Positions 1-64,000 of a stretch of 64,000 nt of DNA are shown piece after piece. This stretch comes from an uncultured delta proteobacterium. GTDB lineage: Bacteria > Desulfobacterota > RBG-13-43-22. The notes under the pieces are model-generated. The model had not been told where the DNA came from, ran no database searches, and was given only the letters and a program-made list of their open reading frames with translations. Within the stretch, counting starts at the first letter, position 1; every line of letters starts with the position of its first letter. Location: assembly GCA_963743305.1 (NCBI GenBank), contig CAVUPH010000026.1, positions 38,472 through 102,471 on the forward strand, read 5' to 3'. Made by a program: the position numbers and the translations under genes.

Positions 1-424
1 CGGCATCGTCCCAGAGGTCCAATTCCCGGATGTTGGTCCCCGAATCATCCCCTCGAGAGACAAACAGGCTGCCTTTCTCCGCGATCTCTTCCAAGGCTTC
101 GATGACGGTTTGGGCCTTTTTCACCTTGGCCGGATCCTTGGCCGGGCCAACAATGGCAAATTCGTTGTACATCACCTCCCGGCGATTTACCCCATACCCT
201 TCAGCAATGAATTTTTCTTCACGAAAGGGGTCATGGACAAAAAGCACATCGGCTTCTCCCTTTTTGGCCAACCGGATGGCCTTGCCCGTACCCACGGCAA
301 TAACCTCCACCTTGACCTGGTATTTCGAAAATTTCTCATAGGCCGGAATCAAGATGTCAAAAAGGCCTGAATTCTGGGTGCTGGTGGTTGAGGCAACGAT
401 CAGCTTGTTTTTTGCTTTAGCCAT
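1..424 (-). CDS. Tungstate ABC transporter substrate-binding protein-like (TupA-like); 3' end runs off the window
   Basis: My translation reads MAKAKNKLIVASTTSTQNSGLFDILIPAYEK...VIAVGTGKAIRLAKKGEADVLFVH...FVSRGDDSGT, with the TTS and SRGDxSGT motifs of TupA. AGGAG RBS at 431-435. Not in the ORF track because it is truncated. Confidence 0.8.
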   Translation of the reverse strand, partial: MAKAKNKLIVASTTSTQNSGLFDILIPAYEKFSKYQVKVEVIAVGTGKAIRLAKKGEADVLFVHDPFREEKFIAEGYGVNRREVMYNEFAIVGPAKDPAKVKKAQTVIEALEEIAEKGSLFVSRGDDSGTNIRELDLWDDA

Positions 425-510
425 AAGGGTCTCCTTTTTTGCAGGGTAGTTAAAATATTTATTCTATTAAATTAATACTTTAACCTGGAATGTCAATGGC
501 CTTCCCGTTG

Positions 511-1452
511 TTATTTCCCCCCCGGATCATCCCCGTGCTGTTTCTTGATAAAATTGTGGTGGGTGGCCGTACCTTCTTTTCGGGCCTGCCCGACGGTCAG
601 GAACTTACCCACCAGGAGCATATGCATTTCCGGGGGCAGGTTCTGATAATCGATCTCTTTCAAAAACAGGCCGACCGTACTCCGCAGGACTTTTTCTTTT
701 TCCCGGTCTCCGGCGTAAAGCACCACCGCCACCGGGGTGTTTTTGGAATAATGTTTTTTAAGCTGATCAAACAGCTTGGGATAGTCCAGCTTCATGGTAT
801 AAAAAACCATACTGGTTTTATGGGTCATCAGTTCCCTGTTTCTATCCCGCCGGCCCGGCCAGTCGGTCATGGTTAAAATAACCGAGCTGGTGTCCCAACC
901 ATAGGGCGGGCTCATCTTGACCGCGGCGCTGGAGGCCTGAAAGGCCCCGATCCCGGGGATGATTTCAGAGGGGAAATCCTTGGGCAGCATCTCCAGATAA
1001 AAGGTGGTTCCATACATCATGGGGTCCCCCCACTGGAGGGCCGCCACTTTTTTTCCCTGGGCCACCGCTTCTTTGATCTTGCCGATCATCGACTTTCGGG
1101 CTTCGGCGTTCCGGATGGCCTTGGCCCTGACTTCGGGGTCTTTCAAGGTCTGCGGATCAATTCCATAATACACCCGGGCGACATGTCCCAGGTACCAGAC
1201 CGGTTTGTCGCCGATCCACTGTTTCCAAGCCTCCAGATCCGACTGGTCTTCCAGGATGAAGATATCGGCCTGCTTAACCGTCTCGAGCCCCCGGAGGGTG
1301 ATCAGGTCCGGGCTGCTGCCCATGCCGACGATATAGAATTTTCCTTCGCCGGCCAGCAGAGAGCCGGGAAGAGCCAGCAACAATACCAGCAGGACGCCAC
1401 TCAGTAACTTTATTAGACGCTCTTCTTTAAACATATATCCTTTCCTTTCCAA
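511..1452 (-). CDS. Tetrapyrrole (corrin/porphyrin) methylase family protein, CobM/CbiF-like, with N-terminal signal peptide
   Basis: Motifs FYIVGMGSSPDLITLRG, AALQWGDPMMYG and IIPGIGAF. Leader LIKLLSGVLLVLLLALPGSLLA-G. The start may be 1434 (MFKEE). Confidence 0.8.
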   Translation of the reverse strand: MERKGYMFKEERLIKLLSGVLLVLLLALPGSLLAGEGKFYIVGMGSSPDLITLRGLETVKQADIFILEDQSDLEAWKQWIGDKPVWYLGHVARVYYGIDPQTLKDPEVRAKAIRNAEARKSMIGKIKEAVAQGKKVAALQWGDPMMYGTTFYLEMLPKDFPSEIIPGIGAFQASSAAVKMSPPYGWDTSSVILTMTDWPGRRDRNRELMTHKTSMVFYTMKLDYPKLFDQLKKHYSKNTPVAVVLYAGDREKEKVLRSTVGLFLKEIDYQNLPPEMHMLLVGKFLTVGQARKEGTATHHNFIKKQHGDDPGGK

Positions 1453-1453
1453 T

Positions 1454-2227
1454 TTAATTTAATCGGTACACCACCGGGATCGTGATCTGGGCTTCCACGG
1501 GGGGACGTGGAAAAGGGGCGCTTTCCATTAAAGACTCCAGAGCTTTCTGATCCAGGAGTTCATAACCGGAACCCCTGGCCACCCGGGGATCTTTTATCAA
1601 GCCATTGGTCGTGATGATAAACGAGAGGACGACTTTCCCCTCCCAGCCCAGGCGCCGCGCTATTGCCGGATAGTTGACATTTTTCAGAATCTTGTCCCGA
1701 ATGTAGGCGAATTGTTCAGCCAGATAACGGTTTTTGGCCTTCTCGGCGGCACCGCTTTCTAAGTTGGATCCTCCACCACTTCCGCCTTTTCCAATGACCG
1801 GTCCGCTCCCGGAAATCCCGGATATACCCGTTCCACCGGCCTGCCCGTCTGGTTTTCCCGACCCTCCCGGCACATTCGGGACACCCGGCTCTTCCACGGG
1901 TACGCTCAAATCCGAAGTGGAATGAATCCAGGTGGGGGAGGTTCCCGGGACTTTCGGTGCTGCCGGAGGGGGAGGGAGTTTGACCTCTTCCCGGGGAACC
2001 GGGGCGGGAACGGCCTGGGATAGTTTTTTTGATGCCGGCTGGAATGATTTTTTTAGCGGGGTCTCCCGGATTTCTTGAACCGGGGCCGGAGTTGGTTTTT
2101 CCAAGTCAAAATCGATGATCACCGGGTGATGTTTTTTTATTTCCAGCGTGCTGAGACCCAACACCCCGGCAATCACCACCGCGTGAATGATCAAAGAATA
2201 TTGGACCCCTCTGGCTTGCGGTTTCAC
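1454..2227 (-). CDS. tonB: Energy transducer TonB
   Basis: N-terminal TM with SLIIH, Pro/Gly-rich linker, C-terminal YPAIARRLGWEGKVVLSFII. Confidence 0.9.
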   Translation of the reverse strand: MKPQARGVQYSLIIHAVVIAGVLGLSTLEIKKHHPVIIDFDLEKPTPAPVQEIRETPLKKSFQPASKKLSQAVPAPVPREEVKLPPPPAAPKVPGTSPTWIHSTSDLSVPVEEPGVPNVPGGSGKPDGQAGGTGISGISGSGPVIGKGGSGGGSNLESGAAEKAKNRYLAEQFAYIRDKILKNVNYPAIARRLGWEGKVVLSFIITTNGLIKDPRVARGSGYELLDQKALESLMESAPFPRPPVEAQITIPVVYRLN

Positions 2228-2604
2228 GGCCGTTCTTCGGTCTGGAGACTGACCCGTTTAAACTGAAGTCCTTTGACCAGATCCAGGACATCGACAAACC
2301 CCTGTAGGGCGATCTGCCGATCCGCCCGGATCAGGATCGGGATATTCCTATTCTGCCCCTCCAGGCCCTGTCTCAACCCATCCAGGGCCACCGCTTTAGC
2401 GTTCAAGAACAGCCCCCCCTGACGGTCGATCGCAATGGTCTGGGTCCGCAGCATCTCCCCCTGGCTTTTGACCACTTTGGGCAGATCGATAGGAATCATC
2501 CCGGTGGCGATAAAGGATGAAGTGGTCAAAACGATCGCCAGCAGAACCAGCATGACGTCCACCAGCGGGATTACATTGATATAATCAAACTCTTTTTCTT
2601 CCAT
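2224..2604 (-). CDS. exbD: Biopolymer transporter ExbD
   Basis: INVIPLVDVMLVLL and IRAD motifs. Confidence 0.92.
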   Translation of the reverse strand: MEEKEFDYINVIPLVDVMLVLLAIVLTTSSFIATGMIPIDLPKVVKSQGEMLRTQTIAIDRQGGLFLNAKAVALDGLRQGLEGQNRNIPILIRADRQIALQGFVDVLDLVKGLQFKRVSLQTEERP

Positions 2605-3019
2605 TCAGAACGTCCCAGTCCAGGAGCAACACCTTGACCTTGCGCAACAGGAAATTATACAAGGTCACCGAGGGAATGGCCACCAGCAATCCCACGGCCG
2701 TGGCCTTCAGGGCCAGGGCCAGGCCCACCATGATCTTACCGGTATCCATGAACCCTTCCAACCCGATGGTATAAAAGGTCAGCATGATCCCTAAAACGGT
2801 CCCGAGCAGGCCGATATAGGGCGCGTTGCTTCCAATGGTGGCGATCAGGTAAAGTTTTCCGGTCAGTTCCTTTTCCAGACCGGGTTTGTCGGGGAAGTCT
2901 TCTAAGCGTATACGCCGATAAACCAGGTGGCGTTCCAGGGCTACGCTCAGGGCCACGATGCTCAGCAGAATCAGGAACCCGATGATCCCGTAATCGACCG
3001 CAATTTTCACCCATTCCAT
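2585..3019 (-). CDS. exbB: TonB-system energizer ExbB
   Basis: IATIGSNAPYIGLLGTVLGIM and ALKATAVGLLVAIPS motifs. Confidence 0.92.
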   Translation of the reverse strand: MEWVKIAVDYGIIGFLILLSIVALSVALERHLVYRRIRLEDFPDKPGLEKELTGKLYLIATIGSNAPYIGLLGTVLGIMLTFYTIGLEGFMDTGKIMVGLALALKATAVGLLVAIPSVTLYNFLLRKVKVLLLDWDVLNGRKRV

Positions 3020-3025
3020 AATTCG

Positions 3026-5097
3026 CTAGAACTTTCCGGTAACACCTGCCCAGAAAGCCCGTCCAGGACCGGGAAACCCGAATTCCGGCTCGTAGTTGAT
3101 GTCAAAAATATTGTTCACCGCCACGTACACCTCGAACCATTTCAGGATCGGCTGGGTGACCTTGAAGTTGGTCAGGAAATAGTCCCCGGTTTTCAGCGTG
3201 GGCACGGTCTTATTCTGGGGTGTGGGAAGCTGGGAATAGGCCTCGCCCACATACAATCCGATCAGGTCCAGCTTGGTTTTAACCTGAGGGATGACATATT
3301 GTACCCCGAGGTCCAACTTGTGCTGGGGGGAGAAGGTTACGTCGTCGGTGACCCGTCCGTCACTTTCATTCTTAGAATCGATATAGGCGTAATCACCCCG
3401 CAGGAGTCAGACCGTCCAACGGATATACGGCACCGCCCACTTCGATACCCATCCGCTTCACGTTCCCGTAGTTTTGATAGTTGCCGAGAATGCCAGGGGC
3501 ATCGCGGGAGATCAGGTCGGTGACGTCATGATAGAATAAGGCGAACTCCAATTGGCCCACCTTGCCCAGGGCCTGATCCACACCCACCGTATAGTTGATG
3601 CTTTTTTCCGAGGCCAGGTCGGTATTGCCGCCTTTGCTGGAGTAAAGCTGTTGCAGGGTCGGGAAGCGGGATTTACGGGCGATGCGAACCGAAGAGTTTG
3701 GTCCCGTCGGCCACCTGGTAATTCAACCCGATCATGGGATTGAATTCGCTGGTGTTGGGTTGGGGGTTGGAGATCTGGCGCACGAAGTTACCCGTTTTGG
3801 AGTCCGTGACGTTCTTCTGGGCCTGAGTCACGTCGAACCAGTCGTAGCTGACTCCGCCCACCAGAGATAGATTTTTTACCAGGGTGAATTCGTCTTCCAG
3901 ACCCCAGGATCCGGTGTAAGACTTGGACTCCGCAAAGGGCAGATAGGCATCGTCCCGCTCCTGGTGGTTGTCCTCCTTGTAATGCAAGGACATTCGCAGG
4001 TTGTTCCATTTCACCGGCTGGTAATCGACAAAATAGGAGCCGCCCAGTGATATAATCCTCATAGCGGCTGACGGCGATCTGTTTGGTCAGGGCCGAATCG
4101 GCATAAGAAACGTAATCGTCGTTATGATGGTGATAAAAGAGCTTGGCCTTCATATTCCACTGGTCGTTCAACCGGTGCCTCCCGTCCAGGTCGACCCCCC
4201 AATCCTCATAATTCTGGATCCGGACGTTGGCCGTGGAAAACGCCGGACGGTTGGTAAACACCGGTTGCTATCAGGTGGAGGCCGGCGACCCTTTGTCTCG
4301 GTTCAGGTAGTGGAAATTGGCGAAAAATTCGAATCCTTTATGGGGGTCGCTCCGATTTTGGCCCAGAAGTTTTTGCTGGTTATGTCGGAATTGTCCCGTT
4401 TTCCCCCGTCTTCAAAGACGACGGTGCTTTTCCCCGCCCGGGCTGCGGGTCAGAGTCCCTTTTCTGGGCTTATAATCGTCCGAGAGATTCCAACCGTCCG
4501 ACTTCAGGTAGCTGGCACTCAGCCACCAGTTCCAGATACCGGTCTTCATGCCGTGGGTGGCCGAGAGGCGGTAGGTGTTGTTTTCGCTGAATTCCATGGT
4601 GGCGCTGGTGAACGGTTTTTCCGAGGGTTGCCGGGTGATGATGTTGATCACCCCGGCCAGGGCATTGGCCCCGTACAGGACCGAGGCGCCGCCCTTGATG
4701 ATCTCGATGCGGGCTACGTTGTCGGTGGGAATCTGGTTTAGGTCCAGTTTCCCGACATTGGTTTCGTAGTAGGGGACCCCGTCCATCAGGATCAGCGCCT
4801 CGGATTGATCGAACCCTCGAATCGAGATATTGGGTTCGTTCTTTCGACCGGTGGTCACCGGATCCCCGGCGCATAGCTTAGGGCCTCGGCTACGGTTTTG
4901 CTGTTGGTCGCCGGGATGTCTTCGGCGGTGATCTCGGCGATCACCGTCGTCTCCCGGACCTTGTCCCCCGGCACCACGATCTCACCCAGGGTGTAGGTCT
5001 CGAATTCCTTGGGCATCTTTCCCTCGGCCCAGACCAGACCGGTCCCCCAAAAGAAGAACAGCGTTAACAGCAAACCCATCTTTTCTCTCTTCCTCAT
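3026..5097 (-). CDS. TonB-dependent outer-membrane receptor (multiple frameshifts)
   Basis: Signal peptide MRKREKMGLLL..., YTLGEIVV TonB-box region, plug motif RIEIIKGGASVLYGANALAGVINIIT, C-terminal NNIFD...GRAFWAGVTGKF. Spread over about 6 ORF fragments. Confidence 0.85.
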
Positions 5098-5107
5098 TTT
5101 CTCCTCC

Positions 5108-6430
5108 TCATTTTTGGTATTGGCTCTTTTCAATTTTCGCGACCAGAAAAAATAAAACGGCAACCCCGATAAGGCGATGACCAGCCCCAACAACGAGGTC
5201 TGGGGCTTCTCCCAGGAAATCTGCCAGGCAATCCAGCCGTAGGTCCCGACAAACAGAAGCGGCGTCAGGGGATAACCCCAGGTCCGGTAAGGTCGAAATA
5301 GGGCCGGCCTCCTGGCCCGGAGAGTCAAGTGCGCCAGACCCGTCGCCATCGAGGACACCAGCATGATGAGCACCACATAGCTCAAAAGCTGGTCGAAGCT
5401 TCCCCAAAGGACCATACCGGCCGCCAGCAGTCCCGTGGGTCAAAATCGATCCGTAGGGCGTCCGGTGCCGGGGATGAAGTTTTTTCAAGAACGACCAAAA
5501 TAGACCGTCCTCGGCCATGGCGTAAAAAATCCGTGAGCAGGCCAGGAGGGTGGCATTGATCCCGGAGGCGATGGCCAGTACGATCACCAGGGAGATCGAG
5601 TCCGGCGTAAGGCCTGCTGAACAGGGTTTCCGCCGCCAGTTGACCTACGTTGACCACCCCCTGAAGTTGCGGGATCGGGACGGCATACAGGTAGGTAATG
5701 TTCATCAAGGCGTACAATACGGTTACGATCAGGGTCCCCGAGAGCAGCGATCCGGGGAACGTTTTTCTCCGGGTCCTTGACTTCACTGCCCACATAGGCC
5801 GAGGCGAACCAACCGCTGTAGGTAAAAATGACGGCGATCATCGGCGAGGCGAAGAGTTTGGTCCAGGATAGGGTCCCGCCCGGGTCCCCGGAAAAATGTT
5901 GCCAACTCCCCTTCCCCAATAGTAGCCCACCCAAGACGAACCGACCGATGAGCAACAGGGCGCCCAGGGTAAGATATCCTGGGTGGTGCTGCCCCAGCGT
6001 ATCCCGCGGTAATTGATCCAGGTAAACAAGGCGATCACCGCCAGGGCCGGTACCTTTTCCGAACCCGAGCCAATCCCCGGCAGAAACGGTTTCAGGTAAC
6101 TGACCAGCGCCAAGGTCAAGGCGGCCATTGAACCCGGAATAATGATCCAAAAGTTGACCCAGCCAAGCAAAAAACCGGCCCAGGACCCGTAGGCCTCCTT
6201 GAGGAACTGATAGTCGCCGCCGGCTCGGGGAAACAAACCGGCCAGTTCGGCATAGGTCAGGGCCCCGCAAAGCGTGAGCAACCCCCCGATGATCGGGATG
6301 CCGACAACCAGAAGGGCTGGGGCAGCTCACCGGCCAGAAATCCGCTGGTGGTGAAGATGCCGGCGCCCACCACGTTGCCCACCACCAGCAATATGGCATC
6401 CGACAGTCTAATGTTTCGATTGAGCGGCAA
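5108..6430 (-). CDS. APC-family amino acid permease (frameshifted)
   Basis: VVGNVVGAGIFTTSG, LTYAELAGLFPRAGGDY, FTYSGW and RPYRTWGYP motifs in successive frames. Ends approximate. Confidence 0.8.
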
Positions 6431-6445
6431 GGATCGGTTTCCCGG

Positions 6446-8231
6446 TTAATGGTGGCGATCCAAAGTCTTGGCCTCCAGGCAGGCCCCGATGTGGGAAATC
6501 ATGCCCAGCCACTTTTCCTTTTCTTCCCAGGCGATGGACAGGGCCTTGTCCAGCGTGGTCTTCACCAGGCGCTCGCTGTCGGCAAAGCCCACCCGATAGG
6601 CAAAATAAACCGGGTGGCCGGCGGGTAATAGCCGCCCAACAGATCCAGCAGGCCTTTTAAATCCTTCAACCCCATGAACAGGGCCAGGGTGTCCCCCTTC
6701 TCGACCGCCGCCTTAAGCAACGCCGGGTTGTCCTTAAGGCCCAGGAGGTGGACAGGAACAACCGCCCTCCCGGCAGGCCAGCTCCTTCCCGATGAGCGCG
6801 TTGGCGGCATTGAAGGCGCTGATCCCCGAGATGAACTCCTTTTCCTGATCTCCCAACCGGGCGGCGATCTGGCGCAGACTCCCATAGATAAAGGGATCCC
6901 CGTATTCCAGCAGGGCCACGTTCTTCCCCTGTTGCAGTTCAGCCTGAATCAGTTTTACCGCTTCTCGATCTTTTTTTCCAGCAGGGTCTCTTTTTCCTTC
7001 GGGGACAGCTTGCCCAGCTCCTTTCCATAAATGGGCTCCGGCATCAAATACTTGAAAGGATCAAACAGGACCGGGCGCCCTCCGATGTAAGCGGACAGAC
7101 GTTTTTTCAGATCGTCGCTGCAGACGAAGACATCAGCCCGGCCCAGGGCCGACAAGGCCTGCTGGGTCAACAGGTCCGGATCGGCGCAGCCCATACTGAT
7201 CAAGATAGGCCTTGGGTTTCCGGAGCAGGTTGATGACCTCGATCCGGGAAACGGCCTTCACCCAGCGATCGGCCGACAGGTCGTCGGGGATCACCAGTTT
7301 AAACTTGCCGTCCGCCTGAATGGGCTTTCCTTCCTTGCGGTCGGCGATGATGATTCGCCGGCCCAGGGGATTGAGCAACAGCTCCCCCATGGAGATCAGG
7401 GACCGGTACCCGTCCGGTGCCGAAATGACCACGGCCAAATTCAGGTCCTTGGTTACCCCGGCCCGGGTGAGCACCTCCATCAAGGGGACCCCTTCAAATC
7501 GGAGCAGACCGTGATAGCCTCTCCCCTCGCCCGCGACCTTGCCCGTCACCTCCACCCGGGGATAGGCCGATAAATCGGTCACGGTCAGCGGGGGTTTGCG
7601 GCTCCTGAACCACCGTCAGATCGGGGGCAAAAAGCTCCTTCATCCGTTTCACCGGCATTTCGAAATGCAGGTCGACCACCTCGATACTGGTCACGTTTTC
7701 CAGAGACCGCTCGGTATAGAAATCGTTGGCCACCACCAGCCTGGGTAAGCCCACCTTTCTTTTCAAGGGATCGTGCCAGACCCGGTAAACCTCCGCTGGG
7801 TGACAGGCAGCGCAGTCTCTGAGAGGCATGACCGGCTCCGTCTGGAAGGCCACGACGATGTCCGCCGGGTTGCGATAAAACACCTCCCCCCAGACAAGGC
7901 CGCCTGTTTCTCCCTCCCGGTTACGGACCACGATGGCCATATCCAGCGGTTTACTAAAGGCCGATTCCCCTTTTTGGACCACCGCGGTCTCCAGCAGCTT
8001 CCTTCAACGACACCCCCCGGTAGTTGAAAACCCCGTGAAAAGTCTTGTCCCGGGTCAGTTCATTCAGGCGCACCGGAATCGATTGGAAGCGAGCCAGATC
8101 GGAGAGGCTGAATTGAAGCGGTTGTTTGACGGCGCCAATGATATGCAGGCTTTCCAAGGTACCGGCCTCCACCCCGGGAAGCGATCAACAGGAGACTCAG
8201 ACCAATAAACGACCCATTTCATCTTCTTCAT
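6446..8231 (-). CDS. Exported fusion protein: two molybdopterin-oxidoreductase-like (sulfite oxidase-type fold) repeats plus a C-terminal tetrapyrrole methylase domain (frameshifted)
   Basis: RBS plus MKKMKWVV leader. Repeat 1 has YRGVSLK...WGEVFY. Repeat 2 has FEGVPLMEVL...SAPDGYRSLISMGEL...KLVIPDDLSADRWVKAVSRIEV. Methylase domain has ISMGCADPDLLT, LEYGDPFIYG and SGISAFNAA. Reconstructed across frames. Confidence 0.6.
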
Positions 8232-8248
8232 AAAACGATACTCCTTTT

Positions 8249-9010
8249 TTAAACGGATTTTCGCTGCGGAAAGTACCAGACCAGGGCCAGGATCAGGACA
8301 ATGAACCCCCAGAAAATGAAGGTGCCGGCCGGGATCCTGTTTGATGACCACCTTCAACTCCTGACCCGGTTGGGCCTTTTTGGCCATATCCAGATGAAAG
8401 GTATATCCCTTCCAGGAGACCGGTTGCATGATCTGGAGCTCCCGGGATTTCAGGCTGCCGGCGGCGTCAAACAGCAGAACCGCCCGGCATTGTTTGTAGC
8501 ATCCCCCGGATAGGTTCCGGACCCGGATAGCGCTGACAATCTTGACTGATCAACCGGACCATCCCGACGCCCGGAAGCTGGATACCGGTTTTCGGTTTGT
8601 TCGGAACGACCCCGTTGAAGCCCACGACCAGGCTGATCCAGTGCCCGGAAAGGATGACCAGGAAACATAAATGGATCAAGGAAGGGCTGAGTCGGAACGG
8701 AAAACGTTCGGACACCGATCTGTCTCCTTAAAGGCCATAAATGGATCAGTCGTTTCAAAGCGCAGACCACGGTATTGACGCCTAGAAAGAACAGCAGGAG
8801 AATAAGACTTCCCAGCCACCAGAGTTGGTTGATCTGGGAACGACCCACCTGTTGAACCCACTCTTGAATCAACATCTGGTTCAGCGGATTGAAGAAAGTA
8901 AAATTAAATTTCAAATAATAGGAACCGATCCCCAGGTTGGCAGAAATCAACAAGAGCAACCAGAAGTTGACTTTGACCTCGCCGCAGAAATCCCAAATCT
9001 TTTGAAACAT
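8249..9010 (-). CDS. ResB/CcsB-like membrane protein (frameshifted)
   Basis: N-terminal TMs, GVNTVVC, SLIHLCFLVILSGH and C-terminal KQDPG, as in ResB/Ccs1. 3' end approximate. Confidence 0.6.
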
Positions 9011-9014
9011 TCCG

Positions 9015-9772
9015 CTATCCCCCGATCCGTGGCGGCAGGTTGGTTTCGGTCAAGAACCCTAAGTAGCCGTAAAGCAGGATCATTGCCAGCCCGACCAGCG
9101 AGAAGCGGGCTTCGGTCCGCAGATTCCAGACCGGAAGATAGCGAAGATGCAGCAAAGCCGCATAAAAACACCAGAGTGAAGCGGATTGCAGATGACGGGC
9201 GCTCCAGTGCAAAGGGGTGGCCCAGCCTAGAAAGGCCCAGTAGGCGCCCACCACCTGGGCGCCGCTGAAAAAGATAAACCCCCAGACCAGGAAGGAATGG
9301 AAAAGGCGGGCCGTTTCGTCCTGCCGCAAGTAGATCAGGCCCAACATGCTCCCCGCGATAAAACAGGCGTGGCTGATAACCTCCAGCATAAAGAACAGCC
9401 AAGAAAACAAGGTCTGGGTTTTCGGATTGGGCGGAACCACCCCCAGGGGAAAAAGAAAAGCCAATACCGAGAAGACCACCAGGGGAATCAGTAGCCCGCC
9501 GGCGAGAGAGGCTTTCCCGGGAATGAATCTGAACCCCAAAGCCAGCGCCGCCAGGCACCAGGGCAGGAAAAAACTTTCTTCAAAAAGGGCATAGGGGGAC
9601 CAAATCCCGACAAGCCCTCCCCGGTTGACCAGAAAGACGGTGTGTCCCAGGAAACCGAGCACCAGGCAAGACGAATGGGAATGTATCTCCGCCGGAATAG
9701 CCAGGCGACCATTGAAGCGGCATAAAAACCCGTTACGAGCGGAAACCCGTTATTTATTGTTATCGAGATCAT
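9015..9772 (-). CDS. CcsA/ResC-like cytochrome c assembly family protein (5' frameshift near 9665)
   Basis: Multiple TMs, a Trp-rich loop GAYWAFLGWATPLHWSARH resembling the WWD domain, and YAALLHLR. Confidence 0.7.
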
Positions 9773-9812
9773 CAATTAAAAATTTCCCGGAAACGGGATG
9801 AGCGAGAAGAAC

Positions 9813-9854
9813 TATGTCTTTTTCGACATGTATGTCAAAACAAGCATATATGTC
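9813..9854. promoter_or_regulatory. Candidate operator/promoter upstream of the ccsA-like operon
   Basis: TATGTC at 9813, 9831 and 9849 (18-bp period). Overlapping palindromes ATGTC-N6-GACAT and GACAT-N2-ATGTC. Two TTGACA hexamers on the minus strand. Confidence 0.55.
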
Positions 9855-9890
9855 AAGAATTTTTTCCGGGGGATCGCAAAAAAATCAATT

Positions 9891-12095
9891 TTACTGGAAT
9901 CGAGTCTGAAGCGCCTTATAGTTCCAGCCGAAGGAGACCAGCAGCTCCTCCCCGGCCTTGAGGAGCAGTTCGAGGTATTTCTTTCGATCGTAGGGTTCCT
10001 GGCCGGTCAGGAAGGGGGCGGGGACCACCCGCTCCTCGGGCAGGGCCGCCCCGCTGTCCCGCAGGAGAAAGGACACCCGCTGGCCGGGATGGAGGGTCAA
10101 CCCCTCGGCCTCCAGTTGCTGGAGGGTCAGGGCCGACTGGGTAGCCACCCGGTACTGGTCCAGGGGACGGCTGGATCGGCGGGTGATGATCAGTTCCGTG
10201 GGGTGGACCCGTCCGTCTTTCAGCAGTCCGGCGTATTCGCCCAGACGGGTCAGCATTTCCGGCACCTGCTTTTCCAATGTCTGCCGGTCCCCGGCCCGGG
10301 CCATCCAACCCAGGAGTTCCTCCTGCACCTCCCGGACGAAGCGGGGGACGTCCTTGCGGCAGCGGGCGATCCCCCGGGTCTTGAGGGTCCCGTTTTGAAA
10401 GGCCCCGAAGTAGCGGTTGGCCACCGGACGGCGCGGCTGGACCTTGGAAGGCAGGAAGACGATCCAGTGATAAATTCCCTCCAGACTTATGGGAACCTGG
10501 GTCTTTCGCTCGATTTCCTCAAGCAAAATGTTAATGTCCCCTTCCGTCAGCCGCTCCCCCTGGAGCCAGAGGGAATCGGTCAGCCCGTGGAGGACCTGGT
10601 AGCCCCGGATCTCGGCGCACTCCTTGGCGATCAGCAGCTTGTCCCGGCCGAAGGCGGTGATGGCCTCGTGGGCCTCGATCCGACCGAAGCGGGCGTTCTT
10701 GTAGCCCAGGTAGCCGAAGCAGGTGACCAGCACCCACTTCAACCCTTTCTGCAGGGCCTGATAAACGGCCTTCCGCGGATGCCCCTCCTTGATCCGGGCC
10801 TTGAGCTCGGTCCGCAGCTTCAGGATCGGCTCCAAGGTTTCAGGCACCAGGCCTCGACGGCGCCGACAGATATTGTAGCCCGCCTCCGGGACCACCGGTT
10901 CTGGGCAGCAGGAACATAGCATGGTTTCGGGCGAGATATTGTGCCGGACCATGATGGTGGGATACATGGAGGCATAGTCGATCTCGGCCACCCGCTCTCG
11001 GAGTCCGATCGGCGGCTGGAAGACCAGCCCTCCCTTGTCCGCAACCAGAAGGTCCCAGGCGGTCTTGAAGTCCTCGGGCCGCCCCTTTTTCCAGGGGATC
11101 AGGATTCCTTTTTGCACCGCCCGGTCGAGCTGCATGGAGGTGATGGCCGTGCCCGGCGAGGTCCGGGCCAGGGTCTGAACCGGGATCTTGGTCAGTCGCG
11201 CCAGAAAGATGGTTCCCTCCAAGCCGCACTCCCCCTGGGTGAAGAAAAAGGAATTGTTCCGGTCGATGTGGAAGCGCCCGAAGAGGGGGAAGGCCGCGCC
11301 CTGGTAGGCAATCTGCCCGTAAGTAAAGTAGGAGCGCCCTTCCCCCACCCGCCGGCGCGGCGGAGGGTGGGGGTCCCGGTCCAGGACCAAAGGGATTTTC
11401 TCCTTCTCGGACCAGTGCCAGAGACAGGGAAAGATGCGTCCGTCCCCGTGTTGGGAGAGGAGGCAGTCGGGATCCAGGCGGGCTACGAGTTGGTTGAATT
11501 CGGTCAGCAGTTCGGCGGGAGTCAGGCCGTCCAGTTCGAAGACCCGGTCCTCATAAGTCACCTGCAGGCTGTTGCCCCGCTCCAAAGGGATCTGGGGGTG
11601 TTTAGCCAGGGTGAGCTCAACAACTTTTAGAGAAGGAATCGGAGCATCCGGGTCCCAGGGGGAATGGAGGACCTTGAGACCCCGGAGCTGATTGCGCTCC
11701 CATTCGAACTCGCAGAAGGCCAGGGGGAAGAGGCCCCGCTCGTAGGCGTAGTATTGGGGAACGGCCAGGTCGCAGTTGTAAAAGGTGATCCCGCCGGCCC
11801 AGTCGGCCAGGCGCCGCTGGATCTCCGGGAGCTTCTGCAGGGCCCGGACCTCCAGCTCGAAAACCGGCATTGCTTTGCCGCTCCAGAACTCAGTCCGCCT
11901 GGTCCAGCCCGTGCGCCGCAGATACCGGCCAAGCCCTCTTTCCAGGGCGCTCAGGGCGGACCGGGTCCCCTGGGCGTAAAAGCGGTAGTCGAAATAATCG
12001 GTCAGGCAGAGCATCTCCCCGCCCGTTAATCGAAACCAGAGGACCATCACGTCCTCGCGCACGTACAAGTCGAAAAGCCAGCCTTTGGCGATCAT
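9891..12095 (-). CDS. Family B DNA polymerase, PolB2 type (degenerate 3'-5' exonuclease)
   Basis: Motif A DYASMYP..HNISPET, motif B KWVLVTCFGY, motif C HGLTDS (first Asp of YGDTDS lost), and NRYFG...RGI. Confidence 0.88.
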   Translation of the reverse strand: MIAKGWLFDLYVREDVMVLWFRLTGGEMLCLTDYFDYRFYAQGTRSALSALERGLGRYLRRTGWTRRTEFWSGKAMPVFELEVRALQKLPEIQRRLADWAGGITFYNCDLAVPQYYAYERGLFPLAFCEFEWERNQLRGLKVLHSPWDPDAPIPSLKVVELTLAKHPQIPLERGNSLQVTYEDRVFELDGLTPAELLTEFNQLVARLDPDCLLSQHGDGRIFPCLWHWSEKEKIPLVLDRDPHPPPRRRVGEGRSYFTYGQIAYQGAAFPLFGRFHIDRNNSFFFTQGECGLEGTIFLARLTKIPVQTLARTSPGTAITSMQLDRAVQKGILIPWKKGRPEDFKTAWDLLVADKGGLVFQPPIGLRERVAEIDYASMYPTIMVRHNISPETMLCSCCPEPVVPEAGYNICRRRRGLVPETLEPILKLRTELKARIKEGHPRKAVYQALQKGLKWVLVTCFGYLGYKNARFGRIEAHEAITAFGRDKLLIAKECAEIRGYQVLHGLTDSLWLQGERLTEGDINILLEEIERKTQVPISLEGIYHWIVFLPSKVQPRRPVANRYFGAFQNGTLKTRGIARCRKDVPRFVREVQEELLGWMARAGDRQTLEKQVPEMLTRLGEYAGLLKDGRVHPTELIITRRSSRPLDQYRVATQSALTLQQLEAEGLTLHPGQRVSFLLRDSGAALPEERVVPAPFLTGQEPYDRKKYLELLLKAGEELLVSFGWNYKALQTRFQ

Positions 12096-12127
12096 GGGAT
12101 TGAGGATAGAGTACTTGTCGGGACTTA

Positions 12128-12275
12128 GAACCCGTCAAGAAATAAGCTGTACAATACCGCTAATATCTCCGTTCATGCTGAGCCTGTCGAAGCATGGCCG
12201 TATCGTTCACCCTTCGACCAGCTCAGGGCGAACGGTTGTAGGGCCGCTTTGTCAAGGTTATTTGTTTACAGATCC
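12128..12275. mobile_element. MITE/REP element, copy 1 (~148 bp, flanked by TTA)
   Basis: Imperfect terminal IRs GAACCCGTCAAGAAATAA and TTATTTGTTTACAGATCC. TTA on both sides. Internal hairpin CTGAGCCTGTCGAAG...CTTCGACCAGCTCAG. Confidence 0.7.
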
Positions 12276-12358
12276 TTAGTACTTTGTTGTCAATTGGAAG
12301 ATAATCTTCCAATTGACAGGGAAAGATTTAGGTAACCTAACCGATCTGGAGTCGGTTA

Positions 12359-12505
12359 GAACCCGTCAAGAAATAAGCTGTACAATACCGCTAATATCTC
12401 CGTTCATGCTGAGCCTGTCGAAGCATTGCCGTATCGTTCACCCTTCGACAAGCTCAGGGCGAACGATTGTAGGGCCGTTTGTCAAGGTTATTTGTTTACA
12501 GATCC
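12359..12505. mobile_element. MITE/REP element, copy 2 (direct repeat of 12128-12275)
   Basis: Near-identical sequence, again flanked by TTA. Confidence 0.7.
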
Positions 12506-12552
12506 TTATCGGCAGAAAGCCTGAAGCCAACTATTTCCCTCCTAAAGCCTGG

Positions 12553-13178
12553 TTAATTCTTCTTTACCGGTTGCCGGATGATCGTCCTTAGCTTTTCCGG
12601 GGCGGTCTTGCGGGGATCGCTCAAATAAATCTCGTGGTGTTTGCCGGCCAACCGGTAGCCGTGGTCCCTGACGAAAGCATGGATTCTTTGAATAGTCGCA
12701 TGTTCTTCCGCAAAAGGCCCGACATACAATATCTGGGCGGACAGCCCCTCGGCCAGGCTTTCCCAGCGAACCCGGGCCAGATGGGGGAGAGGCTTTTTCT
12801 TTTTCACCTGCTCCAGCGCCGGACCGAATAGCTCCGGGCTGACCATGCTCCGGCTGCCGAATCATCAGCGTCCACTGCCAGCGGTCTTTATCCAATCTCT
12901 CCGGATTGAAGGCCTCCATATCCTCGGCCCACCAGAGCCCTTCCAGGGGCAGCACGGCATAGTCGATCCCCTGCCCTTTCTTGACCATAAACTTGAGCGT
13001 ATAGGACAGGCTGTACAGAGCCTCCACCGCCGCCTGGAAATCCGGTGACGGTGTTGGGATCCCCGGCCCCGTCGGCCATGAGGAAGTTCATGCCCGGCAC
13101 CTCCACCAGCGCCACTTCTTTGGCGGACGGGGCGTAGAGGTGCTTTTGGTCCTTTTTTAGGTCTATCTTTAAACCCAT
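12553..13178 (-). CDS. GyrI-like small-molecule-binding domain protein (frameshifted)
   Basis: KIDLKK..LYAPS, GAGDPN, LYSLSYTLKF, PLEGLWW and GKHHEIYLSDPRKTAPEKLRTIIRQP across 3 frames. Confidence 0.8.
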
Positions 13179-13191
13179 CTAATGCCCCCCA

Positions 13192-14100
13192 TTATTGGAG
13201 CCGTTTTCTGGCCGGTTTGACCGAATACAGGGCCTGTTCTTCCTTGATCAGGCAAGCTTTTTCAGTCTCGATCTTTTCAAAAATAAACTGGGTCTTCAAA
13301 AATAAATTCATATCCTCCGCTTTCAAGTACCCGGCCGCCATTCGACAATATTCCGGATCAATTTCCACACCGATACTGTGGCGGGCATTTCGAAGAGCTG
13401 CCACCATAGTGGTGCCGGAACCGCAAAAAGGATCCAAAACGGTATCCCCCGTGAAAGAAAACATCCGCACCAGTCGGGAGGCCAGTTCAAACGGAAAGGG
13501 GGCGGGGTGATTACGAGTTGAGGCGCCGGGAACATTCCAGATTTGTTGAAACCAGCGGTCGAATTCATCCTTATTGATCCGACTGGCCTCGCGCTGGGCA
13601 TTGGTCGGTTTCCGGCATCCTCCCGGTTTCCGCTGCATGAGAATGAACTCCATGTCGTTTTTAATGATGGCGTTCGGCTCGTAGGGTTTACCGAGAAATT
13701 TGGACCCGTTTGTCACCTCGTAGGAGGCATTGGCGATTTTATGCCAGACAATCGGGTTCAAGTTATCAAAACCAATCCGTCGGCAACTGACGCAGATATC
13801 CGCGTGGAGCGGAAAAACGAGGTGCCGGCCGAAATTCCGCCGGGCTACACACACGTCGCCGACCACACAGACCAGTCGGCCTCCGGGGACCAGGACCCTA
13901 TAAATATGTCGCCAGACCTTCTCCAATTCTCCCAAAAACGCTTCATAATCCTCGATGTGTCCGAGTTGATCTGAATTTTCGTTGTAGCGCTTGAGGTTCC
14001 AATAAGGTGGGGAGGTGACCACCAGATGCACCGACTCGTCTTCAATAAAAGATAAATCGCGCGCATCGCCGTTGATTAACCGGTGGATCGTCTTTCCCAT
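13192..14100 (-). CDS. Site-specific DNA methyltransferase, N4C/N6A beta class
   Basis: VVTSPPY followed by HPAPFP and LDPFCGSGTT. Confidence 0.9.
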   Translation of the reverse strand: MGKTIHRLINGDARDLSFIEDESVHLVVTSPPYWNLKRYNENSDQLGHIEDYEAFLGELEKVWRHIYRVLVPGGRLVCVVGDVCVARRNFGRHLVFPLHADICVSCRRIGFDNLNPIVWHKIANASYEVTNGSKFLGKPYEPNAIIKNDMEFILMQRKPGGCRKPTNAQREASRINKDEFDRWFQQIWNVPGASTRNHPAPFPFELASRLVRMFSFTGDTVLDPFCGSGTTMVAALRNARHSIGVEIDPEYCRMAAGYLKAEDMNLFLKTQFIFEKIETEKACLIKEEQALYSVKPARKRLQ

Positions 14101-14228
14101 AGTTTTAAACTAGACTCGCCTGGCTGGCTTGACCAAAGCCTGTTCTTCTTTGCCCAGACAAGCCCGTATGGACGTCGCCAGTCGAGTCGTAATCTTGTCG
14201 TAAGTTGTGTCACAAGATTGTCGCAAGT

Positions 14229-14601
14229 TCAGTCCTTATCCTTCGCCCGGTAAACGAGCTTGTTGGTCGCTCCCTCCGAAACCAACAACTCCATTTTCAA
14301 GGTATTCGGAGACCAATTCGAACGCCTTCCGATAGTTCAACAGCTCCCGCACGTCGTCCGGATGGGCCTCGGGAACCGAGTCCCCCGCAAGCAATCGTTC
14401 GGCTTGGTCCAGGGTCAGGCACGTTCCCTCGATGTGCGTGGTATGGTGCGCTTCCAGGATCAAAGCCCGACGGCCCATTTCACGCACCCAGGCTTCGGAC
14501 AATGCCGCGGCCTCCAGGAATCCCCGAGCCCGCTCGATACGGGTCAACCCGGCGGTGATCCGGTTGGAGATCGTAAAAATAGGTTTGAAGTTCTTCTTCA
14601 T
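14229..14601 (-). pseudogene. Fic family protein remnant, catalytic core deleted
   Basis: Fic N-terminus ([11 protein letters not shown]...[10 protein letters not shown]...ELLNYRKAF) joined directly to a C-terminal fragment ([14 protein letters not shown], other frame). No HPFxxGNGR motif. Confidence 0.7.
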
Positions 14602-14783
14602 TTCACGCCTCCGAGGATTCCTAATATCGCCGAACCGACCCTTCCCTTTCTATCTTCTCCGGCATTTTTGTAGATTTCGATAAGCAATCCCTGGCCGCCA
14701 CCCAAACCGCTGATGTGCCGGCATGATCTGCCGGTAGTCCTGCTGGATCTGCTTCTCCCGCAGCGCCAGATCGGAGATGCCCA

Positions 14784-15011
14784 TCAAGCGGAAACGGCCT
14801 GACAAATGACCGGCCGGTACTTGGGCGGTGGAATGGGTTTCCCTTCAGCACGGGCCGCCTGCAGCCACAGCGCCTTGGCCTTCTGCACCTCCCGCAAGGC
14901 ATCGTCCGGCGTTTCTCCGAAGGCGGAACAGGCATCGAGATCGGGAATATCCGCGATATATCCGCCATCATCTTCCGAATAGAAAATATGGTATGTGGGG
15001 TTAATCATCAT
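14784..15011 (-). CDS. HicB family antitoxin (no hicA partner adjacent)
   Basis: IFYSEDDGGYIADIPDLDACSAFGETPDDALREV...GKPIPPP. Confidence 0.85.
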   Translation of the reverse strand: MMINPTYHIFYSEDDGGYIADIPDLDACSAFGETPDDALREVQKAKALWLQAARAEGKPIPPPKYRPVICQAVSA

Positions 15012-15724
15012 ATGGCCCGAGGAACCGCTCCCCGTTGAAATGGATCAAATGGGTCGGAGACTCGGCAATCCAGACCTCCGTTTCCCATGAAATATCATCA
15101 AGATATCTTACCATGGCGTGTCGATCAAGAAATGCGGTGACATAAACCAGCCCGACATTAGATCCGGAAAATAATTTCTTTAGTTCTTGTCGCCGTTTGG
15201 GGTTAACGGGTCCATGGCTGGTCACGGCTTCGATCAATACGAGCCATTTTCTTCGTATGTGGTATACGACGACATCCGGCATCTTACCGTGTTCCTCGAT
15301 CCGGATTCCGAAATTTCTGAACGAATCCGAATCGAAATAGGCCCATTTCCTTTGGGTGTCACCAACATAAATAATCTGTCCGCCGGGAGTAAAAAGCGGA
15401 CAGAACTCATCAATTATCTTCTTAACCAGTATATTATGCCCACCCGCTGAAAGCCGGATCTCTTTCCCGTGTGCCAGTACGATTGGGATACGATGCATTT
15501 CCCGCTCACGGGCATGCGGCGAAAAACTCCATCATTGGGGTAATTCCCATCAACGGGCTACCCGCCTTGTCCCATGGATCCCCAGGTTTTAGATCCAACA
15601 ACGACAACAATGTCAATGCCGAACGTTCGTTTTGCTGCTGCCTGGGAAGTCCGAGAGCTTTTAAAATTTCAAGGGCTTCCCGCAGTTTCTGCTCAGCTTT
15701 GTCGACTTTTCCCCTTCTACCCAT
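15001..15724 (-). pseudogene. BsuBI/PstI-family type II restriction endonuclease, internally deleted and split
   Basis: N-terminal ALGLPRQQQNERSALTLL...GITPMMEF and C-terminal LSAGGHN, HGKMPDVV, IEAVTSHGP, SWETEVW, HLIHFNGERFLGPY. The middle segment is absent. Confidence 0.8.
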
Positions 15725-17239
15725 TAGGTCCGCACTCCTTATCTAAAATTGCATCTATTGCCTCTTGGTCAGGGAGCCGTTGGTCAACATGATTGCCCAT
15801 CCGGATCAACTGTTCACGAGTTGGATACCGCATCTTCCGCAGGTCCGTAGCATTTACCTGGGTATGCCCACTGAATAGCCGAAAGTACCGGTCAAATAAA
15901 GAGGAGTTAAGATAAACAGCCAGTCCCTTCGCCAACCTTGGAGACAAACCGATACCTCCGGTATGGAAGTAGTTTAAATGGTTCTCGAAAGCCACCAGCG
16001 GCGATTGAACCCGGTGGGGGTCGTAGATGGCCGCTACCACCCGTCGCCGCTCTTCCTTGGACGTAAATCGTTTGGTTAACACGTAATACCCACTTTCAAT
16101 CAACAGATCACGAGTTCGATCGGATAATGCTACCGCATTCGGCTTTTTTCCTGATTGGCTCGGCCAACGTATAAAACCGTTTTCAAAATGACACGAAAAA
16201 ATCAACGGCATCGTTCCTTCTTCTGGCATAGCCCGCAGGTATTCTCGCGCCCGAAAATCTACCAAGCGCCCGGTAGAGACCTCTATCCCCAATTCGGGGA
16301 GTGAAGTCCGAAAGCCCCTCATCAGCTCTATGACCTGATCATCGGTGTCGGCAAGGACGAGATGGATAAAAGCATCTTTGTCCTCGGGCATAACGAGACG
16401 TTCGTATAAAATCCGCCGCGGCTTTGTGTTGTCAAAATCCAACCCTTCAGAGACAGAAACGTTTACCTGCTTTGGTTTGCGTCTGTTCCTCGTAGCATAG
16501 AAAATAATATTTTCTTGAAGAACTTCATCGTCGCCAAAAGCTTTTTTCCTCGACTCGAAAACGTGAAGCCGTCGTAGGGCCATAAGTTCCAAAAAGGCCA
16601 TGCGAAAACGCCGGAAATAAGGGCCGTTGCAGAAACTTCGAGGAGTGATCGCCACCAGTTCGCCATTCGGTTTCAGCATTCGTGCAGCCAACCACACAAA
16701 CGCCGCGTATAAGTTCGATACCTCTATTCCCGCGGCATTTAACAGCCTTCGTGTAACCGAATCACCATTGATTTTCCTGTAGGGTGGATTAAGTATCGCG
16801 TGGGTAAACTTTTCTTTTTGGACAGCAAACAGGCCTTCGTCAATCGCCTCCACACCGGCAACGATAAAATCTTCATCTAAAATAGATCCATGAAATGGAA
16901 CGTTAACCAGATTTACAGGACAGTTCACATCGTAGCCATCGTATCCTTAAGGTACGGAATTATCTGGGCATCGTTCTCGTAAGCAACGACTTCAATCTTC
17001 TTGGGCTTTGACTTTCTCGAAATTAGCGACTCTATAGCCGCCGCGAGCAGAACCCCTGCACCTGCACCTGGATCCAAAATTCGCGCCTCTTCTACCTCTT
17101 TCTCAAACAAAGAGCCCATGAACTGAGCGATAGCGGTTGGGGTGAGAAACTGGCCAATTGGGGATCGCTCGGACTTGCACTTCCTCCCATTAAAGGACGT
17201 TCGCACGTCATCAAGTATATTTGTGACCACTATTCTCAT
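15717..17239 (-). CDS. BsuBI/PstI-type (Eco57I-like) N6-adenine DNA methyltransferase, split at ~16925
   Basis: GQFLTP, LDPGAGAG, ILNPPYRKI, PRSFCNGPYF and FSGHTQVNATDLR. Confidence 0.85.
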
Positions 17240-17351
17240 ATTTTATAGGACCTTTAAACCATCAAGCGGTAAAACTTCTCCCCTGGTCGTCAGGATCATT
17301 TTCTTCATATCCCCCGAATTTCCGAAGCCATTCGACGATCGCCAGCATCTT

Positions 17352-19398
17352 TTAGGCCACTGGAGCTTTTTTGTCCCACTCTTTTCTCAAATGCCAAACG
17401 GCCAGGCGAATCAGATGGCCGTAGGTGACACAACGGGCGTCTCCGGGGGTAGGCTTTACCCCGCCCTCCCTGAGTCGGGCCAGGTCCTCGGCAACCAGAT
17501 CGGCAACCCCTTCGATCGAATCGGGCAGCCATTTTCTGGAAATGGTTCCGGTAGACCGGCAGACAAAAACGGTGTCGATGATAGACGACCCCGTGCCGTT
17601 GATGTGAATGGACGCCCCCATTTCCGCCGGGCAGGGCAGTGAAGCGGAGCAGGTCAACCCGGCATCGAGTATGGCGACGGCTACCGGGGAATAGGCGTTG
17701 AGGTCATTGTGGTGGTACGTGAAAGCCAGGGGGGACCCCGGCTTCAAGGCCGCTGCCATGCGCTGATAAACGACGGAAAGACCCTGGGTAAAATGCTCCA
17801 GGCCCCGACCCATATCCTCGTTTCCGGTGAGTTCCTGGGAATTCCGGGTCGATTCCCGCTCGAAGGCCTTAACCTTTTCGCCCACCAGACGCCGCAGCCA
17901 GACATAGCAGAAATCCATCAGTTCCGCATATTGCACATTACCAAAATACGGAGGATCGGTGAAAACGGCATCCAGGGAGGCCTTCGGCAGCTTGACATCA
18001 GCCGCATCCCGACATTGGATGTCCACCAGTCGTCGCCCCTGGTTTGATCGCCGTTAGGATGATCACCGATCCATTCGCCTTTGATGGGCACCATTTCCTT
18101 TCGAAATCCATGGTGCCTGATCTCAAAAGGGGCATCACAGTAGGCCTTGGCCTTACGAAACTTATCGGTGATGTTGGCCCAGCCGCCGCTTCCCACACAC
18201 ATATTCTTGTTGGGATCCCGAATACCCATAAAATTGGACTCACATTGAATAAGCCCCACCGGAAAGCCGTGGACGGAGAATATATCCAGTGATTTCAAGA
18301 CCATCGTGTCGTAGCGGCACAGCATGTTCTGATAGCGCAACAAGTCGGAGAGATTCGTTGCTAGGGCATTACGGACGCGTTCATTCGCTGTTTTGGAAAT
18401 AATCCGCGCCGAAAGTTCAAGCCCCAGGAGCTGTCGGGCGTTGAACATCTCCCGGTAGTGTCGGTATCCCCACCGATGCAGGCGATTGGTTTCATCGCCC
18501 GACGGAATTTCATCGTCCGGGACGAATCGCGGGCGCAATCCCTTCCATCGTTCCTCGGCTTCCGCCACCCGCTTCAGGTCTGATCCATCGGGGACCTTAA
18601 AGAACCGTCCCGCGTGACCTTTTTTGCAGGACGGACAGTGATATTCCATGGCGAAAAGCCGGTGCCGCGGCGCTCCCAGGCTGCTGTTCGGGTAAAGATT
18701 GTCGGTTTCACAATGAGGGCAACGGCACCGGTTTCGGCCGGCAGGACCATGCATCGACAGCCCGGTGCCGCAATGCCGGCAGTTGCCCGGATTTATCCGG
18801 TCTCCGGTCTCCGTCAATTGACCGCAAGCAGAGCAGACAAACACATTTTTGGGATGCCGTCTGATCGGCGGAAAGCAGGTAGCCAGGGAAAAGATCGATG
18901 TCCTTCCGACACTTACGACAGGAAGTCACTTTGACCCACAAAAAGTATTTTACGGGCGTCCTGCTTTCCACAAAGAACGCATTCCGTTTGATACAGATGT
19001 CCGATTTCGTTTTCCAGCCTTCGGTTCAGCGATTCGACGGCATGATCATAGGCCCCCAGGTCCAGATGCTCGATTTCCTGTTTGACGATCCAATACGACA
19101 TGGGGTTGATATCGAAGCCGGTCACGTGACAACCCAAGCGGTTCGCTTCCAGAAGAGGCGTCCCGCCTCCCATGAAAGGATCGGCAACCCGGAGGTCTTT
19201 CAAATCGTTCGCCCGGTAAAAGGCCTCGCGAAGCGGACGGTCCGAGAATTCGGACAGCAACAGCCCTCGGAAGAGGGTCCCCGGCCGCCGCGCGAACCAC
19301 TTGTGCACCGCAATGATCGGCCGGTAGTTCTGCTGAATCTGCTTCTCCCGCAAGGCCAGATCGGCGATGAAGGGTATGTCGAAGTTTTTTTCTATCAC
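17352..19398 (-). CDS. Zn-ribbon adenine-specific DNA methyltransferase (DUF1156-like), frameshifted
   Basis: HKWFARRPG, DPFMGGGT, several CxxC pairs, FNARQLL and FTDPPY across at least 3 frames. Confidence 0.8.
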
Positions 19399-19832
19399 TG
19401 CAGGTTCTCCAGATCAGCCAGGTCCTGCAGTCTCCCAGCCGCCCTCTTGGTTTTCTTCAGATTTTCCAGATCGATGAAATATACGGGGACGTCGTCGATT
19501 GTCACTACCACCCGGGCCGCGTAGGAACGGCCAAAATCAACGCCCGGCGGCGAAGTGATCAGGTCGATGCGGTTGGGCGGGTAGCCCAGTTGGATAATCT
19601 GTTCCGGTTCCAGGAAATCCCCCGCCGTCAGGTCCAGGGACCCGAAACCGAACTGGACCAGTGCCCGCATCAGCTTTGCCGCGTTATCCGGGTCCCGCTC
19701 GACCCACACGTCCAGGTCCTTGGTGTAGCGGGGATAGCCGTGCAGCGCCACCGCGTAGGCACCGATCACCAGGTAACGGACGCCGTTATCGTTTAACGAC
19801 CGAATAAACTCTTTGAAATCCGGGTTCAGCAT
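19395..19832 (-). CDS. Nucleotidyltransferase-fold protein (putative toxin-antitoxin component)
   Basis: YLVIGAYAVALHGYPRYTKDLDVWV and C-terminal KRAAGRLQDLADL. Confidence 0.8.
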   Translation of the reverse strand: MLNPDFKEFIRSLNDNGVRYLVIGAYAVALHGYPRYTKDLDVWVERDPDNAAKLMRALVQFGFGSLDLTAGDFLEPEQIIQLGYPPNRIDLITSPPGVDFGRSYAARVVVTIDDVPVYFIDLENLKKTKRAAGRLQDLADLENLQ

Positions 19833-19983
19833 CGTATTTCCACCTGTGGAATTCCTGCCGGATCTGCTCCAAGGCGGCCAGCCGGCGGGCATAGGGCTGG
19901 GTCTGCCAGTAATCAAAATCGGTCTTTTGTTCGCCGATTTTCACTTTGGTACAGACCTTGGCAATGGAGGGAGACGGTTCCAT
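19786..19983 (-). CDS. Small protein partnered with the nucleotidyltransferase
   Basis: 65 aa, DFDYWQTQP..RRLAALEQIR...FQRVYSVVKR; overlaps the start of the downstream gene. Confidence 0.6.
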   Translation of the reverse strand: MEPSPSIAKVCTKVKIGEQKTDFDYWQTQPYARRLAALEQIRQEFHRWKYDAEPGFQRVYSVVKR

Positions 19984-20146
19984 ATTTAATTTCCTGATAC
20001 TTCTTTTCTTTGTTTATAACTATCACATTTTACAAAAATAATCCAATAGACTCCCAAGGCAACCATTCCCTAAAAGCGGGGGATATGCACTCTTGATTTT
20101 ATCAAAATTATGTGCTAATTTTGATAAAAAAAGCGAGGGAATAAAT

Positions 20147-20416
20147 ATGCCCATTATCAAACCCATCTCCGCCCTGCGCAACAAGACCCGGGAAATCGCT
20201 TCTCTCTGTCATCAAGAAGATGAGCCGGTCTACCTGACCACCAACGGGGAAGGCGACCTGGTAGTCATGAGCATGGAACACTACGAGCACCTCCGGGCAC
20301 GGGTGGATCTCTTCGAAAAACTAGCCGTCGCCCAGGGGCAATCGGCCTCCGACGACAAGGGGTTTACCCACACTCAGGTGATGAAAAAGCTTCGGCAGCG
20401 TCTGCATGGCCGGTAA
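20147..20416 (+). CDS. Phd/YefM family antitoxin
   Basis: MPIIKPISALRN...EPVYLTTNGEGDLVVMS. Confidence 0.85.
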   Translation: MPIIKPISALRNKTREIASLCHQEDEPVYLTTNGEGDLVVMSMEHYEHLRARVDLFEKLAVAQGQSASDDKGFTHTQVMKKLRQRLHGR

Positions 20417-20516
20417 GGTTTCCCTTCGTTATCTGCCGATAGCCGTTGATGATTTGACGGCCATCGAAATTCACCGCGTCGTCCACGGCTCCCGCAATCT
20501 GACCGATATCATCTAA
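20406..20516 (+). pseudogene. RelE/ParE toxin remnant with in-frame internal deletion
   Basis: Reads MAGKVSLRYLPIAVDDLTAI-EIHRVVHGSRNLTDII*, i.e. the ParE-type N- and C-termini joined, only 36 aa. Confidence 0.7.
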
Positions 20517-20782
20517 AAAGCAGTCCCTTCTTTTCGTACCACTTCAAGTTTCCCCCGCAGCTCCGCCAGTTCTTTCTCCTGCTCCAAAAGAATGGAGACC
20601 AGAATGGTCTCCAGGGGCCAGGGCCGGGAGGCGTAGCTGCCGGCCTGGACGTGGATCCGGGCCCGGTCGAAGAGCCGGTCCAGGACCCGCTGGTCTTCCC
20701 GGCGCAGGGCCCGGCGGAATTTCTTCCAGTCCTCATATTCCCGCTCCAGGGCCTGGCTGAATGGCAGTACCGTCCTTCCCAT
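20513..20782 (-). CDS. Small alpha-helical protein of PolB2 operons (arCOG07300-like)
   Basis: MGRT..F...E...W..FRRALRREDQ..LDRLF..AR.H pattern, and context with iRadA and PolB2. Confidence 0.75.
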   Translation of the reverse strand: MGRTVLPFSQALEREYEDWKKFRRALRREDQRVLDRLFDRARIHVQAGSYASRPWPLETILVSILLEQEKELAELRGKLEVVRKEGTAF

Positions 20783-20804
20783 ACACTCCTCAAAGTCGAA
20801 ATTG

Positions 20805-20905
20805 CCCGCAAAGACGCAAAGGACGAAAAGAAGGAATTTTCTCCGGCTGTCGCCGGAGAAAAAATTCCTTTGCGCTCTTTGCGCCTTGAGCGAAGCGGGC
20901 GGTAA
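20805..20905. repeat. REP-like hairpin repeat
   Basis: CGCAAAGACGCAAAG pairs with CTTTGCGCTCTTTGCG; followed by GAGCGAAGCGGGCG. Confidence 0.55.
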
Positions 20906-20939
20906 AAATTTTCGTCCGCGGATGTCTGCGGCTAAAAAA

Positions 20940-21530
20940 CTACCCTCTGCGGGGCACCACGGCGGCTTGGTGCTGCAGCATCCCCTCGATGCCCTGCTCG
21001 CCGTAGCGCACCCGGATCACCATTTCCACCCGGGCGGCCAGTTCCCGGCCGTAAAAAAGGTTCTTGACCCGCGACGACACCGGCCCCTGGAAAAGGAATA
21101 CCCCCCTCCCCCGCCGCCCCAGAACGGCCAGGGAGGCCGCCACTCGTTTAAAAAGGTTCCGGCGCTCCGTCAAGGCCACCTGATCGTCGTAGAACAGGGC
21201 GCAAGGGCCGAGGACGAAGAGGGGTTCCCCCGGCCCGGTCGCGGGCAGGGTCTCACAGAGCAGGGTGACCAACTGATGGCAGGTAAAGGCCCGGCTCAGA
21301 CGGATACGCTCGAGCAGCGCCCGGGGGTCCAGCTCCCGGTAGCGGCTCATGCGGGCCACCAGGTAAGGGTCGAAGGACTGGGCGGCATCCACCAGGGTCA
21401 CGGGACTCCCCTGCAGGGCGACCCGACCGATGAGGTAGGCGGCCAGGCGGGGCATGGCCTCCCCGAAAAAAAGGATGCTCCGGCCGGTAAGGGCCAGACG
21501 GGTAATTTTTTGGAAAGGCAGTAAATCCAT
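20940..21530 (-). CDS. Inactivated RecA/RadA-like protein (iRadA/ImuA-like)
   Basis: VDAAQSFDPY...LLERIRLSRAFTCHQL; no intact Walker A. Confidence 0.75.
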   Translation of the reverse strand: MDLLPFQKITRLALTGRSILFFGEAMPRLAAYLIGRVALQGSPVTLVDAAQSFDPYLVARMSRYRELDPRALLERIRLSRAFTCHQLVTLLCETLPATGPGEPLFVLGPCALFYDDQVALTERRNLFKRVAASLAVLGRRGRGVFLFQGPVSSRVKNLFYGRELAARVEMVIRVRYGEQGIEGMLQHQAAVVPRRG

Positions 21531-21537
21531 GGCTCAA

Positions 21538-21721
21538 AAGACGCGGGGCGCAGAGCGCAAAAAAAACTCCAAAGCTGTCGAGAACGAAACAAGAAATCTC
21601 GTTGAAGCTTCCAAAAACCGAGATCCTACGCGGAGTCTACCCCGCGCCGAGATCGTCTTCTCTTCGCCAGGATGACTTCCGGCAGTTACGCTCTGCGCCC
21701 TGCGCTCAGCGCTTTGCGTCT
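21538..21721. repeat. Composite hairpin repeat between lexA and iRadA
   Basis: AAGACGC..GGGCGCAGAGCG pairs with CGCTCTGCGCCC..GCGTCTT. Confidence 0.5.
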
Positions 21722-22327
21722 TTATGGTACCGGCCGGTAGATCCCGATCACCTGCCCGACGACCCCCAAATCGGCCAGATTTTTCCGTTCGATGGTCAAG
21801 GGCTCGAATTCCGGATTGTCTCCTTTGAGGACCACCCGATCCCCTTCCCGGTGCCAGCGCTTCAAGGTCACCTCGTTATCCAGGCGGAAGACCCCCACCG
21901 CCCCTTCAGGTAGGCGCTCCTGGCGGCGGACGATCACCTGGTCTCCCGAGAGAATGGTGGGACGCATACTCTCGCCCTGGACTCGCAACAGAAAGACCTC
22001 CTCCCCTTTGGCCCAGTCCGCCGGCAGGGTTACCTGGTCTTCCGCTTCTTCGAGGACCAGCCGGGGGCCGCCGGCGGCAACGGCCCCGTACCGTGAAATG
22101 GTGCGCAGCGGACCAGGAACCGGCTTCAAGCTCAGGCCCCGGGAGCGGTTCGGCTCCCGCTTCAGACGGCCCTTCCGAATCAGGGCCTTCAGGTGGTCCT
22201 GGACAGAGCCCGGGTAGATCCGGAAGTGGGCGGCCACCTCCCGCCGTGAAGGCGGATACCCGTGCCGTTCCTGGAAATCCCGGAGGTAATCCAGGATCTC
22301 CTGCTGGCGGGAAGTCAATTCATCCAT
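21722..22327 (-). CDS. lexA: LexA repressor
   Basis: LTSRQQEILDYL..GYPPSRREV HTH, VAAG cleavage site, catalytic Ser (GESM) and Lys (TLKR). Confidence 0.9.
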   Translation of the reverse strand: MDELTSRQQEILDYLRDFQERHGYPPSRREVAAHFRIYPGSVQDHLKALIRKGRLKREPNRSRGLSLKPVPGPLRTISRYGAVAAGGPRLVLEEAEDQVTLPADWAKGEEVFLLRVQGESMRPTILSGDQVIVRRQERLPEGAVGVFRLDNEVTLKRWHREGDRVVLKGDNPEFEPLTIERKNLADLGVVGQVIGIYRPVP

Positions 22328-22334
22328 GGGTTAT

Positions 22335-22363
22335 CCGATACCATACATTTGTATGGTTGTCAA
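22335..22363 (-). promoter_or_regulatory. lexA promoter with palindromic operator
   Basis: TTGACA (22363-22358), 17 bp, TATCGG, 7 bp, ATG. The spacer is filled by the palindrome ACCATACA-N2-TGTATGGT (22340-22357). Confidence 0.7.
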
Positions 22364-22451
22364 GGAGAAATCAAATTTTTCTGGAGGGCGCGTATTAAAA
22401 CCCCCCAGGCCCGGGGCGGGAACCCCGAAGTATGGAAATAACAGATCCCCA

Positions 22452-22549
22452 GTCATTGCGAGGAGAGAAGCGACGAAGCAATCCCCGAGGCAGTTTACAA
22501 ACCTTTCCTATACTCGACCGGGGGATTGCTTCGCTTCGCTCGCAATGAC
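22452..22549. repeat. REP-type hairpin (GTCATTGCGAG...CTCGCAATGAC family)
   Basis: Same core as the elements at 30.8 kb and 31.9 kb. Confidence 0.8.
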
Positions 22550-22597
22550 ATCGGTCTTGGAGACCGAGTCGGTCGGAGTGCTTATTGGCCTGGAAGG

Positions 22598-23434
22598 CTA
22601 TTTTTGCATTAACCAGTCGATGATCAGCCCGGCGGTTTCTTCGGGGAGTTCTTCCTGAGGGGCATGGCCGCAATGGGGGATAATGCGCAGGGTGGAATGG
22701 GGGAGATCCCGGTCCAAACGCCGGCCGACGGGGAGTTTTACCCAGGGGTCATCCTCCCCCCAGATCAGCAAGGTGGGGATATCAATGGCGGGAAGACGTT
22801 GGTCGTACCGGCTCAAAATTTTGAAATCCAGAGAACGAACCAGTGCGATCTGGGCCTCCAGGCAGCCGGGGGACTTCAGCCGTTCATAATAGGCATCGAT
22901 CCTTTCATCGCTGACCCGCTCCTGGTGGCAAAAGGCCTGTTTCATGGCCAGCTTGATCAGCCAGCGTTTGAAAACGATTCTGGACAATTCCTTCGAAAAA
23001 GGCAGTTTGGCCAAGCGAAAAACCCAGGGAAGTTTTTTTAAATAGGCCGCCGCGTCGATCAAAACCAGCCGATTGATCCGGTCCGGGTTTTCCAGGGCCA
23101 GGAGCAGCGCCAGCGAGCCTCCCAGCGAATTGCCCACAAAAATAACCGTCCGCAGTTCCAAGGTTTCCAGCCAGCGATCGATCTCGTCTCTCAGGGTAAA
23201 CAAATCATATTCGGAAGCGGCCGGCTTGTCCGACCAGCCGGAACCCTTCAGGTCGAGGGCATAGACCCGGTAGCCTGCCGCCTGTAGCAGCGGGGCCAGC
23301 GCTTCCCAGGAGTAGGTCGAGGAACCCAGGCCATGCAGCAGGAAGATCGTTTGCCCCGCTGCCGGGTATTTCAGGTAGTGATAGTTCACTCCCCGGATGG
23401 TAATAAATTGACTTTGGGGATGGTTCTTTTTCAT
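22598..23434 (-). CDS. Alpha/beta hydrolase
   Basis: LHGLG, GNSLGG nucleophile, WGEDD, CGHAP. Confidence 0.9.
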   Translation of the reverse strand: MKKNHPQSQFITIRGVNYHYLKYPAAGQTIFLLHGLGSSTYSWEALAPLLQAAGYRVYALDLKGSGWSDKPAASEYDLFTLRDEIDRWLETLELRTVIFVGNSLGGSLALLLALENPDRINRLVLIDAAAYLKKLPWVFRLAKLPFSKELSRIVFKRWLIKLAMKQAFCHQERVSDERIDAYYERLKSPGCLEAQIALVRSLDFKILSRYDQRLPAIDIPTLLIWGEDDPWVKLPVGRRLDRDLPHSTLRIIPHCGHAPQEELPEETAGLIIDWLMQK

Positions 23435-25131
23435 TTCTGACGCAGGGCTTTCTTGTCCACCTTCCCCACCGGGGTCAGCGGGAGGGAATCAACGAATTCA
23501 ATAATCTTGGGCACCTTGTAGGGAGACAGGTTCTCCCGAGCGAAATTCAGGATTTCCTGTTTGAGCGTCTCTTCCGGCCGGTCTTTGGCAGCCGGGGATC
23601 TTTGAACCACCAGCTTGACCAGTTCACTGCCCGGCCGCTGGGGATTGGGAACACCGACGATGGCGCACAGGTCCACCGCCGGGTGGTCATAGAGTTTTTC
23701 TTCCACTTCCCGGGAGAAGACCTTAAAGCCCCCCACGTTGAGCATATCCTTGGCCCGGTCCACCAGGGTGAAATACCCGGCTTCATCCATGCGGGCCACG
23801 TCGCCGGTATGCATCCAGACTTCTCCCTGAAATTCACGCAGGGCATGGGCGGTTTCCTCCGGCCGGTTGAGATAGCCTTTCATCACCTGCGGGCCTTGAA
23901 TGATAAGCTCCCCTTCCTCCCCGATGGGCACCTCCCGGCTCCCGGTTTCCAGGTCGGCCAGCTTCACGCGCGTATTGGGCAGAGGCAGTCCGATGGTGCC
24001 GATTTTCTTTTGGCCCAAATGAGGGTTGCAGGTGATCAGCGGACTGGTTTCCGTCATCCCGTACACTTCCACGACTTTCCCGGTGCCCACGATTGCTTCC
24101 AGCGCCCGGATGGATTCCACAGGAAAAGGAGCGGCCCCGGACAGACAGAAAGTCAATTGGCTGAAATCGAGTTTCCGAAACTTCGGGTTCTCCATCAACA
24201 TCAAATAGAGGGTCGGTACATTGACCAGGATGGTGGGCCGGTACCGGCCGATTTCCCGACAAAGGTGGTCCGTATCCCGGGGGTTGGGGATCAGGACCTG
24301 GGTGCCGCCCAGGGCCAGGGTGGTCATGGCCAGCATTAATCCCGCCAGATGGAAAAAGGGGAATCCGGATAAAATGATCTCTCCCCCCGAACCCATATGC
24401 AACCAGGTTCTGGCCTGTATGATATTGGCCACCAGGTTGCGATGGGTCAGCATGGTCCCTTTGGGGAGACCGGTGGTGCCCCCCGTGTATTGAATCAGAC
24501 AGACGGCCTCCGCGGGGATTTTTGAATCTATCGGTAACGAGGGGTACCGGTCCATGACCCTCATGAAAGGGATCACGGTTTTATCAGGCAGGTCGAAGAC
24601 CCTTCCCGTGGGGACTTTTTTAATTTTTTTCCCCAGGAACTGTTTCCAGCGGGGGAGGAAATCCAGGATCCCGGTCGGGCAAATCGTCCGGAGGTCCGGC
24701 AGTTCCTGGTGGATGGGGACCAGGCGTTTTTCAAAGATGGCATCCAGCGTCACCAGCACCTTGGCGCGGCTGTCTTTCAATTGGTAGGCCATCTCTTTCC
24801 CGGTATGAAGGGGCGAAAGGCCGGTGACGGCACACCCGGCCAGGATGGCGCCGATATGGGCGATGAGGTACTGGGGGATGTTGGGCAAATTGACGGCCAC
24901 CACGTCCCCGGGTTGGCAGCCCTGCCCCCGGAGCATATGGGCGAATTTCAAGGCCCGGTTTTGGAATTCCTGGAAAGTGGTGGTCAGACCCATAAAATGA
25001 TAAGCGGTTTTCTTGGGGAAACGCTGGAAGGTTTCCTGAAGCAGATCCGGATAGGATTGATCGGGGATGGGGATTTCAGGTCGAACATCCGCGTCATAAG
25101 AAGACAGCCACGGTCGGTCGTCGTAGTTCAT
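23431..25131 (-). CDS. Long-chain fatty acid-CoA ligase (AMP-binding)
   Basis: YTGGTTGLPKG, YGMTE, TGD and GKVDKKALR. The start at MNYDDRPW has an RBS. Confidence 0.92.
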   Translation of the reverse strand: MNYDDRPWLSSYDADVRPEIPIPDQSYPDLLQETFQRFPKKTAYHFMGLTTTFQEFQNRALKFAHMLRGQGCQPGDVVAVNLPNIPQYLIAHIGAILAGCAVTGLSPLHTGKEMAYQLKDSRAKVLVTLDAIFEKRLVPIHQELPDLRTICPTGILDFLPRWKQFLGKKIKKVPTGRVFDLPDKTVIPFMRVMDRYPSLPIDSKIPAEAVCLIQYTGGTTGLPKGTMLTHRNLVANIIQARTWLHMGSGGEIILSGFPFFHLAGLMLAMTTLALGGTQVLIPNPRDTDHLCREIGRYRPTILVNVPTLYLMLMENPKFRKLDFSQLTFCLSGAAPFPVESIRALEAIVGTGKVVEVYGMTETSPLITCNPHLGQKKIGTIGLPLPNTRVKLADLETGSREVPIGEEGELIIQGPQVMKGYLNRPEETAHALREFQGEVWMHTGDVARMDEAGYFTLVDRAKDMLNVGGFKVFSREVEEKLYDHPAVDLCAIVGVPNPQRPGSELVKLVVQRSPAAKDRPEETLKQEILNFARENLSPYKVPKIIEFVDSLPLTPVGKVDKKALRQK

Positions 25132-25254
25132 AATGGCCCTCCTGGGAAAAGGGAAGCGGTTGACTACGAAAAAAACGGGTTGACTTTTGAAATGACGGCT
25201 AAGATTAGACACGTTTTGAATAGGTTATCAAGAGAAATTATTCCCTGATACTAT

Positions 25255-25283
25255 TTGACATACGAAAAACTAACCCCTATAGT
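25255..25283 (+). promoter_or_regulatory. Sigma70-type promoter
   Basis: TTGACA-17 bp-TATAGT. Confidence 0.6.
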
Positions 25284-25352
25284 CGCGAATTAAATAGTAT
25301 TCTGTATGCAATTAAATCCACATTCGCTGAACCTGCTCTTACTCGGGTTCCG

Positions 25353-25368
25353 TGGCAACATAATTGCT
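25353..25368 (+). promoter_or_regulatory. Sigma54 (-24/-12) promoter upstream of the hydrogenase
   Basis: TGGCAACATAATTGCT, GG-N10-GC. Confidence 0.6.
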
Positions 25369-25428
25369 TTGCAAGATAATAGCAGGGACCGTTGACGAGG
25401 CTTACTATCGTTCTCAGGAGGGTGAACA

Positions 25429-28186
<2,758 letters not shown>

Positions 28187-28237
28187 TATTTCCCCTCGCC
28201 GGCCTTTGAAGAACATGCCTCCAAAAGCTGGAAAAAC

Positions 28238-28744
28238 ATGAGTGCAGTTAACCCGGCCAGGGTTCTTGTGCTGGGTCTGGGGAACGTACTACTGCAGGAT
28301 GAAGGTCTAGGGGTCAGGGCCTTGAAGTGCCTGGTGGATCAATACCGGTTTCCCGACAACGTGCGGATCATGGACGGGGGCACGTTGGGGATGCATTTAT
28401 TCCCCCATTTGGACGGTTGCACCCATCTCCTGATACTGGATGCCGTGGAAACGGGCAGCTCCCCGGGGACCTCGGCTCGATTAGAAGGACCGGATCTTGA
28501 GCAGGCTCTCTCTCGAAAACTTTCCATGCACCAGGCGGGGGTTTCCGAACTGCTGGCGGTGGGCCGCCTGGTGGGTAATCTTCCGGCGCAGGTGGTGGTC
28601 TGCGGCCTTCAGCCGGAAAACGTGGAATGGGGACTCGACCTTTCGCCCGCGATTGCCGGGCAGATGGACCGCCTGGTAAGCCTGGCCATCGAAGAACTGC
28701 GCCGCTGGGGAATCCCGGTGAAACGGAACTCCGGGGAATCTTAA
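28238..28744 (+). CDS. Hydrogenase maturation protease, HyaD/HybD family
   Basis: LGLGNVLLQDEGLG, DGGT, LDAV and SMHQ motifs. Confidence 0.92.
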   Translation: MSAVNPARVLVLGLGNVLLQDEGLGVRALKCLVDQYRFPDNVRIMDGGTLGMHLFPHLDGCTHLLILDAVETGSSPGTSARLEGPDLEQALSRKLSMHQAGVSELLAVGRLVGNLPAQVVVCGLQPENVEWGLDLSPAIAGQMDRLVSLAIEELRRWGIPVKRNSGES

Positions 28745-28889
28745 CCAAATCAAAAGATAACTGCGGCCAAAGTAACCATGAAAAAACGGCGATCTATCTC
28801 TTCGGGGCTCTGTGATTGATGATATAAGATGGAACTGAGCCCTTCCTGACCGACGTCCTGAGGAATTATTAGAAAAAAAGGAGGAACTC

Positions 28890-29664
28890 ATGTCAAAGCA
28901 CTGCGATCAAATTGCATGAAACGCTGATGAAATACGGGCGGCTGGCGACCCTCCCGGTAGGCGTGAAGCTGGCGAAGAAAGGCGATCAGGCCCCGGAGAA
29001 AATACGTTACCCCTTAAAGGACCTCGGGCACCGGCTGGCCGTGTGTCAGGGGATGACCGCGGCCCGCACCCTGGGTTGGACCATGGGTTTCAGGAAGGAA
29101 GATCACGGTTGCCCCCTGCCTCATGTTTTTCTGGGCCAGGTAGCGCCGGATATCTTTTTGGACGGTGCGATTGCCGGTCCCTATCAAAATGACCCGGAGT
29201 TCGCCAAGTCCATGGAAGCCACCTATCCTCGCTGGCCCTTTGGGACCTATCAGGAGGTTTGGCTTTCTCCTTTGAATAAGGGCGAATTCGCACCGGACTT
29301 GGCGGTGGTCTATGGAAATCCCGCGCAGATCCTGGCCTTGATCCAAGCCGCCAATTTCCAAAAAGGGACGGGGCTTAGATCCTCCAGCACCGGGCGACTG
29401 GGTTGTTCCCTATGGCTGGCCGGGGTGGTCCAGACCGGAGAGTCGACCTACATGGTCCCCGGGCCCGGGGAAAGGGTCTTTGCCGGAACGCAGGACCAGG
29501 AAATGTCCTTCGCCGTGCCGTCCTCCGATTTTGAACGTCTGATGGCCGGGTTGGAGTACATCGGCCAGAAAGGGGCCTACCGCTACCCGGTCCCGAACCT
29601 GTCGGCCCTGTCCGAGCCGAAGATTCCTCAGAATTATTTTCAGATCGCTCCGGCGGCCGAATGA
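28890..29664 (+). CDS. DUF169 family protein (5' frameshift)
   Basis: PVGVK, CQ..T.AR, DHGC, YGNPAQ and PGPGER. RBS and ATG at 28890 are out of frame with the main ORF. Confidence 0.7.
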
Positions 29665-29764
29665 GCTGAAAGCCGGCCGGCGTAGCGGATGATTTCGGAA
29701 GTTTCTCAGGGATAGGTGGCCCAACGCTTATGAGGGGCTGGCTGGAGTTCCTTCTGCCGCGTAG

Positions 29765-30752
29765 TTATCCGGCCACCTTTCTCAACGCTTCCAGAAGATT
29801 GTCCTCGAGGTCAATGGTTCCGGAGGCCCGGCTTTCGGCGGCCTGACGGTTGCCCCGTTCCCCGGGCACGAAGATTTCTTCGATCCCGGGCAGCTTTTTC
29901 GTCGCCTTTACGTTTTCGATCAGGGTGCTCACGTTGTTGATGAAGGCGTCGCGATCCCCAAAGAGATCGGGATCGATAGCCAGCACGAGGTGCCCCCAAT
30001 TCTTCCCGGGGTCCCCTACCCCGGCGCAGGCGGCGCCTACCAGCGGACCGGCGAGGATCTCGATGATCAGGGCCAGGCCGGCCCCTTTGTACCCCCGGTC
30101 GAAAGACCGGATCGCCCCTTTGATCGCCAGAGAAGGATCGGTGGTAGGGTTGCCGGCCGGATCATACGCCACATCATCGGGGATACTTTTACCGGCCGTT
30201 TGGGCTTCGACGAGCCCGTAAAAGGCCATGGCGGCCGTGGACATGTCCAGAACGATCGGACCGGGTTTCGCGGGAATCCCCACGGCCAGAGGATTGGTGC
30301 CGAAGATCGGCTGAAAGGACCCGGCCGTGGCCACCCGCGGCGGTGAACTGGCAAAGACCAGCCCCACGAGGCCCTGGCCGGCGATCTCGGAGGCGACATA
30401 GCCGATGGCGCCCGAGGACGTAGAGGTGTTGAAAGTACCGACGATGCCGATACCGCCGGCCCTGGCTTTTTCCAACACCACGTCCAGCGCCTTTTTGACC
30501 ACCACCATGGCCTGGTTCTGGTTTCCGTTTATTTTAGCCGATAGGGCGGTTTCCCTTTCAATCGTTATGGCCCCGGCCTTCGGGTCTTTGGGTATGCCTT
30601 TCCCGATGAGCTTGACCACCCCTTGATTGTTGCCCCGCAGTTGGGCATAGAGCAACATTTCCCGGATCGTGGCGGTTTCGGCCTCGTCATAGCCGTAGTT
30701 CTTCAGGGCCTTGGTCGGTCAGGGCTTCTAATTCTTTCAGTTCAATCTTCAT
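29765..30752 (-). CDS. Ldh_2 family (type 2 malate/L-lactate dehydrogenase-like) oxidoreductase (5' frameshift)
   Basis: FGTNPLAVGIP, VLDMST, GYKGAGLAL, PGERG. Confidence 0.85.
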
Positions 30753-30787
30753 CCGAATCTCCTATCTCCAATGCTGTAACTCAATAA

Positions 30788-30932
30788 TGATGGTTTCGCA
30801 AAAAGTCTCCGGCGCTGTCATTGCGAGGAGTGAAGCGACGAAGCAATCCCCAAGAATCAGCTAGTTACCATGGTGGGGATTGCTTCGCTTCGCTCGCAAT
30901 GACAGGTTTTTAGACTTTTTGCGAGGTTATCA
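30788..30932. mobile_element. MITE with REP core, copy A
   Basis: Terminal IRs TGATGGTTTCGCAAAAAGTC and GACTTTTTGCGAGGTTATCA enclose TGTCATTGCGAG...CTCGCAATGACA. Confidence 0.75.
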
Positions 30933-31195
30933 ATGATGTTGCTTTCCGGGTTGGGACAATAGACATTGGAATACTGGTAGATTTCAAGCGTCGGTCCTTC
31001 TTCTCCGTACCCGGGAAGCCTCAAATGGGCGCCCGAGAATTGGGCATTGGCCACGCCGGTACCTTTACTCAGCCATTCACCTCCGAGATGGCGCTCCGGT
31101 GGCACCGGGGTACAGCCGAACACCTCTTCATAAAATTGAGCAAGCCGGCGCCAGTCCGCTGCCACTATGTTTGCGTGCTTGAATTTTGTTTTCAT
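30933..31195 (-). pseudogene. VOC/glyoxalase family remnant
   Basis: KHANIVAADWRRLAQFYEEVFGC...PTLEIYQY jumps to the C-terminal VYCPNPESNII, then the MITE interrupts it. Confidence 0.65.
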
Positions 31196-31372
31196 ATTCA
31201 TTTAGCATCATACGTAGCTGGGGAACTGAATATTCACTATTTGATGGGACGGCCAAACGGCATTCTTCGAAAACCATAAATTGATGACGTGCCCTGAATA
31301 GGGGCCATCAAAATCAAGCTTTCGTAATCGTCCAATGAACTCTCGGCGTTTACCGGGCTGCCATCGACTCAT
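31196..31372 (-). pseudogene. HicA toxin remnant
   Basis: MSRWQPGKRREFIGRLRKLDFDGPYSG, frameshift, then RHQFMV...AVPSNSEYSVPQLRMML; truncated. Confidence 0.65.
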
Positions 31373-31619
31373 TGGTCGGCTCCCTAGTCAAGTCACATCC
31401 CGCCAAAACTGGAATGGGATGACCTAATTTCAAGCCGACCAATACCCAATCTTCAAGGGTAGAACGCAATTCGTCTTCACACTTTCGTAAGGTTTTACCG
31501 AAAGCGATGACTCCTCTGCAGGATGGAATACGGCCTGAAAATGTTCCATCTTCAAGCTTGTCATATTCTGCTTGAGATAGAGCGTTTTCAATATAACCCG
31601 TGAGAATAAATTGCAACAT
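31350..31619 (-). CDS. HicB family antitoxin
   Basis: AEYDKLEDGTFSGRIPSCRGVIAFGKTL...LEDWVLVGLKLGHPIP. Confidence 0.85.
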   Translation of the reverse strand: MLQFILTGYIENALSQAEYDKLEDGTFSGRIPSCRGVIAFGKTLRKCEDELRSTLEDWVLVGLKLGHPIPVLAGCDLTREPTNESMAAR

Positions 31620-31873
31620 TCAAGTTTACCCCCTTAATTTAATATGTTTTATTTAAGAACAAGAATGAGCCACATTCCAATTCTTATCAAGCAAAATAAG
31701 AACATATTAGGGTAATGCGGCGTAGCCCCGAGGCCCGAAGCGTGCGGGGGCCGAAGGCCCCATCGACTCGGGGACATCGTGGTCCAATGGCCCGGTTGGC
31801 GCAGCCATAGGTGGAGCCGACCGGGCCATTGACCCGTCAAGCGGGGATCATTCCGGATATCATGATTCTCACG

Positions 31874-32018
31874 AGACAACCTCGCAAAAAGTCCAAAAAC
31901 CTGTCATTGCGAGCGATGCGAAGCAATCCCCACCATAGTAACTAGCTGATTCTTGGGGATTGCTTCGTCGCTTCACTCCTCGCAATGACAGCACTGGGGG
32001 CTTTTTGCGAACATATCT
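31874..32018. mobile_element. MITE with REP core, copy B (inverted relative to copy A)
   Basis: The internal sequence is the reverse complement of 30788-30932, including the loop. Confidence 0.75.
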
Positions 32019-32065
32019 CACGAAATCAATAATATTCGGGGGATTCCTGATTCCGATCCACCCAG

Positions 32066-32326
32066 TCATGATCCCTTCTCCCGGCTCCAGATCCGCTCGC
32101 CGTCTTTATAGACTTCCCTGATCCGGTGGAAGGGGATGGTAACTACCTCCCCTTCAGGTGTTTGCAGATCAAAAGAGAAGCTGTTTCCCTGCTCGAAGTG
32201 GACCTCACCCATGGAAACCCGGATTATGATTCCCTCTCGGTGATCGAAGTAGCCGATCTCAAAGCTACCCCGGCCGAAGTCCCTGTCCCAGCGGATCCGG
32301 CTTAGAAGCTCGTGTATCGGGGTCAT
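32066..32326 (-). CDS. DUF504/MJ1316-like RNA-repair-associated domain protein
   Basis: PIHELLSRIRWD...IGYFD...IPFHRIREVYKDG..IW.R. Confidence 0.8.
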   Translation of the reverse strand: MTPIHELLSRIRWDRDFGRGSFEIGYFDHREGIIIRVSMGEVHFEQGNSFSFDLQTPEGEVVTIPFHRIREVYKDGERIWSREKGS

Positions 32327-32467
32327 GATTTCTTATTAAACCCCCATGCCCGGGGCGGCACCCGCGAAGCATGAAAATTTATGTTTATTCAATTTGTTTG
32401 GCGCCTGCCGTTTTCCTCAGGCTTGGGCGCATAACCGCTCCCGCCGTTTTTCCTCATCATTTTCAGA

Positions 32468-33883
32468 TCACTCCCCTCTCCGAATAATCTGAAAGCCAGC
32501 CGGCGTTTGGATGATATCGGAGATCTCCCCGGGCTGCAAATGGAAGGCCGCCTGGTCGAAGGCGGGCTGGGTGGTGCCTTTGGCGATTTCCCCGAGATCT
32601 CCCCCTTTCGCGGCGGATTCGCTGTCCGAATATTGGCGGGCCAGGGTGGCGAAGTCCTCACCGGCCCGGGCCCTGCGCAGGACCTCCGCGGCCAGATTCC
32701 GCGCTTTGTCTTTGGTCCGCGCTTGGCGGCTGCCCTCCGCCCCCTGGTAGGCGATCAGGATATGGCTGACCCGGACCAGCCTCAGCTCGACCCGCCGGAA
32801 CACCATATAACCTTTCGAGCTCGGCAGGGGGTCGCTGACCTGCCCTACCAACAGACGAAAAACCGGGGCCACACCTTCCGGATGTTCCAGTCCTTTGACC
32901 AGTAAAGGAATTTTGTAATCGGGGGAGTCGCTGAACTTCCGGGCGAGTTCCGGAAAATCCGTTCCGGGTCTTCGGGCCAGCTTCGCCAGTTGCCCGGCCA
33001 CCGCTCGCGCCTCCTCCGGGTCGTAACATTGATATTCTTGGGGGGTAAGTGCACCCTGGTGGGTTACCAGAATGTATTCCAGGGCCATCCGTTCGGTCTC
33101 CGGCTGCCCGGAAGCGGGTATCCGCTCCGGATCCGGCGGGCCGGTCGGTTCCGGCAGGCGTTTGCGGCAATCTCGGTCCCGGCCATTCCCGGCGGCCGCC
33201 AGACCGGCCTTATTCCTTGCCACGGTAAGTTCCGCGGACCTTTGCTTGAGGCGTTCCAGAAGCGGTCCAATCTCAAAGGCCTTGGCCTTCTCCCCCTTGC
33301 GGATAACGGTCACCCGGGTGATGCGGTCCCCCTGCCGGAGGCGCTTGAGGGTTCCCAGGCCGGACACCACCTCCCCGAAAATCGTATGGCGGCCGTCCAG
33401 GAAGGGGGCCGGGGCCAGGGTAATCAAAAACCGGTCCGCACGGGCGCTGTCGCCTTCGTTGAGCAGGGACACCACCCCCCGCCGATCGTGGCTCAACGAC
33501 GGATCGATTTCCCGGTCCAGCAGCATCCCCGGGCCCCCGTGGCCGCCGGCCTTTCGGGCCCCGCCCTGGACCAGCAGGTCCGGTATGATGTGATGGAAGA
33601 AGCTTCCGTCGAAATAGGGGGCTTCCCCCGGCTTTCCCGGCCGGGATTCCCGCCAGGAAATATCCCCCCGGGCCAGGCCGAGGAAACCGGCCACTGTCAG
33701 AGGCGCCTGCCGGAAATAAAGACGGATCAGCAGAGGGCCGCGGGTGGTCGTAATCCGGGCATAGATGCTGTCCGCAAGCTCGGCCCTGGTCCGGCCCAAA
33801 GCCGTGCCGCAAGAGAAGCCCGAAAGAGTTATAAGTATCACTCCGGCAGAAATTAACCGAAGATTGAAGGAAAAACGGAGCAT
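32468..33883 (-). CDS. Exported peptidyl-prolyl isomerase: cyclophilin domain plus two parvulin domains
   Basis: APLTVAGF, FLDGRHTIFGEV; FPELARKFSD; SHILIAY..FATLARQYSD..GGDLG. Confidence 0.85.
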   Translation of the reverse strand: MLRFSFNLRLISAGVILITLSGFSCGTALGRTRAELADSIYARITTTRGPLLIRLYFRQAPLTVAGFLGLARGDISWRESRPGKPGEAPYFDGSFFHHIIPDLLVQGGARKAGGHGGPGMLLDREIDPSLSHDRRGVVSLLNEGDSARADRFLITLAPAPFLDGRHTIFGEVVSGLGTLKRLRQGDRITRVTVIRKGEKAKAFEIGPLLERLKQRSAELTVARNKAGLAAAGNGRDRDCRKRLPEPTGPPDPERIPASGQPETERMALEYILVTHQGALTPQEYQCYDPEEARAVAGQLAKLARRPGTDFPELARKFSDSPDYKIPLLVKGLEHPEGVAPVFRLLVGQVSDPLPSSKGYMVFRRVELRLVRVSHILIAYQGAEGSRQARTKDKARNLAAEVLRRARAGEDFATLARQYSDSESAAKGGDLGEIAKGTTQPAFDQAAFHLQPGEISDIIQTPAGFQIIRRGE

Positions 33884-33897
33884 GGCCGGTCCTTAAA

Positions 33898-33953
33898 TAA
33901 AGAAGAGGCCGAGCGGCCGGGCGTTTAGGGCCCGGTCATCAGCCTCTTCTTTA
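33898..33953. terminator. Putative hairpin terminator
   Basis: TAAAGAAGAGGC...GCCTCTTCTTTA, downstream of the 33986 gene. Confidence 0.5.
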
Positions 33954-33985
33954 GGAAAAAAAGTCTGGTGTTACATCAAGTCGCC

Positions 33986-36490
33986 CTATAGACCACTCGG
34001 CCTTCCGGCGTCTCCCTGGCTGTAATCACAAACGCCGTCAGGAAAGATCTGCTCCAGACGAACCTGGTCGATCGTCTGGCCACCGTAAAATCCCTTCGTC
34101 ACAGCCTCGCTCACGGGGATCAAATGGCATTTGAACACGTCTCCCTTGATATCCCCGCCGGCGACTATCCGGGAAGTGGAGAAGAGCGGAAAGGCCTCGG
34201 TGCAGACCCCCTTGGGTTTGTTATTCAGTATGCCGTCCCAGACTCCCGGTCCTTGGCCGATCACCGCCCCGGTTGCATCCACACACTGGTCTGTGGCCCT
34301 GGTCGGTTTATTGGCCACCACGCCCCAGCCGTAGACCTTATGCTGGATGTTATAAATCCATTCATCCAGCAGTTGGAAGGCCTCCCCGGTCAAATCGTAG
34401 TACGGGGCGGCGAACCAGATGAGCTGGTTGTCCGCGTGTTTCTGACCGTCCAACAGACGCTGCCGGGTGGCGAAAGACTGCTGGGCATGATGCATATTCA
34501 AAACGGGATCAAGGTAATGCCGAAAATCGATGACCGGCATGTTCAAGCGCCCTTTGAAAACATGGCCGGACCGGTAGGCTTTGGCCATGGCTTCCATATT
34601 CCCCGCCGTTCTCGGGGCCACGCCTTTTCCGTCAGGTGTGAACACGGTGGAATTCCGGATACTCCAAGGGTCGAAATTGGAAAAATCCTGGGCCAGGGCA
34701 CCGAAGAAGGGATACCCCTCTTGGATCATGTCCCGGGGATTCTTCCAACCGCCGATTTTAGCGTTAATGTCCAGGAACTGTTCCCGCGTGATCTTGCCTT
34801 CCTTAAAGGCCTGCAGGCCATACTGGACCCCCACGTTATCCCAGGAGTTGGGCGCAATACCGGTTACGGGGTCCACCCCGTAAATGTTTTCCAAATCGTT
34901 CCAGTGGGTCCAGCGGACTTTGGCCACCACATCCGGCGGCAACTGATCCAGTCCCTGGGTGTCGGTCCACAGGGGATTCATGCAGAGGGGAAGGAGACCC
35001 AACCAGCCGTTGACGCACTCCGTGCTCCCCAGGTGCCCGAAGTTTTCATAAATTGGATGTCCGATGGCGTCGCTGGAGCTCAAGCCCTCGATCAATGTGC
35101 GCTTCTTCACCGAGCCCAGCCACCCGTAAGTCGGATCGAAGGGATCCGCCAGGTTAATGCCGCCGAAAGTGAAATCCCCCTGGCTCGGGGCCACCGCATC
35201 AAAATAATACTCCAGGAGGCTGCAATCCCCCACGTAAATGGTCTGAGTGATCATATCGGAATAGGAGTATTGGGGAACTCCTCCGTCCAGCAGGCCCGGA
35301 TGGTTTTGGCCGATGAAATACTGCTGGATGGACCCTCCGGACCCCCCCACGCCTACCGTATATTGCGGCTTTCCATAGCGGTCCGTAAAATAATTCTTGA
35401 TCATCATCATGGTCTCGGCGGAGAGGCTCATATTGTAGTGGGTGTCCGTGGTCGTCCCGGTGGAGAAGGCCACGGCGTATCCGGCGGCCAGGGCCTCGTC
35501 ATTCAGCGGACCGCCGTCGGCCAGGTCCTTGGATTCATCGATCATAGCCGCGGCCCACCCGCTACCCTGCTGGTGCCCGATCCCCACTCCGCCCTGAAAC
35601 TGGTAAATCAATTTTCGATTCCAAGCCGAGGTATCCCAGCCGAAATCATTCCGCGGGGCACTTTTCGATAGAGGCCGCCGGCGGAGGCCATTGGGGAAAC
35701 AGTTTTCCAGCGGTTTCTCCCGGGGGGCCAGCATGGCGATCCCATAGATAAAGCGGTTGATGGTTCCGCGCTCCAGACGAACGATATAGTCCACGGTCAG
35801 GCCCGCGGATGTCGTTGTTTGGGCCAGGTCCGCCGGACGGCTGCCGAGATGGACCAAGCGCTTGAATTTCCCTTCGGTACTCCGGTAAAAATAATCCACC
35901 CGGGAGAACATGCTGCAATCCTTACTGTAGCCGAGGATCCGATCCGTTGGCTTTCCCTGGTCGTCCTCCTCGTAAACCGGGATCCCCGTTCCCTCCAGGT
36001 TATCTATCAAAGGCTGTCCCAGGCCGGCCATTTCCGTCCGGCAAAGAAAGGGATATTGTTTCTGCCCGGTGAAGAGCGGACCCTGGGGCCCGGTCTCGTA
36101 ATCGATCTGAATGGTCAGGTGGCTTTTAGGAATCCCTTCCACTTTCACATAGAGTTGGTTTTCCTTTTTGAGCCTAACCGGGGCTTCGAGGCGATTAACC
36201 CAGGCTTTGAAATCGTTCGGGCCGAAGATCGTACACCCGTTCAGCTTGACCACGGCGCTGCGCACCGTGGAATTTTTCTTCGACCCCCCGCTAATCAAGA
36301 TCAGCCGGCCCAAGACCAGGGAGCCCTCTTCTTCGGCCCCGGTAAGGACGACTTCCTGATAGACATTGGGTTGTCCCGTAGTGCGAATAAATTTCTCCGG
36401 ACCGAAAATGGTGGTCTGGACCTGGGAATGAGTCATGGATGGTATAATCAGAAAGGCCAACAAGGGGATGAGCAAAATGGTTCTTTTCAT
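33986..36490 (-). CDS. Large exported protein, DUF6351/tannase-like alpha/beta hydrolase
   Basis: Signal peptide MKRTILLIPLL, ERGTINR, GGSGGSIQQ nucleophile-elbow motif, DNVGVQYGL, IFPDGVCDYS. Confidence 0.7.
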   Translation of the reverse strand: MKRTILLIPLLAFLIIPSMTHSQVQTTIFGPEKFIRTTGQPNVYQEVVLTGAEEEGSLVLGRLILISGGSKKNSTVRSAVVKLNGCTIFGPNDFKAWVNRLEAPVRLKKENQLYVKVEGIPKSHLTIQIDYETGPQGPLFTGQKQYPFLCRTEMAGLGQPLIDNLEGTGIPVYEEDDQGKPTDRILGYSKDCSMFSRVDYFYRSTEGKFKRLVHLGSRPADLAQTTTSAGLTVDYIVRLERGTINRFIYGIAMLAPREKPLENCFPNGLRRRPLSKSAPRNDFGWDTSAWNRKLIYQFQGGVGIGHQQGSGWAAAMIDESKDLADGGPLNDEALAAGYAVAFSTGTTTDTHYNMSLSAETMMMIKNYFTDRYGKPQYTVGVGGSGGSIQQYFIGQNHPGLLDGGVPQYSYSDMITQTIYVGDCSLLEYYFDAVAPSQGDFTFGGINLADPFDPTYGWLGSVKKRTLIEGLSSSDAIGHPIYENFGHLGSTECVNGWLGLLPLCMNPLWTDTQGLDQLPPDVVAKVRWTHWNDLENIYGVDPVTGIAPNSWDNVGVQYGLQAFKEGKITREQFLDINAKIGGWKNPRDMIQEGYPFFGALAQDFSNFDPWSIRNSTVFTPDGKGVAPRTAGNMEAMAKAYRSGHVFKGRLNMPVIDFRHYLDPVLNMHHAQQSFATRQRLLDGQKHADNQLIWFAAPYYDLTGEAFQLLDEWIYNIQHKVYGWGVVANKPTRATDQCVDATGAVIGQGPGVWDGILNNKPKGVCTEAFPLFSTSRIVAGGDIKGDVFKCHLIPVSEAVTKGFYGGQTIDQVRLEQIFPDGVCDYSQGDAGRPSGL

Positions 36491-36700
36491 AATACTCTCC
36501 TTTTTCGATTGGGTTGTTGTGTTCCGAAGAAAAAAAAACAAGGTGGGATACGCTTTTCATGCCGATTTTACTATTCTCCGACTCCCTGTCAAGATAAATT
36601 AATGATTTTGAAAGCGGCCCTCTCGGAGGCCGTAAAAAGTCTTTTTTTCAAGGGATGAATAAATTATTATAGCCAAAGATACGAATCAGCCATTATAAAC

Positions 36701-37273
36701 ATGAACGACCGGCCTATGGAAAAAACGGTTTCCCTTCAATCCCACAAGATGAAAAAAGCGGCCCTGCGGGGCTTTCGGGAATGGAAGCGGCTGCTCCCTT
36801 CCCAGTCCTATCTGGATGAAACCACCCGTCTGCTGGACCTCCCCGATGACCTGATTCTTTTTTTCTGTGAAGATACCCCCCAAAGCCGGGTCCTGATCTA
36901 CGACCTGCTCATGGGGATTTACGGGTTGGGCAGCGGCTATGAATTCGAATCCTTGCCGCCGGATACGGTGAGCGCTCTGCTGGACCCCTATTTCCTGATT
37001 ACCGACCAGATTCGCTTTGACTGCCTTCGCCGCCTGAACTGGGCCCGGCCCACCTCCGCCGCGGAAAGACCGATCGTCGAGTTGGTCCTGGACATCCGCC
37101 ACAAGATACCGCCTGAATTTCTGGAAATTCCCCAAGCCACCCCGCAGCATCCAGCCTACCCGCTGCTGAAGCCCGACAGCCTGATGGAACAAGCGGTGTT
37201 GATCCGCAGGCTCCTGCCGGAGGCCATCAGCCAATTCCGGGAAAAAATCAGGGCTGAAGTCCCGAGGGGTTGA
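36701..37273 (+). CDS. Hypothetical protein
   Basis: 190-aa ORF with plausible composition filling the gap between genes; no motif recognised. Confidence 0.6.
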   Translation: MNDRPMEKTVSLQSHKMKKAALRGFREWKRLLPSQSYLDETTRLLDLPDDLILFFCEDTPQSRVLIYDLLMGIYGLGSGYEFESLPPDTVSALLDPYFLITDQIRFDCLRRLNWARPTSAAERPIVELVLDIRHKIPPEFLEIPQATPQHPAYPLLKPDSLMEQAVLIRRLLPEAISQFREKIRAEVPRG

Positions 37274-38327
37274 TCAGGGCAATACGGTGATGGTTCCCGC
37301 CGGTCCCGCGGTCACTTCCCCGATCGCGGCGGCCTCCCGGATTCCCCGGGCCCTTAACTTATCCAGCATTTCCGCCGCCCGGTTTTCCTTGACGGAAATC
37401 AGCAATCCCCCCGAGGTCTGGGCATCGGCCAGAATATCCAAGAGGTGGGAAGGGATGGCTGGATCCACCGTCAGCGAATGGCGACAAAAGTTGCGATTGG
37501 CATACGTCCCGGCCGGCACCAGACCCATTTGCGCGTATTCCCGGGCAAAAGAAAGAATGGGCACCCGGGAGACCCTTAACACCATTCCGCATTGACTGGC
37601 GTTGGCCATTTCCAGCGCGTGACCCAGCAGGCCGAACCCGGTGATATCGGTGCAGGCCCGGGCCCCCACCTCTTCCATTACTTCAGCCCCAACCCGATTC
37701 AATTCCACCATGACGGCGATCATCGCCTCTTCCGCTTCCGGCGAGGAGAAGTTACCCTTAAGGGCCGTGGAAATGATCCCGGTCCCGATGGGTTTGGTCA
37801 AGAGAAGATGATCCCCGGGCCGGGCCCCGGCATTGGTCATCACCCGGTCCGGATGAACCAGTCCCGTGACGGAAAGCCCGTATTTCAGCTCCGCGTCATC
37901 AATACTGTGCCCCCCCACCAGCAACGCGCCCGGCCTCATGGATTTTTTCCAAGCCGCCCCGCAGGATCTCCTTGAGAATCCATTTATCCATGGTCTTTTT
38001 CGGGAAGCCGACGATGTTCATGGCGGTCAGCGGCCTCCCCCCCATGGCATAGACGTCGCTCAGGGCATTGACGGCGGCGATCTGCCCGAACCGGTAGGGA
38101 TCGTTGACGATGGGGGTAAAGAAATCGAGGGTCTGGATCAACGCCAGGTCGTCCCGGATTTTGTAGACCCCCGCGTCGTCGGAGGTTTCCCTCCCTACCA
38201 GGAGGTTGGGATCGGTCTCCAAAGGAAGATCGGCTAATATCTCCTGCAGGTCGCCCGGACCCAACTTGGAGGCTCAGCCGGCGGCCCGGGTGGCGTCGAC
38301 CAACCGGATGGCTCTCGGATCACTCAT
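37274..38327 (-). CDS. selD: Selenide, water dikinase (selenoprotein: UGA at codon 18; frameshift near 37925)
   Basis: [57 protein letters not shown]. Confidence 0.93.
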
Positions 38328-39225
38328 TATTACTATTACCTTCCCTTAGTAAAAATTCCTTGAACTCCTCCGCCAGAGGGGAAAGCGTTCTTTGTTTCAG
38401 ATGAACCAGAAAAAAGTCCCGAAAAAGAGGAAACTGCTTGATCTTAATTTCTTTTACCAGACCGGCGGCCAGATCTTCCGTCACCGACCGGCGGGAGAGT
38501 ATGGAGACTCCCAGGCCGGCCTTGACCGCTTGCCGGACGGCCTCGCTGCTTCCCAGTTCGGCCACGGCCGTCAGTTCGTCCGGATTCAAGTCAATTTTCG
38601 CCAAAGCCTTTTCGATCGACCGGCGGGTCCCAGAACCCGGCTCACGCAGAATAAAGGGCAACTTTAAAAGTTCCCGGGGATCGAGGCCCTGCTTCCCTCC
38701 CGAAGGGAAATCCGCCGGCTGGATACAAACCAACTCGTCTTTGGTCAAGAGTTGACTGAAAATCTGCCGCTGTTCCACCCGGGCGCCGACCACCCCTATC
38801 TCGATCGCCCCCGCTAAAACCTGTTCGACGATATTTCGAGTGTCACCAATCAGGACTTGAACCCGCACCCGGGGATACTTTTTCTTGAACTTCCCCAGGA
38901 TGCCGGGCAACAGATACTGGCCGGGGATGTTGCTCCCGCCGATCAGCAGTTCCCCCTGTCCTTTGTCCAGGAATTGCTGCATGGCCCGGAGGGCCTCCTG
39001 ACGTAATCCGCTTAATTGTCTGGAATAGCCGTAAAGCAACTCTCCGGCTTTGGTGGGAATCACCTCCCGACCCTGGCGGTCGAAAAGGGTGAGTCGCAGG
39101 TCCTCTTCCAGGAGGCGGATATGCTCACTAATGGTGGGCTGGGCCAGCAGCAGGGCCTGGCCGGCCCGCGAAAAACTTTTTAGTTCAAAAACCTTCTGAA
39201 AAACTTCCAAGCGTCGAAAATCCAT
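38320..39225 (-). CDS. LysR family transcriptional regulator (selenium metabolism-associated type)
   Basis: MDFRRLEVF..SFSRAG..AQPTIS HTH, REPGSGTR; overlaps the selD start. Confidence 0.88.
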   Translation of the reverse strand: MDFRRLEVFQKVFELKSFSRAGQALLLAQPTISEHIRLLEEDLRLTLFDRQGREVIPTKAGELLYGYSRQLSGLRQEALRAMQQFLDKGQGELLIGGSNIPGQYLLPGILGKFKKKYPRVRVQVLIGDTRNIVEQVLAGAIEIGVVGARVEQRQIFSQLLTKDELVCIQPADFPSGGKQGLDPRELLKLPFILREPGSGTRRSIEKALAKIDLNPDELTAVAELGSSEAVRQAVKAGLGVSILSRRSVTEDLAAGLVKEIKIKQFPLFRDFFLVHLKQRTLSPLAEEFKEFLLREGNSNNE

Positions 39226-39232
39226 CAAATAT

Positions 39233-39383
39233 AATACCTCGCAAAAAGTCAAAAAACGACTTTCTGCTCGGCGGGGAAGGGTTCCCCCTCCCCCGCCATT
39301 GGAAGTGAATTCCAATGGTGCCACCCTCACCCGCCCGGCGCTTAATCGCGCTCGGGCTGTATGGACTCGCCAAGAGTCCATCA
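39233..39383. mobile_element. Degenerate MITE between ubiB-like and lysR
   Basis: CCTCGCAAAAAGTC end shared with the 30.8/31.9-kb MITEs, GAGTCCATCA at the other end, internal hairpins. Confidence 0.5.
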
Positions 39384-41028
39384 AACTTTTCTTTCTCCAC
39401 ATAGTAAATATCAATCCCAGGCCCAAAAGACCGGAAATCAGGTACCCGATCACCCCCAAAACCGGAAAACCGAAGAGCAGAGGTTTGACCCCGGTGGTGA
39501 TAATCATGGACGATCCCACAATCAAGGCGGCGATAATAATTCCAAAGGTGACCCGGTTGCTGCTTCTTTCCAAGGTATTGTTCAGGCTGGTTAACCCGGT
39601 ATGCTTAAAGGTCAGGGTCAGGTCCCCTTTGTCCACCTTCCAGAAAAAGGCCTTCAGCCGGGCGGGAAGGTCGTGGAGCAGGTCATAGAGGTCCCAAGCC
39701 TGGGACTGGAGGGATTCCGAAAGATGCTTTACCGACCAGCGCTCCTTGACCAATTCGGCCAACAAGGGCCGGGCTTCTTCCACGGTATTGAACTCCGGAA
39801 ACAGTTGTTTGCCCATCCCCTCCAGGGAGAGCAGGGCACGACCCAGAAGGGCGAAATCAGACCGGAGCCGCAACCGATGGTCCTTGAGCAGCCCCATCAG
39901 CGAATAAATCAGTTCACCGACCTGGATCTCCTGCAGGGAGATTCCATAATAGGAATCCATCAAATCCAGGACATCCCTTTCCAGCCGTTGGAGATTTATG
40001 TCGGAAGGCATGTCGGCGGTCAGATGAGGAATCAACCGCAGGATGGTTTCACTGTCTTTTTCAACCAAAGCCAGAATCAAGTCGACCAGGGTTCCGCGCA
40101 GTTCCTTGCTGATACGACCGGTCATACCCCAATCCAGAAAACACAAACGACCGTCGTCCATGACCAGCAGGTTGCCCTGATGGGGATCGGCGTGGAAATA
40201 GCCTTGACGCAGCATCTGATCCAGCATGATCTTGGCCCCGTTTCGGGCCAACGTTTCCCGGCGGGCCTTATCCGGCGGCAACTGATCCAGGCGAACTCCT
40301 TTCACCAGTTCCATGGTCAATACAAAGGGGTTCGTGGCCTCCTCATAGACTTCGGGAAGGTACATCAAGTCCGGGAAGGTCAGGTTCTTTCGAAAGATTT
40401 TCATATTCCTGGCTTCCAGGGTAAAATCCAATTCTCGAACCAGGCTGAAACGCAATTCCTCTACCAGACCCGGGAAATCGTACATTTGGTAATTTTTCAG
40501 CTCATTGAGCTGCTCGGCAATAAAGGCCAAAATATCGAGATCGGAATTAATCATCCGGCGGATACCCGGGCGCTGCACCTTGACGGCCACCGGGCAGTCA
40601 TTCCCCACTAACCGGGCCCGATGCACTTGGGCCAGGGACGCCGATCCCAGCGGTTCCCAATCAAAATCGGCGAACACTTCCTGCATCGGCCGTTTCAGGG
40701 TTCGGGTCAGCAGGGTTTGGACTTCCGGGGTGGGTGAGGGGGGAACCTGATCCTGGAGTTTCTTCAATTCCAACAGCAGGGGACCCGGGATCAGGTCCGG
40801 ACGCATACTGAGGACTTGGCCGAACTTGATGAAGGTGGGGCCCAATTCCTGGAAAACCAGCCGGATGCGCTCATTGGTCGTCAATGGAGTTTTAGTCCGG
40901 TTGATCCGCCTCAGAATAAAGGAACCGGGAAGGTCCAGACGGTGAACCACATCGTCGAAGCCGTATTTAAACAGGACCCAGACGATTTTCTTAAAGCGGT
41001 TAAGGTTGCGGATGGATTTGATTTCCAT
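39380..41028 (-). CDS. ABC1/UbiB (AarF) family kinase
   Basis: ELGPTFIKFGQ, ASLAQVH, VKVQRP, HADPHQGN, DWGM and two C-terminal TMs. No stop codon in this sequence: reads into lysR. Confidence 0.88.
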
Positions 41029-41054
41029 TTTCTTTTGTGCTAAGTAAAGGCCTC

Positions 41055-42242
41055 ATGATCGACGCGCTGCCCCCATACCGGCTCATTGAAACCCCCCAGG
41101 ACCTGGAAAACCTGGGGCTGCGGTTAAATCAGGAAACCTCCGTGGCCCTGGATTTAGAGGGCGATTCCCTCTACCATTACCGGGAAAAAATCTGCCTGAT
41201 CCAAATTGCCGCCGGGGATGATTTTTTTCTTATCGATCCATTAATAATCTCCGACCTTTCCCCTTTGGCATTATTCCTTAATAATCCGAATATCCGAAAA
41301 ATTCTTCACGGAGCGGACTATGATATTCGATCTCTTTACCGGGATTATCAGTTTCAAATCCATAATCTCTTGGATACGGAAAGCGCCGCTCGATTTCTGG
41401 GGCTCAAGGAAACCGGGCTGGGGTCCCTCCTGAGCGCCCGGTTTCAAATCCAATTGGATAAACGTTATCAAAAAACGGATTGGTCCAAGAGACCCCTGAG
41501 CGATCCCATGTTGTCCTATGCCGCGGCTGACGTGGCCTATTTGATCCCCCTGGCTCAATCCCTGGTGGCGGATTTGGAAGCCTTGGGAAGACTCTCTTGG
41601 GTCCTGGAAGAAGGGGACCGCCTTTGTCGGGTCCGCTTCAATCCCCCCTATCAGGGACCGCTGTTCCTGCAGTTTAAAGGCGGACGGCGCCTGGATTCCC
41701 GGTCCTTGGGACTGCTGGAGAATCTGCTTCAATATCGCAAGACCCTGGCTGAAAAACGGGACCGGCCTTTGTTCAAAATATTGGGGGCCGATGTCCTTAA
41801 AACCCTGGCCTTGGAGAAACCCCTAACCCTCGATCAATTAAAAGGCATTAAGGGCTTGAGCGCCAAACTAATCGACCGCTTGGGCGAGGATCTGATTGAC
41901 TGCCTGAAACAGGGACTGGTTATTCCCGAAACCGATCTGCCCCGGTTCCCGCCATCGATCCGGCACCAGGTTAAACCGGCCGTGGCCGCCAGGGTCAAGA
42001 CCCTCAAAGCGTGGCGGGAGGGAAAAGCCCGGGAATTGAATCTGGACCCGGGGGTCGTAATCAGCAATTCCTTGATCGATCAAATCGGAGAAAAACATCC
42101 GACCGGGCCGGAAGACCTGAAGTTGATCCCGGAATTAAGGCACTGGCAAATGCAAGCCTTGGGCCCCGAAATTCTGCAAGTCCTCTGCTCACCTCCCACT
42201 AAGTCCAACCTCAAAGAGCATATCCGGCCTGAAAACCCTTAA
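41055..42242 (+). CDS. rnd: Ribonuclease D-like (DEDD exonuclease plus HRDC)
   Basis: ALDLE, LHGADYD, DWSKRPL, YAAADV, HRDC domains. Confidence 0.85.
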   Translation: MIDALPPYRLIETPQDLENLGLRLNQETSVALDLEGDSLYHYREKICLIQIAAGDDFFLIDPLIISDLSPLALFLNNPNIRKILHGADYDIRSLYRDYQFQIHNLLDTESAARFLGLKETGLGSLLSARFQIQLDKRYQKTDWSKRPLSDPMLSYAAADVAYLIPLAQSLVADLEALGRLSWVLEEGDRLCRVRFNPPYQGPLFLQFKGGRRLDSRSLGLLENLLQYRKTLAEKRDRPLFKILGADVLKTLALEKPLTLDQLKGIKGLSAKLIDRLGEDLIDCLKQGLVIPETDLPRFPPSIRHQVKPAVAARVKTLKAWREGKARELNLDPGVVISNSLIDQIGEKHPTGPEDLKLIPELRHWQMQALGPEILQVLCSPPTKSNLKEHIRPENP

Positions 42243-42708
42243 TATTCTGCTCCCGAAATTTGGCCGGGGATAATCGTTCAATCGCCTCCAGGTACTTTGA
42301 ATTGTCCAACCCTAGCTTCGATTGCCTGGCCGAATAGCCCAGGAAGACCATGTTTCCGGATCGGGGCAGGCCCAGCTTTCGGGCCAAGCCTATCGCGTCA
42401 ATCATTCCTTTACCCTGGTCAGGCGAATTGATCACCCGGATGCCCTGATCCTTCAGGTAATAGCCATAGGCCTGGGCTTCTTCGGGGGTCAGCCCCAGAA
42501 GCACATCCGCCCGGCCCTGCTCGATGGCCGGGCTCAGGTATTTGCCGATTTTTATCTGGGAAATGACCGACCCGCCGCGCATAGCCATGCCGTGGGTTTC
42601 GGAAGAGATGACCGGTTGCCCGGATAGAAAAGCCGCCTCCACGATCACCCGGGTGACGAAGAGGACCCCCTGCCCACCCGTTCCAACGATGACGATCTGC
42701 TTCTTCAT
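42211..42708 (-). CDS. iorB: Indolepyruvate:ferredoxin oxidoreductase beta subunit
   Basis: GTGGQG, SETHGMAMRGGSV. Confidence 0.88.
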   Translation of the reverse strand: MKKQIVIVGTGGQGVLFVTRVIVEAAFLSGQPVISSETHGMAMRGGSVISQIKIGKYLSPAIEQGRADVLLGLTPEEAQAYGYYLKDQGIRVINSPDQGKGMIDAIGLARKLGLPRSGNMVFLGYSARQSKLGLDNSKYLEAIERLSPAKFREQNIKGFQAGYAL

Positions 42709-44549
42709 GAGGCCTCCCGGCGAATGTGTTTTTTAGGACAGACGGTTATGCAGGTCCCGCAATCCGTGCAGAATTCCTCCAGGATTCGAGCCGGCTGTTT
42801 CTTCACTTCCTGGACGATTGCCGGGCAATCGAACTGCGTGACGCAGAATCCGCAGCCGTCGCACTCCTCTTGCTCGATGACTACCCGCCCCGTCGGCTTT
42901 TCCTGGGGGAGATGCCTTCCATAAACCATGCAGGGATGGCGGGCAATGATTACGGCTACGCCGTTTCTTTCATCCTGAATATAGGCGCCGGCTTTTTTCA
43001 GTGCCCCGGTCATTTGTTGGACATCGTAGGGGTCCACCACCTCGAGAAATCCCACCCCGCAGGCCCGGACCAAGGGTTCAAGAAGAATCGCCTCGGCCGG
43101 GCTCCCGTCGGACAGGAGCGGCTGATTGGGGGCCGGCTGCCCGCCGGTCATGGCTACGGTCGAATTGTCCAGGATGACCAAGATGAATTTGGCCTTTTGG
43201 TGCACCGCGTTGACCAGGGCCGGGAGGCCGGCATGAAAAAAAGTGGAGTCGCCGATAGTGGCCACAATGGGCGGGGCCTCCCGGCCTGAAGCCTTAAACC
43301 CCTGGTAGAGACCGGTGGCGGTAGTGATGCTGGCCCCCATGCACAAACAGGTATCCACCACCCCCATATTGATCCCCAGGGTGTAGCAGCCGATGTCCCC
43401 GGGGAAGATCCCCTTGGGAAAAGTCTTTTTGATGGCCCAGAAGGCCGAGCGATGGGCGCACCCCGGGCAGAGGGAGGGGCGTCGCCCTTTGGGCTCAGGG
43501 ACCGTTTCGACCTTTTCCCGCCAGCCCAAAAGCTCCGCCAGGACACGGTGGATCACGTCAACCGTGAGTTCCCCTTCGGCGGGAATCAACCCATCCCGCC
43601 TTCCCCGAAGCCGCAGGCCATCGGCCAGTTGCATCTCGATCAAGGGATAGGTTTCTTCCAGGACCAGCACCGATTTAAAAGGCTTAAGAAATTTCTTCAT
43701 TTCCCGGACAGGGAGGGGGAAGGGTTGATCCACCTTAAACAAAGGAATCTGACCCAGCATTTTTTTATCCAAAAGAAGATCATGAACCAAGGCGTAGGGA
43801 ACCCCCGAAGCCAGGATGGCCAGCGGTTTCTTTTCAGGGGGTTCCTTCCAGTTCTTCAGGACCGGATTCTCCCGGGCCAGGTCCTCGAGTTTTCGGTTCA
43901 ACTCCTGGTGGAGTTTGAAACGAAAACCCGGAGTGGCCGCCCAGCGGGTTGGGTTTTTTTCAAAGGCGGCCTCCGGATTCGGGACCGGCAAGGGATAGAG
44001 CGGGATGGGCTGCCGGGAGTGGCAGACCCGGGTGGTGGGTCGCAGCAAAACCGGAAGGGCGTACTTCTCCGAAAGCGCCAGGGCCCTGGGGATCATTTCC
44101 TTGGCTTCCTGGGGAGAACTGGGATCAAAAACCGGGATCTTGGCAAAGAAGGCCTGGAACCGACTGTCCTGTTCGGTCTGGGAACTTTTCGGTCCCGGGT
44201 CATCCGCCGAAATGATCAGAAACCCGCCCTTGACCCCGATATAGGCGGCGCTCATCAGGGGATCCGAGGCCACGTTCAACCCCACCTGCTTCATGGAAAC
44301 GGCCGCCCGGCGCCCCAGGTAACTCTGGGCCAGGGCCTGTTCAAAGGCCACTTTTTCATTGATCGCCCATTCGGCGAAAAGAGGGACCTTTTCCTGCTTT
44401 TTGAACCGGATCACCGCCTCCAGAATCTCCGAAGCCGGGGTCCCGGGATAGGAGGTGGCGCATTGGACGCCCGACTCCAACAATCCCCTGGCCATGGCCT
44501 CATTGCCCATCATGACTATTTCACCGATTTTTTTCCTCTTAGCTGCCAT
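42705..44549 (-). CDS. iorA: Indolepyruvate:ferredoxin oxidoreductase alpha subunit
   Basis: GNEAMARG, YPGTP, NEKVA, LCPGCAHR, GDIGC, GDSTF, C-terminal 2x[4Fe-4S]. Confidence 0.92.
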   Translation of the reverse strand: MAAKRKKIGEIVMMGNEAMARGLLESGVQCATSYPGTPASEILEAVIRFKKQEKVPLFAEWAINEKVAFEQALAQSYLGRRAAVSMKQVGLNVASDPLMSAAYIGVKGGFLIISADDPGPKSSQTEQDSRFQAFFAKIPVFDPSSPQEAKEMIPRALALSEKYALPVLLRPTTRVCHSRQPIPLYPLPVPNPEAAFEKNPTRWAATPGFRFKLHQELNRKLEDLARENPVLKNWKEPPEKKPLAILASGVPYALVHDLLLDKKMLGQIPLFKVDQPFPLPVREMKKFLKPFKSVLVLEETYPLIEMQLADGLRLRGRRDGLIPAEGELTVDVIHRVLAELLGWREKVETVPEPKGRRPSLCPGCAHRSAFWAIKKTFPKGIFPGDIGCYTLGINMGVVDTCLCMGASITTATGLYQGFKASGREAPPIVATIGDSTFFHAGLPALVNAVHQKAKFILVILDNSTVAMTGGQPAPNQPLLSDGSPAEAILLEPLVRACGVGFLEVVDPYDVQQMTGALKKAGAYIQDERNGVAVIIARHPCMVYGRHLPQEKPTGRVVIEQEECDGCGFCVTQFDCPAIVQEVKKQPARILEEFCTDCGTCITVCPKKHIRREAS

Positions 44550-44572
44550 AGAAATTATCCCTTTCCCGAATA

Positions 44573-45580
44573 TTATAGAAAGTACTTTTCCGGCACAAAA
44601 TCTTCCGGCCTGACGGACTCCAGGGTAATGGCCTCCACCGGACAAACCACCCGGCACAGACCGCAGCCGATACACTTCTCCCCCTCCACCTGCGTCTGGC
44701 CCTCTTCATCGACTTGCAGCGCTCCGAAATAACACCGTTCCAGGCAGGCCCCGCAGGCAGTGCACAGCTCCGTATCCACCCGGGCCTGGAAACGGCTGGG
44801 GTCGATCACCCGGATCCCGCCTTTGATCAGAATGGGCATGGTCTGGCAGCAGCAGGGGCAGCAGTTGCAAATAAAGTGATCCACCTGGTGCTTGTTCATG
44901 GTCACATGGATCAGGCCCGCTTCTTCGGCCTCCCTTAAAATTTTCAGGGCCTCTTCTTTGCTGACTTCCCGGCCGGTCCCCCGGTCAATGCTGTACTGGG
45001 CGGCTCGGTTGACCTGCAGACAGGCTTCCAGGGGCCGATCGCATTTATGGGCCGTCAGCCGGCAGGTGCATTTGGTCACGGCCAAGGTTTTGGCCTGGTC
45101 GATGATCTCCTGGACATTTTCAAAACTCATAACCTGGGTGGAGGCCGGGACCGAGACGCCCACGGGGATCACTCGGGTAAAGGGCCGGGGCAACAGGGCG
45201 CTGAAATTCTTGGCCATCTCCGGCCATTCGTTTTCCATGATGTCCTGCCATTGATCCAGGAAGGCCTGAGGGGCCTCCGGCCAAAGGATGGTGGCGTCGT
45301 GAAGCTGAACGAAATCGCGGCCCATGCGCCAGGTGGGAGGATCGGTTTTCGGGCTGGGAAAGGCCAGCCCCTTGAAATAAAGGACCCGGATCATTTCATC
45401 CACCACATCCAGCGGCAGACCCATCTTACGGGCCAGATCGACCGGCTGGCCGGGCATGGCCAGCAGCAGACGGGCCTCCTCCTGATTGATGATCATCCCC
45501 ATCAGCTTAAGAAATCGATCGCTGGCCGGGACAAACATCTTTTCCAGGATCTGAACATACTCGGGAATTTTGTTTTCCAT
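44573..45580 (-). CDS. 4Fe-4S dicluster domain protein
   Basis: CTCR, ICNCCPCCC and two CxxCxxCxxxC motifs. Confidence 0.85.
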   Translation of the reverse strand: MENKIPEYVQILEKMFVPASDRFLKLMGMIINQEEARLLLAMPGQPVDLARKMGLPLDVVDEMIRVLYFKGLAFPSPKTDPPTWRMGRDFVQLHDATILWPEAPQAFLDQWQDIMENEWPEMAKNFSALLPRPFTRVIPVGVSVPASTQVMSFENVQEIIDQAKTLAVTKCTCRLTAHKCDRPLEACLQVNRAAQYSIDRGTGREVSKEEALKILREAEEAGLIHVTMNKHQVDHFICNCCPCCCQTMPILIKGGIRVIDPSRFQARVDTELCTACGACLERCYFGALQVDEEGQTQVEGEKCIGCGLCRVVCPVEAITLESVRPEDFVPEKYFL

Positions 45581-45698
45581 TACTCCTCCAAAATTACAAA
45601 AACGAATAGATCCTTAGCCCCCGAACGTACGATCGGAAAGGTGGGTTTTTACAGCCAAAAAAATCTTGAATTTTTTTGGCTAGGGATTAACCCAGGCT

Positions 45699-45788
45699 CG
45701 TCATTCCGGACAAACGAAGTGCGATCCGGAATCCAGGCCCCGGCTAAGCTTCTAAGGACCTGGATGCCGGATCGAGTCCGGCATGACG
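45699..45788. repeat. REP-type hairpin (CGTCATTCCGG...CCGGCATGACG)
   Basis: Long inverted repeat in an intergenic gap. Confidence 0.7.
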
Positions 45789-45840
45789 GCAAAAACAAAT
45801 GCCCAATGTGGTACCTGATACTATTTAGATATTAAGACGC

Positions 45841-47034
45841 CTAAAGCCCCGAAAGATCAAAACGGGAAAGCGGACCTTTCAAGGCGCGAATATCCAGTTG
45901 CCCGTCAATGGCCTTCAGCAGCTTCACCCGTCCCTCCAGTTTTCCGAATAATAGGACCCCGGCCAAATGATTATCCTTGACCACCAGTTTGCGATAGGTC
46001 CCGGCCTGGACATCTTTTTCCACAAACGATTCCAGCTTGCCGTCCGGATCGATATCCCCGGTGGCCAGCAGATCAATACCCACCACCTTCAGTTGGTTGG
46101 AAAAAGTCGTTCCCTGATATTCAGCGTCCCCTCCGGCCATCACGGTTCCGGCCACCTCACCCTGCTGTTCGGCCGCCGGCCAGATACCGTAGACGGTCCC
46201 TCGGTGTTCAATCGAGTCCCCCGCGGCGTAGATTCCCGGCAGCTCGGTTTCCATTCGATCCGTCACCGGGATCCCCTTGCCGACTTTGATCCCCAATTTT
46301 TGGGCCAACTCCATTTGGGGACGAACCCCGGCCGAAACAATAACCAGATCGGCGGGGATTTGGCGGCCGTCTTCGAGAACCAGTGCTCGGGCCGTATCTT
46401 CCCCCAGAATTTCCTTGGAAACCACCCCCAAGTAAAACACAAAACCCATTTTCTCCAAACGGCCCCTCAGCAGCTCGGCGCAGGCCGGGTCGGTTTGCCG
46501 GGGCAGCAGCCTGGGGAAAAATTCGGCTACTGAAACGGTCATCCCGGCCTTGCGCAGGCTGTTGCCGACCTCCAGCCCCAGGAGGCCTCCGCCGATCAGC
46601 AGGGCCTTTGATTTGCCCCGGGCATAGCTTTTGATGGCCTCGGCATCCTGAATGTTGCGCAGGGTGAAAACGCCTTTTTTGTCGGCTCCCTTGATGGGCG
46701 GCAGAAAAGAAACGGCCCCGGTGGCCAGCAGCAGTTTATCGTAGAGGAACTTTTCTCCGGAGGGCGTCACCACCACCCGAGAGGCCGGATCAATTTCCGC
46801 CACCCGGCTGTTAAGCATTAATTGGATTTTGTTTTCCTCGTACCAGGTTTGATTTTTGATCTGCAATTTGGGAAGATCCACCTCCCCGGCGATATATTCC
46901 ATCAGACGAATACGGCTGTAAAAAGGATAGGACTCCTCGGTGATCATCCGGATTTCCCCGGTGGAATCGGTTTTCCGAATAGCCGCCGCCGCGGTAGTCC
47001 CGGCCACTCCATTGCCAATGATCACGTATTTCAT
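45841..47034 (-). CDS. FAD-dependent NAD(P)H oxidoreductase (rubredoxin reductase/NirB-like)
   Basis: IIGNGVAG, LATG, IGGGLLGLE, YAAGD. Confidence 0.88.
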   Translation of the reverse strand: MKYVIIGNGVAGTTAAAAIRKTDSTGEIRMITEESYPFYSRIRLMEYIAGEVDLPKLQIKNQTWYEENKIQLMLNSRVAEIDPASRVVVTPSGEKFLYDKLLLATGAVSFLPPIKGADKKGVFTLRNIQDAEAIKSYARGKSKALLIGGGLLGLEVGNSLRKAGMTVSVAEFFPRLLPRQTDPACAELLRGRLEKMGFVFYLGVVSKEILGEDTARALVLEDGRQIPADLVIVSAGVRPQMELAQKLGIKVGKGIPVTDRMETELPGIYAAGDSIEHRGTVYGIWPAAEQQGEVAGTVMAGGDAEYQGTTFSNQLKVVGIDLLATGDIDPDGKLESFVEKDVQAGTYRKLVVKDNHLAGVLLFGKLEGRVKLLKAIDGQLDIRALKGPLSRFDLSGL

Positions 47035-47130
47035 ATACTCCTCCTTGGGGTCTGGATAATTTCATTTAGACTATGCTTTTGGTTTTTTTTTGTCAACACC
47101 CTTGCTTTCTTTCATGATACAATTCTCATT

Positions 47131-47557
47131 ATGGAAGCGAAAATCAGAGACGCTATTTTTCGATCAGGTGAGTAAGGAACCCTTTGCCCGAAAATTCGCA
47201 TTGACGCTGTCGGCGTTGGATGACGGCTATTCCCGGGTTGAGATGACTTACACGGCGGACATGAACAACATCTTCGGCCTGGCCCACGGGGGGGCGATCT
47301 TTGCCCTGATCGACGAGGCCTTTCAGACCGCCTGCAACTCCCACGGCACCCTGGCCGTAGCCTTGAACCTGAACATCACCTATATCGCCCCGGCCGTTTT
47401 AGGCCGTCGGTTGACCGCCGAAGCCCGGGAATACAGCCGCACCCGTAAAACCGCCAGCTACGAGATCAAAGTAACCGATGACCAGGGCAACCTGCTGGCC
47501 GTCTGCCAGGCCTTGGCTTATCGAAAAGGAATACCTTTGCCCTTTATGAACGAATGA
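47131..47557 (+). CDS. PaaI family thioesterase (5' homopolymer frameshift)
   Basis: NIFGLAHGGAIFALID...ACNSHG. Probable start MEAKIRDAIF at 47131. Confidence 0.85.
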
Positions 47558-47666
47558 GGGTTTACTATTTGCTTGATTATCCAAAATCGATCCGCTAATA
47601 AACATTGAAGGAGAACCGGCAAATACCAGGGGTCGGTACCCCAATATAATTAGAAAGGAGAGAAGG

Positions 47667-48014
47667 ATGCTGAAAAAATTCGTTGTTCTATTGGCGGGAA
47701 CCATGTTTGTATTAGGGTCAACCCTTTGCCTGGGTCGTACTATCCCCAAACAGGAACAGGACGCCACCATAGGCGGAATCCCCAAGCAGAATACCCTGCA
47801 CATTGGCGTGGAAGATAAAGATAAGAAAGACGCGCCTGCCGCTAAAACCGCCCCTAAAGCCCCGGCGGCTGCCGAACAAAAAGCCGTGACCGCGGAACCG
47901 CCCGCCCCGACGGATACCAAGGCCCCGGCCAAGGCTACCAAGAAAGCCAAAAAAAGCAAAAAACCCAGAAGACCAAGAAAAACTGATAACCAACAAATCA
48001 CCGACCCCCCTTGA
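47667..48014 (+). CDS. Small exported Ala/Pro/Lys-rich protein
   Basis: RBS, signal-peptide-like N-terminus, low-complexity body; hairpin follows at 48017-48042. Confidence 0.55.
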   Translation: MLKKFVVLLAGTMFVLGSTLCLGRTIPKQEQDATIGGIPKQNTLHIGVEDKDKKDAPAAKTAPKAPAAAEQKAVTAEPPAPTDTKAPAKATKKAKKSKKPRRPRKTDNQQITDPP

Positions 48015-48162
48015 TGCCCTCCCTCTTTCGTGGGGGGAGGGTTTCTCTAGATCAGCACCATTGAATATTTCTATTTGATTTTTGTCTCCCCGGTTCAGGA
48101 CGCTTGAAACCCTCGCCCCCCTTTTCCAATCAAAGCTCCTCATCGATTTAGTTGGCCTACAA

Positions 48163-48178
48163 AGGCACTAAATTTGCA
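48163..48178 (+). promoter_or_regulatory. Possible sigma54 promoter
   Basis: AGGCACTAAATTTGCA, GG-N10-GC. Confidence 0.45.
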
Positions 48179-48346
48179 AAAATAATAAGACGGCCACTAA
48201 ACCTGAAAAAGGTCAACAAGACTTTCTTATTACTAACCATTGGATATCATTTTAAAAAGATAATTTATAGCTCTCCGCCCCGGATCCAGAACGGTTGTCG
48301 GAAGTCAAACAATTGACAAATTAAGAGAGAGGAGAGGGTCAAACTG

Positions 48347-48970
48347 ATGGGAATAAATCCGGCAAAGCCTGTTCCGGTGCAAGCGGAATTCAAGAACGGG
48401 GTGCAAATGCCCATTTCCAGGGGGACGAAAGACTCCTTTTCGTCTTTATTGACTTCCCGGATGAAAGAAACGGGGGTAACCCCGGGACCTGAAAAGGCCA
48501 AGCCCATCGAATACGAGGTTCGCCCCGGAGACAGCCTCTGGAAGATCGGGGTTCGCCTGTTCCATAAAGACCCCCAGCAGATTGCCCGCGACAACGGCCT
48601 GACCAACCCGGACCTGATCCGGCCGGGACAAAAATTGTTGATTTATTCAGAACAAAAAGACAGGCCCACCGAAGCCCGACCGGCTGAAAAGGTAACCGCG
48701 AGCTGGTACGGAAGGGAGCACCAAAACAAAATCACCGCCGGCGGCCTCCCTTTTGACGCCAATCAGAATACCGTGGCCCATCGGACCTTGCCCCTGGGAA
48801 CAAAAGTGCGCCTGGTTAATCCGGAAAACGGTCACACGGCGGTTGGGCGTGTAGCGGATCGAGGCCCCTTCATTCGGGGAAGGGATTTGGACGTTTCCCT
48901 GGCCTTGGCCCAAAAACTGGGTTTTGTCCGGAAAGGGGTGACGGAACTGGAGATTCAGGTTATTTCTTAA
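48347..48970 (+). CDS. LysM domain plus RlpA-like double-psi beta-barrel protein
   Basis: YEVRPGDSLWKI...LIRPGQKL; ASWYG, AHRTLPLGT, DRGPF. Confidence 0.88.
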   Translation: MGINPAKPVPVQAEFKNGVQMPISRGTKDSFSSLLTSRMKETGVTPGPEKAKPIEYEVRPGDSLWKIGVRLFHKDPQQIARDNGLTNPDLIRPGQKLLIYSEQKDRPTEARPAEKVTASWYGREHQNKITAGGLPFDANQNTVAHRTLPLGTKVRLVNPENGHTAVGRVADRGPFIRGRDLDVSLALAQKLGFVRKGVTELEIQVIS

Positions 48971-49160
48971 AGCCAGCAGATCTTAATTTCCTTTTCCACT
49001 CGATCTTCGGCTCGGGATTCCTCCAGGGCCTTCAGCAAACCGCCGCCCTTCAGCACGCCGCTCATTTTTTCAAAATATTCCCGGTTCAGAGGGCGTTAGT
49101 AAGTCAATTATTATTGAGTATCCAGGGGCCAGCAGATGGCCAATATCCCTTCTTTACCAA

Positions 49161-49200
49161 ACAAAAAGCCACTCCAGTATAGAGCGGCTTTTTTGTTTTT
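49161..49200. terminator. Bidirectional intrinsic terminator
   Basis: AAAAAGCCACTC-loop-GAGCGGCTTTTTT between convergent genes. Confidence 0.65.
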
Positions 49201-49284
49201 ATCCATTTACCCAATGCCTAACGCATCGGTCCAACTATTTTAACTTTTGCCATTTACATTTTGAATTTTGAATGGATGTTTTTC

Positions 49285-50211
49285 TCAGTTCACCACCGGG
49301 CGCGGCAGCAGCCCGGCCATTTCCACGATCTCCGGCACCCGTTCCTCCCACTCGATGGCCATCACATGCACCCCGGCGATGCCTTTCATTTCTTTCAGGC
49401 GCTGGATCGTCTCCACGCAGATCTTGATGCCTTCCTTGGCCTGATCCTTTTTATCCACCCCTTTCAGGCGGTTGATGACTTCATCGGGCACGTCCATGCC
49501 GGGGACGGAATTCTTCATGTAGCGAGCCATACCGACCGACTTCATAGGGGTCACCCCGCCCAGGATATAGACCTGTTTATCAATACCCAAGTCCCGGACC
49601 TGCTCCATGAACTTCTCCATGCGGTCCAGGTTATAGATGCACTGAGTCTGAACAAAATCCACCCCGGAAGCCGCCTTTTTGCCCAAGCGGACGGCCCGGA
49701 AATCGATGGGGTGGGCAAAGGGGTTGGCCGCCGCCCCGATGAACATCTTGGGGGGAACCTGGATCTCTTGATCGTTGATGAATTTTCCCTCGTCGCGCAT
49801 CTTTTTGACGGTCATGATCAACTGCATGGAATCCAGGTCAAAGACATTTTTAGCCGCCGGATGGTCTCCGAATTTCTGGTGGTCCCCGGAAAGACAGAGC
49901 ATGTTGCGGATGCCCAGGGCATAGGCCCCCAGAATGTCGCTCTGCAGGGCGATCCGGTTCCGATCCCGGACCACCATTTGCAGGTTAGGCTCCAGCCCTT
50001 CCTGCATCAACAACAGGCATCCGGCCAGACTGGACATACGGACCACGGCCGTCTGGTTGTCGGTTACATTGACCGAATCGACCACGCCCTTCAAATGTCC
50101 CGCCTTTTTTCGGACATGTTCCGCATCGGCGCTGCGAGGAGGACCGCATTCTCCGGTTACGGCAAACTGTCCAGCGGTCAAGATCTTTTCTAATTTGCTC
50201 CCCGATTTCAT
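49285..50211 (-). CDS. metF: Methylenetetrahydrofolate reductase
   Basis: ECGPPR, NVTDN, RDRNRIALQS, LSGDH, QTQ. Confidence 0.92.
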   Translation of the reverse strand: MKSGSKLEKILTAGQFAVTGECGPPRSADAEHVRKKAGHLKGVVDSVNVTDNQTAVVRMSSLAGCLLLMQEGLEPNLQMVVRDRNRIALQSDILGAYALGIRNMLCLSGDHQKFGDHPAAKNVFDLDSMQLIMTVKKMRDEGKFINDQEIQVPPKMFIGAAANPFAHPIDFRAVRLGKKAASGVDFVQTQCIYNLDRMEKFMEQVRDLGIDKQVYILGGVTPMKSVGMARYMKNSVPGMDVPDEVINRLKGVDKKDQAKEGIKICVETIQRLKEMKGIAGVHVMAIEWEERVPEIVEMAGLLPRPVVN

Positions 50212-50876
50212 AGTCTCAAATCCTCCCTGATCATTTTTCTAGGACCCCCATCCCGGCTCTTCGACCAGTCCTTGCAGGGAATGACCCGGGTTAATTTATC
50301 CAACTGTCCCAGGCCTTTCAGACGGTCGTGAATCAATTGCCAGACACAGTCCACGTCCTTGCTGATTTCGCATTTCCCGTCGGCCGATCCACCGCAAGGA
50401 CCATTGAGCAGGCTTTTGGAGCAACGGGCGATGGGGCAAAGGCCCCCGAAATTATGGATCCCGCAAGCGCCGCAGGCCTGGCAAAACTCGGCAAAGACCC
50501 CGTGTTCCAGGGACCCCCCGATAAAAGTGGTATTCAAACCCGGGAAGACCATAGCCAGCGGATACCGGCCGGCAATGTATTGGGGGCCGACGGTGCAGGC
50601 AATGGAAAGAACCGCATCACGGTCTTTTAGGGGTCCTTCCAGTTGTTCGATATATTCCGGATCGCATTGGCGCTCCAGGACGATTTCCCGAACATCCGGC
50701 TCCTCCCCGGCTTTTTTTCGGGCGATGCGAATCTCGGAGGCCAGGACTTCCACTTCCTTCCTTCCGCCCGCGTTGCAGACGGTTACACATCCTTTGCACC
50801 CGGCCACCAGGATCTTCTTAAAGGGCTCGAGCATTTCCAGGATTTCAGTTAGCGGTTTTCTTTCTGCCACAACCAT
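50208..50876 (-). CDS. metV: MTHFR small subunit MetV
   Basis: GCKGCVTVC, RQC, CPIARCSKSLLNGPCGG, CVW. Confidence 0.9.
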   Translation of the reverse strand: MVVAERKPLTEILEMLEPFKKILVAGCKGCVTVCNAGGRKEVEVLASEIRIARKKAGEEPDVREIVLERQCDPEYIEQLEGPLKDRDAVLSIACTVGPQYIAGRYPLAMVFPGLNTTFIGGSLEHGVFAEFCQACGACGIHNFGGLCPIARCSKSLLNGPCGGSADGKCEISKDVDCVWQLIHDRLKGLGQLDKLTRVIPCKDWSKSRDGGPRKMIREDLRL

Positions 50877-50916
50877 AGTCTTCCTCCACTTTCTGGATAC
50901 GGATCCTCAGGTTTAT

Positions 50917-51345
50917 TTAAGCCGCTTTGGCCGCCGGCTTGATGGGGCTGGGTCCCAAGGCCCTGATCTTATCGGTCATCTCCCGGGCGATCTCGGCGAA
51001 GCGGGGCCCCTGGGCGGCGGAAAGGTTGTACATGGCCACCCGATCCTCTTCCAGACCCAATTCGCCGAGTATCTTTTTTACCGCCTCCACCCGCTTGCGG
51101 GCTTTGAGGTTGCCGGTTAAATAATGGCAGTCCCCTTCCAGGCAGCCGGCTACATAGACCCCGTCGGCCCCGTCCTCAATGGCTCTCAGCAAGTGGATCA
51201 CATCCACCCGTCCGGTGCAGGGCATCATGATTACCCGCACATTGCTCGGATATTGCAGTCGCATGGAACCTGCCAGGTCCGCAGCGCTGTAGGCTCAGTA
51301 CTGGCAGCAGAAAGCTACGATTTTAGGTTCGAATGGTTCGCTCAT
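50917..51345 (-). CDS. mvhD: MvhD/FlpD [2Fe-2S] subunit (selenoprotein: UGA at codon 17)
   Basis: MSEPFEPKIVAFCCQY-U-AYSAADLAG, PCTGR, GCLEGDCHY..GN. Confidence 0.9.
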
Positions 51346-51430
51346 AAGGTCCTCTTGATATAAATTTATTTACCTTATTCCATTAAAAATTAATAATTAA
51401 CAATAGATTTTTAATAATTAATGTTGTTAC

Positions 51431-54400
51431 CTAAGCCGCTTCCTCCATCAGGGCATCCACCTTGGCCATGACCTGTTTATCGGTAAAATGCTGCAGGGCA
51501 ATGGCCTTGCCCGGGCATTCGGAGACGCAAACCCCGCAGCCCTGGCACTTGGAGACGTCGATCTCGGCCGCCCCGCTCTCGCCGATCACCGGCACGTTAA
51601 ACGGGCAGGACCGGACGCAGGTCAGGCAAACCGCGCAGAGTTCCGGGTTGACCACGGCCACTACACCGCCCACCTGGACGGAGTCTTTGGAGAGCAGGGT
51701 CAGGGCCCGCCCGGCGGCCGCCTGGGCCTGGGCGATGCTTTCATCGATGGGCTTGGGGTAATGGGCCAGTCCGCAGAGGTAAATTCCTTCCGTGGCGAAG
51801 TCCACCGGCCGCAGTTTCATATGCGCTTCCAAGAGGAACCCTTCGCTGTTCAATGAAATCTTATAGGCATCGACCAGTTCTTTGGCCGGATTAGGGATGA
51901 TGGCCGAGGCCAGGGTCAGCAGATCGGCCGACAAAATAAGCGGCTGGCCCAAAACATGATCGATCACCGTCACCGTCAGCTTATCCCCGTTCACCTGAAC
52001 TTCCGGCTTATTCTCCAGATCATAGCGGACAAAGAAAATACCCTGGTCCCGGGCCTCCCGGTACAGGTCCTCCCGAGATCCGAAGGTCCGGATGTCCCGG
52101 TAAAGGATGAAGATATCCATCTCGGGATTGCCTTTCTTCAGGGTCAGGGCGCTCTCCACGCTGTGGGTGCAGCAGACTTTACTGCAATAAGGGCGCTCCG
52201 GCTCCCTTGAACCGACGCACTGGATGAAGACCGCCGTCTGGGCCCCGGTTACCCGGGGATCATTCGCGGTAATAGCCTGGTCCAATTCCAGAGCGGTCAT
52301 GATCCGCGGGTCTTGGCCGTAGCCATAGACATCCGGTTGCCATTCCTTCGCCCCGGTGGCCAGGATGACCACCCCGTGTTCGTATTGTTGCGTCTGGCCG
52401 CCCTGGTTGAGGACCGTGGTATAATTCCCCACAAAGCCCGACCCATGCTCCACCACGGTATTAAAATGGACCTCGATCTTGGGGTGACCGTTGACCCGGG
52501 CGATCAAATCCCGCACGTAGGCTTGGATGTCTTCCCCTTTCCAGGTATGGCGGAGTTTCAGGGCGTTCCCGCCCAGGGTATCTGTTTTTTCAATTAATTT
52601 AACCTGGAATCCCTGCTGGGCCAGTTTGAGGGCCGACGTCATACCGGCCACGCCGCCGCCCACCACCAGGCCCGTTTTCTTTAAACCGAAGGAGACCTTA
52701 TGCAAGGGCTCCAGCAGGGAAACCCGGGCCACCGCCATCCGGACCAGGTCCTTGGCCTTACTGGTGGCTTTTTCGGGGTTGCCCTGGTGGACCCAGGTGT
52801 CCTGGTCCCGAATATTGGCCATGTCAAAAAGGTAGGTATTCAACCCGGCCTCGCGGATGGTCTGCTGAAAGAGGGGTTCGTGGGTCCGGGGGGAACAGGA
52901 GGCCACCACCACCCGATTGATTCCCTTTTCCTGAATAACCTGCTTCATCTTCTCCTGGGTATCCTGGGAACAGGTAAAGAGATTGTCCTCTACATGGACC
53001 ACCTGAGGCAGGGTCTTGGCGTACTCTCGGACGGCCGGCACATCGGCCACCCCGCCGATATTGATCCCGCAGTTACAGACGAAGACCCCTACCTTAATGT
53101 CCTCTCCGGCGAAGTCTTTTTCCGGCGGCAATTCCTGGTAACGGATCAACTGGTTGCGGCTCTCGGCAATTCCCTCCGAGGCGGCACAGGCGGCGGCCGA
53201 GGCTTCCATCACCGCTTGGGGAATGTCCTTGGGCCCGTTAAAGGCTCCACAGGTAAAGACCCCTGGTCTTTCCGTGGCCACCGGGGTAAAACTGCTTACT
53301 TGAGCAAACTGGTTTTTATCGATGGGTACCCCCAGTATTCGCGCCAGGTCAACGGCCTCGGGGGCGGTTTCCAGCCCCACGGAGAGGACCACCATATCGA
53401 ATTCTTCTTGCCGGACCTCCCCTTTTTCCGTGACATACTGCAGCAGGAGATTGTCGCTGCCCGGAATCGGATCGATGGTATGAATCCGGGAACGGATGAA
53501 TCGCACCCCTCGCTCGTTCTCGGCCCGGTTATAATATTTCTCAAAATCCTTGCCGTAGGTCCGCATATCCATGAAAAAGATGGCCGTGTCCAGAGGATGC
53601 GGGCTGTGTTCCTTGGCGATTACCGCCTCCTTGATGGCGTACATGCAACAGACGGCCGAACAATACCCGTGGTCGCAGTGGTTGATATCCCGGGAGCCCA
53701 CGCACTGCAGCCAGGCGATCTTTTCCGGTTCCTTGTGGTCGGAAGGCCGGATCAGATGCCCTTCGTAAGGGCCCGAGGCGGAGAGGATCCGCTCGAACTC
53801 CATGCTGGTCACCACGTTGGGATGCTGGGCATAATGATAGGCTTCATAGGCCGTGGGATCGAAGGGTCTGAACCCCGGGGCCATGACGATCGATCCGACT
53901 TCGATGACCCGCTCGACGGGCTGCATTTCATGGACCACGGCCTCGGCCAGACAGGCCTTGACGCATTGATAACACTCCGAACAGATCCCGCACTTCAGAC
54001 ACCGTTCGGCCTCGGTCAGGGTGGTGGCTTCCTGGAACCCCTGGGCCACTTCCTGAAAGTTTCCTTCCCGGGCGGCCGGGGGGATCTTGGTGATGGACAT
54101 GCGGGCCTTCTTGAGGACCCCCTCGGTGGAGGGCTTCTCATAGGACCAATCCTCTTCCCGACCGGCTTTCAGGTCTACCCCGTTGAGGTAGCGGCGAATG
54201 CTTTCGGCGGCCTTCTTGCCGCTTTCCACGGCTTCGACCACCGACTTGGGGCCGTAAAAGACATCCCCGCCGCAAAACACGCCGGGGATAGGGGTTTCGA
54301 GGGAAACCGGATCACCCTGAAGCCCTCCTCGAGGGGTAACGGAGACGCCCTGGCCGGAGGCGAAGGAGAGATCGGCCGCCTGCCCGATGGCCACGATGAC

Positions 54401-55861
54401 CGTATCTCCACTGAGTGTGGTCAGATCGCTTTCATCGTAAGTCGGCCGGAAGGCCTTCTGGGCATCAAAGACGGATGTACAGCGTTTGAATTCGACCCCG
54501 CTGACTTTACCGCCCTCCTGGAGAAACCGCTTCGGACCCAGACTGTTGACGATCTCGATCCCCTCTTCGAGGGCCTCTTCGATTTCGTACTCCCAGGCCG
54601 GCATTTCTTCCCGTTTTTCCAGGCAGATCAGAGTGACCTGCTCCGCGCCTAAGCGTTTGGCGCTTAAAGCCACATCGACGGCCACGTTGCCGCCGCCGAT
54701 GACCAGTACTTTTTTACCCAGAGCCACCGGGTTTTTCAGGGCCGAGTCTTTGAGAAACTCCACCCCTTTGAGCACCCCGGGCAAAGCCTCCCCTTCCACG
54801 TTCAGGCCCCGGCTCACATGCAGGCCGGTGGCCAGGAAGAAGGCCCGAAAGCCTTCGGCCTTCAGGGAATCCAGGGTAATATCCTGACCGAAAGTCACTC
54901 CGGTCTTGATCTCCACCCCCAGGGTCTCGATGGTCTGAATCTCGGAACGGAGAATGTCCCGGGGCAGACGGTACTCGGGGATACCCACGGCCATCATGCC
55001 CCCGGCGACCGGAAGTTTTTCGTAGACGGTCACCGGATAGCCGTCCCGGGCCAGAAAATAGGCGGCCCCCAGGCCCGCCGGACCGGAACCGATGACGGCG
55101 ATTTTTTCGGACTTTCGTTCCTTGACTTCCGGAACGTAGCGTTCGGTCTGGGTCAGGTCCTCATCCGCCAGGAAGCGATGGAGGTACTGAATGGCCAGGG
55201 GTTGGTCCAGGTCTCCCCGGGTACAGATTCCCTCACAAGGGTGGTGACAGACCCGGCCGCAGATTCCGGGAAAAGGATGGGCCTCTTTGAAAAGGGCCAG
55301 GGCCTCCCGGTATTTATGTTGGTTGATCAGGGCAATAAACCCTTGGACGCTGACGTGGGCCGGACAGGTGGCCTTGCAGGGGGCCGTACCCCGCTTTTCG
55401 ATGGCGAAAGCGCTGGGCATGGCTTGAGGATAAAATTTATAGGCGGCCTTGCGGTTTCGCAGACCCATATCAAACAGGTTGGAGACCTCGATGGGACAGG
55501 CCTTGGCGCACTCCCCGCAGGCCGTGCATTTGCTTTTATCCACATAGCGGGGATGTTCCAGGATTTTCACCTGAAAATTTCCCGGGTCGCCGCTGACCTC
55601 CTGGACCTCCGTCAAGGTTAACAATTCGATATTCAGATGCCGGCCCGCTTCCACCAATTTGGGCGAGATGATACACATGGAGCAATCGTTAGTGGGAAAG
55701 GTCTTGTCCAGTTGGGCCATTACCCCGCCGATGGCCGATTTCTTTTCCACCAGATAGACGTAAAAACCGGAATTCGCCAGGTCCAGAGCCGTTTGGATTC
55801 CGGCAATCCCGGCCCCCGCCACCATCACCGCCCCTACTTTTTTATTTTCGCTGGCTGCCAT
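51431..55861 (-). CDS. Large HdrA-like flavoprotein with inserted GltD-like NAD(P)H domain (HdrL type)
   Basis: LDKTFPTNDC, CGRVCHHPCE, GSGPAG, two QCVGSR..CS.VCC modules, CSPRTHE, terminal ferredoxin. Confidence 0.9.
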   Translation of the reverse strand: MAASENKKVGAVMVAGAGIAGIQTALDLANSGFYVYLVEKKSAIGGVMAQLDKTFPTNDCSMCIISPKLVEAGRHLNIELLTLTEVQEVSGDPGNFQVKILEHPRYVDKSKCTACGECAKACPIEVSNLFDMGLRNRKAAYKFYPQAMPSAFAIEKRGTAPCKATCPAHVSVQGFIALINQHKYREALALFKEAHPFPGICGRVCHHPCEGICTRGDLDQPLAIQYLHRFLADEDLTQTERYVPEVKERKSEKIAVIGSGPAGLGAAYFLARDGYPVTVYEKLPVAGGMMAVGIPEYRLPRDILRSEIQTIETLGVEIKTGVTFGQDITLDSLKAEGFRAFFLATGLHVSRGLNVEGEALPGVLKGVEFLKDSALKNPVALGKKVLVIGGGNVAVDVALSAKRLGAEQVTLICLEKREEMPAWEYEIEEALEEGIEIVNSLGPKRFLQEGGKVSGVEFKRCTSVFDAQKAFRPTYDESDLTTLSGDTVIVAIGQAADLSFASGQGVSVTPRGGLQGDPVSLETPIPGVFCGGDVFYGPKSVVEAVESGKKAAESIRRYLNGVDLKAGREEDWSYEKPSTEGVLKKARMSITKIPPAAREGNFQEVAQGFQEATTLTEAERCLKCGICSECYQCVKACLAEAVVHEMQPVERVIEVGSIVMAPGFRPFDPTAYEAYHYAQHPNVVTSMEFERILSASGPYEGHLIRPSDHKEPEKIAWLQCVGSRDINHCDHGYCSAVCCMYAIKEAVIAKEHSPHPLDTAIFFMDMRTYGKDFEKYYNRAENERGVRFIRSRIHTIDPIPGSDNLLLQYVTEKGEVRQEEFDMVVLSVGLETAPEAVDLARILGVPIDKNQFAQVSSFTPVATERPGVFTCGAFNGPKDIPQAVMEASAAACAASEGIAESRNQLIRYQELPPEKDFAGEDIKVGVFVCNCGINIGGVADVPAVREYAKTLPQVVHVEDNLFTCSQDTQEKMKQVIQEKGINRVVVASCSPRTHEPLFQQTIREAGLNTYLFDMANIRDQDTWVHQGNPEKATSKAKDLVRMAVARVSLLEPLHKVSFGLKKTGLVVGGGVAGMTSALKLAQQGFQVKLIEKTDTLGGNALKLRHTWKGEDIQAYVRDLIARVNGHPKIEVHFNTVVEHGSGFVGNYTTVLNQGGQTQQYEHGVVILATGAKEWQPDVYGYGQDPRIMTALELDQAITANDPRVTGAQTAVFIQCVGSREPERPYCSKVCCTHSVESALTLKKGNPEMDIFILYRDIRTFGSREDLYREARDQGIFFVRYDLENKPEVQVNGDKLTVTVIDHVLGQPLILSADLLTLASAIIPNPAKELVDAYKISLNSEGFLLEAHMKLRPVDFATEGIYLCGLAHYPKPIDESIAQAQAAAGRALTLLSKDSVQVGGVVAVVNPELCAVCLTCVRSCPFNVPVIGESGAAEIDVSKCQGCGVCVSECPGKAIALQHFTDKQVMAKVDALMEEAA

Positions 55862-55917
55862 AAAACCATCCTTCTGTATCGTAAGTATTTAAGTCTGTGC
55901 CTTTGTGATTGACCGGT

Positions 55918-55950
55918 AAAAAAACGCCCAGGGATGAGGCATCCCTGGGC
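55918..55950 (-). terminator. Intrinsic terminator after fhs
   Basis: GCCCAGGGATG-3 nt-CATCCCTGGGC followed by a T-run on the minus strand. Confidence 0.75.
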
Positions 55951-55962
55951 ATTCGGGTTTAG

Positions 55963-57726
55963 TTAAAACAGGCCTTTCGTCTTTCCGGTTTTGACGTCCA
56001 CGTCAATCCGGCGGAAGGCGGGATTGGAGGCCGTTCCCGGCATCAGGGTGATGGTCCCGGCTATGGGGCAGAGGAACTTGGAGCCGGAGTAAATCAGCAC
56101 GTCCCGGACGGGCAGGGTCCAGCCCTTGGGCACCCCCTTCTTGGTCGGATCATGGGTGAGGCTCAGGTGGGTCTTGACCATCATCGTGGCGTAATCGTCG
56201 TACTTGGGATTGCCTTCCAGCATCTTGGCCTTGGCCTCGGCTTCGGCCGTCCAGGAGACCCCGTCGGCCCCATAGACCTCCTTGGCGATCTTGGCCACCC
56301 GGTCGCGAAGCTTCATTTCGATCGGGTAGAGGAACTTGAATTTGGTCTTTTCCTTGCAGGCGTCGATGACCGCATCGGCCAACTCCAGGGCCCCGTCGCC
56401 GCCGTCGGCCCAGTGAGTGGACAGAGCGCAGCGGGCGCCGGCTTTTTCGGCGTACTTGCGCACCATGGCGATTTCATCCTTGGTATCGGTATGAAAGGCG
56501 TTGATGCAGACCACCGGGTTCATGCCGGATTTACGGATGACCTCGATGCAGTGGACCATATTGGCCACGCCTTTTTCTACCAAGCCCACGTTTTCCTTAA
56601 TGTATTCTTCCGGCAGGGCCAGCCCGGCCACGACCTTGGGACCGCCGCCGTGCATCTTCAGCGCCCGGATGGTGGTGGTCAGAACCGAGACGTGGGGCTT
56701 CAGGCCGCTATACCGGCATTTGACATTCCAGAATTTCTCGAAGCCGATATCCGCCGCAAAACCGCTTTCCGTGATATGATAATCAAAAAGCTTGAGCCCC
56801 ACGCGGTCGGCGATAATGGAGGACTGGCCGACAGCGATGTTGGCGAAAGGACCGGCGTGGACCATACAAGGCTGGTATTCGGCCGTGGACAGCAGGGTGG
56901 GATTGATCGAATCGACCATGAAAGCCATCATGGCCCCCCCTACCTCGAGGTCGCCCGTGGTCACCGGATTGCCTTTTTTGTCGAAGGCCACAGTGATCTC
57001 GTCGAGGCGTTTCCGCATGTCGGCCAGATCGTTGACGATCGACAGAATAGCCATGACTTCCGAGGAAACGGCGATGCCGAATTTGGACTGCATCATGTAG
57101 CCGTCCAGACGACCCCCGATGCCGATGATGATATTGCGCATGGCCTGGGCGCAGAAGTCGATGATCCAGCCCATCTCCACCCGCGTGGGGTCGATATCCA
57201 GCCGGCGCATCTTGGTCAGCCGTTTCAACTGTTCGTCGTTGTAGTTGCGCTCGTGCTGCATCCGGGCGGTCATGGCCACCATGGCCAGGTTATGGGCGTT
57301 CATGATGTTGTTGATGTCGCCGGTCAGGCCCATGGAGAATTCGGTCATAGGGATGACCAGGGCGTTTCCGCCGCCGGCCGCCGTGCCTTTAATGTTCATG
57401 GTCGGCCCGCCCGAAGGCTGTCGCAGGGCGCCGCCCACGTTCATTCCCCGCTTGCCTAACCCTTCCATCAGCCCGACCGAGGTGGTGCTTTTTCCCTCTC
57501 CCAGGGGGGTGGGAGTGATGGCGGTCACTTCGATATATTTCCCGTCCGGTTTGTCCTTCAGGCGTTCCATAATCTTTAGAAAATTCATCCTGGCCAGCCG
57601 CCCGTAGGGAATCAGTTCATCCCGATCCAGTCCCATTTTTTCCCGCCATTCTTCCGGGCGGGGCATCTTTTTTTCCGCAGCCTCGGAGATCTGCCAGTCC
57701 TTCATCTTCACCGCATTGTAGGCCAT
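55963..57726 (-). CDS. fhs: Formate--tetrahydrofolate ligase
   Basis: [36 protein letters not shown]. Confidence 0.95.
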
Positions 57727-57945
57727 CTTGGAATTCCTCCTTTTGCTCTATTTTTAGTAAACCCGTGCTTAGAATGAGAATAGTTGATAAACTTGGTTTT
57801 CTTATCACACCCGGCAAGCAACCGTCAAGCCAAAAAAATCCCCCCCCCTCCCGAGTTAACCTTTTGAATTTATTGTTATTTTATCTTCTGGCCGTCCTTA
57901 TTCTCCCTGGGACCCGGCCCAGGGCCTGAATCCAGGAGTTTTATT

Positions 57946-57974
57946 TTGACAGGACGGACCTTTTGTGCTAAGCA
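57946..57974 (+). promoter_or_regulatory. Putative sigma70 promoter of nfnAB
   Basis: TTGACA-17 bp-TAAGCA with an extended -10 TG. Confidence 0.45.
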
Positions 57975-58013
57975 CCTTTATTTGTCTTAATAATCACCTA
58001 AAGGAGCGAAACC

Positions 58014-58856
58014 GTGTTTAAAATCTTGCAAAAAGAAGAAATGGCCCAGGGGACGGTGGTCAGCAATATCGTGGACGCCCCCTTGATCGCCAGGAAGGCC
58101 AAGCCCGGTCAATTTGTCATCATCCGGGCCAACGAAACCGGGGAGCGGATTCCTTTAACCATGGCCGATACCGACCCCGAAACCGGGACCATCAACCTCA
58201 TTTATCAGGTGGTGGGGAAATCGACCGCCCTGTTCAAGAGCCTGAAGGTGGGGGATTATTTTCAGGACATCTGCGGTCCCCTCGGCCAGCCGACCCATGT
58301 GGAAAAAGTGGGAACCGTTATTTGCGTGGGCGGTGGGACCGGAGTGGCCGTGCTGCATCCCATCACCAAGGGTCTGAAGGCCGCCGGCAACCACGTTATC
58401 GGGATTATCGGTTCGCGAAACAAGGACCTGTTGATCCTGGAGGAAAAAATGACCAAAGCCTCCCACGAACTGCGGGTCTGCACCGACGACGGCTCCTACG
58501 GCCATCACGGATTTGTCACCGATGTCCTCAAAGAATACCTGGATAAGAAAGAAAATCCCATCGCCCTGATCGTGGCCATCGGGCCGGTCCCCATGATGAA
58601 ATTCACCTGCAAATTGACCGCCGGATACGGGATCAAGACCATGGTCAGCCTCAACCCCATCATGGTGGACGGGACCGGCATGTGCGGCGCCTGCCGGGTG
58701 ACGGTCAACGGCGTTACCCGCTTCGGCTGCGTGGACGGCCCCGAATTCGACGGCCACGCGGTGAATTTTGACGAGTTGATCCAGCGGCAGCGGGCCTACC
58801 TGGAGCAGGAAAAGCAGTCCCTGGATCACTTTCACCAATGCCAGTGCCAGGCCTAA
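58014..58856 (+). CDS. nfnA: NADH-dependent reduced ferredoxin:NADP oxidoreductase subunit A
   Basis: GERIPLT, GGGTG, DGTGMCGACR, CVDGPEF. Confidence 0.9.
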   Translation: MFKILQKEEMAQGTVVSNIVDAPLIARKAKPGQFVIIRANETGERIPLTMADTDPETGTINLIYQVVGKSTALFKSLKVGDYFQDICGPLGQPTHVEKVGTVICVGGGTGVAVLHPITKGLKAAGNHVIGIIGSRNKDLLILEEKMTKASHELRVCTDDGSYGHHGFVTDVLKEYLDKKENPIALIVAIGPVPMMKFTCKLTAGYGIKTMVSLNPIMVDGTGMCGACRVTVNGVTRFGCVDGPEFDGHAVNFDELIQRQRAYLEQEKQSLDHFHQCQCQA

Positions 58857-58939
58857 GCCGAAGAATTTTCAATTTTCCGGCTGAAATATAAAACGTTTAA
58901 AATAAACCGCGTAGTCAGGCTTAAGAGAGGAAAGGATAT

Positions 58940-60355
58940 ATGACTGAAGAACCTAAGAAAAAAGATAAGGTGCCTCGCCAGAAGATGCCCGAACAGGAGC
59001 CCAAGGTCCGGGCCAGGAATTTCGAGGAAGTCCCCCTGGGCTATTCCCCGGAAACGGCCCTGTTGGAGGCCAGCCGCTGCCTGCAGTGCAAGAAACCCTC
59101 CTGCGTAGAAGGGTGCCCGGTCCAGATCGACATCCCGGGTTTTATCCGGGAAATCAATAAGGGTGATTTTTCCGGGGCCATTATGAAACTCTGGGAAAAG
59201 ACCAGCCTCCCGGCGGTTTGCGGTCGGGTTTGCCCCCAGGAAGCCCAGTGCGAGCAGTTGTGCATCCTGGGTAAGAAGGATGAACCGGTGGCCATCGGCC
59301 GCCTGGAACGCTTTGCCTCGGACTATCAACGGACCAAGGGGGAATTCAAACTGCCCCACAAGGCCGAACCCACCGGCAAAAAGGTGGCCGTTATCGGGTC
59401 CGGCCCCTCCGGGCTGACCGTGGCCGGGGACCTGATCCTCAAGGGGCACGACGTGACCATTTATGAGGCCTTTCATAAAGCCGGCGGCGTCCTGGTGTAC
59501 GGTATCCCGGAATTCCGGCTGCCCAAGGCCATCGTCGAGGCCGAGGTCAATATACTGGAGAAGCTGGGCGGCAAAATCGTCTGTAACGCCGTCATCGGCC
59601 GGACCCAGACCATAGAAGAATTGATGACCGAAGAAGGCTTTGACGCCGTCTACGTGGGCGTGGGAGCCGGATTGCCGGTCTTCATGAACCTGCCCGGTGA
59701 AAACCTGATCGGGATTTATTCCGCCAATGAATACCTGACCCGATCGAATCTGATGAAGGCCTACCTCTTTCCTCAGTACGATACTCCGATTATCTTCGGG
59801 AAAAACGTGGTCGTCCTGGGCGCCGGAAATGTGGCCATGGATTCGGCCCGCACGGCCTTGCGTCTGGGGGCCAAGAGCGTCAAAATCGTCTATCGCCGCT
59901 CTCGAACGGAGATGCCCGCCCGGGGCGAGGAAATCCATCATGCCGAAGAAGAAGGGGTGGAATTGTTCCTGCTCACCAATCCCACGAAGTTTTTGGGGGA
60001 TGACCAGGGCCGGGTGGTGGCTATGGAATGCATCAAGATGGAACTGGGTGAACCGGATGCCTCCGGACGCCGGAGACCGGTCCCCCTGAAGGGATCGGAG
60101 TTTACCTTGGAGACCGATCTGGTGGTAATCGCCATCGGGGCGGGCGCCAATCCGCTGATCACGGCCACCACCCCGGGACTGAAGACCAACAAGCGCGGAT
60201 ATATCGTGGCCGACGAGAAAACCGGCAAGACCCTCAAACCCGGAGTCTGGGCCGGCGGCGATATCGTCACCGGATCGGCCACGGTCATCCTGGCCATGGG
60301 GGCTGGACGACTGGCCGCCAACTCCATTCATGAGTATTTGACCATCGGCTGGTAA
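58940..60355 (+). CDS. nfnB: NfnB (GltD-like) subunit
   Basis: RCLQC..CVEGCP, CGRVCPQE.QC, GSGPSG, GAGNVAMD; adjacent to nfnA. Confidence 0.88.
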   Translation: MTEEPKKKDKVPRQKMPEQEPKVRARNFEEVPLGYSPETALLEASRCLQCKKPSCVEGCPVQIDIPGFIREINKGDFSGAIMKLWEKTSLPAVCGRVCPQEAQCEQLCILGKKDEPVAIGRLERFASDYQRTKGEFKLPHKAEPTGKKVAVIGSGPSGLTVAGDLILKGHDVTIYEAFHKAGGVLVYGIPEFRLPKAIVEAEVNILEKLGGKIVCNAVIGRTQTIEELMTEEGFDAVYVGVGAGLPVFMNLPGENLIGIYSANEYLTRSNLMKAYLFPQYDTPIIFGKNVVVLGAGNVAMDSARTALRLGAKSVKIVYRRSRTEMPARGEEIHHAEEEGVELFLLTNPTKFLGDDQGRVVAMECIKMELGEPDASGRRRPVPLKGSEFTLETDLVVIAIGAGANPLITATTPGLKTNKRGYIVADEKTGKTLKPGVWAGGDIVTGSATVILAMGAGRLAANSIHEYLTIGW

Positions 60356-60366
60356 AAAAAAACCAA

Positions 60367-60430
60367 TACCGGATGCTGGATACTGGAGGCCGGACTAAAA
60401 AAGGCCGCCCCGGTATCCGGTATCCGGCAT
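60367..60430. repeat. Heptamer-repeat hairpin
   Basis: CCGGATG CTGGATA CTGGA pairs with CCGGTAT CCGGTAT CCGGCAT. Confidence 0.5.
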
Positions 60431-60476
60431 TATTTTTTATTATGATTGCATTTTGTCTCTATCCAGCATCCAGAAC

Positions 60477-61262
60477 ATGATCGACGTCCAAAGCCAGAAA
60501 GACCACCGCAATATCGAGATCGACAAGGTCGGGGTCAAGAACATCCGCTATCCCATCACCGTCCGGGACAAGGAAAACGGCACGCAGCAGACGGTGGCCA
60601 GCATCAACATGTACGTGAACCTGCCCCATGATCACAAGGGGACCCACATGAGTCGGTTCATCGAGGTCCTGAGCGAATACCGCCGCCAGATTTCCCTGGA
60701 AAACTTCAGCCGGATTTTAGATGAATTGAAGAACCGTCTGAATGCCGAATCGGCCCACATGGAGATCACCTTCCCCTATTTTATCACCAAAAAGGCTCCG
60801 ATCAGCGGGTCCGAGGGCCTGATGGAATATGTCTGCACCTTTACCGGTTCGGTCAACGGGACCAAGGGCCGGGACCTGGCCATCAAACTGCGGATCCCCA
60901 TTGCCACGGTCTGCCCCTGTTCCAAAGAGATCAGCGAGTACGGGGCCCACAACCAGCGGGGCGAAGTCCGGGTCAGTCTGCGTTTCAAAAAATTTCTCTG
61001 GATCGAGGATATCATCCGCCTGGTGGAGGAGTCCACCTCCTGCGAAGTTTTCTCGGTCTTGAAACGAAATGACGAAAAATTCGTCACCGAAAAGGGCTAT
61101 GAAAACCCCATGTTTGTGGAGGACGTGGTCCGGGAGATCGCCCTTAAGCTGGAAGCGGACCCGAATATTACCTGGTTTGCCATCGACTCGGAGAATTTCG
61201 AATCCATCCACAATCACAGCGCCTACGCTTATATCGAACGACAGAAGACGCAGGGCGCTTAG
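60477..61262 (+). CDS. folE2: GTP cyclohydrolase I type B
   Basis: KGTHMSRF, CPCSKEIS, AHNQR, ESIHNH. Confidence 0.93.
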   Translation: MIDVQSQKDHRNIEIDKVGVKNIRYPITVRDKENGTQQTVASINMYVNLPHDHKGTHMSRFIEVLSEYRRQISLENFSRILDELKNRLNAESAHMEITFPYFITKKAPISGSEGLMEYVCTFTGSVNGTKGRDLAIKLRIPIATVCPCSKEISEYGAHNQRGEVRVSLRFKKFLWIEDIIRLVEESTSCEVFSVLKRNDEKFVTEKGYENPMFVEDVVREIALKLEADPNITWFAIDSENFESIHNHSAYAYIERQKTQGA

Positions 61263-61372
61263 CGCGGAACACAGGGCGTAAGGCGCAGGGCGTGAAGCGT
61301 AAGGCGATCGCGCTTCAAAAAGCTCTTCCCTCTACGCCTCACCTCCACCTCTCACGCCTAACGCCTTACGTC
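61247..61372. repeat. Heptamer-repeat hairpin
   Basis: (GGCGTAA/GGCGCAG)n pairs with (TACGCCT/CACGCCT)n. Confidence 0.55.
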
Positions 61373-61383
61373 AAGGAGGTCTT

Positions 61384-62667
61384 ATGGACGACCTGAAGAA
61401 AATGTACCGGACGGTCATGGCCGATCACTTTCCCTCCACCTTATCCATTTCCTTTGATGACCAGACCCTGGTCTACCGGAAAAGGACCTGGAAACTGCCC
61501 CAGAAGGACGGGATCCTGGAAGAAAAAGGGCTGCGCTATGGAGAAAACCCGGGCCAGGAGGCGGCCCTTTATGAACTGGTCAACGGGAACCTGGTTTTAG
61601 GCGACTGCGCCTTCATTAAACCCGGCTGCGGTCTGGTTTCGGCCATCTCCGAGGCCGAGATGATTCAGGAAGGCAAACATCCGGGGAAGACCAACCTCAC
61701 CGATGTGGACAACGCCTTGAATATCCTCAAGTTCCTGCTGGAAAAACCCGCCGCCGTGATTGTCAAACACAACAACCCCTGCGGCGCGGCCTATGGGGCG
61801 GCTCTTTCCGAGGCCTACTTCCGGGCCAACCGGGCCGACCGGATCGCCGCCTTTGGCGGGGCCGCTGTCTTTAACCGCGCCCTGGACAAATCCACGGCCG
61901 AATTGATCGCCCGGGATTACCTGGAAGTAGTGGCGGCGCCGGATTACGAGGAGGGCGCCGTTTCCATCTTATCGGGCCGGGGCAACTTGCGCATCCTCCG
62001 AGTCCCGCGGATGGACCTCCTGGAAAAGCTCAGGCAGACCCGTTTCGTGGATTTCAAGAGCCTCCAGGATGGCGGCCTGATCGTTCAGCAGTCTCCCATC
62101 AACGCCATTCAGAAGAGGGCTGATTTTAAGTCGGCGGCTTGTACCTACCAGGGAAAGGAATTTCGGATTGAACGGCCGGCCACCGAAAAGGAACTGGAAG
62201 ACATGTATTTCGGCTGGTCGGTCGAACAGGGGGTGACCTCCAATTCAGTCCTTTACGTCAAAGACGAATGCACGGTCGGCATCGGCACCGGCGAACAGGA
62301 CCGGGTGGGCGTGGCCGAGATAGCGGTCTTCAAGGCCTACACCAAGTATGCCGACTGGATCTGTTTTGACGCCTACGGGATCCCGTACAAAGAACTCGAA
62401 CTGGCCATCGAACAAGGGCGGCGGGACAACGCCGATAAAGAGGCCATCGACCAAAGAACCCAAAAGGATAGAGCCGGACTGCCCGGGGCCGTAATGGTCT
62501 CCGATGCCTTTTTCCCCTTCCGGGACGGCGTGGATGTGGGGCTGCGCCAGGGAATCACCGGAGTGGTCCAGCCCGGCGGTTCCCTCCGAGATTACGAAGT
62601 GATCGAGGCCTGCAACCAGGCCGGGGCCGCCATGGTCTTTACCGGCCAGCGGGCCTTTAAGCATTAA
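61384..62667 (+). CDS. PurH-like AICAR transformylase/IMP cyclohydrolase family protein
   Basis: LRYGENPGQ, KHNNPCG, SDAFFPF.D, QPGGS, GQRAFKH; lacks the usual N-terminal MGS-like domain. Confidence 0.88.
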   Translation: MDDLKKMYRTVMADHFPSTLSISFDDQTLVYRKRTWKLPQKDGILEEKGLRYGENPGQEAALYELVNGNLVLGDCAFIKPGCGLVSAISEAEMIQEGKHPGKTNLTDVDNALNILKFLLEKPAAVIVKHNNPCGAAYGAALSEAYFRANRADRIAAFGGAAVFNRALDKSTAELIARDYLEVVAAPDYEEGAVSILSGRGNLRILRVPRMDLLEKLRQTRFVDFKSLQDGGLIVQQSPINAIQKRADFKSAACTYQGKEFRIERPATEKELEDMYFGWSVEQGVTSNSVLYVKDECTVGIGTGEQDRVGVAEIAVFKAYTKYADWICFDAYGIPYKELELAIEQGRRDNADKEAIDQRTQKDRAGLPGAVMVSDAFFPFRDGVDVGLRQGITGVVQPGGSLRDYEVIEACNQAGAAMVFTGQRAFKH

Positions 62668-62762
62668 CTTATTCGGCGGACCGGGTAGGGTCCGGAGGCG
62701 GGGCATTTCCGTTGAAATAGGCCTTCCGAACTAGCCCCCGGAGAAAAAGCGAGGGTGCGAAC

Positions 62763-63185
62763 TCAAGACCTTTTTTCACCGATCGACACTTCCCTCCGGG
62801 CCAGGCGGGAGAATAAGGAAACCGGGGCCCGCCATTCCAGCAATACCCCGCTTATATCCAGGAAATCACTTTCCCGGAAAGTCATAAATAAGGGCCGCAA
62901 GCGATTTCCCCGGACCATGGTGCTTCCGTTCCAATCCGGCAAGATGAGTATGAGGCGGAAGCCTTCGAACCAATCCGTGTGGCTGAGCATATTCTGCAGG
63001 TCTTCCTGGGTGGAAGCTAACAGGATGACCACGGTTTCCTTTCTTCCGGTACTTCTCAAGAATAAGGAAAGTAGTTTCAGGGACCGGATGGTCTGGACGG
63101 TATCCGGCCACACCAGAGACCCGATCATCCGCTGCAGCCGCTGTCCGGATTCATCCTTCCGAGGAATATACACTAAGAAATCCAT
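62763..63185 (-). CDS. Hypothetical protein, possibly a degenerate receiver-like fold
   Basis: GGAGG RBS; 140-aa ORF downstream of the MCP. Confidence 0.5.
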   Translation of the reverse strand: MDFLVYIPRKDESGQRLQRMIGSLVWPDTVQTIRSLKLLSLFLRSTGRKETVVILLASTQEDLQNMLSHTDWFEGFRLILILPDWNGSTMVRGNRLRPLFMTFRESDFLDISGVLLEWRAPVSLFSRLARREVSIGEKRS

Positions 63186-63242
63186 TGCTGCTCTAACCTC
63201 CTTGCGCCTCTCCGATCCTATTCGCCGGGTTCCGATGTTTTT

Positions 63243-64000
63243 TCAAAAAGCCCCTTCGTCCAGCGGAAAAACCTGATGGGGGAGAAGCCCTTTTCGGGTG
63301 GGGGCCGCCACCCGATGGGCCGAACGCGCTTCTCGAGAGCGCCCGACCAACCTTTTCCTTTGACTCGGGCCGGCCGTTTTTCGGCTCTTTTCACTTTGGC
63401 TTGTTCTGAAAACAGCCATGATGGAGGCCAACTCCTCGGCCCCGGCGGCGTTCTGCTGAGTCATCCGGTTCATCTCCGCTACGGCCTGGTTGACCTGTTC
63501 GATCCCCTGGGCCTGCTCCTGTGAGGCCGCCGCGATTTCCCCGACCAGTTCCCGGACTTTGTTGGAATTGATCGTCACTTCCCCGAAATTGTGATTCGTA
63601 GAGGTGACCACGCCGACCCCCCCCTGGATCTTTTTGGCGATATCCTCGATCAGGCTGGAGGTATTTCGGGCCGCTTCGGCCGCCCTCATGGCCAGGTTGC
63701 GGACTTCATCGGCCACGACGGCAAAACCGGCCCCGGCTTCGCCGGCGCGAGCGGCTTCCACCGCCGCGTTCAGGGCCAGCAGATTGGTCTGGAAGGCGAT
63801 TTCGTCGATGGTCTTGACGATTTTTTGGGTCTGTTCGCTGGACTGGGCGATCTCCTTCATCGAGACCGTCAATTCCCCCATGGAGCTGTTGGTCATTTCC
63901 ATCAATTGGTTGGTGACCGAGATCAATTGATTGGCCTGACTGGCATTGTCGGCGTTTTGTTTGGTCATGGAGGACATTTCCTCCAGCGAAGAAGAGGTCT
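63243..64000 (-). CDS. Methyl-accepting chemotaxis protein (5' part outside the window)
   Basis: IAFQTNLLALNAAVEAARAGEAGAGFAVVADEVRNLA. Confidence 0.95.
   Translation of the reverse strand, partial: TSSSLEEMSSMTKQNADNASQANQLISVTNQLMEMTNSSMGELTVSMKEIAQSSEQTQKIVKTIDEIAFQTNLLALNAAVEAARAGEAGAGFAVVADEVRNLAMRAAEAARNTSSLIEDIAKKIQGGVGVVTSTNHNFGEVTINSNKVRELVGEIAAASQEQAQGIEQVNQAVAEMNRMTQQNAAGAEELASIMAVFRTSQSEKSRKTAGPSQRKRLVGRSREARSAHRVAAPTRKGLLPHQVFPLDEGAF

Follow-up and report, generated by a model that had tools for sequence, protein, structure and literature searches.

Nine co-directional genes lie on the minus strand at positions 511 to 9775 of the 64,000-nucleotide stretch that was analysed (the window). 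All nine had been listed, in the same order, in an earlier reading of the letters alone (the sequence-only reading). The features of the locus, from the promoter side, are as follows.

9811..9838, minus strand: sigma-70-like promoter match, TTGACA-16-CATAGT (10/12), 5' of the first gene; weak
9015..9775, minus strand: divergent CcsA/ResC-like haem-handling membrane protein (PF01578); N-terminus frameshifted
8252..9010, minus strand: miniature CcsB/ResB-like membrane protein (tblastn, fold); 3 single-base indels
6449..8235, minus strand: predicted exported fusion of two SUOX/PruR-like domains and a class III methyltransferase (PF00174, PF00590); ~12 frame-breaking indels
5125..6430, minus strand: APC-superfamily permease of the LAT (SLC7/BasC) exchanger type (PF13520, PF00324); 5 single-base indels
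3026..~5076, minus strand: TonB-dependent outer-membrane receptor (TBDR; plug and barrel Pfam domains); 9 single-base indels
2585..3019, minus strand: ExbB, intact (PF01618, E 1.5e-27)
2224..2604, minus strand: ExbD, intact (PF02472, E 2.1e-22)
1454..2227, minus strand: TonB, intact (PF03544, E 1e-17)
511..1452, minus strand: MT2, a stand-alone, predicted exported class III methyltransferase-like protein of 313 aa, intact (PF00590, E 2.3e-34)
2..424, minus strand: first part of the gene for a TupA-like binding protein that lacks a signal peptide (PF12849, E 2.2e-29)

The genes are spaced as in an operon: those of the ccsB-like/ccsA-like pair and of the run TBDR/exbB/exbD/tonB/MT2 overlap by, or lie apart by, 1 to 20 nt. 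The promoter match has the joint top score within positions 1 to 12500, and sigma-70-like sites in that region did not exceed shuffled sequence (7 versus 5.0 ± 2.3).

Conservation of the cluster and its frame breaks

A syntenic operon is intact in genome G005; in the same-genus genome G002 it is intact too, except that the frame of the fusion gene changes once. In total, 74 loci were found in species genomes of Thermodesulfobacteriota, Nitrospirota, Spirochaetota, and Acidobacteriota. Among the 31 loci flanked on each side by 8 kb or more, the genes near the fusion encoded a TBDR (25 loci), the permease (19), the CcsA-like and CcsB-like proteins (16 each), TonB (14), ExbB and ExbD (13 each), a TupA-like protein (9), and a short methylase (5). 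The permease gene was immediately downstream of the fusion in 29/58 loci and a TBDR or ccsB-like gene immediately upstream in 37/57. As their lineages are related, the loci do not count as independent. Arrangements of this kind recur in dozens of other species, and a failure to co-occur, which the sequence-only reading had named as grounds for its refutation, was not what we found. Syntenic copies in other genomes also confirm that the arrangement is not due to chance. On these sequence comparisons, the cluster is real and conserved in many anaerobic bacteria.

No experimental study of the cluster was found in the literature, and the claim that no characterized pathway combines these genes held, as the search returned only a 2012 genome annotation of Pelobacter carbinolicus (PMC3543383). 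In the portion of that paper available to us, Aklujkar et al. annotated the same module as Pcar_0191-Pcar_0195, comprising two "molybdopterin-binding tetrapyrrole methyltransferases," of which one has a haem-binding site, together with ResB-like and ResC/HemX-like proteins and a ligand-gated TonB-dependent channel; they noted a link to metal-binding proteins and guessed at the biosynthesis of novel porphyrins (PMC3543383). The two clusters are likened here by published annotation and not by sequence alignment, and the available text differs from the present analysis in offering annotation only, without experiment, a permease/TupABC link, or fold analysis (PMC3543383).

The frameshifts mentioned in the sequence-only reading are real features of this sequence. 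Alignment of 3022-12100 with G002 opened 41 gaps, 33 of which are single bases at 3407-9872, with 20 extra and 13 missing in the window. Approximately 31 frame-breaking indels (3407-9676) hit the ccsA-like, ccsB-like, fusion, permease, and receptor genes, whereas the five G002 orthologs lack these breaks, the fusion gene's frame change excepted. At 9669 and 9676, the ccsA-like gene carries additional bases that G002 lacks, and tblastn against the intact ortholog traced the fusion gene through frames -3/-1/-2. The neighboring polB (9891-12095) has zero gap openings relative to G002. Further local indel patches occur in the window at 18-22 kb and 48-50 kb.

The dN/dS values of the broken genes were 0.13 (ccsA), 0.24 (ccsB-like), 0.22 and 0.12 (fusion), 0.17 (permease), and 0.13 (receptor), and those of intact genes were 0.10 (polB), 0.13 (exbB), 0.11 (MT2), and 0.22 (tonB; neighbor range, 0.09-0.22). 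Because the broken genes match their intact neighbors, the breaks are either recent or errors in the consensus sequence, and we consider errors the most likely explanation of the frame breaks in this genome. We regard it as unlikely that the cluster in this particular genome is a decayed pseudogene array without function. Decay would fit the number of breaks in five genes, nearly all absent from the G002 orthologs, and the occurrence of indels also outside long homopolymers. However, dN/dS in the broken genes (0.12-0.24) is like that of intact neighbors, and 31 real indels would be expected alongside hundreds of neutral substitutions. Insertions also exceed deletions (20 versus 13), the opposite of the usual indel bias, which is towards deletion, and the indels end exactly at intact flanking genes, with other such patches elsewhere in the window.

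The exported methylases and the CcsBA-like pair

At the core of the cluster is a predicted exported fusion protein of ~590 aa, in which a signal peptide is followed by two Moco-less SUOX/PruR-like domains and then by a methylase domain of class III (tetrapyrrole type). PF00174 and PF00590 match both the window pieces and the intact 592-aa G005 ortholog, and both are present in 118/120 fusion homologs among the matches listed. CxxCH was found in 103/119 full-length members, usually in the first SUOX/PruR-like domain, and appears as DCAACH in window ORF 7494-7982. At its N terminus, MT2, a protein without Cys, shows basic residues, a hydrophobic segment, and LLA-GE, and it has orthologs in six relatives at 65 to 86% identity. 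Signal-peptide-like N termini and CxxCH thus support the earlier claim that both methylase-like proteins are exported, as predicted from sequence.

The "Moco-like" label given earlier to the fusion's domains needs adjusting: the homolog alignment revealed no invariant Cys in residues 25-335, and the periplasmic pterin binder PruR was matched alongside SUOX enzymes. The best fold matches were to CbiF (2cbf; Z 19.2), SoxCD (Z 16.1), and SorA (Z 16.0), and PruR matched the fusion's two domains at Z 15.2 (7kp2; rmsd 2.1, 121 aligned) and 14.9 (7rkb). As described in the available part of its report, PruR is a periplasmic pterin binder, an exported, ~135-residue Moco-less SUOX fold without the Mo-ligand Cys (PMC11194511). 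The fusion differs in joining two such domains to a methylase, one of them carrying a CxxCH insertion, and the cluster lacks a dcpA-type partner; pterin binding here is predicted from the fold. The invariant D271-G272-Y273 in domain 2 is the only plausible counterpart of the PruR stacking Tyr.

The methylase domains score 119 to 134 bits with PF00590 and match CbiF, CbiL, and CysG best. They resemble CbiF/CobM, CbiL, and CobA in retaining the GxGxxD, GDP, and PGxSA-type motifs, which serve SAM binding. Those enzymes are cytoplasmic, whereas the cluster methylases are predicted to be exported; they score far under the CbiF equivalog cut-off (78 to 91 bits versus 259.65; MT2 of G005, 91.1), and the methylase domain of the fusion has three invariant Cys.

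The CcsA-like protein matches PF01578 (E 3.8e-10; 40.2 bits versus a cut-off of 29.9) and its G005 ortholog (67% by tblastn), and it has a variant WWD-like motif (W-x3-GW-x5-W, Asp replaced) plus an invariant His. The CcsB-like protein is 44% identical by tblastn to a 257-aa G005 protein, and Pfam profile searches of window and ortholog proteins gave no match reaching threshold. When the model of the G005 protein (pLDDT 88.7) was searched, Helicobacter hepaticus CcsBA ranked first with both Foldseek (E 6.1e-7) and VIA-align (Z 10.1, rmsd 3.2, 212 aligned), which upholds the reading of the two genes as a CcsBA-like pair. As in System II CcsBA/ResBC, genes for a CcsA-family and a CcsB-fold protein adjoin each other and a gene for a CxxCH protein, and a canonical ResB and CcsA pair elsewhere in this genome (contig C13) would make this a dedicated pair beside a housekeeping one. 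Dedicated System II isoenzymes include NrfI and CcsA1 of Wolinella. Unlike System II, the CcsB-like protein is only ~257 aa, without a Pfam ResB match at threshold, the WWD motif is altered, and some loci keep the pair though they encode no CxxCH at all. The pair is retained in nine Smithella-type loci, none of which encodes CxxCH in its fusion gene; in the five loci that were examined completely, no recognized cluster protein had CxxC[HK]. Conversely, 15 loci have CxxCH with no such pair nearby. Most simply, the pair would supply haem to the fusion rather than translocating an imported ligand, the role proposed earlier, although its persistence in the Smithella-type loci fits haem supply less well.

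Uptake components and tungsten/molybdenum neighborhood

The G005 receptor ortholog (684 aa, plug and barrel domains both present) falls under all NCBIfam cut-offs (hemin subfamily, 154.6 versus 316.85; BtuB, 139.3 versus 599.7). The hemin-receptor subfamily profile aligns over its full length, and the nearest solved structure is the BtuB plug region (E 7.5e-21). The G005 ExbB ortholog passes TIGR02805 (165.3 versus 135.35). The G005 permease ortholog scores 193 bits with PF13520 and is nearest to BasC (6f2g; E 5.5e-55), followed by SLC7 exchangers. Its LAT-family relatives are obligate exchangers, and a LAT-type permease would fit the idea of SAM/SAH exchange.

In the source genome, the operon extends beyond the left edge of the window: the TupA-like gene is followed on the same strand by genes for an anion porin, another TupA-like protein, a TupB-like permease, and an ATPase of the ABC type. 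The two TupA-like genes are the only TupA-family matches in the genome, and both are under the equivalog cut-off (NF041772; 230 bits for the full first gene and 244.7 for the second, versus 400). The Porin_O_P/ExtI-like porin matches ExtI at E 5.6e-11 (41.9 bits versus a cut-off of 150). Across 66 loci, neighbors included TupA-like proteins (14), an HTH+PBP_like regulator (13), a WtpB/ModB-type permease (7), and an FdhA-like protein (7); some W/Mo-linked gene was nearby in 27/66 loci (14/31 of those fully flanked) and absent in 39/66. No riboswitch, Moco or other, was found in the window, in 3/4 sources of one set, or in 5/6 of another, the single match in the six-source set being nhaA-I, far from the cluster. 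The cluster shares its receptor, ExbB/ExbD/TonB, and inner-membrane importer logic with TonB-dependent cobalamin, haem, and siderophore loci and with TupABC, whose TupA/TupB-like genes adjoin it. It differs in that the usual class of periplasmic binding protein is missing and a haem-methylase fusion and a LAT-type exchanger are present instead, and in that receptor and Tup proteins score under all equivalog cut-offs.

Candidate ligands and a proposed function

The main rival to a W/Mo ligand is tetrapyrrole salvage or remodelling, in which the receptor would import a corrinoid, haem, or porphyrinoid, the CbiF-like proteins would bind or methylate it, and the CcsBA-like pair would translocate it. 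This is possible but doubtful. The best methylase matches, the BtuB and hemin-receptor likeness, the haem handling of the CcsA/CcsB family, and the Smithella-type pairs without CxxCH all point that way, as do CobD/CbiB, ECF-CbiQ, or FecCD-type importers near some loci. An ABC-ATPase cluster in 14/66 loci, which by single linkage also lumps other ABC ATPases, has a representative that best matches corrinoid and haem ABC ATPases. Yet no cobalamin riboswitch was found in the 11 sources scanned, every methylase score is far under the equivalog cut-offs, and the two PruR/SUOX-like domains, the W/Mo neighbors, and the TupABC-like continuation are left unexplained. Another candidate, improbable in our view, is an oxyanion metalloid (Se, Te, As, or Sb), toxic or respiratory, that would be reductively methylated in the periplasm with haem as reductant and the methylases as methyl donors. 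Such a reaction would account for a haem motif and a methyltransferase on one exported protein, for adjacent oxyanion-type binding proteins, and for a porin weakly resembling ExtI of a selenite/tellurite operon, but that match is far under its cut-off, a TonB-dependent importer with a dedicated energizer suits nutrient scavenging and not detoxification, and the recurrent neighbors include no arsenic/selenium resistance genes. We know of no metalloid methylase with this fold.

The sequence-only reading was thus supported in part, with its ligand emphasis and the role of CcsBA adjusted: of the ligands that it listed, a W/Mo chelate is favored by the TupA-like, TunR-like, WtpB/ModB, and FdhA neighbors and the adjoining porin and TupABC-like genes, and corrinoid, sirohaem, and F430 less so. 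Against W/Mo stand the 39 loci without linked genes, TupA/TupB matches below NCBIfam equivalog cut-offs, and the lack of a Moco riboswitch in the window and in the sources given above. A tetrapyrrole is indicated equally by the methylase fold, by the CcsBA-like pair, and by the BtuB/hemin matches of the receptor; the Smithella-type and pairless loci uncouple CxxCH from the pair, and the genes are frame-broken as written in this genome.

Our tentative preference is that the cluster serves envelope-spanning, TonB-dependent acquisition and periplasmic processing of a complexed W/Mo or pterin-type cofactor, linked to W/Mo supply. The receptor would import a complexed W/Mo species or pterin-type cofactor that is unable to pass as the free oxyanion, and the PruR-like domains would retain it in the periplasm. 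Electrons would pass through an exported haem, which the dedicated CcsBA-like pair would attach in most lineages. In the most speculative step, the exchanger may supply an amino-acid-type co-substrate such as SAM, for which no periplasmic pool is known. The methylase domains would alter the ligand and thereby free the metal or cofactor, and TupABC or the permease would carry the products inward.

Layout, reading frames and conservation of the cluster

The nine genes named by the sequence-only reading were all present, in the same order, on the minus strand of window positions 1-9800. Gene junctions within the cluster overlap or leave gaps of 1 to 20 nt. A sigma-70-like match lies just 5' of the first gene (9838-9811) and has the joint best score in the region, where such matches were not enriched.

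Features of the cluster and the adjoining TupA-like gene
9015-9775, minus strand, CcsA-like membrane protein (PF01578)
8252-9010, minus strand, CcsB-like membrane protein of the 257-aa class (CcsB fold predicted from a model of the ortholog in G005, a relative with an intact syntenic operon)
about 6449-8235, minus strand, fusion of two Oxidored_molyb-like domains and a TP_methylase domain
5125-6430, minus strand, APC permease
3026 to about 5076, minus strand, TonB-dependent receptor (PF07715 and PF00593)
2585-3019, minus strand, exbB (PF01618), intact
2224-2604, minus strand, exbD (PF02472), intact
1454-2227, minus strand, tonB (PF03544), intact
511-1452, minus strand, MT2, an intact 313-aa TP_methylase protein (PF00590) with a signal-peptide-like N terminus
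2-424, minus strand, TupA-like gene, starting at 424 and continuing beyond the window into flanking DNA (L095 14117-14896)

The operon of G005 is unbroken and encodes a CcsA-like protein of 250 aa, a CcsB-like protein of 257 aa, a fusion of 592 aa, a permease of 437 aa and a receptor of 684 aa, together with ExbB, ExbD, TonB, a methylase of 308 aa, two TupA-like proteins and a Porin_O_P protein. In the window, each gene between about 3.4 and 9.9 kb is split into pieces in differing frames, with 2 to 5 frame changes per gene when the intact G005 proteins are used as the reference. By the same reference, the genes of G002, a genome of the same genus, occupy one frame each, except for the fusion gene. 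Since the frames are single in G002 but switch in the window, nearly all breaks belong to the window. A blastn alignment with G002 (window 3022-12100) showed 92.2% identity and 41 gap openings, 33 of which are single-base gaps that all lie within 3407-9872 and give the window 20 extra and 13 missing bases; no gap was found by blastn in the adjoining intact polB (9891-12095). Across the whole window, non-triplet indels relative to G002 numbered 36 in 4-10 kb, 14 in 18-22 kb, 8 in 48-50 kb and 9 in 0-2 kb (seven of the last inside a block comprising the MT2 N-terminal region and the MT2/tonB junction), and were near zero elsewhere.

Synonymous and nonsynonymous differences between the window and G002 were counted in the reading frame of G002, with gapped codons skipped. 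The resulting dN/dS values for the broken genes (ccsA-like, 0.13; ccsB-like, 0.24; fusion, 0.22 and 0.12; permease, 0.17; receptor, 0.13) are similar to those of the intact neighbors (polB, 0.10; exbB, 0.13; exbD, 0.09; tonB, 0.22; MT2, 0.11). Some 30 real indels should bring hundreds of neutral substitutions, and the absence of these indicates that the frameshifts are recent or, more likely, consensus errors. On this comparison we consider local consensus errors to be the distinctly more probable origin and recent indels to be unlikely; the cluster in this genome is probably unbroken, with the damage arising in assembly. The G002 assembly also has a few breaks: its fusion gene has a single frame change close to residue 303, and its second TupA-like gene (L014 1555-1960) is split between two frames. 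A second patch of non-triplet indels relative to G002 occupies window positions 17300-21500, where overlapping open reading frames (ORFs) have no Pfam family and G002 is fragmentary as well.

Other features of the window were recorded. The intact polB gene directly upstream of the cluster (9891-12095, minus strand) encodes a bacterial family-B DNA polymerase of 734 aa that is kept in G002 (742 aa). On the plus strand, 25429-28186 holds a single 682-aa ORF joining a [NiFeSe]-hydrogenase small subunit to the large subunit up to profile position 275, with no G002 alignment here; what is left of the large subunit is read from an overlapping ORF of its own (27458-28186, plus strand), and the joined ORF could stem from a frameshift, from a gene fusion or from recoding. 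A single 902-aa ORF at 38320-41028 (minus strand) has the unusual architecture of an ABC1 atypical kinase domain plus a complete LysR-type regulator (HTH_1 and LysR_substrate). The two remaining groups are a restriction-modification island (12100-17300), for which the syntenic part of G002 gave no alignment, and a folate/C1 gene set (49285-62667).

Genes of the restriction-modification island and the folate/C1 set
13192-14100, N6_N4 DNA methylase (island)
15001-15498, BsuBI/PstI-type endonuclease domain (island)
15717-16928, Eco57I-like methylase (island)
49285-50876, MTHFR and small partner (folate/C1)
51431-55861, multi-flavin/FeS protein of 1476 aa (folate/C1)
55963-57726, formate-tetrahydrofolate ligase (folate/C1)
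60453-61262, FolE2-type GTP cyclohydrolase (folate/C1)
61384-62667, AICARFT/IMPCHase-like protein (folate/C1)

With each species represented by one genome, 74 fusion loci were recovered; by their record titles, these belong to Thermodesulfobacteriota (Desulfatiglandales, Smithella, Syntrophorhabdus, Desulfobacteraceae, Desulfarculus and Geobacter), Nitrospirota, Spirochaetota and one Acidobacteriota genome. Neighbors were identified with profiles built from G005 proteins and iterated on the loci, and were counted within 8 kb of the fusion gene in the 31 loci whose flanks reach 8 kb or more on each side; methylases of at least 430 aa were counted as fusions. The receptor was present in 25/31 loci, the permease in 19, the CcsA-like and CcsB-like proteins in 16 each, TonB in 14, ExbB and ExbD in 13 each, a TupA-like protein in 9 and a short methylase in 5; these lineages are related, and the counts are not independent events. 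The permease was directly downstream of the fusion gene in 29/58 loci, and a receptor or CcsB-like gene was directly upstream in 37/57. The neighborhood check called for by the sequence-only reading thus returned a linkage that recurs across genomes. That reading had also regarded the cluster as undescribed-looking. In the Pelobacter carbinolicus genome paper (PMC3543383), Pcar_0191 and Pcar_0192 are annotated as "molybdopterin-binding tetrapyrrole methyltransferases," one with a heme site (Table S4), adjoining a ResB-like protein, a ResC/HemX-like protein and a TonB-dependent channel (Pcar_0193-0195), and novel porphyrins binding other metals are offered as a guess. The cluster had therefore been noticed and annotated there, and was left uncharacterized. 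Our search of full-text literature, with subscription journals and the most recent work outside its scope, found no characterization of the fusion family.

The exported fusion protein and the CcsBA-like pair

The fusion family has at least 651 homologs among 8000 candidates scored from a 5.8-billion-protein collection. Both PF00174 and PF00590 occur in 118 of the 120 homologs listed for the fusion, whose source names are generic (SAM-dependent methyltransferase, precorrin-4 methylase, YedY-like). MT2 has strong orthologs (E at most 5e-130) in 6 of the 40 relatives searched. In a 17-sequence alignment of the fusion, every N terminus is basic and then hydrophobic, and a CxxCH motif lies in an insertion of the first domain in 14/17 sequences; it falls within the first 220 residues in 103 of 119 full-length family proteins, and the window's copy carries it as DCAACH. 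This motif implies export of the fusion. With a basic stretch and hydrophobic run at both N termini, the fusion and MT2 are predicted to be exported rather than cytoplasmic, in agreement with the exported methylases that the sequence-only reading had proposed.

The AlphaFold model of the fusion (pLDDT 75.6) has low pLDDT and a short helix in residues 1-24. Its two N-terminal domains match the Moco domains of the SUOX family (SoxCD 2xts, Z 16.1; SorA 2blf, Z 16.0; sulfite oxidase 1sox, Z 12.6). PruR, a small pterin binder of the periplasm, matches equally well (7kp2 with fusion residues 201-333, Z 15.2, rmsd 2.1, 121/138 aligned; 7rkb with residues 22-184, Z 14.9). PF00174 was recovered on the G005 fusion (E 1.3e-10), and the ESM Atlas again gave the Oxidored_molyb label for residues 25-335 (scores 0.90-0.91). 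In the 17-sequence alignment, no invariant or near-invariant Cys that could serve as a Mo ligand occurs in residues 25-335; apart from the CxxCH pair, itself lacking in 3/17 sequences, this region has no Cys. The SUOX fold of the domains earlier called Moco-like was thus borne out, and the Mo-ligand Cys was not, so the fusion was rejected as a molybdoenzyme. PruR is described as an exported, pterin-binding SUOX fold without a Mo-ligand Cys (PMC11194511). An invariant D271-G272-Y273 in domain 2, absent from domain 1, was compared, at the level of the sequence alignment, with the pterin-stacking Tyr/Trp and Asn of PruR. No dcpA-like gene, as in the pruR-dcpA operon, was seen among the recurrent neighbors of the fusion loci.

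The methylase part of the fusion keeps the GxGCxD, EYGDP and PGxSAxN motifs and three invariant Cys residues in the 17 sequences, and model residues 334-585 match CbiF (2cbf, Z 19.2, 225 aligned). PF00590 (cut-off, 27.8 bits) scored 119.6 bits on MT2 and 134.3 on the G005 fusion. No equivalog-level match to a named cobalamin or siroheme methylase step was found: the best model, TIGR01465, gave 78.1 and 91.1 bits versus 259.65, and the cut-offs compared start at 163 bits, versus the 78-91 bits of these methylases. Equivalence to a cobalamin or siroheme methylase was rejected on these scores; the earlier term "tetrapyrrole methylase" fits the domain and fold without extending to a named step. 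From the missing Mo-ligand Cys, the SUOX/PruR folds and the CxxCH, the fusion is a predicted exported heme c protein in which two SUOX/PruR-like pockets, both Moco-less, are joined to a methyltransferase domain of class III.

The CcsA-like protein exceeds the PF01578 cut-off (29.9 bits) in both the window ORF (40.2) and the G005 ortholog (57.3), and falls below that of the equivalog TIGR03144 (46.8 versus 187.6). The canonical CcsA motif is WWD with flanking periplasmic His residues. Among 12 aligned members, G..W...GW.....W and the downstream His are invariant and the upstream His is kept in 11/12; the Asp of WWD is not kept. A sequence search of solved structures with the CcsA-like protein returned noise (E 0.22). 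In the CcsB-like protein, a ResB domain (PF05140) was found in 0/8 members at the 24.6-bit cut-off, with subthreshold hits to the N-terminal part of the profile in 5/8 (E 0.046-0.6). The G005 CcsB-like model (pLDDT 88.7) was searched with Foldseek and, independently, with VIA-align, and both ranked Helicobacter hepaticus CcsBA first. Foldseek gave 7s9y (E 6.1e-7) and 7s9z (E 4.5e-6), then CcmF, with the next unrelated hit at E 0.026; VIA-align placed 212/257 residues on the CcsB half of 7s9z (chain residues 1-334; Z 10.1, rmsd 3.2). The CcsBA-like pair of the sequence-only reading is thus upheld by profile score for one member and by the modeled fold for the other. Canonical ResB (269 bits) and CcsA (190 bits) lie side by side on another contig of the window's own genome (G000), making the window's pair an extra, specialized copy.

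The simplest role of the pair is heme export and attachment to the CxxCH of the fusion, though that role does not account for everything. In the set of fusion genes flanked by at least 4.5 kb, 17 had both CxxCH and the pair, 15 had CxxCH only, 2 had the pair only and 2 had neither. Nine Smithella-type loci keep the pair with fusion genes that lack CxxCH, and in the five of these that were inspected in full, no recognized cluster protein contained CxxC[HK]. A dedicated heme lyase as the full account of the pair was rejected because of these loci; heme export for noncovalent loading, or the handling of another tetrapyrrole, may also be considered. In L048 (Spirochaetota; 7280-8341 and 11994-14852), the pair comes after a SUOX-like protein that stands alone and has two domains, and the fusion gene is followed by an ECF-type transporter.

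Uptake components and tungsten/molybdenum-linked neighbors

Plug and barrel domains (PF07715 and PF00593) define the receptor, and ExbB, ExbD and TonB were recognized on intact window genes. No substrate-specific receptor family reached its cut-off (TIGR01779, 139.3 versus 599.7; TIGR01785, 154.6 versus 316.85; TIGR01783, 172.3 versus 223.5), and among solved structures BtuB matched in the plug region only. A selenoprotein receptor was considered and dropped, since the NCBIfam Sec-motif receptor models matched weakly (118.7 versus 700); the accessible text of two papers on selenoprotein-type receptors (PMC12013277 and PMC13188914) has no bearing on this cluster. The permease has an APC fold (PF13520, 193.1 bits in the G005 ortholog), and its nearest solved relatives are BasC (6f2g, E 5.5e-55) and then xCT, y+LAT and LAT2 (E 1e-45 to 1e-54). 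LAT/SLC7 members are obligate exchangers. A LAT-type assignment would be compatible with the SAM or methionine role suggested earlier, here as SAM/SAH exchange or methionine transport, and keeps that idea alive. In other loci, the APC permease is replaced by an ECF module, an MFS protein or a FecCD-type importer, a swap that fits an inward step for the ligand. In L041 (Desulfatiglandales; 11883-16566), the fusion is followed by a 337-aa protein without an assigned family, an FeS protein, an HgdD-like protein with its activator ATPase, a DsbD_2/CcdA-like protein and the permease.

All neighbors in 66 loci were clustered and their representatives annotated. Four gene types linked to tungsten (W) or molybdenum (Mo) recurred near the fusion: TupA-like proteins (14/66 loci), an HTH + PBP_like regulator (13/66), WtpB/ModB-type permeases (7/66) and FdhA-like molybdopterin oxidoreductases (7/66). 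The sensor domain of the regulator, an architecture that we take to be the tungstate-responsive TunR type, resembles the C-terminal domain of a MoeA-type "molybdopterin biosynthesis protein." At least one of the four types occurred in 27/66 loci (14 of the 31 with full flanks), and none of them in 39/66. An ABC-ATPase cluster, which by single linkage mixes transporter types, was not counted as W/Mo or corrinoid specific. Left of the window on the same strand, G000 continues with the TupA-like gene that starts in the window, then a fragmentary stretch, a Porin_O_P protein, a second TupA-like gene, a TupB-like permease and an ABC ATPase. Apart from these two TupA-like genes, this genome (90% complete) has no TupA-family match. 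The Tup scores lie below the NCBIfam equivalog cut-offs (TupA-like, 230 and 244.7 bits versus 400; TupB-like, 169.4 versus 320). Given these scores and the 39 loci, the W/Mo link suggested by the gene neighborhoods is a strong lead and no proof.

The TupA-like protein at 2-424 begins MAKAKNKLIVASTTST... and, like its G005 ortholog (260 aa), has no signal peptide; it would therefore reside in the cytoplasm while belonging to a family of periplasmic binding proteins. Rfam searches of the window and 10 related loci at gathering thresholds yielded neither a Moco nor a cobalamin riboswitch; the sole match was an unrelated nhaA-I riboswitch in L059.

Proposed ligand route and its meaning

From the parts, folds, export signals and conserved linkage established for the cluster, we infer a ligand route. 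The receptor, driven by its own ExbBD-TonB, would import a W/Mo species or pterin-type cofactor barred from the porin and TupABC path; the PruR-like domains would hold it; heme from the dedicated CcsBA-like pair and the methylase domains would process it; and the products would move inward via TupABC and/or the permease. Such a TonB-dependent route with periplasmic processing is the reading that we tentatively favor, as a possibility still somewhat short of probable. The sequence-only reading had envisaged a periplasmic system that captures, modifies and translocates a tetrapyrrole or metallo-cofactor. This stands in part, with the W/Mo-linked neighbors and PruR-like folds shifting it towards W/Mo and pterin-type ligands, and tetrapyrrole salvage as such appears unlikely.

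A more elaborate and rather improbable reading is a periplasmic SAM-dependent methylation machine. Here the exchanger would export SAM, return SAH and feed two exported class III methyltransferases, while the c-type heme and two pterin-type pockets would process a W/Mo species scavenged through the dedicated TonB receptor, with a thiometallate, a metallophore complex and the pterin cofactor as such as candidates for that species. Reductive methylation of a metalloid is very unlikely.

The cluster represents TonB-dependent uptake in an unstudied form, built around an unusual exported heme-methylase core. It pairs an energized outer-membrane importer with an exported heme-methylase protein and, in G000, is joined directly to that genome's only TupA-type genes. 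Syntrophs and sulfate reducers rely on W and Mo enzymes for much of their formate, aldehyde and aromatic metabolism. Sulfide turns both metals into poorly available forms, and how these organisms obtain them is an open question. If the W/Mo link is true, the cluster is a candidate second uptake route for W/Mo or cofactor and may hold the first tetrapyrrole-methylase fold to transfer methyl groups outside the cytoplasm. The SAM-dependent reading, if true, would give anaerobes of sulfidic habitats a new way to gain W/Mo or salvage the cofactor. The mini CcsBA variant, kept without a CxxCH client, bears on heme delivery to noncytochrome periplasmic proteins.
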